This document shows, in pieces, positions 1-64,000 of a stretch of 64,000 bases of DNA. Below the pieces are notes generated by a model. It made no database searches, was not told the DNA's origin, and saw only the letters and a program-made list of their open reading frames with translations. Where the stretch lies: contig CM060732.1 of assembly GCA_030704615.1 (NCBI GenBank), positions 24,800,001 through 24,864,000 of the forward strand, read 5' to 3'. This DNA is from Takakia lepidozioides. Its lineage: Eukaryota; Plantae; Bryophyta. Position numbers and translations under genes: made by a program. Within the stretch, counting starts at the first letter, position 1. Every line of letters starts with the position of its first letter.

Positions 1-10
1 AATTACACAG

Positions 11-3000
11 GCCGTGTCGAGTTTCATTACCTTTACTACCACAATCGATGTGAGAAAACCGAAAGTATGCTACTGCTCCTGGCTGTTCGTTGTGACGCTT
101 GTGGTTGTGTTCTGGTTCGTCTACAAAGCTTTAGGCTCTATTTTGCAACTGGCATATGACTTAGCTGTCGTCATTGTTGCTTTGCTTGGTTACTGAAGTG
201 CTAAGATCATTGAAGGTTGTAGTGGCCTTCTATCTGTTGCTTGCTGCGTGCCATGACAGTCAATCTCAGGACTATACAATTTTCCATGCTCTTATATTAG
301 AGATGCTCCTCCAGGTACTCTGTTATGCTGGTCTGTGTCTGGAACACATTTTCCAGTCAGGAGGATGGAATAGATAATGAGTATTCTTTTGTCATAGTCA
401 CAGGTCCAGAGTTAAAAACAGTTCCTACTTTTGTGGGGTCGGATGGCAGTAACTGAGGAGTTTTCTTGTCCGTTTTGCTTAGTGGGATGCTCTTCCTTCA
501 AGGTAACTTCCATGATACTTCAAAACTGGAGAACTCAGCTGAAATTACTGAAGAGAATGCATGGCATGCTTGATGTTCTAGCTAAGCATGTGTATTAGGA
601 ATGGTCCATGCTTGATAGATAGTGCCTTAAAAGTCCAAAGTGAAAGTCATCTATCTACTATTGCACTTAGGAAATTAAGGTCAAGCTATCAACCAAGATG
701 GTCTCACATTGATGTACGACAACTAAAATGCTCTACTTTACACATTGTCAGAACGGCTTGCTTAAATCCTAAGCTATAGACTTGGAACTTTGTTCTAACT
801 TTTCATTTGACATTACACTCTACAGTCCTCTTCTCTCCATTATTAATCAGCAGCTGGCAGGGTGAAGTGGGTAAAATTCAATTTTGCATTCCTGTCTTTA
901 TACATGACATCATTTCTGACTTCCTTAGGCAATAAATTTGTGCAGGGATTACGATGTCATCTCAACTGTACACATGACCTCTTTAACTTCGAGTATTCGG
1001 TGGGTCCTTTGTATAATCATTCCTGTTGGGAGGCTAATTATCAAGCATGAGAAGCATTGTCATTATATTATTTTAGAGCCTTTACAAACATTGGAAGATG
1101 GGAACTGCGGCTTGGCCTGGGGTCTATCGCCACAATAGGCTCTATTACTGCACCATGTTTGATACCAGGTTGCCGCATTTCTAGCACAGTCATATGCAGG
1201 GGCATTTCAAATCCAATTTTCTACCATGAGAGGTCTAGTGACACTTTCTTTGGAAGTTGCCATAGTAATGCCACATTTTTTAGACACCGACACCAAGCCT
1301 TCCTTAGGGCTGGCACATTTTGGTTTGGACAAGACAGGATTGGTGGATCTCTAATGCTCCATCGTGATGGGTCTGCGTCACGGGTCTGCGTCACTCTAGT
1401 GCATTTGGATACCTCATTCTGTTTGATGCAATAAAATTTAATGTGTGATGGTGCTTTGTTTGGTGACTCCTCAAACTGGCAGCCAACAGCAGATGTTCAA
1501 GTTGTGAATGTGACTTGTCGGACAGACTTGCTAGGGCCAGAGGTGAGGTTGCTCTTTGCTGGTTCAACCCATGTGGGAAGGGTGTTTAAATAACAAAAGG
1601 CATCAAACTACAAAGATACTGCCAGCCACCCTGGCTTTGAATGCGTCTCCAGTTCTTGTTCTATAGATGGCCTATGACTGTGTTAGTTCTCACTTCTAGG
1701 TCCCTGAGGATCACTGGTGGTAAGAATGGCGAGTTTTGTTACCATGATGTACAATACTTGCATGGCTGACCTTCAAGTCCCTGTACGATCTAGGTTGTGT
1801 GATTGGTGAGTGAGTGGTGCTAGTCATCCTTATTAATCCAGCTTCGTCTGACATCAGGGAAGCCTTCGGGATTTGGAGGCTGATTTACGGACCAGAAACT
1901 GGATGTTTTGGTGAGTACAAAAGGTCTCTAAATGTGGAAAGAAGGTTTTTATGTTTAGTACTAGCTTCTAGCCAGCAGGTACTGGTTTTTCACTCCTTCG
2001 CAGCTGCTGGGGAAGAGTGGTTGGTGTATGACTTCACTTGTCTGCTTTGCTGGGTCTCATAAAACAGCTAGTAGTTATGCATCCACTTGATGGCGCTATT
2101 TATTCATGCCCCCCTTTCTGTTGTGTGTGGAGCAGGTCACGAAGTGGTCCTATTCAGAAGAGGGGTGCAGCCCTTAGTGGTAGGTCTAAACTGCTTCCAC
2201 CCCGGGGAGAGGGAGGTTATATACCAGGCCGCATTGGTGGAGACGTTTTTAATGAGAACTTCACCTCTGGGGCCTGGTCAGACCCACTGGTTCCAGGCGA
2301 TCGGAATGCTTTATTCAATCGGTTACCATCAAACGGTTACCTACAGAAGCTGCAAAAACCGAGGGGGAGAGGTGAGAAAACAAAGGAGAGGGAGGATCCT
2401 GGACTGGTCACAGATGCTGATATTGTGTTGCCAGCATTCAAGCGGCCACGAATTGAAGGTCGTATGGGGGAGAGTAGTCTGGCCCATGCCCATGAGGATG
2501 ATGGCTCGCTAAGTGGTGGTTGTGCGGCTGCTGCTGCTGCTCCATTGGAGGAGTGTGGTCTTCCCCTTATATCCATGACACCTGTGCGTCCTCGTGCGGA
2601 GAAAAATCGTCAGGCAGCTGCAGATCGAGACGCTCGCAAGTACGTAATGTACTTGAACATTTTCCGTTTCTGTACCTTTGCATCTGTTGCACCATGCATC
2701 AAATCAGGAAAACAATGAGATTTATTTGTTTCTTTATTAATAGCTGAATTTGACCACTACGACAAATGTGGATAGTGAATTTGAAGTATGCAATTTTGGA
2801 GTTACTTGATTTATTATGAGACGGCCGTATTGAATTATGGGGCTTGGTGATGACACTGCTTGGTCTTTGAAACATCTGGTGCAGCCGGCTTCTGCTGCAG
2901 AAACGGACCTTCTTTCACTCTCACACTGCACAGGTACTCTTCTGCCTAACTTGCTTAGAGGTGCGGCAACACCCTGATTCATAGTAAAATGCCTTAGTTG

Positions 3001-5480
3001 CGCTCCTTGCCAATGAGGGAAATTGATCAATGTGCTAACTTCTGATGCATTCTGTTAATCTGAATGGCAATGCAGCCTATGGCACCCGAACAGTTGTTAT
3101 CAGACAGAGACAGCGAGGATGAGCTGGACGAAGTCATTGCAGTTTTGGAAGATCGCAGGGTAGGCCATTACTTCTATTCTGTCCTCTACATAGTGTGCCA
3201 AAAAGATCCTGGAGCATTGCTGCCAGGCATGTTAGATATTTCTTATAGATTTCTGGGGAACTTCTCAAACTGCCTAGTAGTCTGTCACTCTCCTAGTAGT
3301 CTTTCTACCATTCATACCTTAAGGATCTTAAGGATGATCTGAAGGGCCTACCTACCCTCGGCAGGAGCCTACCTTTGAACAATAAACAGATGCAGAGAGG
3401 AAGAGGAGATTGTAATTGCCGGATGTGCGGGCAACCTGAAGACAATACCCATTTTCTGATACATTGTCCGGGGTGTTTTCACCAGAGAGTGACCCTCTTA
3501 GGGAACATTAAGAACATGGTTCCTGCACCTCTGTTCACCAACTTCGAAAATTTCGTGGCTGAGCCTAAAGCCCCGGCCGTGTTGGGGTCTAACTTTTGGG
3601 GTGCTCACACACAGCAGATTGATGCTTGTTCTAGAGGATTCTGGAAAGCCTGAACTAATTGTTTATATCAAGGTAAGTCACACTACTGGACTGAGCCCCT
3701 CAAAAAGGTAGTGCATATGCCCTATGTTTCCATCCAAACTGGGCGCGGGGTCTATAGCCACAAGGCTACGGCAAACAAAGTCTTATGAGTACATTCTAGC
3801 AGTCATAAGCTGCAGGCTGCTGGTGAGGGTGATTTTATGGATGATAGTAAGGAGATCATGTCTGCTTGTGTTATTTGCTTGGTTTCACTGTATGGTGGCC
3901 GTACACGTTAGATGCACGCAGCGATGTATGTGTAGGTGAGGCTTTGTGCATGGGGTTGCAGATGTTGGATGATTTTGTGGATGTTACCAAAGATGAGAAG
4001 GAGGTGATGCATCTCTGGAACTCATTTGTGCGAAAGCAACGGTATCTTTCTTCTCCTATAAGTTTCTGCCTTCTGCTGGTCATGATCTGATTGCATGTTG
4101 AAGACAGCAGCTCAGTGGTGCAATCCTTTTATTAAACCATGGCCTGCCTAAGATGTACCATACATACTGTCAAGGATATGCACTCGCGTGATTCTGCCTT
4201 GTGAGCTGAGATGTAATGTGTATTTTCCCTGCTAGCCACTAGGTTGTGCTCAAATTCCTAATTTGTTTGATAAACCTCTTTGCCACCCTTGAATAATTGC
4301 ACTAGATTGGCCTAAAGTGAGCTGGTTAATAAATTGGGTACGAGCAACTTGATGGTTAGAAGTGTATGCTGTTAGAAGTAAACAGTAGCTCAACAGAGTT
4401 GTTATATGTATCCTGCCATTATCATCTGGCTCCAACCAGATATTTGGGTGGGAGGGTGGACAAGCCTGAGGTGTTGCTATTCTTGTGGCAGGGTTCTTGC
4501 GGATGGCCATTGCCCATGGGCTTGCGAGGCATTCTCAAGGGTACACTCAAAGCGATTTTCAAGCAGTCCGTCCTTACGAAGGTGGTTTCTTCTTACTCTG
4601 GATTGAGAGTCATGCTACACTCCATGAAAATGAGATACATTCTCAAGCTTGCCTGCTTTTGTGAAGTGTGGCCAGTATGAACTTGACTCAATGTTGCTCT
4701 TCAGACTAAATGGAAGAGCTGTTACGCGGAGGATCCTAGATCATTTAGATCCAGTTCCTGAGAATTTAATACATCATACACCTGAACCATGTTCAGCCCT
4801 TTCAACATGGATTTTATTTCATTTCCCAAACCACGGTACCATAGAAACCAGATTTTGAAGTATTATATTGTCCAGTGTCAAGTGAAGTCATAGCATAGCA
4901 TTCACGTTTTAAGAATATAGAAACCTTCCATGCATAGTTTCCGTTTGAATAAGAATAAGCTCATGGCTGTTGAGAAAGTTCGTAAACTAACAAGATAAAC
5001 GGTCTCAGCACAGCCTTATATCTTATGTATCGCATAAGGTTGAAGTCTCGTATAGGGATGGAAGCTTGGGCCACCATAATACTACTGAAATCACATCATA
5101 CATTTCATATCATGGCTGGTCCAAAATGCTGTGTATATGTAATATGACCAGAAAGTACTAGATGATCAATTGTGTCCAAGCTTCGAAGAGAATTCACATG
5201 CCTAAGGAGGGAGGAAGCCTTCCATACTTCTCCACCTGTAATCTAAGACAATTGAATCTCTTGAAACCTGTCATAGCAACAGACTATCCCATTACATATC
5301 CGTCTGCGTTTAGTGGGTAGGGATTAACGCTGGTGATGTTGGATTGTTTTGTAATGCTACAGATCTTTGATGTTATTCCTGATCAAGCTGTGGAATCATC
5401 ATCTGGTTGAAGGGGCTACAATTGATAAATGCCTCACCATTGTGGACTCGTATGTGCAACCTAGTGATGTGCTCCAGTAG
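11..5480 (+). CDS. EMF2: Polycomb PRC2 subunit Su(z)12 homolog (EMF2/VRN2/FIS2 family), multi-exon, 5' part outside the window
   Basis: Spliced GT-AG exons give RVEFHYLYYHNRCEKTE (11-64), TEEFSCPFCLVGCSSFK (~450-501) and GLRCHLNCTHDLFNFEYS (~946-999), which form the C2H2 finger. VEFS-box exons follow: RLLLQKRTFFHSHTAQ, PMAPEQLLSDRDSEDELDEVIAVLEDRR, MLDDFVDVTKDEKEVMHLWNSFVRKQR, VLADGHCPWACEAFS and SLMLFLIKLWNHHLVEGATIDKCL...VLQ* (stop 5478-5480). Confidence 0.93.
3345..3790 (+). mobile_element. 3' fragment of a non-LTR retrotransposon (LINE) in an EMF2 intron
   Basis: ORF 3375-3653 contains CRMCGQPEDNTHFLIHCPGCFHQR, the C-terminal CxxC..EDxxHFLxxCP motif of LINE ORF2. The tail caaactgggcgc...cacaaggctacggcaaacaa...tatgagta recurs at 21775-21832. 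Confidence 0.65.
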
Positions 5481-7303
5481 ATGTCAAGGATCTCTTCAAT
5501 GTCAAAGATATCTGCTCTCTCCTTCTGTCCCCTTCTGTGAATCCAGATGGTGGACGCGGTATCATATCCTTTAAATCAACGTTCCTTCCCCTTGATCATC
5601 ATTGGCTGTGTGCCCTTGCTATGGCAATTTTGGTCAGAGTTCCATACCCCGGGGTGAACACCCCATGGCTGGCTCCCAGAGGATTGGTATCCTGCCAGGT
5701 TTTGGCACAGCCAGTGGTGACAGGAAATGGTCAAATGAGCACATCTTGTGTGTTTCCCCCACCCCTTTCCAAAAGATACATTTACTAGCATCAGCTTTTC
5801 AAGAATTTTATTCCGCACTCCGCGCCCGAAAATTGGGTATGGAGGTCAGACTGGAGCCCAAAACTCATCCGTTTTTTGCTTAATTACAGGTGAGGTTCAT
5901 TTACAAATTGATATAGGCTTCAAGGATTTTGCAGCCAAAAAGATGGGAGGGGGGTTTACATGGGGTTGCTTTCTTTATCTGGACCCTAAGGAATAGCATG
6001 GGAAACTTGAGTATGGTATAACAAGTGCTGACAGTTAGAATTTCAGTTTTAGAGGAAAATTTGAGTAGTCATTATTTGGAGTTGGAAATCCATGACATTC
6101 TTTCAGGACTGTGGTCTGATAATAAAGTCACTGTACATTGCCCATGGCTCCTGTAAACACCTGGTTTTGCTCTTCTGCACAGTCGGGTTGTCAGGCCATG
6201 TAGATAAATTTGACTATTGTTCTTCTGAAAGTTTTGATATTCCCTGGAACATTTGACAGCAAATGATCAAGACATGCTGGAGGTGTGCAATGTGTGCTGT
6301 GCATCTCTGTTTCTGTTGTATCAATTGTATCACATGTTGCAGCCTGAGTGTTTTGTCCAAGATGAAGGCTATCCACATGAACAGGCAATCCCCAATGAGT
6401 TTGTTACAAACATTGAGCATAGACACCAGTCTGGTCGCTAGCTGAATGAGACAAAAACACAGTCTCTCAGCAGCATAAGAATGAGCAGGATGACAACAAG
6501 CACCGCAATTGGAAAGAGAGAACTTTGGAACAAGAGAAACCTGGAAAACAAGATTGACAAGAGAAGGTGATGCTGATGATTGTTAAGCCCTTGGCAAGTT
6601 ACTCATGTTAACAAAATCTCCCTGACACGTGGCTTCAACTGGGTCACAAGCAACCTACACGTGGGTTTCGTCTACCGGACACGCCGGTGATTGCCCTTTA
6701 ATGTGTGACTACTCGTCGTGATTGCCTTCGCCGACCCTTACCTTCTCTCTTCTGCTCCCTCCCCCGTGTCTTTTTCCTCACGCTTGTTTTTTGGAGAGCT
6801 ACACTGGATCTATGGTAGTCCTTTAGGGGGCTGTGGGCAGTGAGAAGTGTAGTTAGGAGCTGAGCAGCTCGTCGCTGTTTCGATTTGAAATTGGGTTTTT
6901 CTTCTGTTGGATTTGAGTTTGTCGTCGTGCTCTGGTTGTGTCTATTTGTGTTGGGTTTCACTTGTTTTCGAGACCCATGGTGGGTCTGCCGGGATCGCTG
7001 TGGACACGTAACAGAAACAGGGTTTGACCCAGCTCTTCGTTTGTGTTCTGGACTGCTATAGTTACACTCTGGGTGGCTGTCTGTTTCTCTGCACGTCTCA
7101 TTAGTAAGAATTGAATCGGTGGAATTTGTCTTGTCCCGTGCTCTGCGGTGCACTATACGAAAGAAAGGACGAGTTTTTGCTTAGCATGTTGGGAGAGACC
7201 TCGGTAAGGTCTTGTGCATGTATTGGCACTGTTTTGTGCATTAGTGATTAATCAGCCCTCTTAGTGCTGAGAACCCTAATTCGGAAGGGCTAGGAGAGCG
7301 AAG

Positions 7304-10300
7304 ATGGTGGCCATGGATCTGTTCCGGTCGGAGGAGATGAGCTTGGTGCAGCTGATCATCCCAGCCGAATCCGGCCATGACACCGTCAGCTACTTGGGGG
7401 AGGTTGGCCTTCTTCAGTTCAAAGATGTGAGTACCGAATGTGTTTGTGAATTCATCTAGGAGTAGTGTGGAGCTGCGAGAGGAAGAGAACACGAGGTTTG
7501 TCTGTCTCTGAATTTTATTTTTACATATACAGCATTTACTGAACCAGGCAATGGCGTGGGGCAAGACTAATGTTCAACAGAGCTTCGTCAGTGACTACCA
7601 GTTCTCAAGAATTTAATTTTATGATTGATCTATCTTAAATGACAAGATCAGAGAGTTCTCCCTGCTAGTCATATCCACCAGATATGTGGGATGTAAGAAA
7701 CACAACTAGCAGTTTTACTTCCCACGTTTCTTAGGGGAATTTTATCTTTTCTCTCCCTTTACAGCCACCTACATGCTTGTGGGAAACCCAGATGCGAGCT
7801 GCAAATGCTGTTGATTACATATGTGGAATTCAAATACAGGAAAGGCTCGACCATGGATTTCTCACTTGGTGGAATACAGTCAACTTTGACTGTGGCATGC
7901 TCTTTTGGATTGGGCATTAGCTGTGTGGAAGCATGATATTCAGGGCTTTTACACTCTGGTGGGATGCTGGTGATAGAAAGGATTATTCATCGGAAACTAC
8001 ACCAAGTTATACTTAAGTAGGTCATTGCTACAAGTACCTCTGTGAACGCCTCAATGGCAGTTGCGGGAAAATAAGCTTACACCCGCCACTGATTTGCGGA
8101 GATAAGCTAGACCCAGGTGGTGCAAACCCCACGAGACTCCGGGAGGGTTAGTTTCCGGGGTTGATGATCAGATGGCTATGGCAAGCCAACGTTGGCAGGG
8201 AACGGTTCTCTGTGTCTCTCTCATGCAACTTAGATTGGTCAGATTGGGAAATGACATTGCTGAGGTGTGTGGTTTCCTGATGGCAGCTTAATCCAGACAA
8301 GAGTCCATTTCAGCGAACTTATGCTAACCAGGTATTTCTTCATACCCTTTCATGAAATTCTGGACTCCAAGGTGCAGTATTCCAGTCAGGCAGCCTGCAG
8401 GTCCTGGGGATCTCTGTGCTGTGTCATTGGGATTTGGGTAACATCTGGAATTGCTGGCAGCAAACATCTTCGCACAACTTGCAAGATCCCAGGGTTATTA
8501 GTGATGATTCATAGATTTTGCAGTTTGCTTGAGTTTGTAATTTAACAATGGTGTGTTTGCAGGTGAAGCGATGTGGAGAGATGTTGAGAAAATCGCACTA
8601 TTTTCGGGACCAAATGGCTAAAGCTGGTATGGCGCCTGCATCAAGGCCAATTCTAGAGAAGGAGATTGACCTTGATGAGCTAGAGGTAATTCAGCTGGGC
8701 AAATCGATTGCTGTGAGGGCAATTGCACTTGTACTTGATTCTGCTCGGTCAAAGATGTAATTGAATGCAGTCAGGGACTGGAAGCAAGAGGAATCAAAAC
8801 GTGACAAAATAATTTTCTGTGGAAGGATTACTTGATGTCCTTGTTTCCAAGGTTCATTATGGAATGAAGTCGTAATGTATGGGCTTTTCTGGATTACAGG
8901 GTAAGTTGACAGAGCTGGAAACTGAGCTTCTAGAGATTAATGCGAATGTCGAAAAACTGCAGCGAACTCACAGTGAACTGACAGAGCTACATTTGGTACT
9001 AAAAAAGGTAACTACCTGGAATTGTAGTCTTTAAGTTAGCCCTTGCAAGGTGTTACCCCATGCCTGTTATGCCAGTGTGGGTTCCACATTGTATTGTGTA
9101 GAACATTGTCCAGAATTCGTTGTAGCCTTGCCTACATTTGGCAGTCACAAGCTGATTGATTGCATGTGCTACTTTCTGTGTATTAGGCAGGTGCCTTTTT
9201 CAGTTCGGCCCGGAATGTAGCCAATGTGCATCAGCGGAGGGTGGAACTGGAAGATTCCTCAGTGGAGGAAGCGATTGACCAGCCCCTCCTCCTTGAGCAG
9301 GTGCAGTATGGTCTCTTTGTTCCTTCACGCTTAATCACTTTTGTCATATCCACTGCAGCCAAGGACGACGGATTTCTCACTCGGCAGAGCATCTGCTCAG
9401 ACTTTCTAGTGTCAGTATTGGATGTCTGCTTAAGGTATTCTACCCCCAGTTTGCAGAGGGGATGGCGCCTGGGAATGGACGATAGCAAACCCTTCTCCAT
9501 AATCAGACATACCGTTGAAACTGTTGGAGGGAATACTGGGTGCTATCCTTATGATCATGCCCTTTCACCAGACGTGTGGGTTGCTCTTCCCCTTTCTCCC
9601 ATCTGGGTCAATGTCTGTGCTGCACACTTTACTGTAGTGGGCCTTGAGTGAGAAGGACCCTTCAAATTATTGGAGGCTGTCAAGTATCACAGAGTATTTG
9701 TGCAGGGCTTCAGCTTCTACACTAACGCCCGCCATCTCCTCCATGGCTTTGCATTCACAGGAGGCCAACAGACACAGAGATTTAAAAAATGCACTCATAA
9801 GACGATGTTTGCCGCAGCCAGGGAGAGATTTATAGAAGAGACAGAGATTGTACTTCTGGAGACCAAAAATGACCCGAGGGACACCAGTAGAGCAGCAAAG
9901 ACCACAGCACAAATTTAAAGCCAGAAAAACCTCAGAGAATGAGACTGCTAGGATGCGCTTTGAGACCTCATCCTCGTGGGATCCTTACCCTCTCAGAGCC
10001 TTCGGGGTGTATGACTAAACTCAAAGTTGCCATAGTGATCTCTTATGGCCAACACGATCCAGTTCTAGGAAGCACTGGCATTGATCTCATACCCTTCAAT
10101 TTAAAGATGAAGGGAGATGGGCAGGGTCTAATCGAGGTTAGGTTGTTGCAGGAGATGCAGACAGAGCCCTCCAAGCAAGTGAGGCTGGGCTTTATAACAG
10201 GTGTGGTGCCCGTGGCGAAAGCTGCACCTTTTGAGCGGATCCTCTTTCGTGCTACCCGGGGTAATATGTTTCTCAAGCAGGCAAATATTGAGCAGCCTGT

Positions 10301-13300
10301 TCTTGATCCTGCAACTGGTGAAAAGGTTGGCTATTTTCCTTTTTCTCTGATTAATTCACTCCATACAAAAATGGATAAAAATCAACAAGCCGCATCTTTT
10401 TTGGTGACTCCTAGCTGGTCGCTAGGTGGAGGTCCTGCAGGAGGTTCAGCAAATGACCTCTCTCTCTATGAGTAACTCGGGAATGTATCTTGTTGATGCA
10501 GGTTGAGAAACTTGTCTTTGTTGTATTTTTTGCTGGAGAGCGGGCACGGACAAAGATCGTGAAGATATGTGAGGCTTTTGGAGCCAACCGCTACCCCTTT
10601 CCCGAGGATCCCAACCGGCAGTGGCAGATGAAGGCTGAGGTATGGCTTCTGTGCCAAATGGTTTCTATGCAGCACTCTGATGGCAGTTTGTTGTCCTGAA
10701 GTGAAAGTGGCTTGGTCAGCTTTAAGATCAAATGGGTCAATGTCACAGGTGGAGGCAAGGTTGGCAGAGCTCCAAACGACACTGGATGCTAGTACTCACC
10801 ACCGTGATCAGTTGCTCAACACCATTGGCTACAACCTGGAGCAGTGGACTGTCATGGTACTCCTCATTCGTGGTGTTTTCCATGAGTGACATGATTGTTG
10901 GAATCTTACAAAGTTAGAGTTGCTGAGTCTGCCATCAAGTTACACAGACAAAGTCATCTGGTGATCTACTCAGGCTGCAAAGATCTGTTACTGTAATTGT
11001 GTCTCAGAATTTCGGTCTTGTGGCAGGTGAGGAGAGAACAGGCAGTTTATCACAATCTGAACATGTTGAGTATTGATGTGACTCGCAAGTGCCTAGTTGC
11101 TGAGGCGTGGTGTCCAGTTGCCGCCAAGGCCAAGGTGCTTTTCGAATATCTTTTTCTTTCGTCCCTATGGGTGTGTTCCCTCCGGATGCGGATCCGCAGC
11201 TTCGTAATGCCTCAGTGTCCATGGCATCTGAAGTGATTCGTGTAGTTGGTAGCGTATTAGCCGTTTTTGTTATCTTCATTCATTTCTCTGCTTCTAGTTG
11301 GGAATTGTCCTCACAAAATAGTGTGATTCACTAGTCCAATAGTTACTAAGGTCTTGACTAGATTGCACACTGTAATGCATGTTAATGTGTGTGACCAATG
11401 GTAAGAACCTACATCGGCTGATGGGCTAGTGATGCACATGTGGGTTTAATTAGAGAGGATGAGGTTATCTTGGGAGTGCTCCTAACCTAAGGCATTATGG
11501 TCTTGTGGGAGAGTGCAGATACAAGATGCTCTAAAGAGGGCTGCATATGACAGCAACTCGCAGGTCAACACCATCTTCCAGGTTCTTCGAACAAAGGAGT
11601 CTCCCCCCACGTTTTATGAAACCAACAAGTTCACCGGGGCCTTCCAAGAGATCATCGACGCGTATGGGTGAGGACCTTTACTGTGAATAGTTAATGTGTA
11701 AATCACAGCTGCTTTTGAATGTTACTCTCTTGGGAACTCAATTCACAACAAGATTGTCTCCAGTGAATCCAGGTTGTTGCTGGGAATTGGAACATTGCTA
11801 CTATTATTGAAAATGAAGGCACGGAGAACAGGCTTTAGTCTACTGTGCTAACCTACATAGCTAAAGTAGGCTCCTCTTTTCCCTGCTATGATTCATTCTA
11901 GTGACTCATCCAGAACTGATCTGACCAGGGCTGCTAGTTATGCTCTAGGGTTGACTGCAAGCCAGTGCATGCTCAAGTGCACAAGTAACAAAGAGGATGA
12001 GGAAGGACTCTCTTTGTCCCTCTGGTATGTTCAGGGCTGATTGGAGGAGATGTTGTTTGGCATGCAGGGTGGCCCGGTACCAGGAGGTGAATGCAGGCTG
12101 TTTTACCATAGTAACTTTCCCCTTCCTGTTTGCGGTTATGTTTGGAGACTGGGGCCATGGGATCGCACTGCTGCTGGGGGCCCTATATCTCATCATCAAT
12201 GAAAGGAAATTCATGAACAAGGTGTGGAAAGCTAACCGTTCATTTACCTTCACATGCCCTCACCCTGGGTTTGAATGTTTGGGGTTTTCTATCATTGAGA
12301 GTGTGTCAGGGATGTTGATGACCAAGTTGCTGAACTATTCTTGATCAATGTTTTGGATGATTGGCTGGTGTAACTGGCCCTCCTATCCACTTTTCTTGTC
12401 TTAGCTCTTCATCAGGATGTATGGTTGTTCTGGTCTCTACATCTGTGAGCTGTGAGCTGTGCAGGCTTAGTTGTTGATCATTGAAGGGAACTGTGGTGGT
12501 GTGTATCCAGAAATTGGGCGACATCATGGAGATGGCATTTGCAGGGCGATACGTCATTCTTTTAATGGCTATCTTCTCTATGTACACGGGTTTAATTTAC
12601 AACGAATTTTTCTCGGTGCCGTTCCATATATTTGGGAGTTCAGCTTATAGATGTAGGGACCCTGCTTGCAGGTAAGGGCAGTTTCTCTGTTCGAAATGAC
12701 CTAATTAAACATCGTATGCATCAGTTTGTCTTCCAATTGCTTGTCCTGATTTATTCAGTTCTGGAAGTAGCCTGTAGGAATTGCCTTGGTTGTCTCTTTT
12801 CTAGGACATTTGTAAAGCTAGATTGGAATTGTCTAATGTTCAGAAGATCTTTGAAGATGGATTGTGAATCCAATAGGAAGTAAGGAACTCGCTACACCTG
12901 GGAGAGATCATAGATGCCCACGAGATATTTAGGTGGCAAGAATTCTCACCTGAATTCTCGTTTAGGAGGAAACTCTGACATTTGCAAAATAATTGTAGTG
13001 AGAGTGCATCTAGATTTTACCCTTGACAACTTATATTGCTATTATGTGGTCTGCAGCAATGCTACTACGGTTGGATTGGAAAAAGTTTCCTATTACCCAT
13101 ACCCATTTGGAGTTGATCCTGAATGGCATGGATCGCGGTCAGAGCTTCCCTACCTCAATTCAGTGAAAATGAAAATGTCAATTTTGCTGGGAATTTTACA
13201 AATGAACCTGGGTATCATACTCAGCTACTTTAATGCCAGTTTTTTCGGCAACAGGCTTGATATCTGGTAAGCAATTTTTCTCTTGCTATGAGACTGTGGA

Positions 13301-16002
13301 TACTGCTATGTTACAAATGTGATAGGATTTTCGGATCTGCTAGCTAAGGGCATGTTACTGTAGGTAGTAAGGTTGTGTAAAGGCTGTGTAATGATTGTGT
13401 CTGAATTCATTTCCATGGTTCTTTGTCTGGCTGGGAATTCCATGTTCCAGAGAGTTGATTTCCTGGTTGATGGTGTCTCTCCCATGGCTGAATTTATTTG
13501 TTGTTCTTCTCTCTGTTGTCTCTCTCACACACCCTCTGTGAAGTGGGTTGCTGAGTGATGTGTCATGGGCTTGTGGCAGGTACCAATTTGTTCCACAACT
13601 GCTGTTCCTCAACTCTTTGTTTGGATATTTGTCGGTGCTTATAGTCTTAAAGTGGGTCCAAGGAAGCCAGTCAGATCTATACCATGTGATGATCTACATG
13701 TTCTTGAGCCCTTTGGATGATCTTGGGGAAAATCAGCTCTTCAGGGGTCAGAAATATGTCCAGGTATGATATATGAGGGAATACTTCTAGCCTGAAAGAG
13801 TCAAATGTGCATGAACAAGAAGGGGACCCCCAGCAGCTATTGGTCACAGTCCCTTAGGTCATTAACACTAAATTCTTATTCAAATCATCCTTCTTACTCT
13901 GGTCATCTTATTCTATCTGTCACCTGAAGTAGAGAACTGGGTTATCAACCTGTTCTTTTCTTCATTAACCCTTGGTAAATCAGCTGCTTTGAGTCTGATA
14001 GTACTAAGATGGGTGAGATCCCAACCTTGTGGATGGTCTCCCCATTTTGGAGTCCCACTGCCACATTAAACACCCTTGATCTGATTTGATGGTAAATTGT
14101 AAGCCTTGTGCGAGGCTCTTACTTTTGAAAGCTTGTAAGAGCAATGCCAAACACCACAATATGAGGAAAAAGAATTGACCGTAACAGGCTCTCTTCCCAA
14201 ATCAGTGTTCTAATCACGTGTTCACAGTGGGTACTTCTTGTAATATCTTCAATATGAATGATGGGTGTGGGAAGTTCCTGTGATGCGGGCCTCAATTGCT
14301 GTTTTTGTTCTCAGGTAGTATTGCTGGTGATAGCGTTGGTTGCAGTGCCATGGATGCTTCTTCCAAAACCCTTTGCAATGCGGAAACAGCACCTACAGGT
14401 GAGGCTTTAAATATTATTGTGAGTACCTATCAGATAAATTGAACATCATATATAATGAAAGCTCACAGACAGATGAAGGCTCACAGGTTTTGACCTCATC
14501 TGGCAGCATCATTTGCGTTTGCTTTGTGCATAGAAAGGTCACTTCATTTGCAACTGTGGTGTGTGAGAAACACAGAAAATTCAAGGGCGTGCGTATGGGA
14601 GGTTGGGAGGATCTGACAATGAATCAACTGATTTAGACCATGAGGAAGAGCATGAGGAGGAGTTTGAGTTCAGTGAAGTTCTTGTGCATCAAATGATTCA
14701 TACCATTGAGTTTGTTCTGGGTGCTGTTTCCAACACCGCCTCATATTTACGTTTGTGGGCTCTCAGGTATGAGGTTTCCGTCAGGTTGTATGTGTAACCC
14801 TAGTCTAGTGTAGGGGTTTTGTTTGTCACAAGCTAGTTGTTCTGATGAAGCTTCTCAGGTTTTTGTGTGGCATTGAGAGGCTGCATTGGGTCACTGAGGA
14901 GAATACATTGACAAAAGCAACACAGATTTTGAAACCATGGGTCAACTATATGAGGAATCGGGTCTCTTACAGGATATTTAAGTTTTGGATAGTGAGCAGA
15001 CAAGTTTGAGACTCCAGTTTTTGATCCTGAGTGAATGTTACCAGTTTTTCAGACCATATAAGGTTAGTGTTGTTATTGACTTACTGTTATGTGTTTGCAG
15101 TTTGGCACATGCACAACTGTCGGCAGTGTTCTATGAGAGGGTTCTCTTACTCGCATGGGGGTGAGTCACACGTGCATTGCTCTGGGCTTGGGCTTCTTTC
15201 TCCTTTGGGCTTCTCTATTGTCACAAGATTGTTCATCTCAGGAGTAGCTTCTTTACTTTCGAGTGTACAGTCCCTGCCTGATGTCAACCCTCCTCTGGAG
15301 CCAGGGTAAGGTATCTCAACTGGAATTCGCCATAGCACTTCCACAACCAGACGACAATCTCAATGGAGAGTTGATGTTTGGGTTTTGTACAGGCATCCCT
15401 GTAGAAACAGTGCTGATTTGCTCTATCCCTTTCTGACCCACTTGTGATGCTTGCCCCTTAGTCCCAGTGCCTGAGAAGAGGAGAGAGATGATTCCACCCG
15501 GTACAGTACCTTGTGATCAGGAACTGTAAATATACCCTTGAGAGGCAGGATGTCTGCATCCCACTGAGACTGAACCCAAAAGCTGCAAAGTTTTCCCCCC
15601 ATAAGGTTTCACAGATTTGAGTGGTCTTGGTGTGCCGGACATGATAGCAAAGGGCATGAGGTGGATTCCAGCAGCGCCACCCTTTTGTAGCTCCTAATCC
15701 GACATAAAGGCGAGGCATGTTGCCAGGATGGCAATGCAAGAGAGTGAGAAGTTTGTTGTGCTTTGTTAAGTTTGATCTATGGTGTGTTTGTCAGGTATTC
15801 AAATCCCATTATCAAGCTCATTGGGTTGGTGGTGTTTCTCATTGTAACTACTGGAGTATTGCTCGTCATGGAGACACTAAGTGCATTTCTGCATGCATTG
15901 CGTCTTCACTGGGTTGAATTTCAAAACAAGTTCTATCAGGGAGATGGCTATAAGTTCCACCCATTTTCTTTCAAAACTCTGGAGGAAGATGAAGATATGT
16001 AG
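7304..16002 (+). CDS. VHA-a: V-type proton ATPase subunit a (V0 ~100 kDa subunit), about 18 exons
   Basis: Exon 1 is [41 protein letters not shown] (7304-7426). Later exons include [133 protein letters not shown] and [30 protein letters not shown]...EEDEDM* (stop 16000-16002). Confidence 0.96.
8030..8205 (+). repeat. Short dispersed repeat (SINE-like), copy 1, in VHA-a intron 1
   Basis: acaagtacctctgtg...gggaaaataagc...ggagggttagtttcc...ggctatggcaagccaa aligns with the reverse complement of 20417-20597. Confidence 0.7.
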
Positions 16003-17629
16003 TCGCATCATTATATTGCAAATTTGTAGATTTACATGTCATGCTTATTCTTCAAGTAAGCTGTGATTGTAACAAACAAGTCAATAAAGTTGATCAGTAT
16101 TGTGAGACTGCAAGCTTTGTGCAACATTGCTTTTAGGAGGATCCTAATAGTCATTATGTGAGGGATCATGAGGGCCACAAGGATGATACGCACGCACAAA
16201 GCTTTACTTGCTTGCCACAAGATTGATAGGATGTTCTCATTGTTTTTCCAGAACTGTGAACAAGATTGTCAGGTCTCAAGTTATCGAAATAACAGCTCAT
16301 TCTGGTAATTCTACCTCCTCTATGTTGGGAAGTTGTATCATCGCATTTAGAGGGAAGATTGCAAAGTGGAGAGCAAGGTGAGAGAGATTGGGGGGAAAAG
16401 ATGAGAGTCAGGGAAAAGACCTCTCCAGAAGCTGAAGCAGGATGTTATGTGATCATGAATGCCCAGAAGGGTGCTATGCACTCAATGATTCAGAGAGTCA
16501 CAGCCGCACTTCAGAGATTGTTACGCAAGGCACTAAAACGAGTCGCCTTAGCAGACAACTTGGCCAGGATCAGCTGCAATGCTAGAGGAGATGCTGAAAA
16601 CACTTAATTTTGGGAACGTGCACAACGAGGACAGGCACTGAACACCGAAGCCATCACAGAGGTATCAACTTGTGTGAGGGAGAAGGAAAACGGCAAGGAT
16701 GGACAGGGAGGAAGAGGGTGGGAAGCGAAAAACTGCCCAACGCTATCTAAAGTGTTAAGCTGCTGTAAATGTTAGGTGAATTATACACCCACGACAGTAA
16801 CAAATTATCCAAATTAGATTCTACTGTTGGGATGACCAACAGATCTTTTGGTCCAGGTGCCTTGTGCAGTTTGGAACTCTCATCTCTTTTGGTTCATTCT
16901 AGTAAAAAATTCAATGCTTTTGTATTCCTTCCCTGTCCTTTAAAGTTTGAATTCATGCATGTCAGATGTGTTTTCTGCTGGTGACGCTGGTGATCACAAC
17001 TCTTGCAGCTACGCTCACACCACAGCCCTACCAGTTCAGTACTGTTTCCTGTTACCATCTCTACAACCACATCCTGTCATTCCAGGCGGAATCGAAGATC
17101 CTCATGGTAAAAGTGAATGGGGAGTACATTGATATATAATTTCAGTACTTCAAAAAAGTGATGATATTTCATGGATCTGATACAAGGAAAGTGGTCCATT
17201 ATCCGATCAATCGTGATCTGGTGGAATTTCACATATGAACTTATTTCGTGCCAACTACATGATAAACAGTTACAATAAAGATAGTGGGTGCATGTATTCT
17301 GCTGTAATTCCTGCTTATTCACACACAACCTGCAGTAGTGACATGCTGTTCCCACTCAGCATCAATGTATTAGCTATGAAAAGTTACAGCTAAGGAAAAC
17401 TCAGAAAGGTGAGGTTTAGCCATGGTAATCTCTCCAATAAAGGTACTTCTGTATTCTCGGCAGTGGCAAAAGCCAATTTTATTTGACTGATATGACCCCA
17501 ACAAACCTCAGCAATTCCCTTAAAAACATGTACAACTAAAACCTGCACATAATTACTAAACTACTCTAGTGACTGTATTCCATTAAAAGATTAATCACAT
17601 GAGGCTTGCCAAAGATAATCCAGCACTCA

Positions 17630-20600
17630 CTACTCAATCTTAAACCATGAACCAGATGGCAGCCTGGTAGTCCCATCTGTTACCTCTTGTTCAGTGCCCC
17701 CGGTCCTTTCTCTCTCCTGACTCTCAGAGGCAAGCTCTGTGATAGACTTACTAGAAGTTGATTTTGGATCATCAATCGGCTGCATCCCTGTGGGTCTTTC
17801 AGGCCCTCCTTCAGCAGTAAAGGCCTTCTGTAAGTCACCAAAAGAAACTGTCGCTGAGCCTCTTCGTTTGGCTCGCTGCTGTGATGTATCTGGACTCCAG
17901 CCTGCCATATATATCACCTGGGAGACAGGGAGACGGTAAGCACTGTTACCGGTCTCACAAGAATGTCAGGAGAGCTCATTTTAAGAAGATAACTCATAAC
18001 ACAGTCAAAAAGCACCTATGGAATCCCTGACAATGACTGAGCTCCCAATGGACATCTACTCAAGAGAATCCCATCCTGGGCATTTTACCTGAAATGTGGC
18101 AGGAATAGTGCCATCTGCTTCTCCAAACATTGACTGATACACTGATGCAGCTGCCAGAGCTGTATCCCTTCTTAAGGTCTGCCATACAGTGCCCTCAAGT
18201 ATCAGCAACCATGTGGACGAGAAAGAATCAGAAAGACTGACAGAAAAACTTCTCCACAGGCTTTGCTTAACCTTGTTGAAGGTTAAACCTCTCCAGGTAG
18301 TAAGAGCAGGAAAGTAAAAAAAGAGAACGAAAGAAGTGAGAGATGAAGAGGGATGTATAAAATGCAGTAGGACAGGCACCCAAAAAGCACCTGATAGCAT
18401 GAGCACAGCAAAAGCTGAACAAGCTTAAACCTTCCAAATAGACTAATGCTAACTGCATTAACAACAGATTTTACATATATCCAATGTTGCAATAGTTGTG
18501 TCAGCGTATGAGCAGAACTGTGACTCAGGGGTGCTAGATTAAAGAGACCAGCCCTAGATATTTTTTAGCCCTTAAGGCTTACAATACAGTCAATTCCTTA
18601 GGGATGCAGGGCACTTTCAACTTAGCGAGTAGTCCTGATTCCATTTGCTCAGGGAACCTGTCACCAGATGGACTTTCTTCCTGCAGTCTTGGGAAGGTGA
18701 TCAGTTTACCTAGTGATGCCCTTGTAGTGAGTTGACTGCATAGCGTGAGCTCCAAGATGAGCAGGTTTGGGCCAGGAGCCCCTAATGTGTCCATGGTGCC
18801 CTAAACAGTGGGTAACAAAGAAAAATGATGTAGGTTGAATTATACCAAACTCCTCTGACGAACAGCGTTGACTTCCCCCATGGCCCGCAAGTGCTCAATC
18901 AACTCAATTGCTGCACAGAAGTCAATACAGGCTCTGACGTTGCTATGCAAAGGCCCCAAGACTAGTACAACCCTCACAGAGACGGTTCAGGATCTTACAT
19001 AATTTCTCTCATCCAGCACAGTCTTTACCCTCCAGGCATGCCTTACAGTGTGACCGGCAGGACAGGTAGCAATAGATTAGCAATGGGGTAACAAACTACA
19101 TACCACCAAGCAGCATGGACATTACACCTTGACTGGTATCATACCATGAGTACAATTTTATAAATATTGTATACATCGCTATCTCTGTCCCACTTCCCTA
19201 ATTCCGCTGACACTCTACATTACTGTCTTTAAATTTGTTCCAGAATGCCTATGTCTGGCAGCACACAGATACTGAAGCATAGATATGCCAAAGCAAAGTG
19301 ACAGTCTGTGCTGGCTTGTATAACGCAAGACATAACAAATGGCCTGCTTCTCCAACAATCCAAATCAATTAGAGTTACTTGGTATCGCACCACTGGGATA
19401 TCGCACAGTGTACTCGTCCACATCAACTGTAGGCAGTGCAAGACCTGCTCTTGTCAACAGGTTCCCAGCATCTCGTACCTGTTCATCACCCACAATGAAC
19501 ATACTTTTGACAATTGTCACTTGTAAATAACCTATTATCAACCCCTTGTTTCTCTCCCCTATCAGCTTATGTGTGTGTGTCCTCATCCCTACACCAAAAT
19601 GAAGAGACTCACCTGAGCCAGAGGCGAGATGCGAGGACTCACACCACCTTCACGCTCCAACTGTGCCACTGTGCATGCTATTCTCAGTTCCCTGAAACCC
19701 CCCCAGAGAAAGAGACAGAAGCAGTCTCAATAAGGGCAACATGGAAGAGCCTCATATCCAAATACATCTACCAGAGGAGCGCAAGATTTTCCCTCTGCAA
19801 CACAAATTGAATACTCTTGCATGAGCGTGCACACCCTTTTCAAATGCAGTGCAACTGGCAGTGGAAGAAATCAAGAGAAAAGGTCCAACCTCACAGTTTC
19901 GCCTCCAAACATGGCTGCCAGAAACAGTCCATCAGGCTTCAGTGCCATCCTGCACTGCATAGCACTTATGACCATGGTTAATTCTTTTCTGCATTTGTAT
20001 CCAATGATAACCCCTAAAAGTTGATACACAAAATGGTAGAGGATACATGCAAGGACCAGCACACAAGTCCTATAGGATGGATAATCCTGAGGAGGGCTTG
20101 CTCTGCCTTCAGGTCTTCTGAGGTATGTGATAGCAAGACCATGCCACAACATCAAAGGTAAATCACCTGCATAACTTGACCCCACGCTACAAAGATCTAG
20201 AGTCCACGAGAATGCAACCGACAAATTCCCTCACTGCCTGAATAATCAAAACAGGGCTGATGGACTATCTCGAGCATCTGTCATTGAAGTGTACCTGCGA
20301 CATTGCACCTGGAAGATCATTGACCCAGTGAAGGCCCAAAGAGCTGATCACCACATCCAGTGAACTGCTCCCTCCATATGCAAGCCACCCACATTCAAAA
20401 ATAAAATGTACTCATGCCATTCCCTGCGAACATTGGCTTGCCATAGCCTTACGGCCAGTGACCCCGCGGGAAACTAACCCTCCTGGAGCCTTTTGTGGGG
20501 TTCACACCCACTAGGGTTTAGCTTCCCGCAGCTCAGTTGCAGGTATAAACTTATTTTCCCACAACTGCCATTAAGGCACTCACAGAGGCACTTGTCCACG

Positions 20601-22117
20601 TGCAAACTCAACAGCCCAGTCGCCCGGTTATTGATTTCTGTTTTAGAGCCATGCTTTTACCACAGAAATGACATGCCTGGGGAAGGTTTCTGCCCATCAC
20701 TCTGGGTTGTGTGCAGGGCAAAAGAATAAACTCGGCATGCAAGTGACCAGAATCTCTGAGCACAGTAAGGTATTTCCATCATGAAAAGAGAGTGGAAAGA
20801 ATGCTCAGGTCCTACACATTATTGGAAGAGATCCAAGGGATATAACCCCTCCCCCCCACTTCGAGGACAATCCCAGTTTCGAACTGCCATAAACCCAACA
20901 GTATCCATTTAACAAATTGAGTTTAGTGGCAACGTGACTGAAGATAACAGCACTTTGGGGCTAAGGAAGAGAGAGAGGCAGAGATGATGCTCACCCCTGT
21001 TTGAATGGTAAATACTCCTCATCTCCAATTACGTGCATATTCTCCAGCCTTGTGATGCCAGGTGGCCCACCTTTTATATCCTCCAAAGCTGCCAACTTCA
21101 TAGACCTTTTTATCATGTCATCTGAAGTGTCTAGCGATATCAACTTCTCTATCCCACCTGCATCAAGGTCCACACGAAGCAAGTTGTTTAGAGCTCCTGT
21201 TTTACAGCTAGCAACATTCACAGGAGATGCGTGAGTGCATGAACAGGATCACTAAGGGGAATGCCAAAGGACCATATTGTGTAGGTTCCAAACACCCATT
21301 TGCAACTCGGCCAGCCCACCTTATAATTTCAACAGTAGGCCATTGACATGCATGAAGAACCGACTTAACACTCTCTACATGGATTTCTCAGTTTACCGCG
21401 TCCTTGAAGCAAGCGGCGCACATGGTCAAAGGCCCCTCCCAGATTCAATGCTGTTGGGAACTTTCGCTTACAATCCTGCCACAAATCAACGTCTTGTTAC
21501 TTGCGCAACTCCGGAAGATGGCAGGAGCAAGTAAGAAAAGACACCAAAATTCGTGTATGCAAACACTTGGCATGTGCAATTTACTGACCTGAAACAGAAT
21601 CTTCCCCAACAAAGTCGTGAATGGGATGGAGGCTACTTACTTGAAGTCGGTCAAGTAGGTTTTCAGTCACTGTGTTGAGAATGGGATCATTTGCCTCCAT
21701 AAGCCACGCTGCCCTGTCCCTCTGATTTGTTTGAAACCCTGTCAGCCACAACTCACTCTCTCTCTCTCTCCGCCCAAACTGGGCGCGCAGTCTATGACCA
21801 CAAGGCTAAGGCAAACAACCTCGTATGAGTATATCCCCTCTCTTCCACAAGCTGTGACTAGATAATTCCATAAAAACTCCAAATTCGTGTGAAGAGCAAC
21901 TTTCAGGCAGAGTTTCTGACTGCCAGAAGACCTGCTTGCTCTTGAGTGCCCGGTCAAAAATGTCGACGTTGCGGTCACCCATCTCATCACCTCTGCCCAA
22001 GCTCTCACTCGCAAGCGAAGAATAACTGGGTGCAGAAGCCCGTAGAAATCCTCCATTACCTCCGGCTCCGTGCACCCATCTCACAGCCGTCCAATTGCAG
22101 AGACCCTTTGACCACAT
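17630..22117 (-). CDS. NDUFAF5: Mitochondrial complex I assembly methyltransferase/arginine hydroxylase, NDUFAF5-like (At1g22800-type), multi-exon
   Basis: Exons give [137 protein letters not shown] and [25 protein letters not shown]. Probable ATG at 22117, followed by a transit-peptide-like N-terminus. Confidence 0.9.
20417..20597 (-). repeat. Short dispersed repeat (SINE-like), copy 2, in an NDUFAF5 intron
   Basis: Reverse-complement match to 8030-8205. Confidence 0.7.
21775..21832 (+). mobile_element. Very short LINE 3'-tail copy in NDUFAF5 intron 1
   Basis: caaactgggcgcgcagtctatgaccacaaggctaaggcaaacaacctcgtatgagta matches 3736-3790. Confidence 0.55.
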
Positions 22118-22529
22118 GCTGTCAGAAAAACTCTTGAGAGCATCAAAGCAAAACCCAACTACGAGTTGCAATCAGCCATCAATATACAAGTCAAGTCCTC
22201 AGAGAACTGGAGAGATGCGGTGTGGGAGATGTGGAATTCCAAGTACTTTTGGTCGCTGGAAATTCACGAAATACAAAGTGGGCATTCGTGGGACAATGGT
22301 TGGAGCCTCAACAGGAGAGATATCAAGGGAAAGGTCTCCGGTTCAAATCTGGTTGTAGGCTCTCTGGAAAAACAATTGATTAGATAGGGGACATAGATGA
22401 CACTGGACACTTGGGCCAATGGCACAGGCTACCCTATTGTGCCTTAAATTTTACTTTTTACATACCGAACTCAGTTATTAAAATGAATACGGTATGCAAT
22501 TTTGTATTAGCTTGAGTTCATGAAACACA

Positions 22530-23800
22530 CACATCAAGCTTTATTGTAGTCATATTTCTTCGTTTATTGCATGTTTTGGGCATCAAATTAGGTTGCTTAG
22601 TATCGTGAACTCTTTTTGTTCGCACATGATACTTAAAGTCCTCAAGCACTGCAACCAATGGCGTTGACAACATTTCGATATTACCAAAAACTTCACTATT
22701 TGTATTCGTGACTATCCCTGTCAACTTTTATGATTATTACAAATTATCCTAGCTTTACCTCAAAAAACAACAAAAAATACAAAACACATATTATGCTCTT
22801 GGTGTAACATGCAATTCTCAATCTTCCATTGTACTCACTACTGAATACTACATATCAGTAGATGACACACAGATTATAAATTCTTCTAGCAATGACGAGT
22901 GTCTTTGCAAATATAAATTTATTTCCCAGTGGCAAATTTACATTCCGGCTACTAGATTTTATACAACTTGAGGATTTCACACTCATTTTGAAGCCTTTCC
23001 AATGTGAATCTTTTAACAGCCTATCAAACACAACCTCTTTGTTGCAGTCGGATTTCAGTCAGATTTCTCCACTTATTGCATGTCTTGGGCATCAAAGGAA
23101 GTTGCTTTGGATGCACTTACCAGTCTAGTGTTGTATTTCCAGATTATGACTTCAAAGAAGCAGCACACCGTCAAGCATAAAGAGATTCCAAGTATCGTGA
23201 ATTTATTTTACTTGTAAATAATACTTAAAGTCTTCATGCAGCTACAAATTCACTATTACCAAGAATCTCACTCTTTACATTCGTGACTCTCCTTATCAAT
23301 TATGACCGTTACAAATTATCCCAGCTTTACTTAGAAAACAACAACAAACACAAAACATAGATGCATTCGGTACAACATGCAGTTCACAATATTCAGTTGT
23401 GTTCACTACTACATATTACGGATATATCAGTAAATGACACACGGGCTATAAATTCTTCTGGCAATGGCGAGTGTCTCTACCAACACAATTTTATTTCATG
23501 GTGACAAATTTACATGCCGGCTACTAGGTACTACATATCCCAATGATTTCACGGTCATTTTGAAGCCTTCCAAATTTGAATCTTTTAACAGCCTACCAAA
23601 TGTAACATCTTTGTTGTAGTGAGATTTTTCTATTTATTGCATGTTTTGGGTATCAAATCAAGTTGCTTTGGATGCACTCAACAGTTCGGTGCTATATTTT
23701 GAGATCATGGCTTCAGAGAATCAGTACGACATCAAGTACAAATGGATTTCAAATATTATGAACTATTTTTGTTTGCACATAATATCTGAAGCTTTTAAGC
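22530..23800. repeat. Degenerate AT-rich tandem repeat, about 2.3 units of ~0.5-0.56 kb
   Basis: The anchor ttattgcatgtYttgggYatcaaa...gttgctt occurs at ~22564, ~23073 and ~23634. Internal blocks such as gaatcttttaacagcct and tataaattcttct are duplicated. Confidence 0.7.
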
Positions 23801-23804
23801 TGCA

Positions 23805-25461
23805 GCGCCCGAGAATCACCCATCAGTGGCACATTCTCCAAGATGTATGCTGGAGATACAGCTTGATGAAGCTGCAAGTGGCGCAAAATCCGCACCATTT
23901 CCCAAATCATACCCGTCCTCGAGTCTCGCAATCCATTGTCATGCCCGGCTGATGAATGCCCTTGGCAGGGTCAACCTGCTACTACCAGATCAATGGAGCC
24001 AACCCGCTCCAAATCTTGCGTCCCCAACAACGAAATGTCTGCTGACAAGGCTTGTTGGTATCCACGAACTGCAGACACTGGCAACAAATCAGAGTACTGC
24101 TGTACCAACTGAGCAACATGGCACAGTGAGACGCGTCGTGCAGTCTCATCCCTCTCCACATACAGGTAACGTCGAACTCGTACACCTGCCTGCAATACTG
24201 CAGCCAATCCAGTGCTGATCCCGCCAAACAAGTCCAGAAGGCATATGCCTTCATCCGGGCACTGCCACACAAGAGGTGTGGTGTCCAATGGCGACAACTG
24301 AGGTGGTCCTGGTGCAATCACCGCACTCTCCTCTTCTCCTGACGGTACGAAGGCCTCTACCCAGGCTTGTTCTACCCGTCCATCAGCAGCCTGCTGCAAA
24401 TCCTTGCTCGTACCCCATAATGGGGTGTGAGCAACCATGGCAGACAACTCCGCCGTACCATGCATGTCATCCTGCTCTGCTGGAGGTGGCACATCCTCTG
24501 CATGGGCATTGCCTTCCAGCAACTCTCCAGGCCAACTAACTGCAGCTATAAAGGCGGCTAGTGTTGGCATCTTGCCCCGCTGGGCAGCCGCAATACCCCC
24601 AATGAATGTCACAGGGAGTTGTGCACGACCATCCCCTGACTGCCATCCAGGCCTGTAGGATGCTGACTCCTCCCAAAAGTCCAGGGTGAAGCCCATGGGA
24701 TATAACACTGCCCCACCAACAAGGACATCGTAAGAGACCGCGTCTGTCACAATGGCCTTGGCTCGCATCACTGAGCCATCTACATGATGATCTGGTTGTA
24801 GTCCAATGGCCAACTCACGTCGTGTTATGCCCCGAGCCTACTCTGATCCTCCCAGAGATGTCTGTATCTGGAAAGGACAAAGCTCCATATCCGCCTCCAT
24901 GAGGCCCAAACCTGCAATAGCAGCTCTGCCCAACATCAGTGGCTGAGCTCCTGAGTCCAACAAGACCCGCAGTGGCCGGTACTTCTTGCCTGTCGGTCCA
25001 CTCAAAGTGAAAATGTCTCTCTGGTTGTTTAACAAGACAACTCCGGGTGTCACCATGGCGCGCTCAAAGGCTGGCCTAGCTGGCAGCTCCGTCAAATTGA
25101 CAGCTGCAGCTTGCCATGGCGCAGCCGTGGCAGTCTTGACCCTCAAATCCGAGGATCCCTCTGCCACTATACCTTCCAGTAACTCCGCAAAAGATGAAGT
25201 GACCTCCCCACTCTCGCAGAGTGTTGCTGCTAGTCTGAACACTGCAGCTGGTCTTACCCCCGGCGTCGCAATCATGGTTGCCGAGAACAGTGGGGCTTGA
25301 CACACAGAGGTGGCTGCCCCCAATAACACACCGGTTGCACTAGCCTTGAGAACTAGGTACCATGGATGGCGTCGACACTGTCTCCGCCAATGTGAATGAC
25401 TGAGGAAGCCTCGCCTGACGGCTTGCCTCCCCACGTTGTGGATCCAATTCCACCTCTTCAC
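23805..25461 (-). pseudogene. Truncated pol: aspartic protease plus N-terminal C5 DNA methyltransferase (copy 1)
   Basis: ORFs 24838-25461, 23971-24813 and 23749-23931 are collinear with the full copy. DSG protease motif, FGG motif I, PCQ motif IV (after a TGG>TGA stop) and ENV motif VI are present. Confidence 0.88.
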
Positions 25462-25469
25462 CTCGTGGC

Positions 25470-27173
25470 TCAGGAACTTGTGTTGCTCCTCGAGTCACGG
25501 TTGCAGCAGACTCCACCTTCACTAGTGGTAGTCTTGCCCCGCACATAGTGGTAGTGGTAGTGTTGCCCGGCACTAGTGGTAGTGGTAGTGGCACCCCTTA
25601 CTAGTGGTAGTGTTGCCCCGCACATGAATCCCATGTCTCCTATGTCTCCTCCCTCCGGAGCAGGAGGTGGACCATCCGGCCTTGGAGCCGATACCACCTG
25701 AGCTGTGGCCATGGCAACGAGCCTCTGCTCTAGCTGCTGAAGCCGGTTGGCCATGCCTTGGTCACCACCCTGACCTCCACGTCCTTGGCCATGTTGAGCT
25801 TGCCCTTGGCCTGCACCTCGTGCCTGACCACCTCGTCCTCTCTGGGCTGCTCCACCTCGCCCCCGGCCACCATTGTTCCCTTGGAACTGGCCTGGGCGCA
25901 ACTCAGGATGCAAGTCATAACACTGGGCATCTCCATGCCCATACTTGCCACAATGCCCACACTGCAACTGTACAGGCTGTGCTTGTGCCGGCCTTCTGCC
26001 ACTCTCTGGGCAATCTCTCTTGACATGGGGTCCTCCACATGTCCAACATATCACCCCTGGTTGTTGTTGGCCTGCAAAAGATGCCACGGGCCTCTGCACC
26101 TGAGGTCCCCTGTAAGCTCCATGGAACTTGGGTTGGGAAACCTTGCCCCCCTGACCACGTTGTTGGGCAGTCCCTTGTGCCTGTGGGCTAGCAGCTACGC
26201 CTCGTGCAGGCATGTCCTTGCCAAATCCAATGGTAACAACTCGCTCCTCCACCATATTGAGCTCAATCCGCTCAGCCAGCAGAAACACATCCGCTAATGT
26301 GGGTTGGGCCGCTTGTAACAGGGTTGCATCCCGCACCCTTCTCCTGAGCTCCTTGTCCAAAATTCCATACCAGAACTGGACTGCCTGAGCTTCAATAACC
26401 CCTTGGGTCACACTTATCAAGCGCCTCATACGAGTGTAGGTCTCTCGCAAGCTCTCACTGGATTTGCGCTGGAAGTCTTGCAAACTTCGCAGCTTCTCTG
26501 TCCGTATTCCTTGGTAGTTCCTCCGCAACTCCTGGAAGAACTCCACCACTGGGTTGAATCTAGGCACATGTGTTGTAGTCATGGCAGGAGGAGTAGTAAC
26601 ACCTTTTGAACTGGTACCACCTGCAGAAGTGCCGACACTACTTGTTCCACTACTAGTGCTTGTAGTTGGAGATGTTTGTGTAGCTACTGGTGTCACTGCT
26701 GCCCTTGTGCCTCTAGTGATTGAGACATAGTTAGGTGACCAATACTCTCGCCACTCCTCAATCTCCACCGCATGTCCCCGCCTAAATTCATGGTAATCAT
26801 CCATGGGCGGCCCCTCAAGGTGCTGGAATAGCCCCTTCCACGCCATAAAGGGCGTAAACAGTTGTGGATTGCACATTTGCTGCAAATCACACCAACTGTC
26901 AAACTCTTGTATAAAGTCATCAAGCTCGATGGTGCCCACAGCTCCAGAGTACCTATGTAGCCTCTTGGTAGCTCCATACATCTCCTCCATCGTGTCCCAC
27001 AACAATGGCACGGAAATGACTTGCACCCTCGGCGAGAATCCTCCTGACTCCGAGTCTGAACCTTCCTCAGAAGACACTGAAGGTGAAAGTGGCCTAAACC
27101 GCACACCTTGTCTTGTGTACCCACTAGTATCACTGGTGCTTGTACCAGCACTCCCCTCAGCAGCTGGTGGCAC
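25470..27173 (-). pseudogene. Retrotransposon gag with two zinc knuckles (copy 1)
   Basis: 567-aa ORF with CWTCGGPHVKRDC and CGHCGKYGHGDAQC and an RG-rich tract. It is shifted out of frame with pol by a local GTGGTA-rich duplication at ~25520-25620. Confidence 0.85.
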
Positions 27174-27989
27174 CTCCGTGATGAAAACTCACAACCCAAC
27201 CGGTTGTCAACCTGTCTCTAATCCCCACTTTCTACAAGGTAACCGGGTAAAGAACCTGTTGCGGCTACTGGTTCAAGCAGGAATAATAGGTTTCTAACGT
27301 AGACCTGTATCTGCACCTACATCCACCGCAAGCACTCCTATGGTCTGCTGGTCATCAACCCAGCCTCACCATAGAAGAAACACTGGTGGTCTTGCTGGTC
27401 ATCACTCCAACCTCACCACCGACAGCATACTCTAGGATTGGCCGGTGATCAAATCCGGACCAACCTCCTATGAAAACAAGCGCCCACACAAAGCTAACAT
27501 GGCGCACAGTCAAGCATGCAGGTGTGGAGGGGATCCAAACACAAGAAAATCAAGACAGCAACACCCCCACACCAAAAACACTCCACAGTGTCGCTCCTGC
27601 AAGGACACCCCAGCCCAAACCCGGACTGACTCTTGCCTCCACCTACGGAAAGGTTTTGGCCTGTAGAGAGGGTGAAAGACTATGGACAAGAGAAACTAAA
27701 GCAATTCCTAACCCCATAATGCTCTCATCCCACCACTCTCCCTCCTGTCTCTATCCACTCGCTTGTATGGTCGTGGCAAGTATCCTTCAATATGCCTCAA
27801 TCAATCCTTCAAGAGCTCTTCAACATTGTCCACCAAAACTCTTCAAAGGGTCCTCCAAGGACCCCAAAGATCCTCCAAACACTCCTCCAAGGACCCCAAA
27901 GATCCTCCAAATACTCCTCCAAGGGCCCTCAAATATCTTCCAAACAATCCTCCAAAGGCCCTTAAATTTCACTAAGTCCTTTCACTGTT

Positions 27990-28385
27990 GATACCTTAAC
28001 AGAGGTATAGTCTGAGGTTGCTAGGGTCCCTTATGTTGATGATACCTTTTTAGAGGTATAGTCTGAAAATGAGGGTTCTGTTTGGTATACTAGCAGAGGT
28101 ATAGTCTGAGCTGATTAGGGTCCACATATGGTGATACCTCAACAGAGGTATAGTAAAAGGGACAAGCTCCTGTTTGGTATACTAACAGAGGTATAGTCTG
28201 AGCTGATTAGGGTTCACATATGATGATACCTCAATAGAGGTATAGTAAAATGGACAAGCTCCTGTTTGGTATACTAACAGAGGTATAGTCTCACATTAGG
28301 GTTCACATATGGTGATACCTCAACAGAGATATAGTCAAAGGGACAAGCTCCTGTTTGGTATACTAATAGAGGTATAGTCTGAGCA
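27990..28385. repeat. Tandem array in the copy-1 leader: 9 copies of AGAGGTATAGT at ~43-51 bp spacing (~91-bp dimer)
   Basis: Motif at about 28001, 28052, 28096, 28144, 28188, 28236, 28279, 28325 (1 mismatch) and 28368. It is preceded by ctccaaggaccccaaagatc repeats at 27840-27960. Confidence 0.85.
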
Positions 28386-30113
28386 TACACTACTAGGGTT
28401 TGTAATGAAGAGCTAGAATGCAAGTCCTTGACTTCTATGCTTCTACTCAAGCAAAAATATGGTCTCTAGGTGGTCATAAGAGGCATCTTCTTGCTCTCTT
28501 CCACCCCAATGTGCAACCAAGAGTGGTCCAACTCAACTTGCAAGTCATTGTCCACCAAATCAATCCCCCTTCTAGTCCTTGGGATTTGATTGCAAACTAC
28601 CATATCTCCATTGCCGAGCAATCATGCATTTGTCTCCTCATCACTTGACAATTGCTCCAAATCAACACAAATTATCTCAATGTGTAGGAGCAATGCTTGT
28701 CACTTACAATAATGCTTCCAAGCAATCCGCCTTGGATCCCACTCTCACGCCATATGCCTCATTTGGGGTCTTGCACCAATCCATCATCCATGTGCTCCCC
28801 GTGGTCATTTGAATGCATGTTTCATGACCTTTTGGCCTATGTGTTGCTCTCCTTCATCATAACATGAATCAACACCTCTCCACTTCACACACAAATGGAT
28901 CTCAAAGGCCTTCACCTCTTGCTAGTTCAAGAGCTCCCCTTCTCAAACTTGAACTTACAAACTCAAGCGAGCATGCTCCACACATGCACCACTTGCTTGG
29001 TCAACTATCCACCACAAAGCTCGCACTACCAAGAGCATGAATAGCCAAGTATTGTCTCCCCCTCTTGTCACATTACATAGTTAGGGTGAAGCTATGCATA
29101 CATTGAATGATGATTTCCCTTCAAGGATTTCCCACCACATGTTCTCCAAGCCCTTCCAATGACACCCTAAGTTTGGCTCCACACCACCATGATTGGAAGA
29201 TTTCTTCACATGCTCCCTTTCAAAACCTCTTGAGCTTCTTAGTGCTCTCCAAGTGCTTGCCCTTGTTGTCTTCAAGCCCAAGCATATATAGCTCCTTGGC
29301 TTCTCTTCCACAACATCCACACTTTGAACTTGCTTAACCCTAGCTTCATAGTGAAATGAGCACTAACAAGCCTTTAGTCACTCTCCACAAGCCATGGCGC
29401 ACACCATCGACTCCATAATGCATACAAAAGATTCTCAAACCCTAGAATCCATGCTTCCACACACACAAGACTTCCTCCTTACAATCCTTGCAAAATCTTG
29501 TGACTCAAGAGCTTTCTTCTCAAGCTCTTCAACTCCTTGGTGCATGCAATAATCGAGCACCTTTCCTTGCAACCCCTTGCAAGCCTTGTGATACAAGAGC
29601 TAAATTCTCCTAGCTCTCAACCTCTTTAAAATACAAGTGCAAAACTAATCCTTACACTCCGCACTCACAAGCATAAGGTGATCTTCTTGTAGTGATAAGA
29701 GATGAGAAATGAGAGAAGTAGAAGACAATGAAAGCTCTCAAAGCATGAAGCAATCACATGAAGAACAAGCCCTAGTCCTTCCAAGTGAAATTCACTCTAT
29801 CACATAAACTAAGTCAAGCCAAGGGCACCTTTGCTAAAGGAATCCACCCTACAAAGCCCTCAACACACTCCCTCTCAATACCTAGAGCTATGGAGGTGAG
29901 AGAAGCTCATGGAGGCTCAACTACAAGAAGATGAGCCTCCTCAACACTCACAAGGGGAAAACCTATCTCCATGTCTCAAGTGAGGCTCGACACCTCACTT
30001 GGCATGTGAGACCAAATGAAGTCCCAACACACAAAATATAAATATAAATATCTAAAATGTCCTAGTTAACTAGAAGTAGGTAATTCTAGATAACCATGAC
30101 TAAAACCATGACA

Positions 30114-30374
30114 GATTTAATTGAAAAATTGCATGAAGCCGTAGCAAGAGCGACAAACCCGGCTCTGGCAAATGTGGAAGAGAGTCAGCACTCGCCTAGA
30201 ACGTTACGCATGATGGCAAGGGTGGACTAAACAACACTGGGTCCTTCTTTGACCACTCGAGCCCAGGCTCGAGCTCTCCGTACTGGTGGAGGCACGTCCT
30301 CTACACCCGGAGCATCTTCATCAACATCTGAAGATGACGACAACGAAGTAATAAATCTAGATAAAGATGACTAG
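30114..30374 (+). pseudogene. 3' tail of an unidentified ORF interrupted by retrotransposon copy 1
   Basis: Frame from 30114 reads DLIEKLHEAVARATNPALANVEESQHSPRTLRMMARVD*TTLGPSLTTRAQARALRTGGGTSSTPGASSSTSEDDDNEVINLDKDD*. It looks coding, with one internal stop. Confidence 0.4.
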
Positions 30375-30469
30375 AAAGGCTAGAAACGTAGGGAGTAGGC
30401 CAAAGGTCTCAGGTTGCGAAAACTTAAATGTGCAACCCACTGTATAGTCTACGTAATTTTTGGAAATAC

Positions 30470-30840
30470 GAGGTTCATCCTTTGAACCATTTTTGAATTA
30501 CCTCATACTTGTTTGACGACATGTACAATATACTGGCAAAGTTTCAAAACAATCAAAATTTGTTGAATGAAGATATCATTGGTTCACCCATTGCAATATT
30601 TCAAATTGAACTCATACTTGTCCGGTACCTTTAAGAGGGCATGTACAATGCAATGGCAAAGTTTGAAAGCATTCAGAAATCGGCACATCAAGTAACCATT
30701 GGTTCCTCCTGTGAACCATTTTTTATTGATCTCATACTTGTCCGGTCCATGTAAGAGGCATGTAGAACATACTGGCAAAATTTCAAATCATTCAAATTTT
30801 TTTTTATCAATGAACCTTTGGTTTATCCTTTTCACCATTA
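30470..30840 (+). repeat. ~120-bp satellite monomers, forward orientation (left block)
   Basis: Repeating ttggttcacc...ctcatacttgtccggt...gggcatgtac...tggcaaagtttcaaa. Confidence 0.75.
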
Positions 30841-30885
30841 ACGATTAATCACAAATAAATGAACAGACGAATAAATCATTTGCCT

Positions 30886-33800
30886 CCAAATGATTTTGGT
30901 TCGCTTTGAGACTTGGCCAGTATATTCAATGTACCATGGAAGAGGCCCCAGAATAATATTAGATCAATCGAAATTTGTTCAATGGGCCGACAGATGGTTG
31001 CCCATCCAAATGATTTTCGTTCGCTTTGAGACTTGGCCAATGTGTTCAATGTACCCTCTGATAGGTCCTAGTGTAATATGAGATCAATCGAAATTTGTTC
31101 GATGGGCCAATGAGGCGTTCAGTTGTCATCTGGTTTTTGTTCATTGCGAAAAAAAAATCTTGCAATGCGTGCACGGCTATTGCACTCATTGAACAGATGT
31201 GGTTGAAGCCCCTCTTTTGCCCGCATGTGCTTGAACATGTGTGCAACACGTGTGTGGAGACACAACAGACGAATAAATCATTTGCCTCCCCATCGACACC
31301 AAGCCATTCCATAATGTAATTGAATTTAAATTAATTTTAAGCCAATAAATAGGTTTGCACTGCATTTCATTGGGGGTTTCTAGCATGTATCGATTTTGTT
31401 TTTGGCTCAATTTTGTTTTGCAGCTTCAAGCATCCCACTGCTACTCCCCCGCCAAAATTTGGACCAATAAAAAATGCCCCAAAAAACAAATGTTCTCCTC
31501 GCTCATTATTGCAGAACTCTCTATGAAGAGTGCATGAAGTAGAGCACAAATCAAGTTTGGAGTGCAAAATGGGCAAGAAACTGTGGTTTTGGGTCCAAAT
31601 GAATTTTGATCGCTCCCAAATTTGGCACGCACATTGCATATGGAGTCATTACATGCCCCATTCAAAAACGGAATGAAAATATATATATAAGCACGCGAAA
31701 ACGCAGTCCAACAGGTTCCAAAGTAATGGCAGATCCAACATAATACATTCAATGGGTGAACGGATGGTTGCCCATCCAAACCATTTTTGTTTGCTTCCAA
31801 ATTTTGCCAGTACATTCGAGACACCCTCTCATAGGTCCCGGACTAATATCAGATCAATCAAAATTCATTCAATGGCTCAACGGATGGTTGGCCATCGAAA
31901 TGATTTTGGTTCGCTTTGAGACTTGGCCAGTATGTTCAATGTACCATGGAAGAGGCCCCAGAGTAATATGAGATCAACCGAAATTCGTTCAATGGGCCGA
32001 CGGATGGTTGCCCATCCAAATGATTTTCGTTCGCTTTGAGACTTGGCCAGTGTGTTCAATGTATCCTCTGATAGGTCCCAGTGTAATATGAGATCAATCG
32101 AAATTTGTTTGATGGGCCAATGAGGCGTTCAGTTATCATCTGGTTTTGTTCATTGCGAAAAAGAAATCCTGCAATGCGTGCACAGCTATTGCACCCATTG
32201 AACGGATGTGGTTGAAGCCCCTCTTTTGCCCACATGTGCTTGAACATGTGTGCAACACGTGTGTGGAGACACAACAGACGAATAAATCATTTGCCTCCCC
32301 ATCGACACCAAGCCATTCCATAATGTAATTGAATTTAAATTAATTTTAAGCCAATAAATAGGTTTGCACTGCATTTCATTGGGGGTTTCTAGCATGTATC
32401 GATTTTGTTTTTGGCTCAATTTTGTTTTGCAGCTTCAAGCATCCCATTGCTACTCCCCCGCCAAAATTTGGACCAATGAAAAATGCCCCAAAAAACAAAT
32501 GTTATCTTCGCTCACTATTGCAGAACTCTCTATGAAGAGTGCATGAAGTAGAGCACAAATCAAGTTTGGAGTGCAAAACGGGCAAGAAACTGTGGTTTTG
32601 GGTCCAAATGAATTTTGATCGCTCCCAAATTTGGCACGCATGTTGCATATGGAGTCATTACATGCCCCATTCAAAAACGGAATGAAAAAAAATATATAAG
32701 CATGCGAAAACGCAGTCCAACAGGTCCCAAAGTAATGGCAGATCCAACATAATACATTCAATGAGTGAACGGATGGTTGCCCATCCAAATCATTTTTGTT
32801 TGCTTCCAAACTTTGCCAGTACATTCGAGACACCCTCTCATAGGTCTCGGACTAATATCAGATCAATCGAAATTCATTCGATGGCTCAACGGATGGTTGG
32901 CCGTCGAAATTATTTTGGTTCACTTTGAGACTTGGCCAGTCTGTTTAATGTACCATGGAAGAGGCCCAAGAGTAATATGAGATCAACCGAAATTCGTTCA
33001 ATGGGCCGACGGATGGTTGCCCATCCAAATGATTTTCGTTCGCTTTGAGACTTGGCCAATGTGTTCAATGTACCCTCTGATAGGTCCTAGTGTAATATGA
33101 GATCAATCGAAATTCGTTCGATGGGCTAATGAGGCGTTCAGTTGTCATCTGGTTTTGTTCATTGCGAAAAAGAAATCCTATAATGCGTGCACGGCTATTG
33201 CACCCATTGAACGGATGTGGTTGAAGCCCCTCTTTTGCCCGCATGTGCTCGAATATGTGTGCGACACATGTGCGGAGACACAACAGACGAATAAATCATT
33301 TGCCTCCCCATCAACACCAAGCCATTCCATAATGTAATTGAATTTAAATTAATTTTAAGCCAATAAATAGGTTTGCACTGCATTTCATTGGGGGTTTTTG
33401 GCACGTATCGATTTTGTTTTTGGCTCAATTTTGTTTTGCGGCTTCAAGCATCCCATTGCTACTCCCCCGCCAAAATTTGGACCAATAAAAAATGCCCCAA
33501 AAAACAAATGTTATCTTCGCTCACTATTGCAGAACTCTCTATGAAGAGTGCATGAAATAGAGCACAAATCAAGTTTGGAGTGCAAAACGGGCAAGAAACT
33601 GTGGTTTTGGGTCTAAATTAATTTTGATCGCTCCCAAATTTGGCACGCACATTGCATATGTAGTCATTACACGCCCCATTAAAAAACAGAATGAAAAAAA
33701 AAACATGAGCACGCGAAACAGAGTCCAACAGGTCCCAAAGTAATAGCAGATCCAACATAATACATTCAATGGGTGAACGGATGGTTGCCCATCCAAATCA

Positions 33801-34117
33801 TTTTTTTTTAATTCCAAACTTTGCCAGTACGTTTGAGACACCCTCTCACAAGTTCCGGACTAATATAAGATCAATCGAAAATCATTCAATGGCTCAACGG
33901 ATGGTTGGCCATCGAAATGATTTTGGTTCACTTTGAGACTTGGCTAGTATGTTCAATGTACCATGGAAGAGGCCTGAGAGTAATATGAGATCAACCGAAA
34001 TTCGTTCAATGGGCCGACGGATGGTTGCCCATCCAAATGATTTTCGTTCGCTTTGAAACTTGGCCAGTGTGTTCAATGTATCCTCTGATAGGTCCCAGTG
34101 TAATATGAGATCAATCG
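30886..34117. repeat. Higher-order tandem repeat, ~3.2 units of 1009 bp, each with about four ~120-bp monomers in reverse orientation
   Basis: Near-identical ORF-track hits recur with a 1009-bp period (31355/32364/33373; 32146/33155; 31756/32765). The internal monomer is ggatggttgcccatccaaatgattttcgttcgctttgagacttggcca. Confidence 0.93.
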
Positions 34118-34289
34118 TTAACGATTAATCATGAATCATCCAACAGGGGAACTGTTGGTTCACCCTTTGATCCATTTAACATTGACATCATACTTGTCCA
34201 GTAATTTTAAGAGGGCATGTACAAGACACTCGCAAAGTTTCAAATGAATCCAAAATCATTTGGCAGGGGAATGATTGGTTCACCCATAG

Positions 34290-34650
34290 CCAATTTCAGG
34301 GGCTGAAATTGCCATTTATGGGGCTCGAATTGCGAATTTCAGGGGCTGCAATTGCAATTTGAGGGGCTGAAATTGCCATTCCAGGGGCTTCAATTGCCAA
34401 TTTCAGGGACTGCACTAGCAATTGCCATTTCACAAGCTACAGTTGCAATTTGAGAGGCGGGAATTGCCATTTCAGGGGGTAAAAGTGCAATTTGAGGGGT
34501 TGGAATTGACAATTTCAAGGGCTCAAATTACAATTTGAGGGGCGGCCGGGGTTGGTCATTTTAAGGACTGGCATTACCAATTTTAAGGGCTTGAATTGCA
34601 TTTTGAATTGTAATTCAAGGGTTACAATGGGCCATTGGGGGGCTAGAATT
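34290..34650. repeat. ~21-22-bp minisatellite (consensus about aattgccaatttcaggggctg)
   Basis: Roughly 15 degenerate copies of aattgc/caattt/aggggct. Confidence 0.8.
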
Positions 34651-34750
34651 ACCAAAGCAATGACATCCAAAACAATATAAAATCATTTGATAGCGGAATG
34701 ATTGGTTCACCCTTTCAACCATTTTTTATTCACGTCATACTTGTCCGGTA

Positions 34751-35097
34751 TGTCATGGTTTTATTTGTGATTAGTTAGAAATAGTTATTTCTAACTAATT
34801 AGGACATTATACATTTATATTTGTATTTTGTTGGCATTGGGACTTCATTTGGTTCCATGTGCCAAGCGAGGTGGCAAACCTTACTTGGGACGTGAGGAGG
34901 TATCTCCACGTGAGACGTAGGCAGACTCGTCTTCTTCTAGTCGAGCCTCCCGAGGCCTCTCTCGCGGCCATAGCTCTAGTTCTTGAGATGGAGAGTGGGT
35001 GAGGTCTGTATGGTGGAGACCTTCAGCAAAGGTGTCATTGGCTTGACTTATATAACGTGATAGAGTGGTTTCTCCTCTTTTCACCATTTCCGTATCA
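34751..35097 (+). repeat. 5' terminal repeat, LTR part A (A1)
   Basis: Roughly 95% identical (hand count) to 44323-44670. Ends ...CGTATCA and is followed by the self-priming site. Confidence 0.9.
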
Positions 35098-35109
35098 CTA
35101 GAAGAAGAC
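35097..35109 (+). promoter_or_regulatory. Putative self-priming primer-binding site
   Basis: ACTAGAAGAAGAC is the exact reverse complement of GTCTTCTTCTAGT at 34929-34941. There is no TGG-type tRNA PBS. The pairing is conserved with compensatory changes in copy 1 (29681-29693 and 29920-29932). Confidence 0.7.
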
Positions 35110-35842
35110 CTGCTTACATCAATGAGTGCAAGGTGTTAGCATAGTTAGTACTTATGTGTGGAAGAGAGCTTGATAGATAGCTCTTAAGTTACAAGGTGTT
35201 GCAGGGTTTGCAAGAAGAAAGCCTTGTGGTGTTTATGTACAAGAGGAGGTCTTCAAGAAAAGCCCCAATGGAAATTTTGAGAGCTTGTGAAGAAGCTCTT
35301 GTTCTGTAAGTGTTGCAGGGTTTGAGGAGTTCAAGAAGTGCTCGGGTGTTAAGGAAGCAAGCGGTGCATGTGTGGAGCATGGTTTCAGCTTGTGGGAGTC
35401 TTCAACTTCAAGCTTAGGAGAACTATGAGTGGAGGTAGACATTTGATTTCTATTTGGGGCAGAATAGTGTATTTGTAGAGCATGCTTTGAGTTGGAGTTT
35501 CAATCCCAAGCTTGGGAAGAGCATGTCTATGGAAGTGGCAAGTGCAGGGCTGGATTAGGAGCTCTAAGAGGTGCACTATGGCCATAGAAGGAAGCACTAT
35601 GAGTGCATACGATGGCTAGAAGAGGGTATGCCATAGAAGCTCAATAGCTTGTTCTATGCTTGTTTCAATAAGTTCCATAGAGAAAGAGAGCTTGTTGTGT
35701 GGTAAATAGCTTGCTCAGGGAGTTAGAGGCACTCTTGGTGGTCTATTGATGCTCAAAAAACCAAGAACAGCACCTCTGGTTGCTCCATAGAAGCCATAGC
35801 TCATTGCAGTAATAGCAGGGGCAAAGCGGCGCAAACCCTAGC

Positions 35843-36212
35843 TTGGGAACGCGTGTGAACTCCATGGGAACTCAAGGAAACGCGTGTGAACTCATTGGGA
35901 ACTCAAAGGAACGCGTGAGAACGCTTGGGTACTCGTGGGAACTCGTGGGAACACATAGGAACGCGTGGGAACATTGCCCCAGAGTTGGGAGCACCACCAT
36001 TGTCCAATCGGATGAATTATTGAGCCAGTGGATGAAAATTGGCGCTATTGGATGAGAATCGGTTGCAGTGGATGAAACTGCGCCAGAGGATGAAATCTCG
36101 TCAGCGGATGAACTATCACGCTATTGAATGAAAAATTGTGGCGATGGATGAAACTGCGCCAGCGGATGAAATCTTGTCAGCGGATGAGCTATCGCACTAT
36201 CGGATGAAAAAT
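35843..36212. repeat. Short tandem repeats in the copy-2 leader (gggaac/gaacgcgtg and ggatgaa families)
   Basis: gggaacgcgtgtgaactc-type units at 35843-35975. ggatgaaactgcgccag / cagcggatga units at 36005-36212. Confidence 0.75.
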
Positions 36213-39200
36213 CGTGGCGGGATAGAGACTTGGCCATCTTGTAGGTTTATTGAAGCCGCAAGGAGATGGATGGATTTAAGCTGTGGGAGGTGTTGTTGTT
36301 TGAGTTTCTTGTGTTTGGATCCTCCTCCCACACATGCATGCTTGACTGTGCGCCATGCTAGTTTGATTTGGGCACTTGCTTTTATAGGTGGTTGTGCCGG
36401 AAATATTGTGGCCGGCCAATCCTAGAGCGTGCTGTCGGTGGTGAGGCTGGGGTGATGACCAACAGACCATCATTTTTTCTCTTATGGTGAGGCTGGATTG
36501 ATGACCAGCAGACCATAGGAGTGCCTGCGGTGGATGCAGGTGCAGGTGAAGGTTCAGAATATGAACCTAGTATTCCAAACCATAAACCACAACAGATTTT
36601 CTACCCGATTACCTTGTGGAAAGGAGGATTAGAGACGCGTTGATAGCCGGTTTGAGTGTGAGTTTTCATCACGGAGGTGCCACCAGTTACTAAGGAGAGT
36701 GCCGGTACGAGCACATATTAGTGGGTATACAAGACGAGGTGTGCGGTTTAGGCCACCTTCACCTTCAGTGTCTTCTGAGGAAGGTTCAGACTCAGAGTTA
36801 GGAGGATTCTCGCCGAGGGTGCAAGCCATTTTGGATACGATGGAGTAAATGTATGGAGCTACCAAGGGGCCACGTCAGTACTCGGGAGCTGTGGGCACCA
36901 TCGAGCTTGATGATTTCATACATGAGTTTGATAGTTGGTGTTATTTGCAGCAGATGCGCAATCCACAACTGTTTACGCCTTTTATGGCGTAGAAGGGGCT
37001 GTTTCAACACCTTGAGGGGCCGCCTATGGATGATTACTATGAGTTTAGGCGGGGAAATGAGGTGGAGATTGAGGAGTGACGACAATATTGGTCACCTGAC
37101 TATGTCTCCATCACTAGAGGCACAATGGCAGCGGCGATACCAGCAGCTACACCAACATCCCCAACTGCAAGCACTAGTAGTGGGACAAGTAAAGATGGAG
37201 CTAGGAAATCCACTCAAGCTCCTGCTGCACCACCAGTACCCGTGCCTGCCTTTAACCCAGTTGTGGAGTTCTTCGAGGAGTTGAGGAGAAACTACCAGGG
37301 AATAAGGACGGAGAAATTGCGGAGCTTGCAAGAGTTCCAACGCAAGCCTACTGAGAGTTTGAGAGAGGCTTACACGCGCATGAGGCGATTGATAAATGTA
37401 ACCCAAGAGGTTACGGAAGCTCAAGTAGTCCAATTCTGGTATGGGATATTGGACAAGGAGCTAAGGAGAAGGGTGCGGGATGCAACTCTACTACAAGTAG
37501 ACCAACCCACCTTAACAAACGTGTTTTTGCTGGCAGAGCGGATAGAGCTCAATATGGTGGAGGAGCGAGTGGTCATGGTGGGGTTTGGTAAGGAGACACA
37601 ACGAAGTGGGACTCCTAGCCAACAACAACTACTACCCCCAACGTGCTCAAGGCAACAAGGGGGTTCAGACGAAGCCCAGGGAAGGACAAAGATGATCCCA
37701 ATTGCAGAGGTCACTTCCTTCATTCTCAGGCCAACAACAGTCGGGTGTGACATGTTGGGATTGTGGAGGACCCCATGTTAAGAGAGATTGCCCGGAGAGA
37801 GGCAAAGGGTCGGCACAGGCATAGCCTACACAACTACAGTGTGGGCATTGTGGCAAGTATGGGCATGAAGAGGCCCATTGTTATGACTTGCATCCTGAGC
37901 TACGGCCAGGCCAGTTCCAAGGGAACAATGGTGGCCGAGGACGAGGCAATGTAGTCCAGAGAGGTAGAGGAGGCAGAGGTCGCGGTGGAGGTCGTAACCA
38001 AAACCAAGGAGCACAAGGTCAAGGTCAAGGTCGTGACCAAGGCATGGTGGATAGGCTTGCCCAACTAGAGCAACGTCTTGCTGCCATGGCCACTACTAAT
38101 GTGGCGTCAGCTCCAAGGCCTGAGGTTCAAGCCCCACCTTCACAACCTCATATGCCTAGGGAAGACCAGATTGGTATGGGCTTCATGTGTGGAGCCGCAC
38201 TTGCTGGACCATTGCATGTGGACTCTGCAGCTGCTGTCACTCGAGCAGCAACGCATGCTCCTGAGCCAAGAGGAGCAGATGTGGATTTTGATCCACAAAG
38301 AGGAGAAGCAAGTCGACAGACAAGGCTTCCACATTCTTTCACATTGGCTGAGACAGTGCCAACTACGCCATCGATGGTAGCCGCTCATCCAAGTGTTGTA
38401 GAGCCACGAGTACCAGTGGGGAGAGTTGGTGTGGCTCGAAAAATGTCAGTGGGTGGTGCTGCAAAGCAGGGTGCAGCCAGTACATTGTTGGGGGCGGCTA
38501 CGATAATTTGCCAAGCTCCATTGTTTTCTGCGATGACCATTGCAATGTCGGGGATTCGGCCAGCTGCTGTGTTCAGACTAGCAGCTAGACTCTGTGAGAG
38601 TGGTGATGCATCGGCACTATCTGCGGGGATAGCGAATAATGTGCAGTGCATGGATGTCATGGACTCAAGGGTGAAGACAGCCACAGCTGCACCATGGCAA
38701 GCGGCAGCTGCAAGGTTGCAGGAGTTGTCAGCTAGACCAGCCATTGAGCGTAGTATGGTGACTCCTGGGGTAGTCCTGGTGGACAATCAGGATGGTGTGT
38801 TTCAGTTAGGTGGCCCAGCCGGGAAGAGGTATAGGCCACTGCAGGTCTTGTTGGACTCGGGAGCACAGCCATTGATGTTGGGAAGAGCAGCAATTGCAGG
38901 CTTGGGCCTTATAGAGGCGGATTTGGAGCCTTGTCCTTTCCAAATCCAAACATCTTTGGGCGGTTCAGAAAAAGCACGAGGGATTATACGCCATGAGCTC
39001 TTCATTCGATTGCAGCCGGACCATCCTACGGACGGCTCAGTCATGAGAGCTAAAGCCATTGTTACGGACACGATGTCTTATGATGTGCTTGTTGGTGGGG
39101 CGGTGTTATACCCCATGGGATTCACTCTGGACTTTTGGGAGGAAATGACATTTTACAGGCCGTAATGGCAGTCAGGAGATGACCGACGTGCACTGCTCCC

Positions 39201-39567
39201 AGTGCGGTTTATTAGGAATGTAGCGGTGGATCATAGGAACATGATGCCCACATTGGTTGCATTCTCAGGGGTGGTGGCTTGGGGTGGTGAGCTCTTGGAG
39301 GGCAATAGCCATGCAGATGATAGGCCATCACCTGATGATGACAAACAATTGGCATACAAGGCTGATTTGCTTCCTCATGTGCCTGTGCATATTCCACTGT
39401 GGGGTACGGTTGGGAATTTGCATCGAGTAGCAGGCGAGTGTGTGCACCAAGCATGGCGGGAGGCCTTTCCATTGGTGAGTGAGGGGAGTTCAGTGACATC
39501 ACCTGGACCTCCTGAGTTAGCTCCTTTGGACACAGTGCCCATTACCTGGCAACCACCTGACTCAGGG

Positions 39568-40510
39568 ATTTGTTTGCTAGACCTGTTTGGAGGCATGAGC
39601 ACTGGGCTTGCAAGAGTGTTGCAAGCAGGGATTAAAGTACGTAAGTACTTGTATGTGGAGAAGGATGAGATTGCTCGGCGTATTTCCATGCGCCACATTG
39701 CCTTGCTCACACACCGGTATCCTGAGTTGTTGCCTCTCTCAGCAGTTCAAGGGTATCAAAAAGCCTTTCCAGCAGACATTACCTTGCTGGGGGCGGATGA
39801 TTTGCAGCGGCATGGTTCCATTGACTTGGTGATAACCGGATGGCCTTGCCAAGGACACTCTCCTGCAGGTCATGGGAATGGCTTGCATGATGCACGATCG
39901 CATTTGTTTTGGGAGATGTTGCGAGTGTTGGGGGACTTGCAGACGAGGCAAGTGCAACCTTTAGGCTAAATCTTGGAGAATGTTCCTCTTATGGGGGATT
40001 CTCGAGCCAGGGTTATGGCCAGTGTGCATCAGGTGCGGTCTTGGATTGGATCGACGGTGCTATTGGATGCAGCAGCGGTGGGATCACGCATGCATCGACC
40101 TCGATTGTGGTGGACCAATCTTGCACCACCAGAGCTGCTCAAGAGAGCATACGATTCCATTCAACGGCCACCCAATCTCACAGTTGAAGGCATTTTGGAC
40201 CAAGGGAGGCAACCACAGAGAGTGCGACATGATGATCGTCCACCTCTAGCAGTGGTCAATCAAGTGGGGCAGCCACGTGCGGCCTTGCCTACGCTCATGA
40301 GCTTTCCCTCGTCTCATGCTTTCCAAGACAATGGTCCTGGGTTGATTTGGGACAGTGTGCTACAGCAATTGGTGGAGCCCAATGCGGATGAGCGAGAGCG
40401 GGTAGTGGGATTTCTCACCGGCACTACAGATGTGCCAGCTCTGTCAGAGGCATCATGCCGCCAAGTGTTGGGTCAAGCAATGGATTTAAATTGCTTGACA
40501 TGGATAATTT
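39568..40510 (+). other. DNMT3-like C5-cytosine DNA methyltransferase domain inside pol
   Basis: Motif I ICLLDLFGGMSTG, II YVEKDEIAR, III DIT, IV IDLVITGWPCQGHS (catalytic Cys at 39847), V SHLFWEMLRVL, VI ILENVP, VIII RMHRPRLWWTNL, IX DERERVVGFLTGTTDV and X RQVLGQAM, in canonical non-permuted order. Confidence 0.92.
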
Positions 40511-43500
40511 GCTTGTGCATGGCTGAGCAACGGAGATTGCAAGCATTGATGGCTATTTCTACACTCCCATTGGATGGTGCATCCTCCCTGCCAACCGGGA
40601 CGGTTGAGGCAGTGAGTGGGGGTGAGCACAAGATCGCGGGTTGCAAACACCCATGGCAGATGTGGGATGAGATGCGCAAAAATAGAGTCATTGGATCTCT
40701 CAAGCAGTAGTATGAGGAGTGGGGAGAGCCATGGACTGAGGATCAGTTGGAGGCCAAGGTGGCCAAGGTTTTTGAAGAGGTTGAGAATGTTTCTTGCTCA
40801 GAGGATGTTCTCAAGGTGGCTATGGCGGAGCAAGTGGAGGCTACGCCACAGTCAGATTGGGCGGACAAGGCCCAAGAGCCTGGTGTACCCAAGGTTGCAG
40901 TCACTGAGGACAATTGGGAACCAGATGTTGGACCTACAGTCACCGGAGGAGAGAGATGGAGGATCCAGCGATTTCTAAGGGCTTATAGAAATTGCTTTGC
41001 CTTCGGTTTGAAGGATTTGGGGAGTTTGAAGGGTCAGGAGATTCGTATTGATTTGGCAAGTGACACGCCAATCTTTTGAAGGCCCTACCGATATAGTGAC
41101 ATGGAGAGGTCATTGATCCAGTCACGGATTATGGAGTTGTTCGAAGCTGGATTGGTGGAGTTGTCAGGCGGGGAGTATGCCTCGGCAACGGTGATCCCAG
41201 CTAAGAAGGATATCTATGGCAATAAGACAGAAAGAAGGATGTGTGGGGACAATCGTCCTGTGAACCGTCAGACTAAGTCCGATAGATATGCCATGCCAAT
41301 TCCAGAGGAGATCTTTGATGCCATTGGGCATGGAAAGGTGTTTAGCACATTGGACTTGCGATCCGGTTACCACCAGCTGCCAATCAAAAAAGCTGACAAG
41401 CAAAAGACGGCATTCTGGGGGAATGACCAACATGGGAAGGATTGTTTGTACCAATGGCGGTTCTTACCGTTTGGGTTGAAGAATGCTCCTGCAGAGTTTC
41501 AGAGGGTCATGGATAGGATTCTCACGGGGCTAGACTACGCCCGGTGCTATATTGATGACATAATCGTCTTTAGTGCTACGGTTGAGGAGCATGAGAGACA
41601 CCTTCAAGTGGTGTTTGAGCGCTTGAGAGCGCACGAGTTGAAACTGCACCTCGGAAAGTGCAAGTTCTTCCACAATCAGATTGAGTATCTGGGCCACATG
41701 ATATACCCTGGAGGATTGGGTGTTCAACAGACAAAGCTGGAGGCCATTGCATGCATTCCACGCCCCATGGATGTGAGCAGAGTTTGTGCTTTCATGGGAT
41801 TGACAAACTACTATCGACGGTTTGTCAAGGGATTTAGCAGCATTGCAAAGGCTCTTACCAAGTTGACCAAGGTGGGTTAAGAGTGGCAGTAGAAAGAGGA
41901 GCAGGAGGACGCCTTTGAGGAACTCAAGGCTCGATTGACTTCTGCACCTATTCTGAGGCGGCCTATTCGGGGGCGGTCTTTCCAGCTACATACGGATTGG
42001 AGTATGCTGGGGATTGGAGCAGTGCTCACACAGATGGATGATGAGGGAAGGGAGTTCGTAGTGGCATATGCTAGCCGCTCGAACTATGATGCCAAGGCGA
42101 AGTATAGTTCCTATGAAGGGGAGTGTCTAGCTGCAGTATGGGCAGTGGCACATTTCAGATGCTACCTCTATGGCAATCTCTTCACCCTTGTCACGGATCA
42201 CCAACCATTGAAGTGGTTGATGGAGTCAGACAAGCTTACAGGGAAGCTTGCACGGTGGGCACTTATGCTTCAAGAGTACGACTTCCAAGTGGTGCATCGA
42301 GCCGGTATTGTCAATCGGGATGCAGATGGATTGAGTCGTAATCCATGCATGAGCGAGCATGATGATACTGGAGCTCGGTGGCATGGTGAGACTGATGAGG
42401 AGATGGTGCCAGGATGGCATGCATCGGTCTTTTTGTGCATTCTAACAATGGGAGCTCAAGCTGGTCCATCCCATGCAATTGGTCATGTAGATAGCATGCA
42501 TGACGATCCAGAGACTAGTGAGGAGTTTGGTGGTGCTAAGGATGTGCATGAAGATGCAGCAGTATTGGCATACCTTCGTACCGGAGAGACAACATCCAGT
42601 ATGAGAGATCGGGTCCTACAATGAGCCAAGAGGTTCAAGTGCGAGGGGACTCATCTACTCCGGGTATGGGAGGATGGACGAGTGAGGATTGTGCCTCATC
42701 CAACACAACGAGTGCGATTGGTACGCCATGCCCATGAGGAGTTGGGACATTTTGGGGTGCGGCGCACTCATAGTTTGTTGTAAGGGCAGTATTGGTGGCG
42801 GAGCATGCACACGGATGTGCAACACTTAGTGGCAAGGTGCATGGTGTGTGATAGAGTGCGGGCTTCTTTCAACGCTCCTACTCCACAATTGCATCATTTA
42901 TCCATTATGGGTTTGGGCTATCGTTGGAGTCTTGACTTCGCAGGCCCATTGCCACTGACGATTCGCCATAACAAGTATGTGCTGGTGATGGTGTAACACT
43001 TCTCCAAATGGATTGAACTAGTGGCATTGCCTGACAAGGCAAGTGAGGGAGCTGCGTATGCATTCTTAGATCGAGTGCTTAGCCATTTTGGTGCTCCAGC
43101 CGAGGTACTCACGGACCAGGGGAGAGAGTTCTTGGGGGAGTTTCAGGCTTTGTGTGAGCAAGCCTTGATAGATCACCGCACTACTTCTCGGGATCATCCT
43201 GAGGCTGATGGCTTGGCGGAGAGAGTTGTTCAGACAGTCAAGAGAGGTTTGCGCAAGTACGGTTTGCAGAAGGGACACCTAGGAGATTGGGACCTTCAAC
43301 TGCCTTGGCTAGCTATGGGCTATAGGTTCAGCAAACAAGCTTCACTTGCCTCCTTCTCACCTTACTTTCTTCTCTTTGGCCGAGAGCCAGATTTGCCTGC
43401 ATCTAATCGCAGGGAGGTGGTAATAGTTCTCAACCTTGATGATCTGGATGTGTGGACACAAGCATGTGCCTAGCGGGCAGAGTTGTTCAAGAGAGTCATG

Positions 43501-43828
43501 CCTATGGTTTTTGAGAACCTTGCTATTGCCCAACACCGAGACACATTGAGGTACGCCACTATACGTGGAGGGGGATATCGGCCAAGTGTTCGGCGTTTCC
43601 ACCTTGGGGACTATGTGTATCTGCAGCAGACAGCGCCTACGACCTTGGATGTCATAGCAGGACGTGTGATTCTAAGGGTCAGGGAGGTGTTGCCTTCAGG
43701 AGTGTTGATTCTGGAGGGTTGAGATGACATGGTATGGAAGGACCATGTGCGCAATTGTGCACCATATCACCTTCCACGTGTGGATGGGGGGATATCCCAA
43801 CCTTGCAGTGGTACCTGCAGGGTTGCGT

Positions 43829-43963
43829 TGCATGCTATGTGGGCATGCTGGTGGCGCCGAAACCATGTTGGTGTGTGACAAATGCTTAAGGGTGTGACAC
43901 ATGGGATGCTTGACACCGCCACTTGAGGAGGATCCTATCGGAGAATGGTTGTGTCCACGATGC
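43829..43963 (+). other. PHD finger at the integrase C-terminus
   Basis: CMLCGHAGGAETMLVCDKCLRV*HMGCLTPPLEEDPIGEWLCPRC has C4HC3 spacing with WxC. In copy 3 (ORF 59549-59854) it is in frame with the integrase tail. Confidence 0.9.
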
Positions 43964-44235
43964 CTTAAACAGAGGTAGTGGGCATGACAATGGTGAGGTG
44001 GACAAGTGATCCAAGGTCTAGCTAGTGGGGCTTCAATGCCATGGATACTCAACTGAAGATCATGGATTGTATGAAGGCGACTAACGATGGGACTACGTTT
44101 GCACCCGGCCTCTTGATCTATTGCCTTCAGGTGTTGGGACTTGTGCGATTGAAGACCAAGCGATGATCTTATTGGGGTGGATACTTGCAAGCTATCCGGT
44201 GTTAGACGGACCTAATCACCAGCTAGGGGGGCGAT

Positions 44236-44670
44236 TGTGGCGTGGCTTTCTAGGACTATATGCTAGGAAGTGTGGTCGGATAACGATGTATGTTATGACA
44301 CGATGCTTAGGTGCAAGACAGCTGTCATGGTTTTATTTGTGATTAGTTAGAAATAATTATTTCTAACTAATTAGGACATTATATATTTATATTTGTATTT
44401 TGTTGGCATTGGGACTTCATTTGGTTCCATGTGCCAAGTGAGGTGGTGAACCTCACTTGGGACATGGGGAGGTTATCTCCACGTGAGACGTAGGCAGGCT
44501 CGTCTTCTTCTAGTCGAGCCTCCCGAGGCCTCTCCTGCCGCCATAGCTCTAGTTCTTGAGATGGAGAGTGGGTGAGGTCTGTATGGTGAAGTCCTTCAGC
44601 AAAGGTGCCATTGGCTTGACTTATATAACGTGATAGAGTGGTTTCTCCTCTTTTCACCATTTCCGTATTA
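44236..44670 (+). repeat. Intact 435-bp LTR unit = B1 (44236-44320) + GC + A2 (44323-44670)
   Basis: Starts TG just after the PPT and ends TATTA (TATCA in A1). It contains the palindrome GACAGCTGTC at 44317-44326. Confidence 0.8.
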
Positions 44671-44671
44671 T

Positions 44672-44756
44672 TGTGGCGTGGCTTTCTAGGACTATATGCT
44701 AGGAAGTGTGGTTGGACAGCGATGTATGTTGTGGCACGATGCTTAGGTGCACGACA
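44672..44756 (+). repeat. 3' terminal repeat, LTR part B (B2), 85 bp
   Basis: Direct repeat of 44236-44320 with 6 mismatches. Ends CACGACA and is followed by the GGTA duplication. Confidence 0.9.
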
Positions 44757-45920
44757 GGTACTTGTAGGAGAGCATGTGGCTAACACTTGCAAAGCTTCAA
44801 AGCAATGTAAAATCATTTGATAGGGGAACAATTGGTTCACCTTTTCAACCATATTTTACTGACCTCATACTTGTCCGGTACCTTTAAAATGGCATGTGAA
44901 AAACACTTGCAATGCTTTAAAGCACTCAAAAATCATTTGATATGTTCATGATTGATTCACCCTTTCAACCATTTTAGATTGACTTGAAACTTGTGAAAGA
45001 CCTGTAAGAGGGCATGTACAAGACACTTGCAAAGTTTCAAATCAATTTAAAATCATTTGATAGGGGGACGATTGGTTCACCCTTTAAACCATTTTAGATT
45101 GATGTCATACTTCTCAAAGACGTGTAAGATGGCATGTAGAAGACACTTGCAAAGTTTCGGAGCAATAAAATATCATTTCATCGGGGAAGTTTCCGTTCAC
45201 CCTTTCATCCAATTTTGAATTGAACTGGATTTTTACTAAATAAAATGATTTAGAGGGCATTGGATTGTGGGGCGAAATGATTTTATTTTTGGCTTGATTT
45301 TGTTCTGTGAGTTGAACCCTCACACCACCATATCCTTGCCAAAAAATGTACCAAAGAAAAATGTTTGGAAAAAAACGTTCATCCTTTGCTCTATATTCAC
45401 TATTGCAAAACTCTCTATGAAGAGTGCATGAAGTTGAAGATAACTTCACCTTGAAGTGCAAATGAGGGGATAAAATGTGTTTTGGATACAGACGATGTTT
45501 GTTCATGGTGATATTTTGCATGCAGCTCTTTATGTTGTTATCAAGCATATGGCTTCAGAATGTAAGTAAAAACAATTCATGTGCAGGCGAAATGTTGTTT
45601 CTCCTTATGAATTTGAATAACCCTTTCAAACAACTTTGTTGAAGTTCAACTTTGGTCCATATGTGCTTAAGTACGTACAAATCACGTACACAAAGTTGCA
45701 AGCGAAGAAATAATCATTTGCCCCCCGAACGACTCGTTAAACCTTTCAACCAATTTTCAATCATGAATCATTTAATAGGGGAACTATTGGTTCACCCTTA
45801 GAACCATTTTAGATTGACCTCATACTTGTCTGGTAACTTAAAGAGGGCATGTACAAGACACTCCCAAAGTTTCAAATCAATCTAAAATCATTTGGCAGGG
45901 GAATGATTGGTTCACCCATT
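44757..45920 (+). repeat. Continuation of the ~120-bp satellite (forward orientation), with a segment related to the 1009-bp unit
   Basis: Repeating aaaatcatttga...ttggttcaccc...catacttg...ggcatgt. ttgcaaaactctctatgaagagtgcatgaag at ~45403 matches 31509, 32518 and 33527. Confidence 0.8.
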
Positions 45921-46108
45921 GACCCGGTGTACACTGTCACTATTCAAGATTCGTGGGTGTGGTGCTTGATTATCCCATATGATGGACCCAGGTGCCATGG
46001 CCAAGTAACAAACCATTAAAACATTATGGTACGAGACAAACACAATTGAAAACAACATTTATTCAAACATGATGTACAGTCAGAGGTCTACAAGTTTCTA
46101 TCCATCCT

Positions 46109-47542
46109 CTAGCAATTTTTGGGCTCAGGCCAATTGAATAGCCCCGTCATGAAACGCTTCACAACATTTTCTAGTTTGTACCGCAACTCTACTGTGTCTA
46201 CACACAAGTTTTCCAGAGCCGAAGCAAAACAAGTTCTATTAGACATATCGTTGAACAGGCTTGCATCGAACGTGTTACCCCCATTTATTGCCTGGGCTAT
46301 CTTCCCAATTGCAAAGGTCTCTGATGGCACGGTTAGAGGGGGCCTACAAGGTGTGTCATCTGACTGGTTGTTGACTACATTATGAACAATTGCAATTTCA
46401 GGTGCAATCCACCATCTATGTGCGAGAGTCTTTATCATCTTGTCTCTGCTCTCGAAAATGTACAACGTGGTTTTTGGGTCATCCGTCGTGGAGACCATCC
46501 CCCAATCGCATATCCCGATGTACACATCTTCAGACCCTTGTGGAAAATGCAACAAGATGTTGTCGAGGGACATGTCGTTGTGCAAGAGGTGGTGATTATG
46601 GACGTTGAGCATGATGTGCAAAAGCGCCCATGCCAATTGGGTGCGATTCTGTTGGAATCGAACCAGTCGGTTGACCTCCTACATTTCCTGCTCTGTCCCC
46701 CGTCATTCCATTAACTCCCTGTTATCCTGATCATTCCCCCATTTCTTGTCAATACTCAACCATGATCGTATGGTCCCCCCATTCCACCAATGTGTGTAAC
46801 CTTCATTTCGACGTGGATGCAATACAAAATACTTTATGATGCCGAAATGATGGAACTTTACAGCCAACGCCTCATTGTTATGTTGGACTTTGGCAAGCTC
46901 AGCATTTGTTTCCCTGGGCGTTTTCCCTGCTAGCTCCCAAGATGGAGAAATGAATTGATCCCCAACAATTCTACCCCTCCGAATTGTACCATACCCTCCA
47001 TGTTTGGGCGCGTCGAGTTGTTGTACCTGTGCGTTTGTGGATATGTATCTCACGTTCAATGCCGCATCCGCGGACGAGGACCCTGCCTTTCATGGGAGTG
47101 GTTTCATACGTCGTTTGGCGTGGGCATTTGCCATGTCAGACCACCAATCCACAAACACAAACAACTCCTCCTCCGAAGTTGGCATGCGACTTTCAGCTAC
47201 AGGTGTTCTTGTAACAAACTTATCCATGGTTTGCCTCAGATTCCATGTGGCATCATATTCATCCCCGGCCAAAGCCTCCCTCATTCTCATCTCCATATTG
47301 TGCTGGAATCTAAGGAACCTCTCATTCCCATGTTGGACATACAAAAGATTCAAACGCATTATGTCATTGTCCTTCAAATAATCCAGCACTACTTGCTTCA
47401 CCACCTTCGCGGCCTCTGCGTTTGGATAGTTTTTTTTGTTGACCTGACTATCCCGTTCATGTGCATGTTTACGCTTCTTACCTTTACGCCCACTTCCCGA
47501 GGAACCCCCTGATACTGCGTTCGAAGCAACGTTTCCGGACAT
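46109..47542 (-). pseudogene. Intronless divergent protein kinase (~477 codons) with three in-frame stops
   Basis: ORFs 47090-47752, 46703-47059 and 46109-46636 share one frame. Kinase motifs: GGYGTI (Gly loop), LAGK, NNEAL, HNDMSLDNILL (catalytic loop), ICDWG, WWIAPE and SETFAIG. ATG at 47542. Confidence 0.8.
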
Positions 47543-47831
47543 GATGAAAGTACTTTGCAGAATAGATGTGGCTTCGTAACGGAAAACTAAACCCAGACTA
47601 TTGATAACCTTATATACTAGCAGACCAATTTCTTCACCCTCTATTGGTATAGTACCCAAAGCAAACTCTCCCGCAGTCCCAGGAAAAAAAAGCAAAAACT
47701 CCTCCCCCTCACAAATCCACTTTCTCCCCACCCCACGCTCAGTCCTGGCCACCGAAGTTCAAACTCCAAGAAGCCCCAGAACCGCACTCACAGAGAGGAA
47801 AAAAAAGTGGGTTGGGAATGAGGGGTAGGCC

Positions 47832-47839
47832 TTTATATA
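47832..47839 (-). promoter_or_regulatory. Candidate TATA box of the kinase gene
   Basis: TATATAAA on the minus strand, between the palindromic array and a pyrimidine-rich leader ~290 bp upstream of the ATG. Confidence 0.4.
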
Positions 47840-47904
47840 CTGCTTGAAGAGGCCTGGCGCGCGATCGCCTCTGCTGCCCATTCACGCCTCGCCACGTGTC
47901 CAGG

Positions 47905-48392
47905 GAGCGGTCGCACCTATGGGTGGTCGCAGCTAATCACAAAATAAAAAAAGTGCTGCGACCCTCCCCTGCTGGTGGTCGCACATTTTTAAAAACAAAA
48001 CAAAAATGTGCGACCCCCCATAAGCGGTCGCACCTAATAACAAAAAAGAAAAAGTCTGTGACCACCACCGGCTGGTGGTCGCACCCATTTAAAAAATAAT
48101 TAAAAATGTGCGACCATCCCCTGTTGGTGGTCGCACCTATTTAAAAAAAATGAAAAAGTTGCGACCACCACCTTCTGGTGGTCGCACCCAATTTTTTTTA
48201 TAAAAAAAATGTGTGACCACCCTCTGCTTGTGGTCGCACCTATTAAAAGAATAGAAAATGCTGCGACCACCACCTGCTGGTGGTCACACCCATTTAAAAA
48301 TTAAGAAAAAATATGCGACTACCCCCTTCTGGTGGTCGCACCTATTTTTTTTCTTAAAAAAATTGTCCGACCACCCTTTGCTGACGGTCGCA
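47905..48392. repeat. Array of about 10 palindromic units TGCGACCacc-N-ggtGGTCGCA, ~52-bp period, A/T-tract spacers
   Basis: Units at about 47957, 48009, 48057, 48109, 48160, 48212, 48262, 48314 and 48366, plus a partial unit at ~47908. Confidence 0.88.
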
Positions 48393-49463
48393 TTATTGAC
48401 AATATAAATAATAATATATGAAATTTATAGATAAATAATGAGGCCACATCGGTTGCCACGTCGGTTCTCATAGTAAATAATCAATAGTAAAGTAAAAAAA
48501 TAAACATATTTATGTACAGTAACGTTGGTTTAGGACGTGACGTGACGCACGTCCGTCGCTGATGTCGGACGTGACGCTGATGCGTCAACGCCACGTCACG
48601 TCCAAATTTGCAACTAGGCCACCTGGCCCTGCACGTAAGGTGTAGGCATGGCGTGTGCCCCTGGGCTGAGTGTTCACCCGTGCGAAATGTGATGCAGTGG
48701 TGGCGTCGGGATTTAGGATATCATCTTCCCGCGCGAATGTGATGTCATTTGTTTCCTGCTCTGAGTTTTCTGTGTAATGCGAGTTGCGGGGCAGCTCGTC
48801 GAATGCGTTGTGTTGCAATGGTTATCAGGATTTGATGACACATCTTCGCTGTGATGCAGGGGCACCACTCCGTTCTGATACCGTGGCTTTGTGCTTTCTG
48901 TTTAGGGTTGCTTTGCATTTCTTCTGCATTTTTGTTGCTCGATTAGACCTCTAGGTTAGCCTGCCTTGAATGAGAGGTGACACATCCTAGATGTCGCACC
49001 TTCACTGTGCTTGGTTGTTTGTTTTCATTTCCACTCTTCATAGTTCATTTGCACCGCTCTTTGTATTACTGCATGGAGTGGCTTATATTGTCTTGAAGGC
49101 TTTCATTGCATTTGTGTTGCGCTTTGTGGCAGGGTGTGGAGTGGGCGCAGGCAAAGAATGGCTCCTAAGCGGGAGCACACAGGCAACAGTGCCACCCGCA
49201 CCTCCACCACGCCTTGAAAAGGCTTCACATATTCTCACTACTTGGGCGTTAGAGACACAACATGCTATGTCAAAGGATCAATTGAGTGTCATATCAGTTG
49301 TCAAACGACTTCCTATTGAGTTTGCCACCTCCACCTCGTGCCAGCCGTTGGCCAAAACGGCCTCTTGGGCATAACTTCTGCTTTTGTTTAGGAGGCAAGT
49401 TGCTCTTTCGCTAGGGTGGAAAGAGTGTACAACCACACACTTGAAAAAATAACATCAAAATAA

Positions 49464-52400
49464 TTAAGCCTTGGAGCTCTCAATTGGGGCTTTTGGTTTG
49501 GGGATCTCAATTGGAATCCTAGAAAGGTTGAGGGCTTGTAGTGTTACTTCCACACGCGCTGGCTTGGTGATAAACTTGTCGTGGACATTGCATGGCAAGT
49601 CGTGTCCGAGTACCATTGAATCTTCTACTTGAATTTCTAAATTCGTCTCGGATTTATCGTCCACTTTATGAGGTGAACTATCTTTCAAGTTCATGATCTT
49701 CACCACTGATGAATTCACAACTTTTTGGCATACCACAAATTCGTCTTGTGGTTTGAGGATCCCTATAGCTTTAGCATGGTCGATTGCTAGCTTCAATATC
49801 AACTCGTTTATGTTACTTTTTGGATTTTTCTGCAAACACCATTCAAACTCCCAAACGTCTCAATTGTCTCATGATTGCAATGCATTTTATTCAAGTTAAG
49901 ATTGTTTGATCTCACATCACAAGACTTGATCATCTTGATGTTCAATTTTCTTCCATGAATGATGTGTAGGGTAATTCACGAAGCAAGTTATTTTCTTTTC
50001 CTCACCAATAGCGTACGTATAAGTATAATATTTGTGACAGTGTGCTACTAAACATGTAGAAATAAGAGTTAAGATTAAAGTATTGTTCACCATGGCATCA
50101 GCTATGAGTTCCAAACTTTGGTCCCCATCATCATATTCATCAAATGCTTTAAAGGGATTGCTCCTCAATTCCTATGATGGAAAACATAACATTTTCCATG
50201 AAAATGCAGTTACAATATTTCCGGGAAGATGTGATGAAAATTCTACCTTTCTCTCACAAGATCATGAGAGCTTTGGCTCAAATCCCACTCCCCCGTACAA
50301 ACCCAGTATCTATAAGCTATCTATTGTATTTTTTTATAAACAAAAAAGAGTAAAGATGATCTCAATATTTACAGATTATAAATATAAATATTTTTACAAT
50401 TGAAGAAAATCTCACAGGTTTTTTTGGATCAACCAGCACAGGAAATACCCCTCTAATGGCCATACATTGTCTCGCCTACATAACAATCAAACAACTTTAT
50501 TTCAAAACCTTGATCTCAAGAAATATTATAAAAATATTATAGTAAATAATTTTATGTAATAAACCATGAAAAACATGGTTGTGTTCTGAAGCAAAGTCCA
50601 ACCTAATTCTCAAGGAAACCCCGTATTTGGAGACTGCCTCGGAGTAGAGGATAGCGAACAATAAGATTAATGGTGCAATCACCGCATAGCACAAGGCAAT
50701 CGTAACGATATCAAGATATTGGTTTAGTGAGACTCAGCCTTAATGGTTGATGGTGCACAGTTGCAAATACTTCACATGTTTAGAAAATAAGTGTGATTTT
50801 CATTATGCAACAACTCACCAGAAATGGACCACTAAAACACCAGTGTGCACCCGTTTTTGTAAGAGTTGGAATAATAACCGCCAGCGTTGGCATCGATGGC
50901 CGGTACTTCGCAACCAACCTAATGCAATCCGAACAGTTGTATTACTACAAAATATACACAACTATTGCATCAAAAAAATTCCATGAGAAATGTATTTGTG
51001 GTCGATTGCAAGGTATAGGACATTCAATTGATGTTCAAGTACATACATGGTATTACTTACTGAGCAGCTCGTCCTGTGGTTGTAAATACAATTATCACCG
51101 CAGCTCTCATCTTTGTAGCTGTCCTCACCTAGGTGACATGCAAACAAAATCATCAAATCAATCATATGTCGGCTTTGGTTATGGATTTGTCTTCTAAAAT
51201 ACAAGGTCCTTAAAAGTACTGCATGAAAGAGACCATGACTTTCAAGAGTGCATTTATTGATTTGAGCATGTAGGAATTGTAAGGTATGTAGATGCATACC
51301 GCAGATGATATGATGGACTCAAGATGTTCCATTGGCTCACCCACAAACTTCAGAGTTCTTTTCATGTGTTCAAGTTGATTGTATACCTTCTCTGCCTGTA
51401 GTTAAAAAATATATTCTCATGTACAATATTTATTCAGATTATTTTTAGTCCAAATAAATTTTTAGCTCATAGAATCATTAGCATCATAATGGCATATATG
51501 TAGATTTTTTTTTTAAAAAAAAATTTGTCGGTATGAGATGAATACATCAAAACAAATTATTAAGGTGAACTGTGAACATATAAAGCAATACCTAAAATAC
51601 ATTTTGTTTTAAAGAAATTAGTGTGCATTATGAAAATAAAAAAATTGGGAAGAATTTTTACCTCGGCGCATATTTTTCCAATGACGGAGATAGTTTCAAT
51701 AGGATATGGGCCTTTGAGGGTCTCTGCTCCTAACAAAATCCCATCTACACCTGCAATTTTTTTATTAACATGGGGCCTAGAAGGTGAGACTTGAGTCACG
51801 GATGAGTAGAAAGAATTTGTTATTTTGCGGCCACCAAATCCATCCATTGAATTTGAAACTTTGTAATGGTGAGTGGGTGGAGTGTGGTGTGAGGATATTT
51901 TCTGTTTTTTTGGATGGAATCAGTTGGGCTTTGATGGATAAGACTTGCCTATGATTCATATTCAATCATAATCACTATAAGCTGATTAGAGAAGACCACT
52001 CCTAAGTAAGACTCCGCCAAACAGAACTCATTTTCTACATTCGATATTCATTGGACCTCTTTTGGGCCTCACTATGTGCCCCTAGGCCCAACTTTGCCAA
52101 ATTTGGAGTTTGCAGGCCGCTTATAACTTATAACACATGTGTATGTATGGCCACTGACACTAATGGCAAGTAAAAAAATTATAATTTCATATGGTGGTTA
52201 GGACCATAATTTGGTCGGTTGGGTTAGGGTACATAAACCCATGACCGCCACTATGTGTATGACCGCATACCCAAAAATGCTTTTAAAGTTAGGGCCCATG
52301 GACTGCCAGTGCTATCCCCAAGACTGCTCCTTTTTTGTCACTGGCTAAGGATTATTCAATAAATTCCCCAAAAATTGTGATTGGTCATAGAGTCAGGGTG

Positions 52401-55400
52401 CACAGAATCGTTTTGATTGGTTCAACTTCGAAACAATATAAGTGAAACTTCATGAAAACAAGTAGTTTCAAGTGTGATGACATGCCATAGATGTAGCATC
52501 TATAAATACTATCCAAGGTAAGAATGATGTGAATCCATTATTACATTTCCCACCATCATTAGATGAATGGTCATGGGCTTATCTACCCTCATGTATCAAA
52601 TTTATTCTTCTCATCAATTCCACTTATGAGGAAGATTCTTGCCGAGCACCTTCTAACAACCGTAATTGGGGGCAACACAATTGCCCAACATTCCCAAAGA
52701 CTAACAAGTCCCCAGGAACCTACAGATTACATAACTACTTAACCATATTGTTACCCACATTTTATAGTTGGGTTGACCATAATGGGTGATATCCAACATA
52801 CACTTTTGTGATTTTGAACCCATGACAATTTGTAAGACGGCCTTGTGCCCTAACCACTGGGTCATCTAATACATGCTTTAGTTCCATTTACGTTCATATC
52901 TTTTTTAATGAAATATAACTAGTGTTGTCATATAATTGTTGTTCGTGCATAGATAATGAGCCAATCACAAAAATAATTTTCGCAGTGAGGGTAATTAGTA
53001 AGTACCATCCAGAACCGCATTAGCTACATCCGTTGCCTCTGCGCGAGTGGGTCGAGGAGTTTCCGTCATGGAATCGACAACTCTGGTGATAATCACAGGT
53101 TTTCCTGCCATATTGCATTTATAGATTGCCCCTTTCTGAAACAAGAATATCTGGATAAGAAATACAAATAGTTTCAAAGATTAGAAGCATTTTGATTTTT
53201 TTTGCTTAATAGTAAATAAAGTGTTTGAACATTATCATATATCAAACCCCTAAATAACGTGTAACAATAAAAACACTTCTACCTATTTATCATATTTGGA
53301 GATTCAGTTGTTAGCTATATATATATATATCTCTATAGACACACACACACACATACTTTCAAAAGGATCAAGCTGAGTTCATCCCATCTTTTGAGGCCTA
53401 TCCCTCCTTGTTAGAATATAAATAAATTAAAATACCTACTCACAAATCGGCCCTGAGAGTGTTACTACATTAAGTAACCATGAGGCAACAATTGAGCACA
53501 CGGCTCAAACAAGTGAGGATTAGAACCGCCACGGTGGTGCACAATGCTCTATCCAACTCCGCCCACTACCACACAGCTAGGTAGCAAGAATTCAACCCCA
53601 ACTATATCACCTACTCAATGCACTATCCAACAACTGGTGGTACAATATTTGTATCAAATATTAATCAATTAGTTATATTTTTAGTGAGAAAAGAACAAAA
53701 GAACGGACCTTGAGAGTATCAACGACAACCAACAGTTTGAAACAGTGAAAGTAGATTAATCTAACCTGTTCCGGAGGATGATCAATGCCAAGGCTTCCAC
53801 GGGATAAGATAATGCCATCTGCTTCTTTTAATATATCATCAAAATGTTTCAGAGCCTGCATGCATAGATTGTTGATAGACATGTAATTCTTTGTTTTTTA
53901 AATTTTTAAACAAGGGACAGAGGCCATGGGAAATTTTGTTTGGAATTATTTAATTCATCGGAATGTTATAAATATGTATATATCTCCAAAGTCACTATAG
54001 GTTGGAGTTATGTATTTGTGAGTGGTTGTGTTTACCTTACATATATACATATATGCATTGTATCCTTAGACAACTACGTTTTGTAAAATTTGTATGCATA
54101 ATGATCAATGCTGGTACCTCAATGCTAGAGATTTTGGCAAAAATCTTAGTTTGATGAAGGTCGCCCAATTTGGCCAAATGAGATCGAACCTAGTATACAA
54201 AGAGCATTCACAAGTTATAGAATTCCACATTTAAATGTGCATTTTATCAAAAGGTATGAAGATTGATATCTTTATTGGTACATTAATTTATGGTTAGAGG
54301 AAACAAAACAGGTTTCTAGATGAAAAAATTACAGTTAAAATCTGAATTAAATCTCAGTATTTACATGGCCACTTACGTGGACTGGGATGAACTTTAATGG
54401 AAAAAAAGAAAAAAAGGAACCTAGAGGTAAACCAAGATTGAGTAAACTGTAAAACAGAACCACGCAACATATCAAATTGTGCTACGTGAGGAGGAAAAAT
54501 GACGTCTTTCTACTGACCATTTTGACATCATCAACAGTTCGCGTACATGATAGTGAGAGAATATCAATGTTATTTCGCACACCCCACTTTGAGATTGCCT
54601 GAAAAATGCACCAAAAACTTATATGTAGATCCAGTAACCAATTATCCATAATACAAATGAATACATTATACCCCACATAATATATACATACAACAAAATA
54701 TGATATAAAATCTGTTGAGGAGTTCAAATGAGACATACATTATTTTCAAATTTCAAAATCAATTATTTTGTCTATTGTTTGTATTTATTTGTTGAATTTG
54801 CAAAAAGAAACATTATTATTTTTATTGTATTACCTTGCATCCATTTATAATAATAATAATAATAATAATAATAATTTGTTTTTTAATGTACATAATTAAC
54901 CCCATATCCCTTCAGCTTCAACAAAATAACAAGATTACCATGTTCACATATTTATATAATATTATACATGTATTTAAATCAATGTCTCTCCCTTTTTTTT
55001 TTCTTTTTTTTTTCCAAGCAGACCCGAGCCAAAGCCGCTGGGCCTTTGAGGGAGAAAATTAACCCCCTTTCTGAGCCATGAAGCATATACAAGGGTATAT
55101 ATAAATGTATGCATATGTCGTATTTCACAAGTCACCTCTTTATCAACATTACTAAGAGTTGGAAGCCCAATATGGATTCGAGATGGATGAGCTGTGAACA
55201 TAACTCCTACAAGTATTGCATCATTCTTCACTCGACATCTGACATCTCGATCTTTAATATCAATCACCTATATATATGCGACATACGCAATAATATAAGT
55301 ACATGTAATCTCCAAATTTACCTATAAATCATGTAAATATACATGTCAAAGTCATGTGATTGACGTGATATAAAATATATGTGCTACAGCACATATGAAA

Positions 55401-57887
55401 GATACAAATTTCTTTCTATAATATTATGTAAATTTTGATCAAATTATAGCTAGTATTTTAGTTTGAAAGTATTGGTACTGCTTTACATTCTATGACCAAT
55501 GTGGAACAATATTTGTGCCCTCCAAATGTTTTCTCTCAAGGTGATGGTAAAGAATATACTTTAAATGGCCTTAGTCGAAATATTGAAGCCAAATCACAAT
55601 TTTATTAATGTTGCCAATAAATTGTATCAAATAAACATGTTTTAAGATATACTTTTATTTTTATACGTTGGGTATTTGGGACAACATCCGTTTCTGATAT
55701 CTATACACTGTCGTGTACTTCTATAAGTTCAATACAAAGCTGATCGTTATGTAGAGAAATTCAAATAGTGGTTACCTCAATTTGACAAACAGAAGTTTGC
55801 TCGTTACCTATGAAGAGATATTGTCCAACATAGATCATATCACCAGCCTTTACAACCTGCCCATCATAACCATGATGGAAGTTTTAATATTAGTTTATTG
55901 TTATATATATATATATTGCACCTGTTAGTCATTGTTATTACTAACCACTTGTTCTTCCAGAAATTTAGATATAATACGTAAAATAATTAAACTTGTCTTC
56001 CAAATTTATATAGTTGATTCTAAGAATGCACCTTAAAAAGGTCAGGATAATTAGTTGGCAAAATTGTGGTCGATGCTGTTTGTGTTTGGTCGGGAGTCAA
56101 AGTCACTATTGCATCTTTTATCATTTGAAGTGGATTCTCAGTTTTGCTTAGAACTTGTAGTTGCGGACCAATTGATCCAACATAACCTGTTTGAATTAGA
56201 CATCAAAAATCAGATTAATATGTATTATCTAACAACCCAATAAATAATCATGATATATTACATATTGGTTGTACATGACAAAATGTTGTGGGATAATAAA
56301 GATTAAAGAAACAACTCACAACACTCAACATATTTTCAGTAGTTTTCTTAATACATTCCATCGAATAAATAAAAGATTGTAACTTAATGTGTTTATCAGT
56401 TTATGGACATTGAGATTTTATATATGATTCTATTATATAGTTATAATTAATGTAAGTACACAACATACAACCCACCGCGCAAAGCCTTTGAGTGTTTTCA
56501 GCTGCAATTTTCAGATTTTCAAGAGTTTGTTGATGATATTCGTCTCCAGCCCATGAAAAGTCAAATCGAGCCACTGATTCACCACAAAGTGCCAATTAAT
56601 GTTATTGTTATTATTTTCAAGAATCACCACAGGGGCCACATGTAAATTCTACACTGCGTCCATGTGGTGAGATAACGAGGTGGCAAGATTAGAAAAGTGG
56701 TTATACAGGTGGCACATTTTAACAGGTCCACATAGGCAAAATCAGGCTCCTGATATTCAACTATTGGCGCTTTCTGACGTTTGTTTTTTTATTTTTACAC
56801 CCCATAATTCCTTTGTACAAGTAGCTGACCCATTTTCCAAAAAAGAAAATTGGTCAATGCATATTATTATATAATGGAATGACCTCTCTTTTGAACATCG
56901 ATGCCCCTTGAGAGATTAGACAACATTGACCTAAATATGGGTCTTCTTCTCTTTATGAACACACTATGTAGCCTTTTCGAAAAATAAGTCATCTAAGTAT
57001 ACAACTAGGAAATTATAATGTAAATAATTACTTATATTAGTTTTAAATTAATACATAAAAAACAATAGTACTAGAATCTGATATTGTAATAAAAATTAAA
57101 TGGAAAACATGAATGTAAGACTTTTCATAAAATATATAACATCTTTCCAAACACTAACAATATATATGTTGAAACATGTGATGTGTGTGTGTTTGTCTAT
57201 ATATATACATATGTATATAATCAGTTTACACATACGTCTTGCTAGACAATGAACACAATGAAAAGAGAATATGCACAGTAGGTCTCAGCAGAAAAGAGAA
57301 TCGTGAATTGAAATAGTAGGAAATTGTTGCCAATGAGAAAATTGTGAATGCCAATATCCCGCATACTTCATAAGGTAGTGAATGTCACAAGCAACAACCA
57401 AGGAGCACAATAAAGAAAATAAAATATCATGAAAGATCTTTTGCAAAAGATGAGTTGAAATATAAGCCTACCAAGGCCGGTGCTATGGATAAAAATTCTC
57501 ACCAGACATGCCAGCCTTCAACGATGACTCAATGGTACCAACTTCACGGGATTTGGGTCCAAGGCTTGCAATTATCTTGGTCTTTGCAGCGTACGGAGTC
57601 TACATACCAATGACACAATGTTTTCACTACAAAACTAGTGGAAGTTTGAATAAATGTAGCCAAATAGTATACATAACATCCAAACTATTTGATCATTGAA
57701 AAAATATCAAGATTACAGAATTAACACATCAATACAATATATACAAGAGACTTGTAAAATGACAAAATAATTGCGTATAAAATGTTATTTATTGTACGAT
57801 CTTACTACTTACAAGTTTGGAAGGTTCAAGGATTGAGGCAAGCCGTATCGGCTTTTCCAACCTTAATTGAGTTGATACTTGTGCCAT
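49464..57887 (-). pseudogene. PK: Divergent cytosolic pyruvate kinase gene (multi-exon), probably a pseudogene or pseudo-enzyme
   Basis: Exons give MAQVSTQLRLEKPIRLASILEPSK (57813-57887), [95 protein letters not shown] and VVCQKVVNSSVVKIM. There is a 1-bp deletion in VMLD(T)IGPQL at 56174/56175. Confidence 0.88.
54847..54874. repeat. (AAT)n microsatellite
   Basis: About 9 tandem ATA/AAT units in a pyruvate kinase intron. Confidence 0.85.
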
Positions 57888-59186
57888 CTTTCCCCCTCCT
57901 CTAAGTCTTCTTTCTTCTATTTCTAAAATTTATGTTCTCAAGATGATACTACGATGCTTTGAGATCATGTTTGACCTAGCATTTCACAAGCGATTGGGGA
58001 AGGCCCAAAAGCTATTTAGATTAGACATTAAGTTGTGTTTCATTGTACTTTATTATGTCAAATAAATGCGCGATTTGATTTTCTCCATTTTGCATTCAAT
58101 GCGGCTAAAAAAATATAAGCTATAAGACAATCACAACCCTCATGTCTTTGCAAAATCTTGTAATGATGCATTAATATCGACCTATTATAAAAAATTGGCT
58201 TTCCTCTTCAAATCCGTTTCTATCACCTTCATCCAAATAATTTCTCTAGAGGATGTGTTGACAACATCACTCCATCCACACAGTGCACTTTCCTAATTTC
58301 CTCTCAAGTTTTATCATTTGTCAGTTCTTTCTCATAAAACTCATTCAAATACTTTCTATATCAGCCTTTCAATAATCAATGATCCCTCGTATGCATGTAT
58401 ATTTAATGCATGACAATTCGATATTCAAAGGAATGAATTTTTTACATGGTCTAATATTTATACTGACCAGGAGATTGTACAAGAATTGTCCGGGTTAGAT
58501 TAACGACGGATGATATACACACTGTCTTGTTCCGGCCCAATTATTCCGTTACACCGTCCATGGTGGCTTCATCACATTGTTTGCCTGTGTCACTTCCTTA
58601 TGTTAATAGGTGGTGTGTTGGCATGTGGTACCAAGAACCATTGGATCCTATTGATTTGGGGAAGTCGGCGTCCTGGAGTTCGTCATCTTCAATTCTTCCA
58701 TGTATCGGTTAACATGCGTGACATTGAAGGTAAAGTCATGTCTCGGGGAAGTCATTCCCTATCTAGTTTTCCATGCACCTGAGGTAAATAGACATTTTTT
58801 TTATGAGGGTATTAATGTTTTTTGAATTTTTGACCACCCTATTTCTACATAATTTTGTAATATGACAAATTTTCTAGAAGACTATATTTTTTATATTTTA
58901 TAGCAAGTAACAAACATTGGACACCCTCTAGTAATCTGAAAATAAAAGAATGTTTTTTTACAGGGTGATGAGGTTTATTATTTGTTGGAAACAAATTCAT
59001 CCAAGACAAATGTATCAGCATCATTTGGAGTATAAACATTCTGAGCAAAATCAAAACTCATAGTAACTGAACAAATAATCAAATCTATGTCTATCCACTT
59101 GTTATCAGTTACATATAATCTGAATTTAAGGTGCCATCTAGATTTTGGGAAGTAGTTAAGGAGCACCATGATTGTTGTGGCTGGCT

Positions 59187-62100
59187 TGTCGTGCGCATAC
59201 ATATCGCTACACAACTACATCGCTGTAAAAAACCACACACACACATGTGCACACCAAACACTAGTCTACCACTAGTGCACCACTAGTGCAGCCACTAGTC
59301 CATCACAATTGCCCCCCTAGCTGGCGCTAAGGTCCCTCTAAGTCCAGGTAGCCACAAGATGTGATAGTGGCCATAACCTCACTAAGTCCTCCACCACTGT
59401 CCCTACTGCACTCAAACTCGATAGATCAAGAGGTCGGGTACAAGAGTTGCCCCATCGTTAGTCGCCGTCTTGCAACCTGTGAACTTGAGCCTGAGACCTC
59501 GGGTATTGACTCCTATGAGCTTGGCCTCTCATGTCTTGTTAGCTGTCACTAGTCATATCCACTGCCACTATCCCAAGCAGTGTGGACATAACCAATCTCC
59601 ATCAGGACCCCCTCAAGAGGTGGTGTCAAGCATCCCATGTGCCAACCTCTTGAGCATCGATCACACACCAGCATAGTGGCGGCACCACAAGCATGCCCAC
59701 ATAGCATGCAATGCAACCCTGCAGGTACCACTGCAAGGTTGGGATCTATCCTCCCATCCACATGTGGAAGGTGACCTGACGCACAATTGCGCACATGGTC
59801 CTTCCATACCATGCCATCTCGACCCTCCAGAATCAACACTCCTGAAGGCAACACCTCAAGCCATCGGCCTCAGGATGATCCCGAGAAGTGGTACGGTGGT
59901 CTATCAAGGCTTTATCACACAAAGCCTGAAACTCCCCCAAGAACTCTTTCCCTTGATCCGTGAGTACCTCAGCTGGAGCACCGAATCGGCTAAGTACACG
60001 ATCCAGGAATGCATACGCAGCCCCCTCACTAGCCTTGTCAGGCAATGGAACCAACTCCATCCACTTGGAGAAGTGCTCCACCATCACCAACACATATATG
60101 TGGTGGCGCATCGTCAGTGGCAACGGCCCTGCGAAGTCAAGACTCCACCTGTAGCCCAATTCCATGATGGGTAACGGATGCAATTGTGGTGTAGGGGCGT
60201 TGAATGAAGCACGCACCCTGTCACACACCATGCACCTAGCCACAAACTGTTACATCTCTGTGTGCATACCACGCCACCAATACTGCCACTGCAGTAAACT
60301 ACGAGTGCGTCGCACTCCAAAATGCCCCAACTCCTCATGGGCATGCCGCACTAATCGTGCACGCTATGTTGGGTGAGGCACGATCCTCACCCGACCATCC
60401 TCCCACACTCGAAGCAAGTGTATCCCCTCCCACTTGAACCTCTTGGCTCGTTGTAGGATCCGATCCATCTCCTTGGCAGTCACACTAGCTGCCGTGTCTC
60501 CAGTGCGGAGGTAGTCCAACACAACCGAATCCTCATGTATATCTCTAGCACAACCTGGCTCATCACTAGCCTCAGGGTTCTCAGACACTCCATCTACAGT
60601 CATTCCTGTTGTAGGTCCAAATTGACCTCCCGATGCCAAGATACACAAAAAGGCAGCTGCATGTCATCCCGACACCATCTCCTCGTCCGTCTCACCATGC
60701 CACCGAGCTCCAGTGTCATCCTGCTAGCTCGTGCATGGATTGCGACTCAATCCATCCGCATCCCTATTGACCAAACCCGGTCGATGCACAACCTGAAAGT
60801 CATACTCTTAGAATATAAGTGCCTACCATGCAAGCTTCCCCGTAAGCTTGTCTAACTCCATCAACCACTTGAGTGGCTGGTGATCCGTGACAAGGGTGAA
60901 GAGATTGCCGTATAGATAGCACCTGAAGTATGTCATGGCCCACACTGCAGCTAAACACTCCCTCTCATATGAGCTATACTTAGACTCTGCAACCTTGTTC
61001 GAGCGGCTAGCATAAGCCAATACAAACTCTCTTCCCTCATCATCCACCTGTGTGAGCACCGCTCCAAGCCCCAACATGCTCCAATCTGTGTGCAGCTGGA
61101 AGGGACGCCCCCTGATAGGTCGTCTCAAGATGGGCGCCGAGGTCAACCTCGCCTTGAGCTCCTGAAAAGCTCACTCTTGCTCATCTTCCCACTGCCACTC
61201 CTGGTCTACCTTGGTCAGCTTGGTTAGAGCCTTTGCAATAGTACTAAATCCCTTGACAAACCGTCTATACCAGTTTGCCAACCCCATGAAAGCTCGAACT
61301 TGGCTCACATCCGTAGGGCGCGGAATCTGTGCAATGGCCTCTACCTTAGTCTGCTGCACCCCCAATCCTCGAGGATATATCATGTGGCCCATATACTCAA
61401 TCTGGTTGTGGAAGAACTTGCACTTTCCCGGATGTAATTTCAATCCGTGCGCTCTCAAGCGCTCAAACACCACCTGAAGGTGTCTCTCGTGCTCCTCCAC
61501 CGTAGCACTAAAGATGATGATGTCATCTATGTAGCACCGAGCAAAGTCTACTACTGCTAGAATCCTGTCCATGACTCTCTGGAACTCTGCAGGAACGTTC
61601 TTAAGCTTGAATGGTAAGAACCGCCACTGATATAGGCAATCCTTCCCATGCTCATTGATCCCCCAGAATGTCGTCTTCTGCTTGTCTACCTCCTTGATCG
61701 GCAACTGGTGATATCCGGACCGCAAGTCCAAAGTGCTAAAGATCTTGGCATGCCCAATGGCATCAAAGATCTCCTCAGGTGTGGGCATGACATACTTATC
61801 GGACTTGGTCTGACGATTTACAGGCCGGTAGTCACCGCACATACGTCTCTCCGTCCAATTGCCATAGACATCCTTCTTGGCTGGCATCATCATGGCTGAA
61901 GCATACTCTCCACCAGAGAGCTCCACCAAACCAGCCTCCCAGAGATCTTGAGTCCTCATCTAAATCAAAGACCTCTCCATGTCACTGTATCTATAGGGTC
62001 TCCGAAGATTGGCCTGTCCGTGGCCAACTCAATACGAATCTCCTGACCCTTCAGTGCTCCCAAATCCTTCAAACTGAAGGCAAAGCAATTCATGTAAGCC

Positions 62101-62553
62101 CTCAGGAACCGCCGTATATGTTGTCTCTCTCCTCCAGTGACAATGGGTCCAATGTCGGGCTCCCAATTGTCCTACGTAACTGCAACCTTAAGTCCAGCAG
62201 ACTTAGAGGTGGAGGACGCGTCCCGTGGTTGTTATGCCACAACCTCTTGAGCAATACTCCTTGCCTACTCAGTCAATGACAAGGCCTCATCCTGCCCCAT
62301 CATCTCATCCTTCAGGACCTCCTCAACCCAAGAAGAATCCCCAACCTCATCTATCACAGCCGCCTTGGCTGCCATCTCCCTCTGAACCTCGAGCACCTCC
62401 CACGTGTGCCATGGATGTCTACACCCCGTGGTCCTCACCGGCTCGCCCCCACTCGCTGCATGTACCGTCTCGGTAGGCAAAGAGACTGTCAAGGGAAGTG
62501 CACTCCGCACTCTACGTTGCTCAACCATAGCCAAGCTGATAATCCTCATTCGA
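59187..62553 (-). mobile_element. Ty3/Gypsy DNMT-PHD family copy 3 (3' half: RT, RNase H, integrase with internal deletion, PHD, PPT, LTR part B)
   Basis: ORFs 61171-61959 (YIDD), 60823-61146 (TDWS), 59833-60243 (integrase) and 59549-59854 (PHD) closely match copy 2. PPT AGGGGGGCAA is at ~59309-59318. Part B spans 59307-59187 and ends CACGACA. The 5' break lies just after the DNMT domain, and ~0.47 kb is deleted at ~59853. Confidence 0.92.
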
Positions 62554-64000
62554 AGTCCAAATGGAGCAAACAGATGCCAAAATAATGCTGGGGCACTTTG
62601 CTTGTCAAATAGGATTTGAATAAATACTTCGAAGAAAGATTGTTGGAATATCCAATTATTCCTCCCCAACTACTTTTCTTTTTTTATTGGATTATTTTTT
62701 CTTTAATTACCCGTTCGAGACGTGTTTCTCGTTACTTGGCCATTGCAATGGCTACTTGACGTTGAATAACATAAGTACTACCCAATATGATTTTATTGAT
62801 GTTTGGAGTTAATTATGAGGTGTTACCGGCGCTTAAGTTTCTTGTTTGTCAGGGCTATGTATTATTCCTAATGATGGTATCTTAAGTTGTAGTTATATGC
62901 TAGGGTTTCAACTCCAGGCCACGATTTGTGTGGAGTCGTTTTATCTAGGGGGCTCACTAGTTAGTCTGTAGTTTAGTAGTCTTGGCTCCTCTTCATTCTA
63001 AAGAGAAGACTGACACACATCAATGTCAAAAATCGCTAAACACTTGTTGTGCCTTCTTAGGTGTCACCTCCCTACTTATGAGAAATAAATGGATGACTAT
63101 TCAAGTTTATTATGGATGAAAGTAGATTCCACTATTCATAATGAGGAGCCATACGTGACTAGCCGTTTGTTGGCTCCTCCCTATAAGGGAGAGACCACGC
63201 ATTGGTGCCAAAAATGAGTAAGATCCTGATATACCTCCACTAGATAATACCTACATGAAGCACATAACCCTCCCCCACTTAAATGTTAACTTGAATGTAC
63301 CTTGATTGGATAAGACCCATACATGAATCTTACATATGTAAATATTCATAAATAAAGACCCATAAATAAAGGGTATATAGTATATATGGATAGACATACA
63401 ATATCTATATTTTCCTGTATTTCAATCTTTGCCTGCTCAATGGCACCGTGGTGGTTCTCACACACCAATCCGACATTACCAGACTACAGACACAAGCAGC
63501 ACACACAAGAGGTCCTTTAGGGTTGATGGTCGGTCAAATCCTCTATGGGTCATGACACAAGGTCAAGGACAATGAGAGGACAATGTGGTGAGGCACCTTC
63601 TTCTTCGACCTATTTCAGCTTGTTTTGCCCTCTCATCAGACTCGGCCTTGAGATGCATATCGACTTTTGTAAGTAGCTCGTTGGGTGGATCTGTGGTGGT
63701 TTGGAGTGACTTTGACAAGTTGCTGCCGATGTGGCAGCAGGAAAGTACCCAAAAACAAATAACAAAGATTTGCAGTACCTACATGTGAAATGGTCAGGTA
63801 GTTTAGGTTGATGGGGGTCTCCAGTTTGCATCCTTTGTCAAACAAGGGTGCATGTCCATAAATGGAAATGGTGAGTGTGGGGGGGGTGAGTTTGCAAGTT
63901 TGTTGTTCAACTCTTGTTTTTCTTATTGCAGGAAGCTTTGTGGAGGGATGAAGGCCGGAGTTACCAGTCATATAATAATCAGTTGTTTGAGAGGTGGCAA

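Follow-up and report, generated by a model that had tools for sequence, protein, structure and literature searches.

Gypsy retrotransposons that carry a Dnmt3-like cytosine methyltransferase are already known from an alga, Klebsormidium nitens (PMC5890265). KnitGypsy-Dnmt3, as that paper describes it, is a Ty3/Gypsy element with an intronless, non-permuted Dnmt3-like domain under purifying selection and with repeats in the DIRS-like order A1...B-A-B; the 2018 survey from which it comes took in no liverwort and no Sphagnum. SymbioDIRS-Dnmt3, described in the same paper, is also a retro-borne DNMT3, and its de novo CG methylation was shown in yeast, but it belongs to the DIRS class, has a dinoflagellate host and represents an independent capture. 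The EpiLTRs and DAM-LTRs (10.64898/2026.05.21.726589) are LTR elements that join a methylase to a chromatin reader; their methylases are described as adenine enzymes or relatives of DNMT4, paired with a chromodomain, and they are called distinct from the streptophyte Gypsy-DNMT3 elements. Finally, Ty3 elements of the Tf1/Sushi and Tcn1 groups, which occur in mosses, are described as having a primer site complementary to their own LTR in place of a tRNA site (PMC6317226).

Here we describe a dead Ty3/Gypsy copy of 10,006 bp at 34751-44756 on the forward strand of the window, by which we mean the whole stretch of DNA analysed, 64,000 nucleotides of Takakia lepidozioides. A sequence-only reading had proposed an element of the charophyte kind in an apparent land plant, and both parts were borne out: the host is a bryophyte, and the Gypsy domains, the intronless Dnmt3-like domain, the signs of selection and the split direct repeats are those described for the algal element, from which it differs in having a land plant as host (PMC5890265). 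With Tf1/Sushi and Tcn1, as described in PMC6317226, it has in common a primer site complementary to its own LTR; it is set apart from them by a PHD finger at the integrase end, permuted ends and the methyltransferase. In the literature searched (Repbase, theses, most subscription journals and the main supplement of PMC5890265 lay outside its scope) we found no land-plant element, no account of the stop described below and no permuted-LTR reading. We regard as reasonably likely the explanation as a whole, namely that the insert is a dead copy from a bryophyte Ty3/Gypsy family whose Gag-protease-DNMT frame would methylate the element's own new cDNA within the particle.

The insert is flanked by 4-bp duplications of GGTA (34747-34750 and 44757-44760, +), the left one lying within a unit of a 120-bp satellite, and an empty-site joint (34746 to 44757, with 4 letters in common) was present in two of four sequencing runs. 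The satellite into which the element was inserted extends over 30470-34750 and 44758-45960; it has a higher-order unit of 1009 bp in three repeats (30809-34135), and 21-bp repeats lie at 34272-34559. A 5' leader of about 1.7 kb (35100-36700), holding a 76-bp tandem pair at 36026-36177, precedes a Gag region with zinc knuckles (36840-37900, +; PF03732, E 1.5e-4, under the curated cut-off), which is interrupted by stops and by a frame break near 37635. With stops read as X, one frame (37825-43800) runs through zinc knuckle, aspartic protease (38755-39165, +; LLDSGA at 38848-38865), C5-methyltransferase, reverse transcriptase and RNase H (41080-42345, +; RVT_1 E 5e-30, RT_RNaseH E 1e-33, YIDD at 41548) and DDE integrase (42680-43400, +; a zinc finger and the D, D and E motifs at 42931, 43111 and 43213). 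The relative P0186 gave a Pfam match to Asp_protease_2. A C-terminal PHD finger (43826-43975, +; PF00628, E 9e-12) lies beyond a frame break, and no Pfam match to a chromodomain was found in the element. The 11 in-frame stops within 37825-43800 mark this copy as dead. Its assignment to Ty3/Gypsy is based on the order Gag-PR-RT-RH-IN, the DDE integrase, a polypurine tract, a primer site, TG...CA ends and the short target duplication. In place of two complete identical LTRs, its ends are A1 and B1-A2-B2, and a complete B+A unit is present once, internally. The integrase core with its zinc finger, and the lack of any recombinase match in the frames scanned, place it outside DIRS, PAT and Ngaro.

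Two further copies lie on the reverse strand. Copy 1 (23807-30113) comprises an A repeat, Gag, protease and DNMT motifs I-VI before it is truncated, and its leader, with 92-bp repeats (28037-28396), is longer than that of the insert. Copy 3 (59187-62560) comprises the last DNMT helix, the family stop (62234), RT-RH-IN-PHD, the polypurine tract and a single B end. Elsewhere in the window, 7313-16000 (+) holds an intron-rich host gene for V-ATPase subunit a. Over 17 exons (787 residues) its identity is 76% with both Sphagnum and Calypogeia, against 70% with a lycophyte and 66-68% with seven angiosperm proteins, which places the host most probably among the mosses or liverworts. Exons on the reverse strand at about 17600-21250 resemble what we take to be an NDUFAF5-like methyltransferase, and others at about 49460-52300 (-), some apparently degenerate, presumably a cytosolic pyruvate kinase. 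An intronless, broken kinase-like frame (46109-47758, -; Pkinase E 8e-7, below cut-off), adjoined by short tandem repeats at 47937-48399, may have been carried by a transposon.

Within 39565-40530 (+) the motifs of a C5-methyltransferase follow each other in canonical order, DLFGG (39580), GWPCQ (39838) and ILENV (39970) and then HRPRLWW (40093), ERERVVGF (40390) and QVLGQAMD (40462), and the domain matches PF00145 with 46.3 bits (E 5.1e-12) against a cut-off of 22, so that the domain reported from the letters alone is confirmed. That reading had also taken the catalytic PCQ and ENV to be intact: both motifs are present, but an in-frame stop at 39967-39969, lacking in intact relatives, directly precedes ILENV. 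Copy 1 does share the domain, as had been stated, with motifs I-VI at 24249-23807; a stop lies immediately upstream of its PCQ, and the copy breaks off after ENV. The nearest PDB sequences were DNMT3A (E 1.6e-12) and DNMT3B (1.7e-7), followed by DRM2 (1.4e-3) and M.HhaI (0.011), and a profile from 20 relatives left this order unchanged (DNMT3 2.5e-19 versus DRM2 5e-6 and HhaI 9e-6). An AlphaFold model of the intact relative P0031 (pLDDT 74) matched DNMT3A by Foldseek at E 9e-17 and DNMT3B by VIA-align with Z 26.2 (rmsd 3.0, 277 aligned); M.MpeI (22.6), M.HhaI (20.7) and DNMT1 (17.6) scored lower. Neither single-sequence nor profile searches gave a sequence alignment between the corresponding stretch of the domain and the DNA-recognition loop of DNMT3A. 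The domain is not circularly permuted and is closer to DNMT3A/B than to DRM, DNMT1/MET1/CMT, DNMT2 or the bacterial enzymes, in agreement with the earlier view that it is DNMT3-like and not a permuted plant DRM. Compared with animal DNMT3A/B, it has a like fold and motif order, but only about 22% identity and no ADD or PWWP domain, and it is intronless and fused to Gag-protease. Moss PpDNMT3 (PMC6453930) ranks beside these among the nearest known enzymes. By sequence and model, then, this is a DNMT3-like C5 cytosine methyltransferase with predicted catalysis, and we hold the identity of the domain and the architecture of the element as described here with high confidence.

The DNMT had been read as part of a single polyprotein, in one frame with the protease upstream and the RT downstream. 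The shared frame stands for the insert, but the single polyprotein does not hold for the family. TAG or TAA occupies one column between DNMT and RT in all 40 independent linkers from outside the window, 38 of which come from one Sphagnum-like family, so that about four DNA lineages, together with the ends of proteins, are the basis for the stop. CAA CC follows directly 3' of the stop in 38 of the 40, the family signal being TAG CAR CC. Every one of the 26 in-frame linkers stops at one codon, the next commonest stop occurring in six, and 47 of the 48 proteins with motif X and an HPW motif end within 84 residues; the gene models P0009 and P0012, which run into RT, failed to match the motif X and HPW pattern and fall outside this count. 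When all four sequencing runs were compared, the other copies were found to carry TAG CAA CCA within 42 nt that are missing from the insert at 40877/40878. A second candidate for the family stop, the TAG at 40708, was rejected, since about 98% of the depth in run X1 had a sense codon there, and across the four runs this TAG is private to the window copy. Judged from the linkers and protein ends compared, the DNMT is the C-terminal domain of a Gag-protease-DNMT frame (ORF1) and not part of Pol, and its continuity with RT is a trait of the insert copy through the 42-nt deletion, not of the family. The one-ORF arrangement of DNMT with RT and RNase H known from KnitGypsy-Dnmt3 is thus not that of the bryophyte family; it was seen only in the insert and in certain relatives of algal type, P0242 and P0258 among them.

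RT-RNaseH-integrase-PHD lies in frame behind the conserved stop, and RT keeps the frame across it in all four lineages, for which reason we consider it probable that Pol is made by readthrough of the family stop. Around this stop the sequence is similar to UAG-CAR-YYA, the readthrough signal of tobacco mosaic virus. In the Sphagnum-like family an in-frame ATG stands two codons past the stop, and an RNA stem 3' of it recurs in folds, with z of only -0.6 to -3.0 in nine sequences. A spliced RNA might make Pol instead, a short GT-AG intron removing the stop and the window copy being a retrocopy of such an RNA; this rival stands because the 42 nt lost from the insert are in frame, begin with GT, end with AG and hold the stop. 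An AG-GTT 9 nt 5' of the stop in 43 of 50 linkers (duplicates kept) and in L032 speaks in its favour, as do the occurrence of AG-GT at that distance in three lineages and the Sphagnum and Marchantia gene models (P0022, P0012) that skip the stop region and join DNMT to RT. However, a 2-nt microhomology deletion would account for the ends of the lost 42 nt as well, a plant intron of that length would be a short one, none of the 40 other linkers is without the stop, and L055 has no donor 9 nt before it. Moreover, readthrough, unlike splicing, demands both the in-frame RT in all four lineages and the kept CAR-CC context, and we judge splicing distinctly unlikely. As the conserved stop follows it, the DNMT would be made at the Gag level under readthrough or splicing alike.

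The repeats of the insert are arranged as A1...B1-A2-B2. A1 (34751-35097, +) starts with TGTC, ends with TCA and is 95% identical to A2 (44323-44669, +). A1 is directly adjoined by a primer-binding site (35098-35109, +; fold z -3.6), which has no TGG start and so is not a tRNA 3'-end site; its exact 12-nt complement, the likely self-primer, lies inside A1 at 34929-34940 (+), and such a complement was matched by none of 1453 control starts. At the other end, the polypurine tract AGGGGGGCGA (44225-44234, +) stands directly 5' of B1 (44234-44320, +), which ends with GACA. Because the tract directly precedes B1 and the self-priming site directly follows A1, the true LTR is B+A, with B as its 5' part and A as its 3' part, and is permuted at an internal palindrome, GACA-GC-TGTC at the B1-A2 joint (44317-44326, +), the putative integrase cut site. 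B2 (44670-44756, +) closes the insert, and the A2-B2 joint would be an end joint between two LTRs. Locus L064 has LTRs that cannot be aligned with those of the window, yet palindrome, polypurine tract and self-primer complement are common to both; its complement is 16 nt long, unlike the window's in sequence, and was matched by none of 1033 control starts. An exact primer complement of at least 7 nt was lacking in 16 of 28 tested A ends, which belong to decayed copies. The palindrome occurs at all seven B1-A2 joints (four exact, three with transitions), and target duplications of 4 bp flank the window insert and all seven loci with both ends. The reading in terms of polypurine tract, self-primer and internal cut site is made here for the bryophyte element; we found none for KnitGypsy-Dnmt3 in its description (PMC5890265).

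Since LTR-type reverse transcription cannot copy B2 from RNA, B2 must have been joined at the DNA stage. We therefore propose, as a reading with an even chance of being right, that the insert arose by integration of a 2-LTR circle cut inside the LTR. Self-primed reverse transcription would yield linear B-A...B-A DNA, the ends of which would be joined into the circle; integrase would then nick after CA on both strands of GACA-GC-TGTC, leaving CA-3' ends with 2-nt overhangs and a permuted insert. Of the seven A-B joints, five are clean and alike, and two (L043/L044 and L054) keep remnants of the primer site or polypurine tract together with filler, as would be expected of new end-joints. The first of these two is a rearranged copy: at L043 (12674-13570) it includes an inverted fragment of A, its A-B joint keeps a remnant of the primer site, and it may be an autointegration product. 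Members of the IS3 family, which are bacterial DNA transposons, probably also insert through a circle junction; the bryophyte element differs from these in its retroviral-type DDE integrase with polypurine tract and primer site.

The same layout occurs in PAT and Ngaro elements (PMC7192593), whose insertion is likewise described as probably passing through a circle junction but which have a tyrosine recombinase where the bryophyte element has a DDE integrase. It is conceivable that templating regenerates the A1...B1-A2-B2 ends, as it does in those elements, without LTR-LTR end-joining: besides the layout itself, only the 3' B-A-B form was seen, and most of the A-B joints are uniform. The mirror form A-B-A was found at none of 22 independent 5' ends, though a 2-LTR circle offers two equal cut sites, and this counts against the circle route. 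Templating is made somewhat unlikely, however, by the lack of a tyrosine recombinase among the Pfam matches of the Gag and pol frames, by the presence of a DDE integrase with 4-bp duplications, by the two joints carrying primer-site or polypurine-tract remnants, and by the position of the polypurine tract exactly at the start of B and the primer site at the end of A, an arrangement in which reverse transcription of the LTR type would leave B2 uncopied. Also weighing against the circle route is the excess of single-B ends, 13 including a partial nested match, over B-A-B ends (five, plus one cut by a contig end). Single-B ends were set aside as proof of 1-LTR-circle integration by the pair L033/L077, which share a flank yet differ in the form of their ends, the transversions between their bodies exceeding those of the flank sixfold; some single-B ends may arise after insertion, by later recombination, or in assembly, by collapse.

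Named relatives of the domain were found in Marchantia polymorpha, M. paleacea, Calypogeia, Riccia and three Sphagnum species. Liverwort and moss rows of nearly full length were 62-70% identical, one gapped Sphagnum row 55%, and Closterium relatives 33-37%. Marchantia has several uninterrupted Gag-PR-DNMT frames of 1278-1281 aa, annotated only as hypothetical proteins, and a literature look-up of six Marchantia gene ids returned no paper; two such frames, Mp_Vg00370 and Mp_Vg00540 (P0151, P0152), have V-chromosome gene ids. The metagenome loci, 80 in number and all selected by DNMT, collapse to 63 independent groups; where enough flank was available, 43 of 50 independent loci had a protease upstream of the DNMT, and 39 of 47 had RT downstream of it. 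These relatives and this recurring context bear out the claim of a family trait as opposed to a one-off capture.

A profile search gave 512 clusters (50% identity) at E <= 1e-30, and seven weak matches (E about 1e-6) were found in the viral collection. Among 146 new top profile rows the commonest full order was RT-RH-DNMT-IN-PHD (36 rows), and WECQ replaces WPCQ in 60 of these 146 distant relatives. In P0176, P0217, P0225, P0240 and others, all of them Gypsy-like polyproteins, this DNMT is placed between RNase H and integrase and a PHD finger is present; the set, a large one, is possibly hosted by green algae. P0176 has an extra region C-terminal to its PHD finger (residues about 2270-2411) with DMFAG and ITSP-like motifs, which is possibly a second methyltransferase and gave no Pfam match at E 0.01. 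Both domain trees were built from retro-borne rows only. In the FastTree tree (106 rows, midpoint root, leaving out rows without a full domain or readable neighbour), 13 rows whose DNMT either follows the protease or precedes RT lie with seven bryophyte-type rows on the same side of a branch (support 96). Closterium accounts for four of ten looked-up rows of this arrangement, sharing the PR-DNMT order as well as the branch, and since its rows fall on the bryophyte-type side, inheritance of the element from streptophyte algae is plausible. No Klebsormidium-named match occurred among the named rows of the domain searches. Sphagnum rows are nested among those of liverworts, which may reflect transfer or old paralogy.

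Between window copies 1 and 2, dN/dS is 0.16 for DNMT motifs I-VI (143 codons), 0.23 for the linker and 0.09 for the protease; among the metagenome loci it is 0.50 for DNMT, 0.90 for the linker and 0.36 for RT, all of these latter values being inflated by post-insertion decay and the pairs not independent. Full DNMT segments are stop-free in three of 49 metagenome loci, to which the uninterrupted Marchantia frames can be added. Stop-free copies and selection among copies had both been proposed as tests of the sequence-only reading, and both support it: the domain is under purifying selection. Alternatively, a single capture from a host DNMT3 might have left it as a neutral passenger, given that its dN/dS exceeds that of RT and that some copies have DNMT-internal deletions. 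Values far below 1 largely refute such a history, and with the 62-70% identity kept across liverworts and mosses despite saturated synonymous sites, and with so many clusters at E <= 1e-30, we consider it very improbable.

Under the working proposed for this selected domain, the particle would be built from Gag-PR-DNMT, so that the methyltransferase would be packaged at the Gag level, far above RT and integrase, and leaky readthrough of UAG-CAR-CC would yield Pol as a minority product bringing RT and integrase-PHD. The DNMT would methylate element DNA before or at integration, the PHD finger would steer the integrase to chromatin, and new copies would arrive pre-marked for silencing. We lean slightly towards the element's own cDNA as the target of this predicted activity. 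Among the possible benefits raised in PMC5890265 are that copies so marked would be taken for host heterochromatin and that the host would suffer less harm. Alternatively, the enzyme could act in trans or at the target, methylating insertion-site chromatin or competing elements, or bind without catalysis. Amounts at the Gag level would exceed the need of one cDNA, the integrase carries a PHD reader, and the insert sits in a satellite array. A protein fused to Gag is carried into the particle along with the cDNA, which counts against action in trans or at the target, and the conservation of motifs I, IV, VI, VIII and X across liverworts and mosses argues for catalysis, so that we regard this alternative as unlikely. 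In its favour, the Klebsormidium domain gave no methylation in yeast, a result that its authors call inconclusive (PMC5890265). We considered whether the mutation context might betray the activity of the enzyme that the element carries, and dropped it as uninformative on this point: C-to-T decay affects 30% of CG, 31% of CHG and 11% of CHH sites and looks like that of ordinary host methylation.

Beyond the single family, we suggest tentatively, at somewhat less than even probability, that a green-lineage LTR group integrates closed circular cDNA, its DDE integrase cutting at the palindrome inside the LTR in place of using the ends of linear cDNA, and that its bryophyte members package a Gag-level DNMT3 which would methylate the circle before insertion. 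The element extends DNMT-carrying retrotransposons from algae to land plants, including the model Marchantia, and the question raised in 2018, of what use the enzyme is to the element, can now be tested in a plant with methylation mutants. Such copies can also inflate DNMT gene counts in bryophytes and confound methylome genetics. Circles with two LTRs are usually treated as dead ends. If the permuted ends do reflect circle integration, a DDE integrase uses them as a substrate, and this would, if true, give retroviral-type integrases a new way into the genome, one that includes a step of self-silencing.
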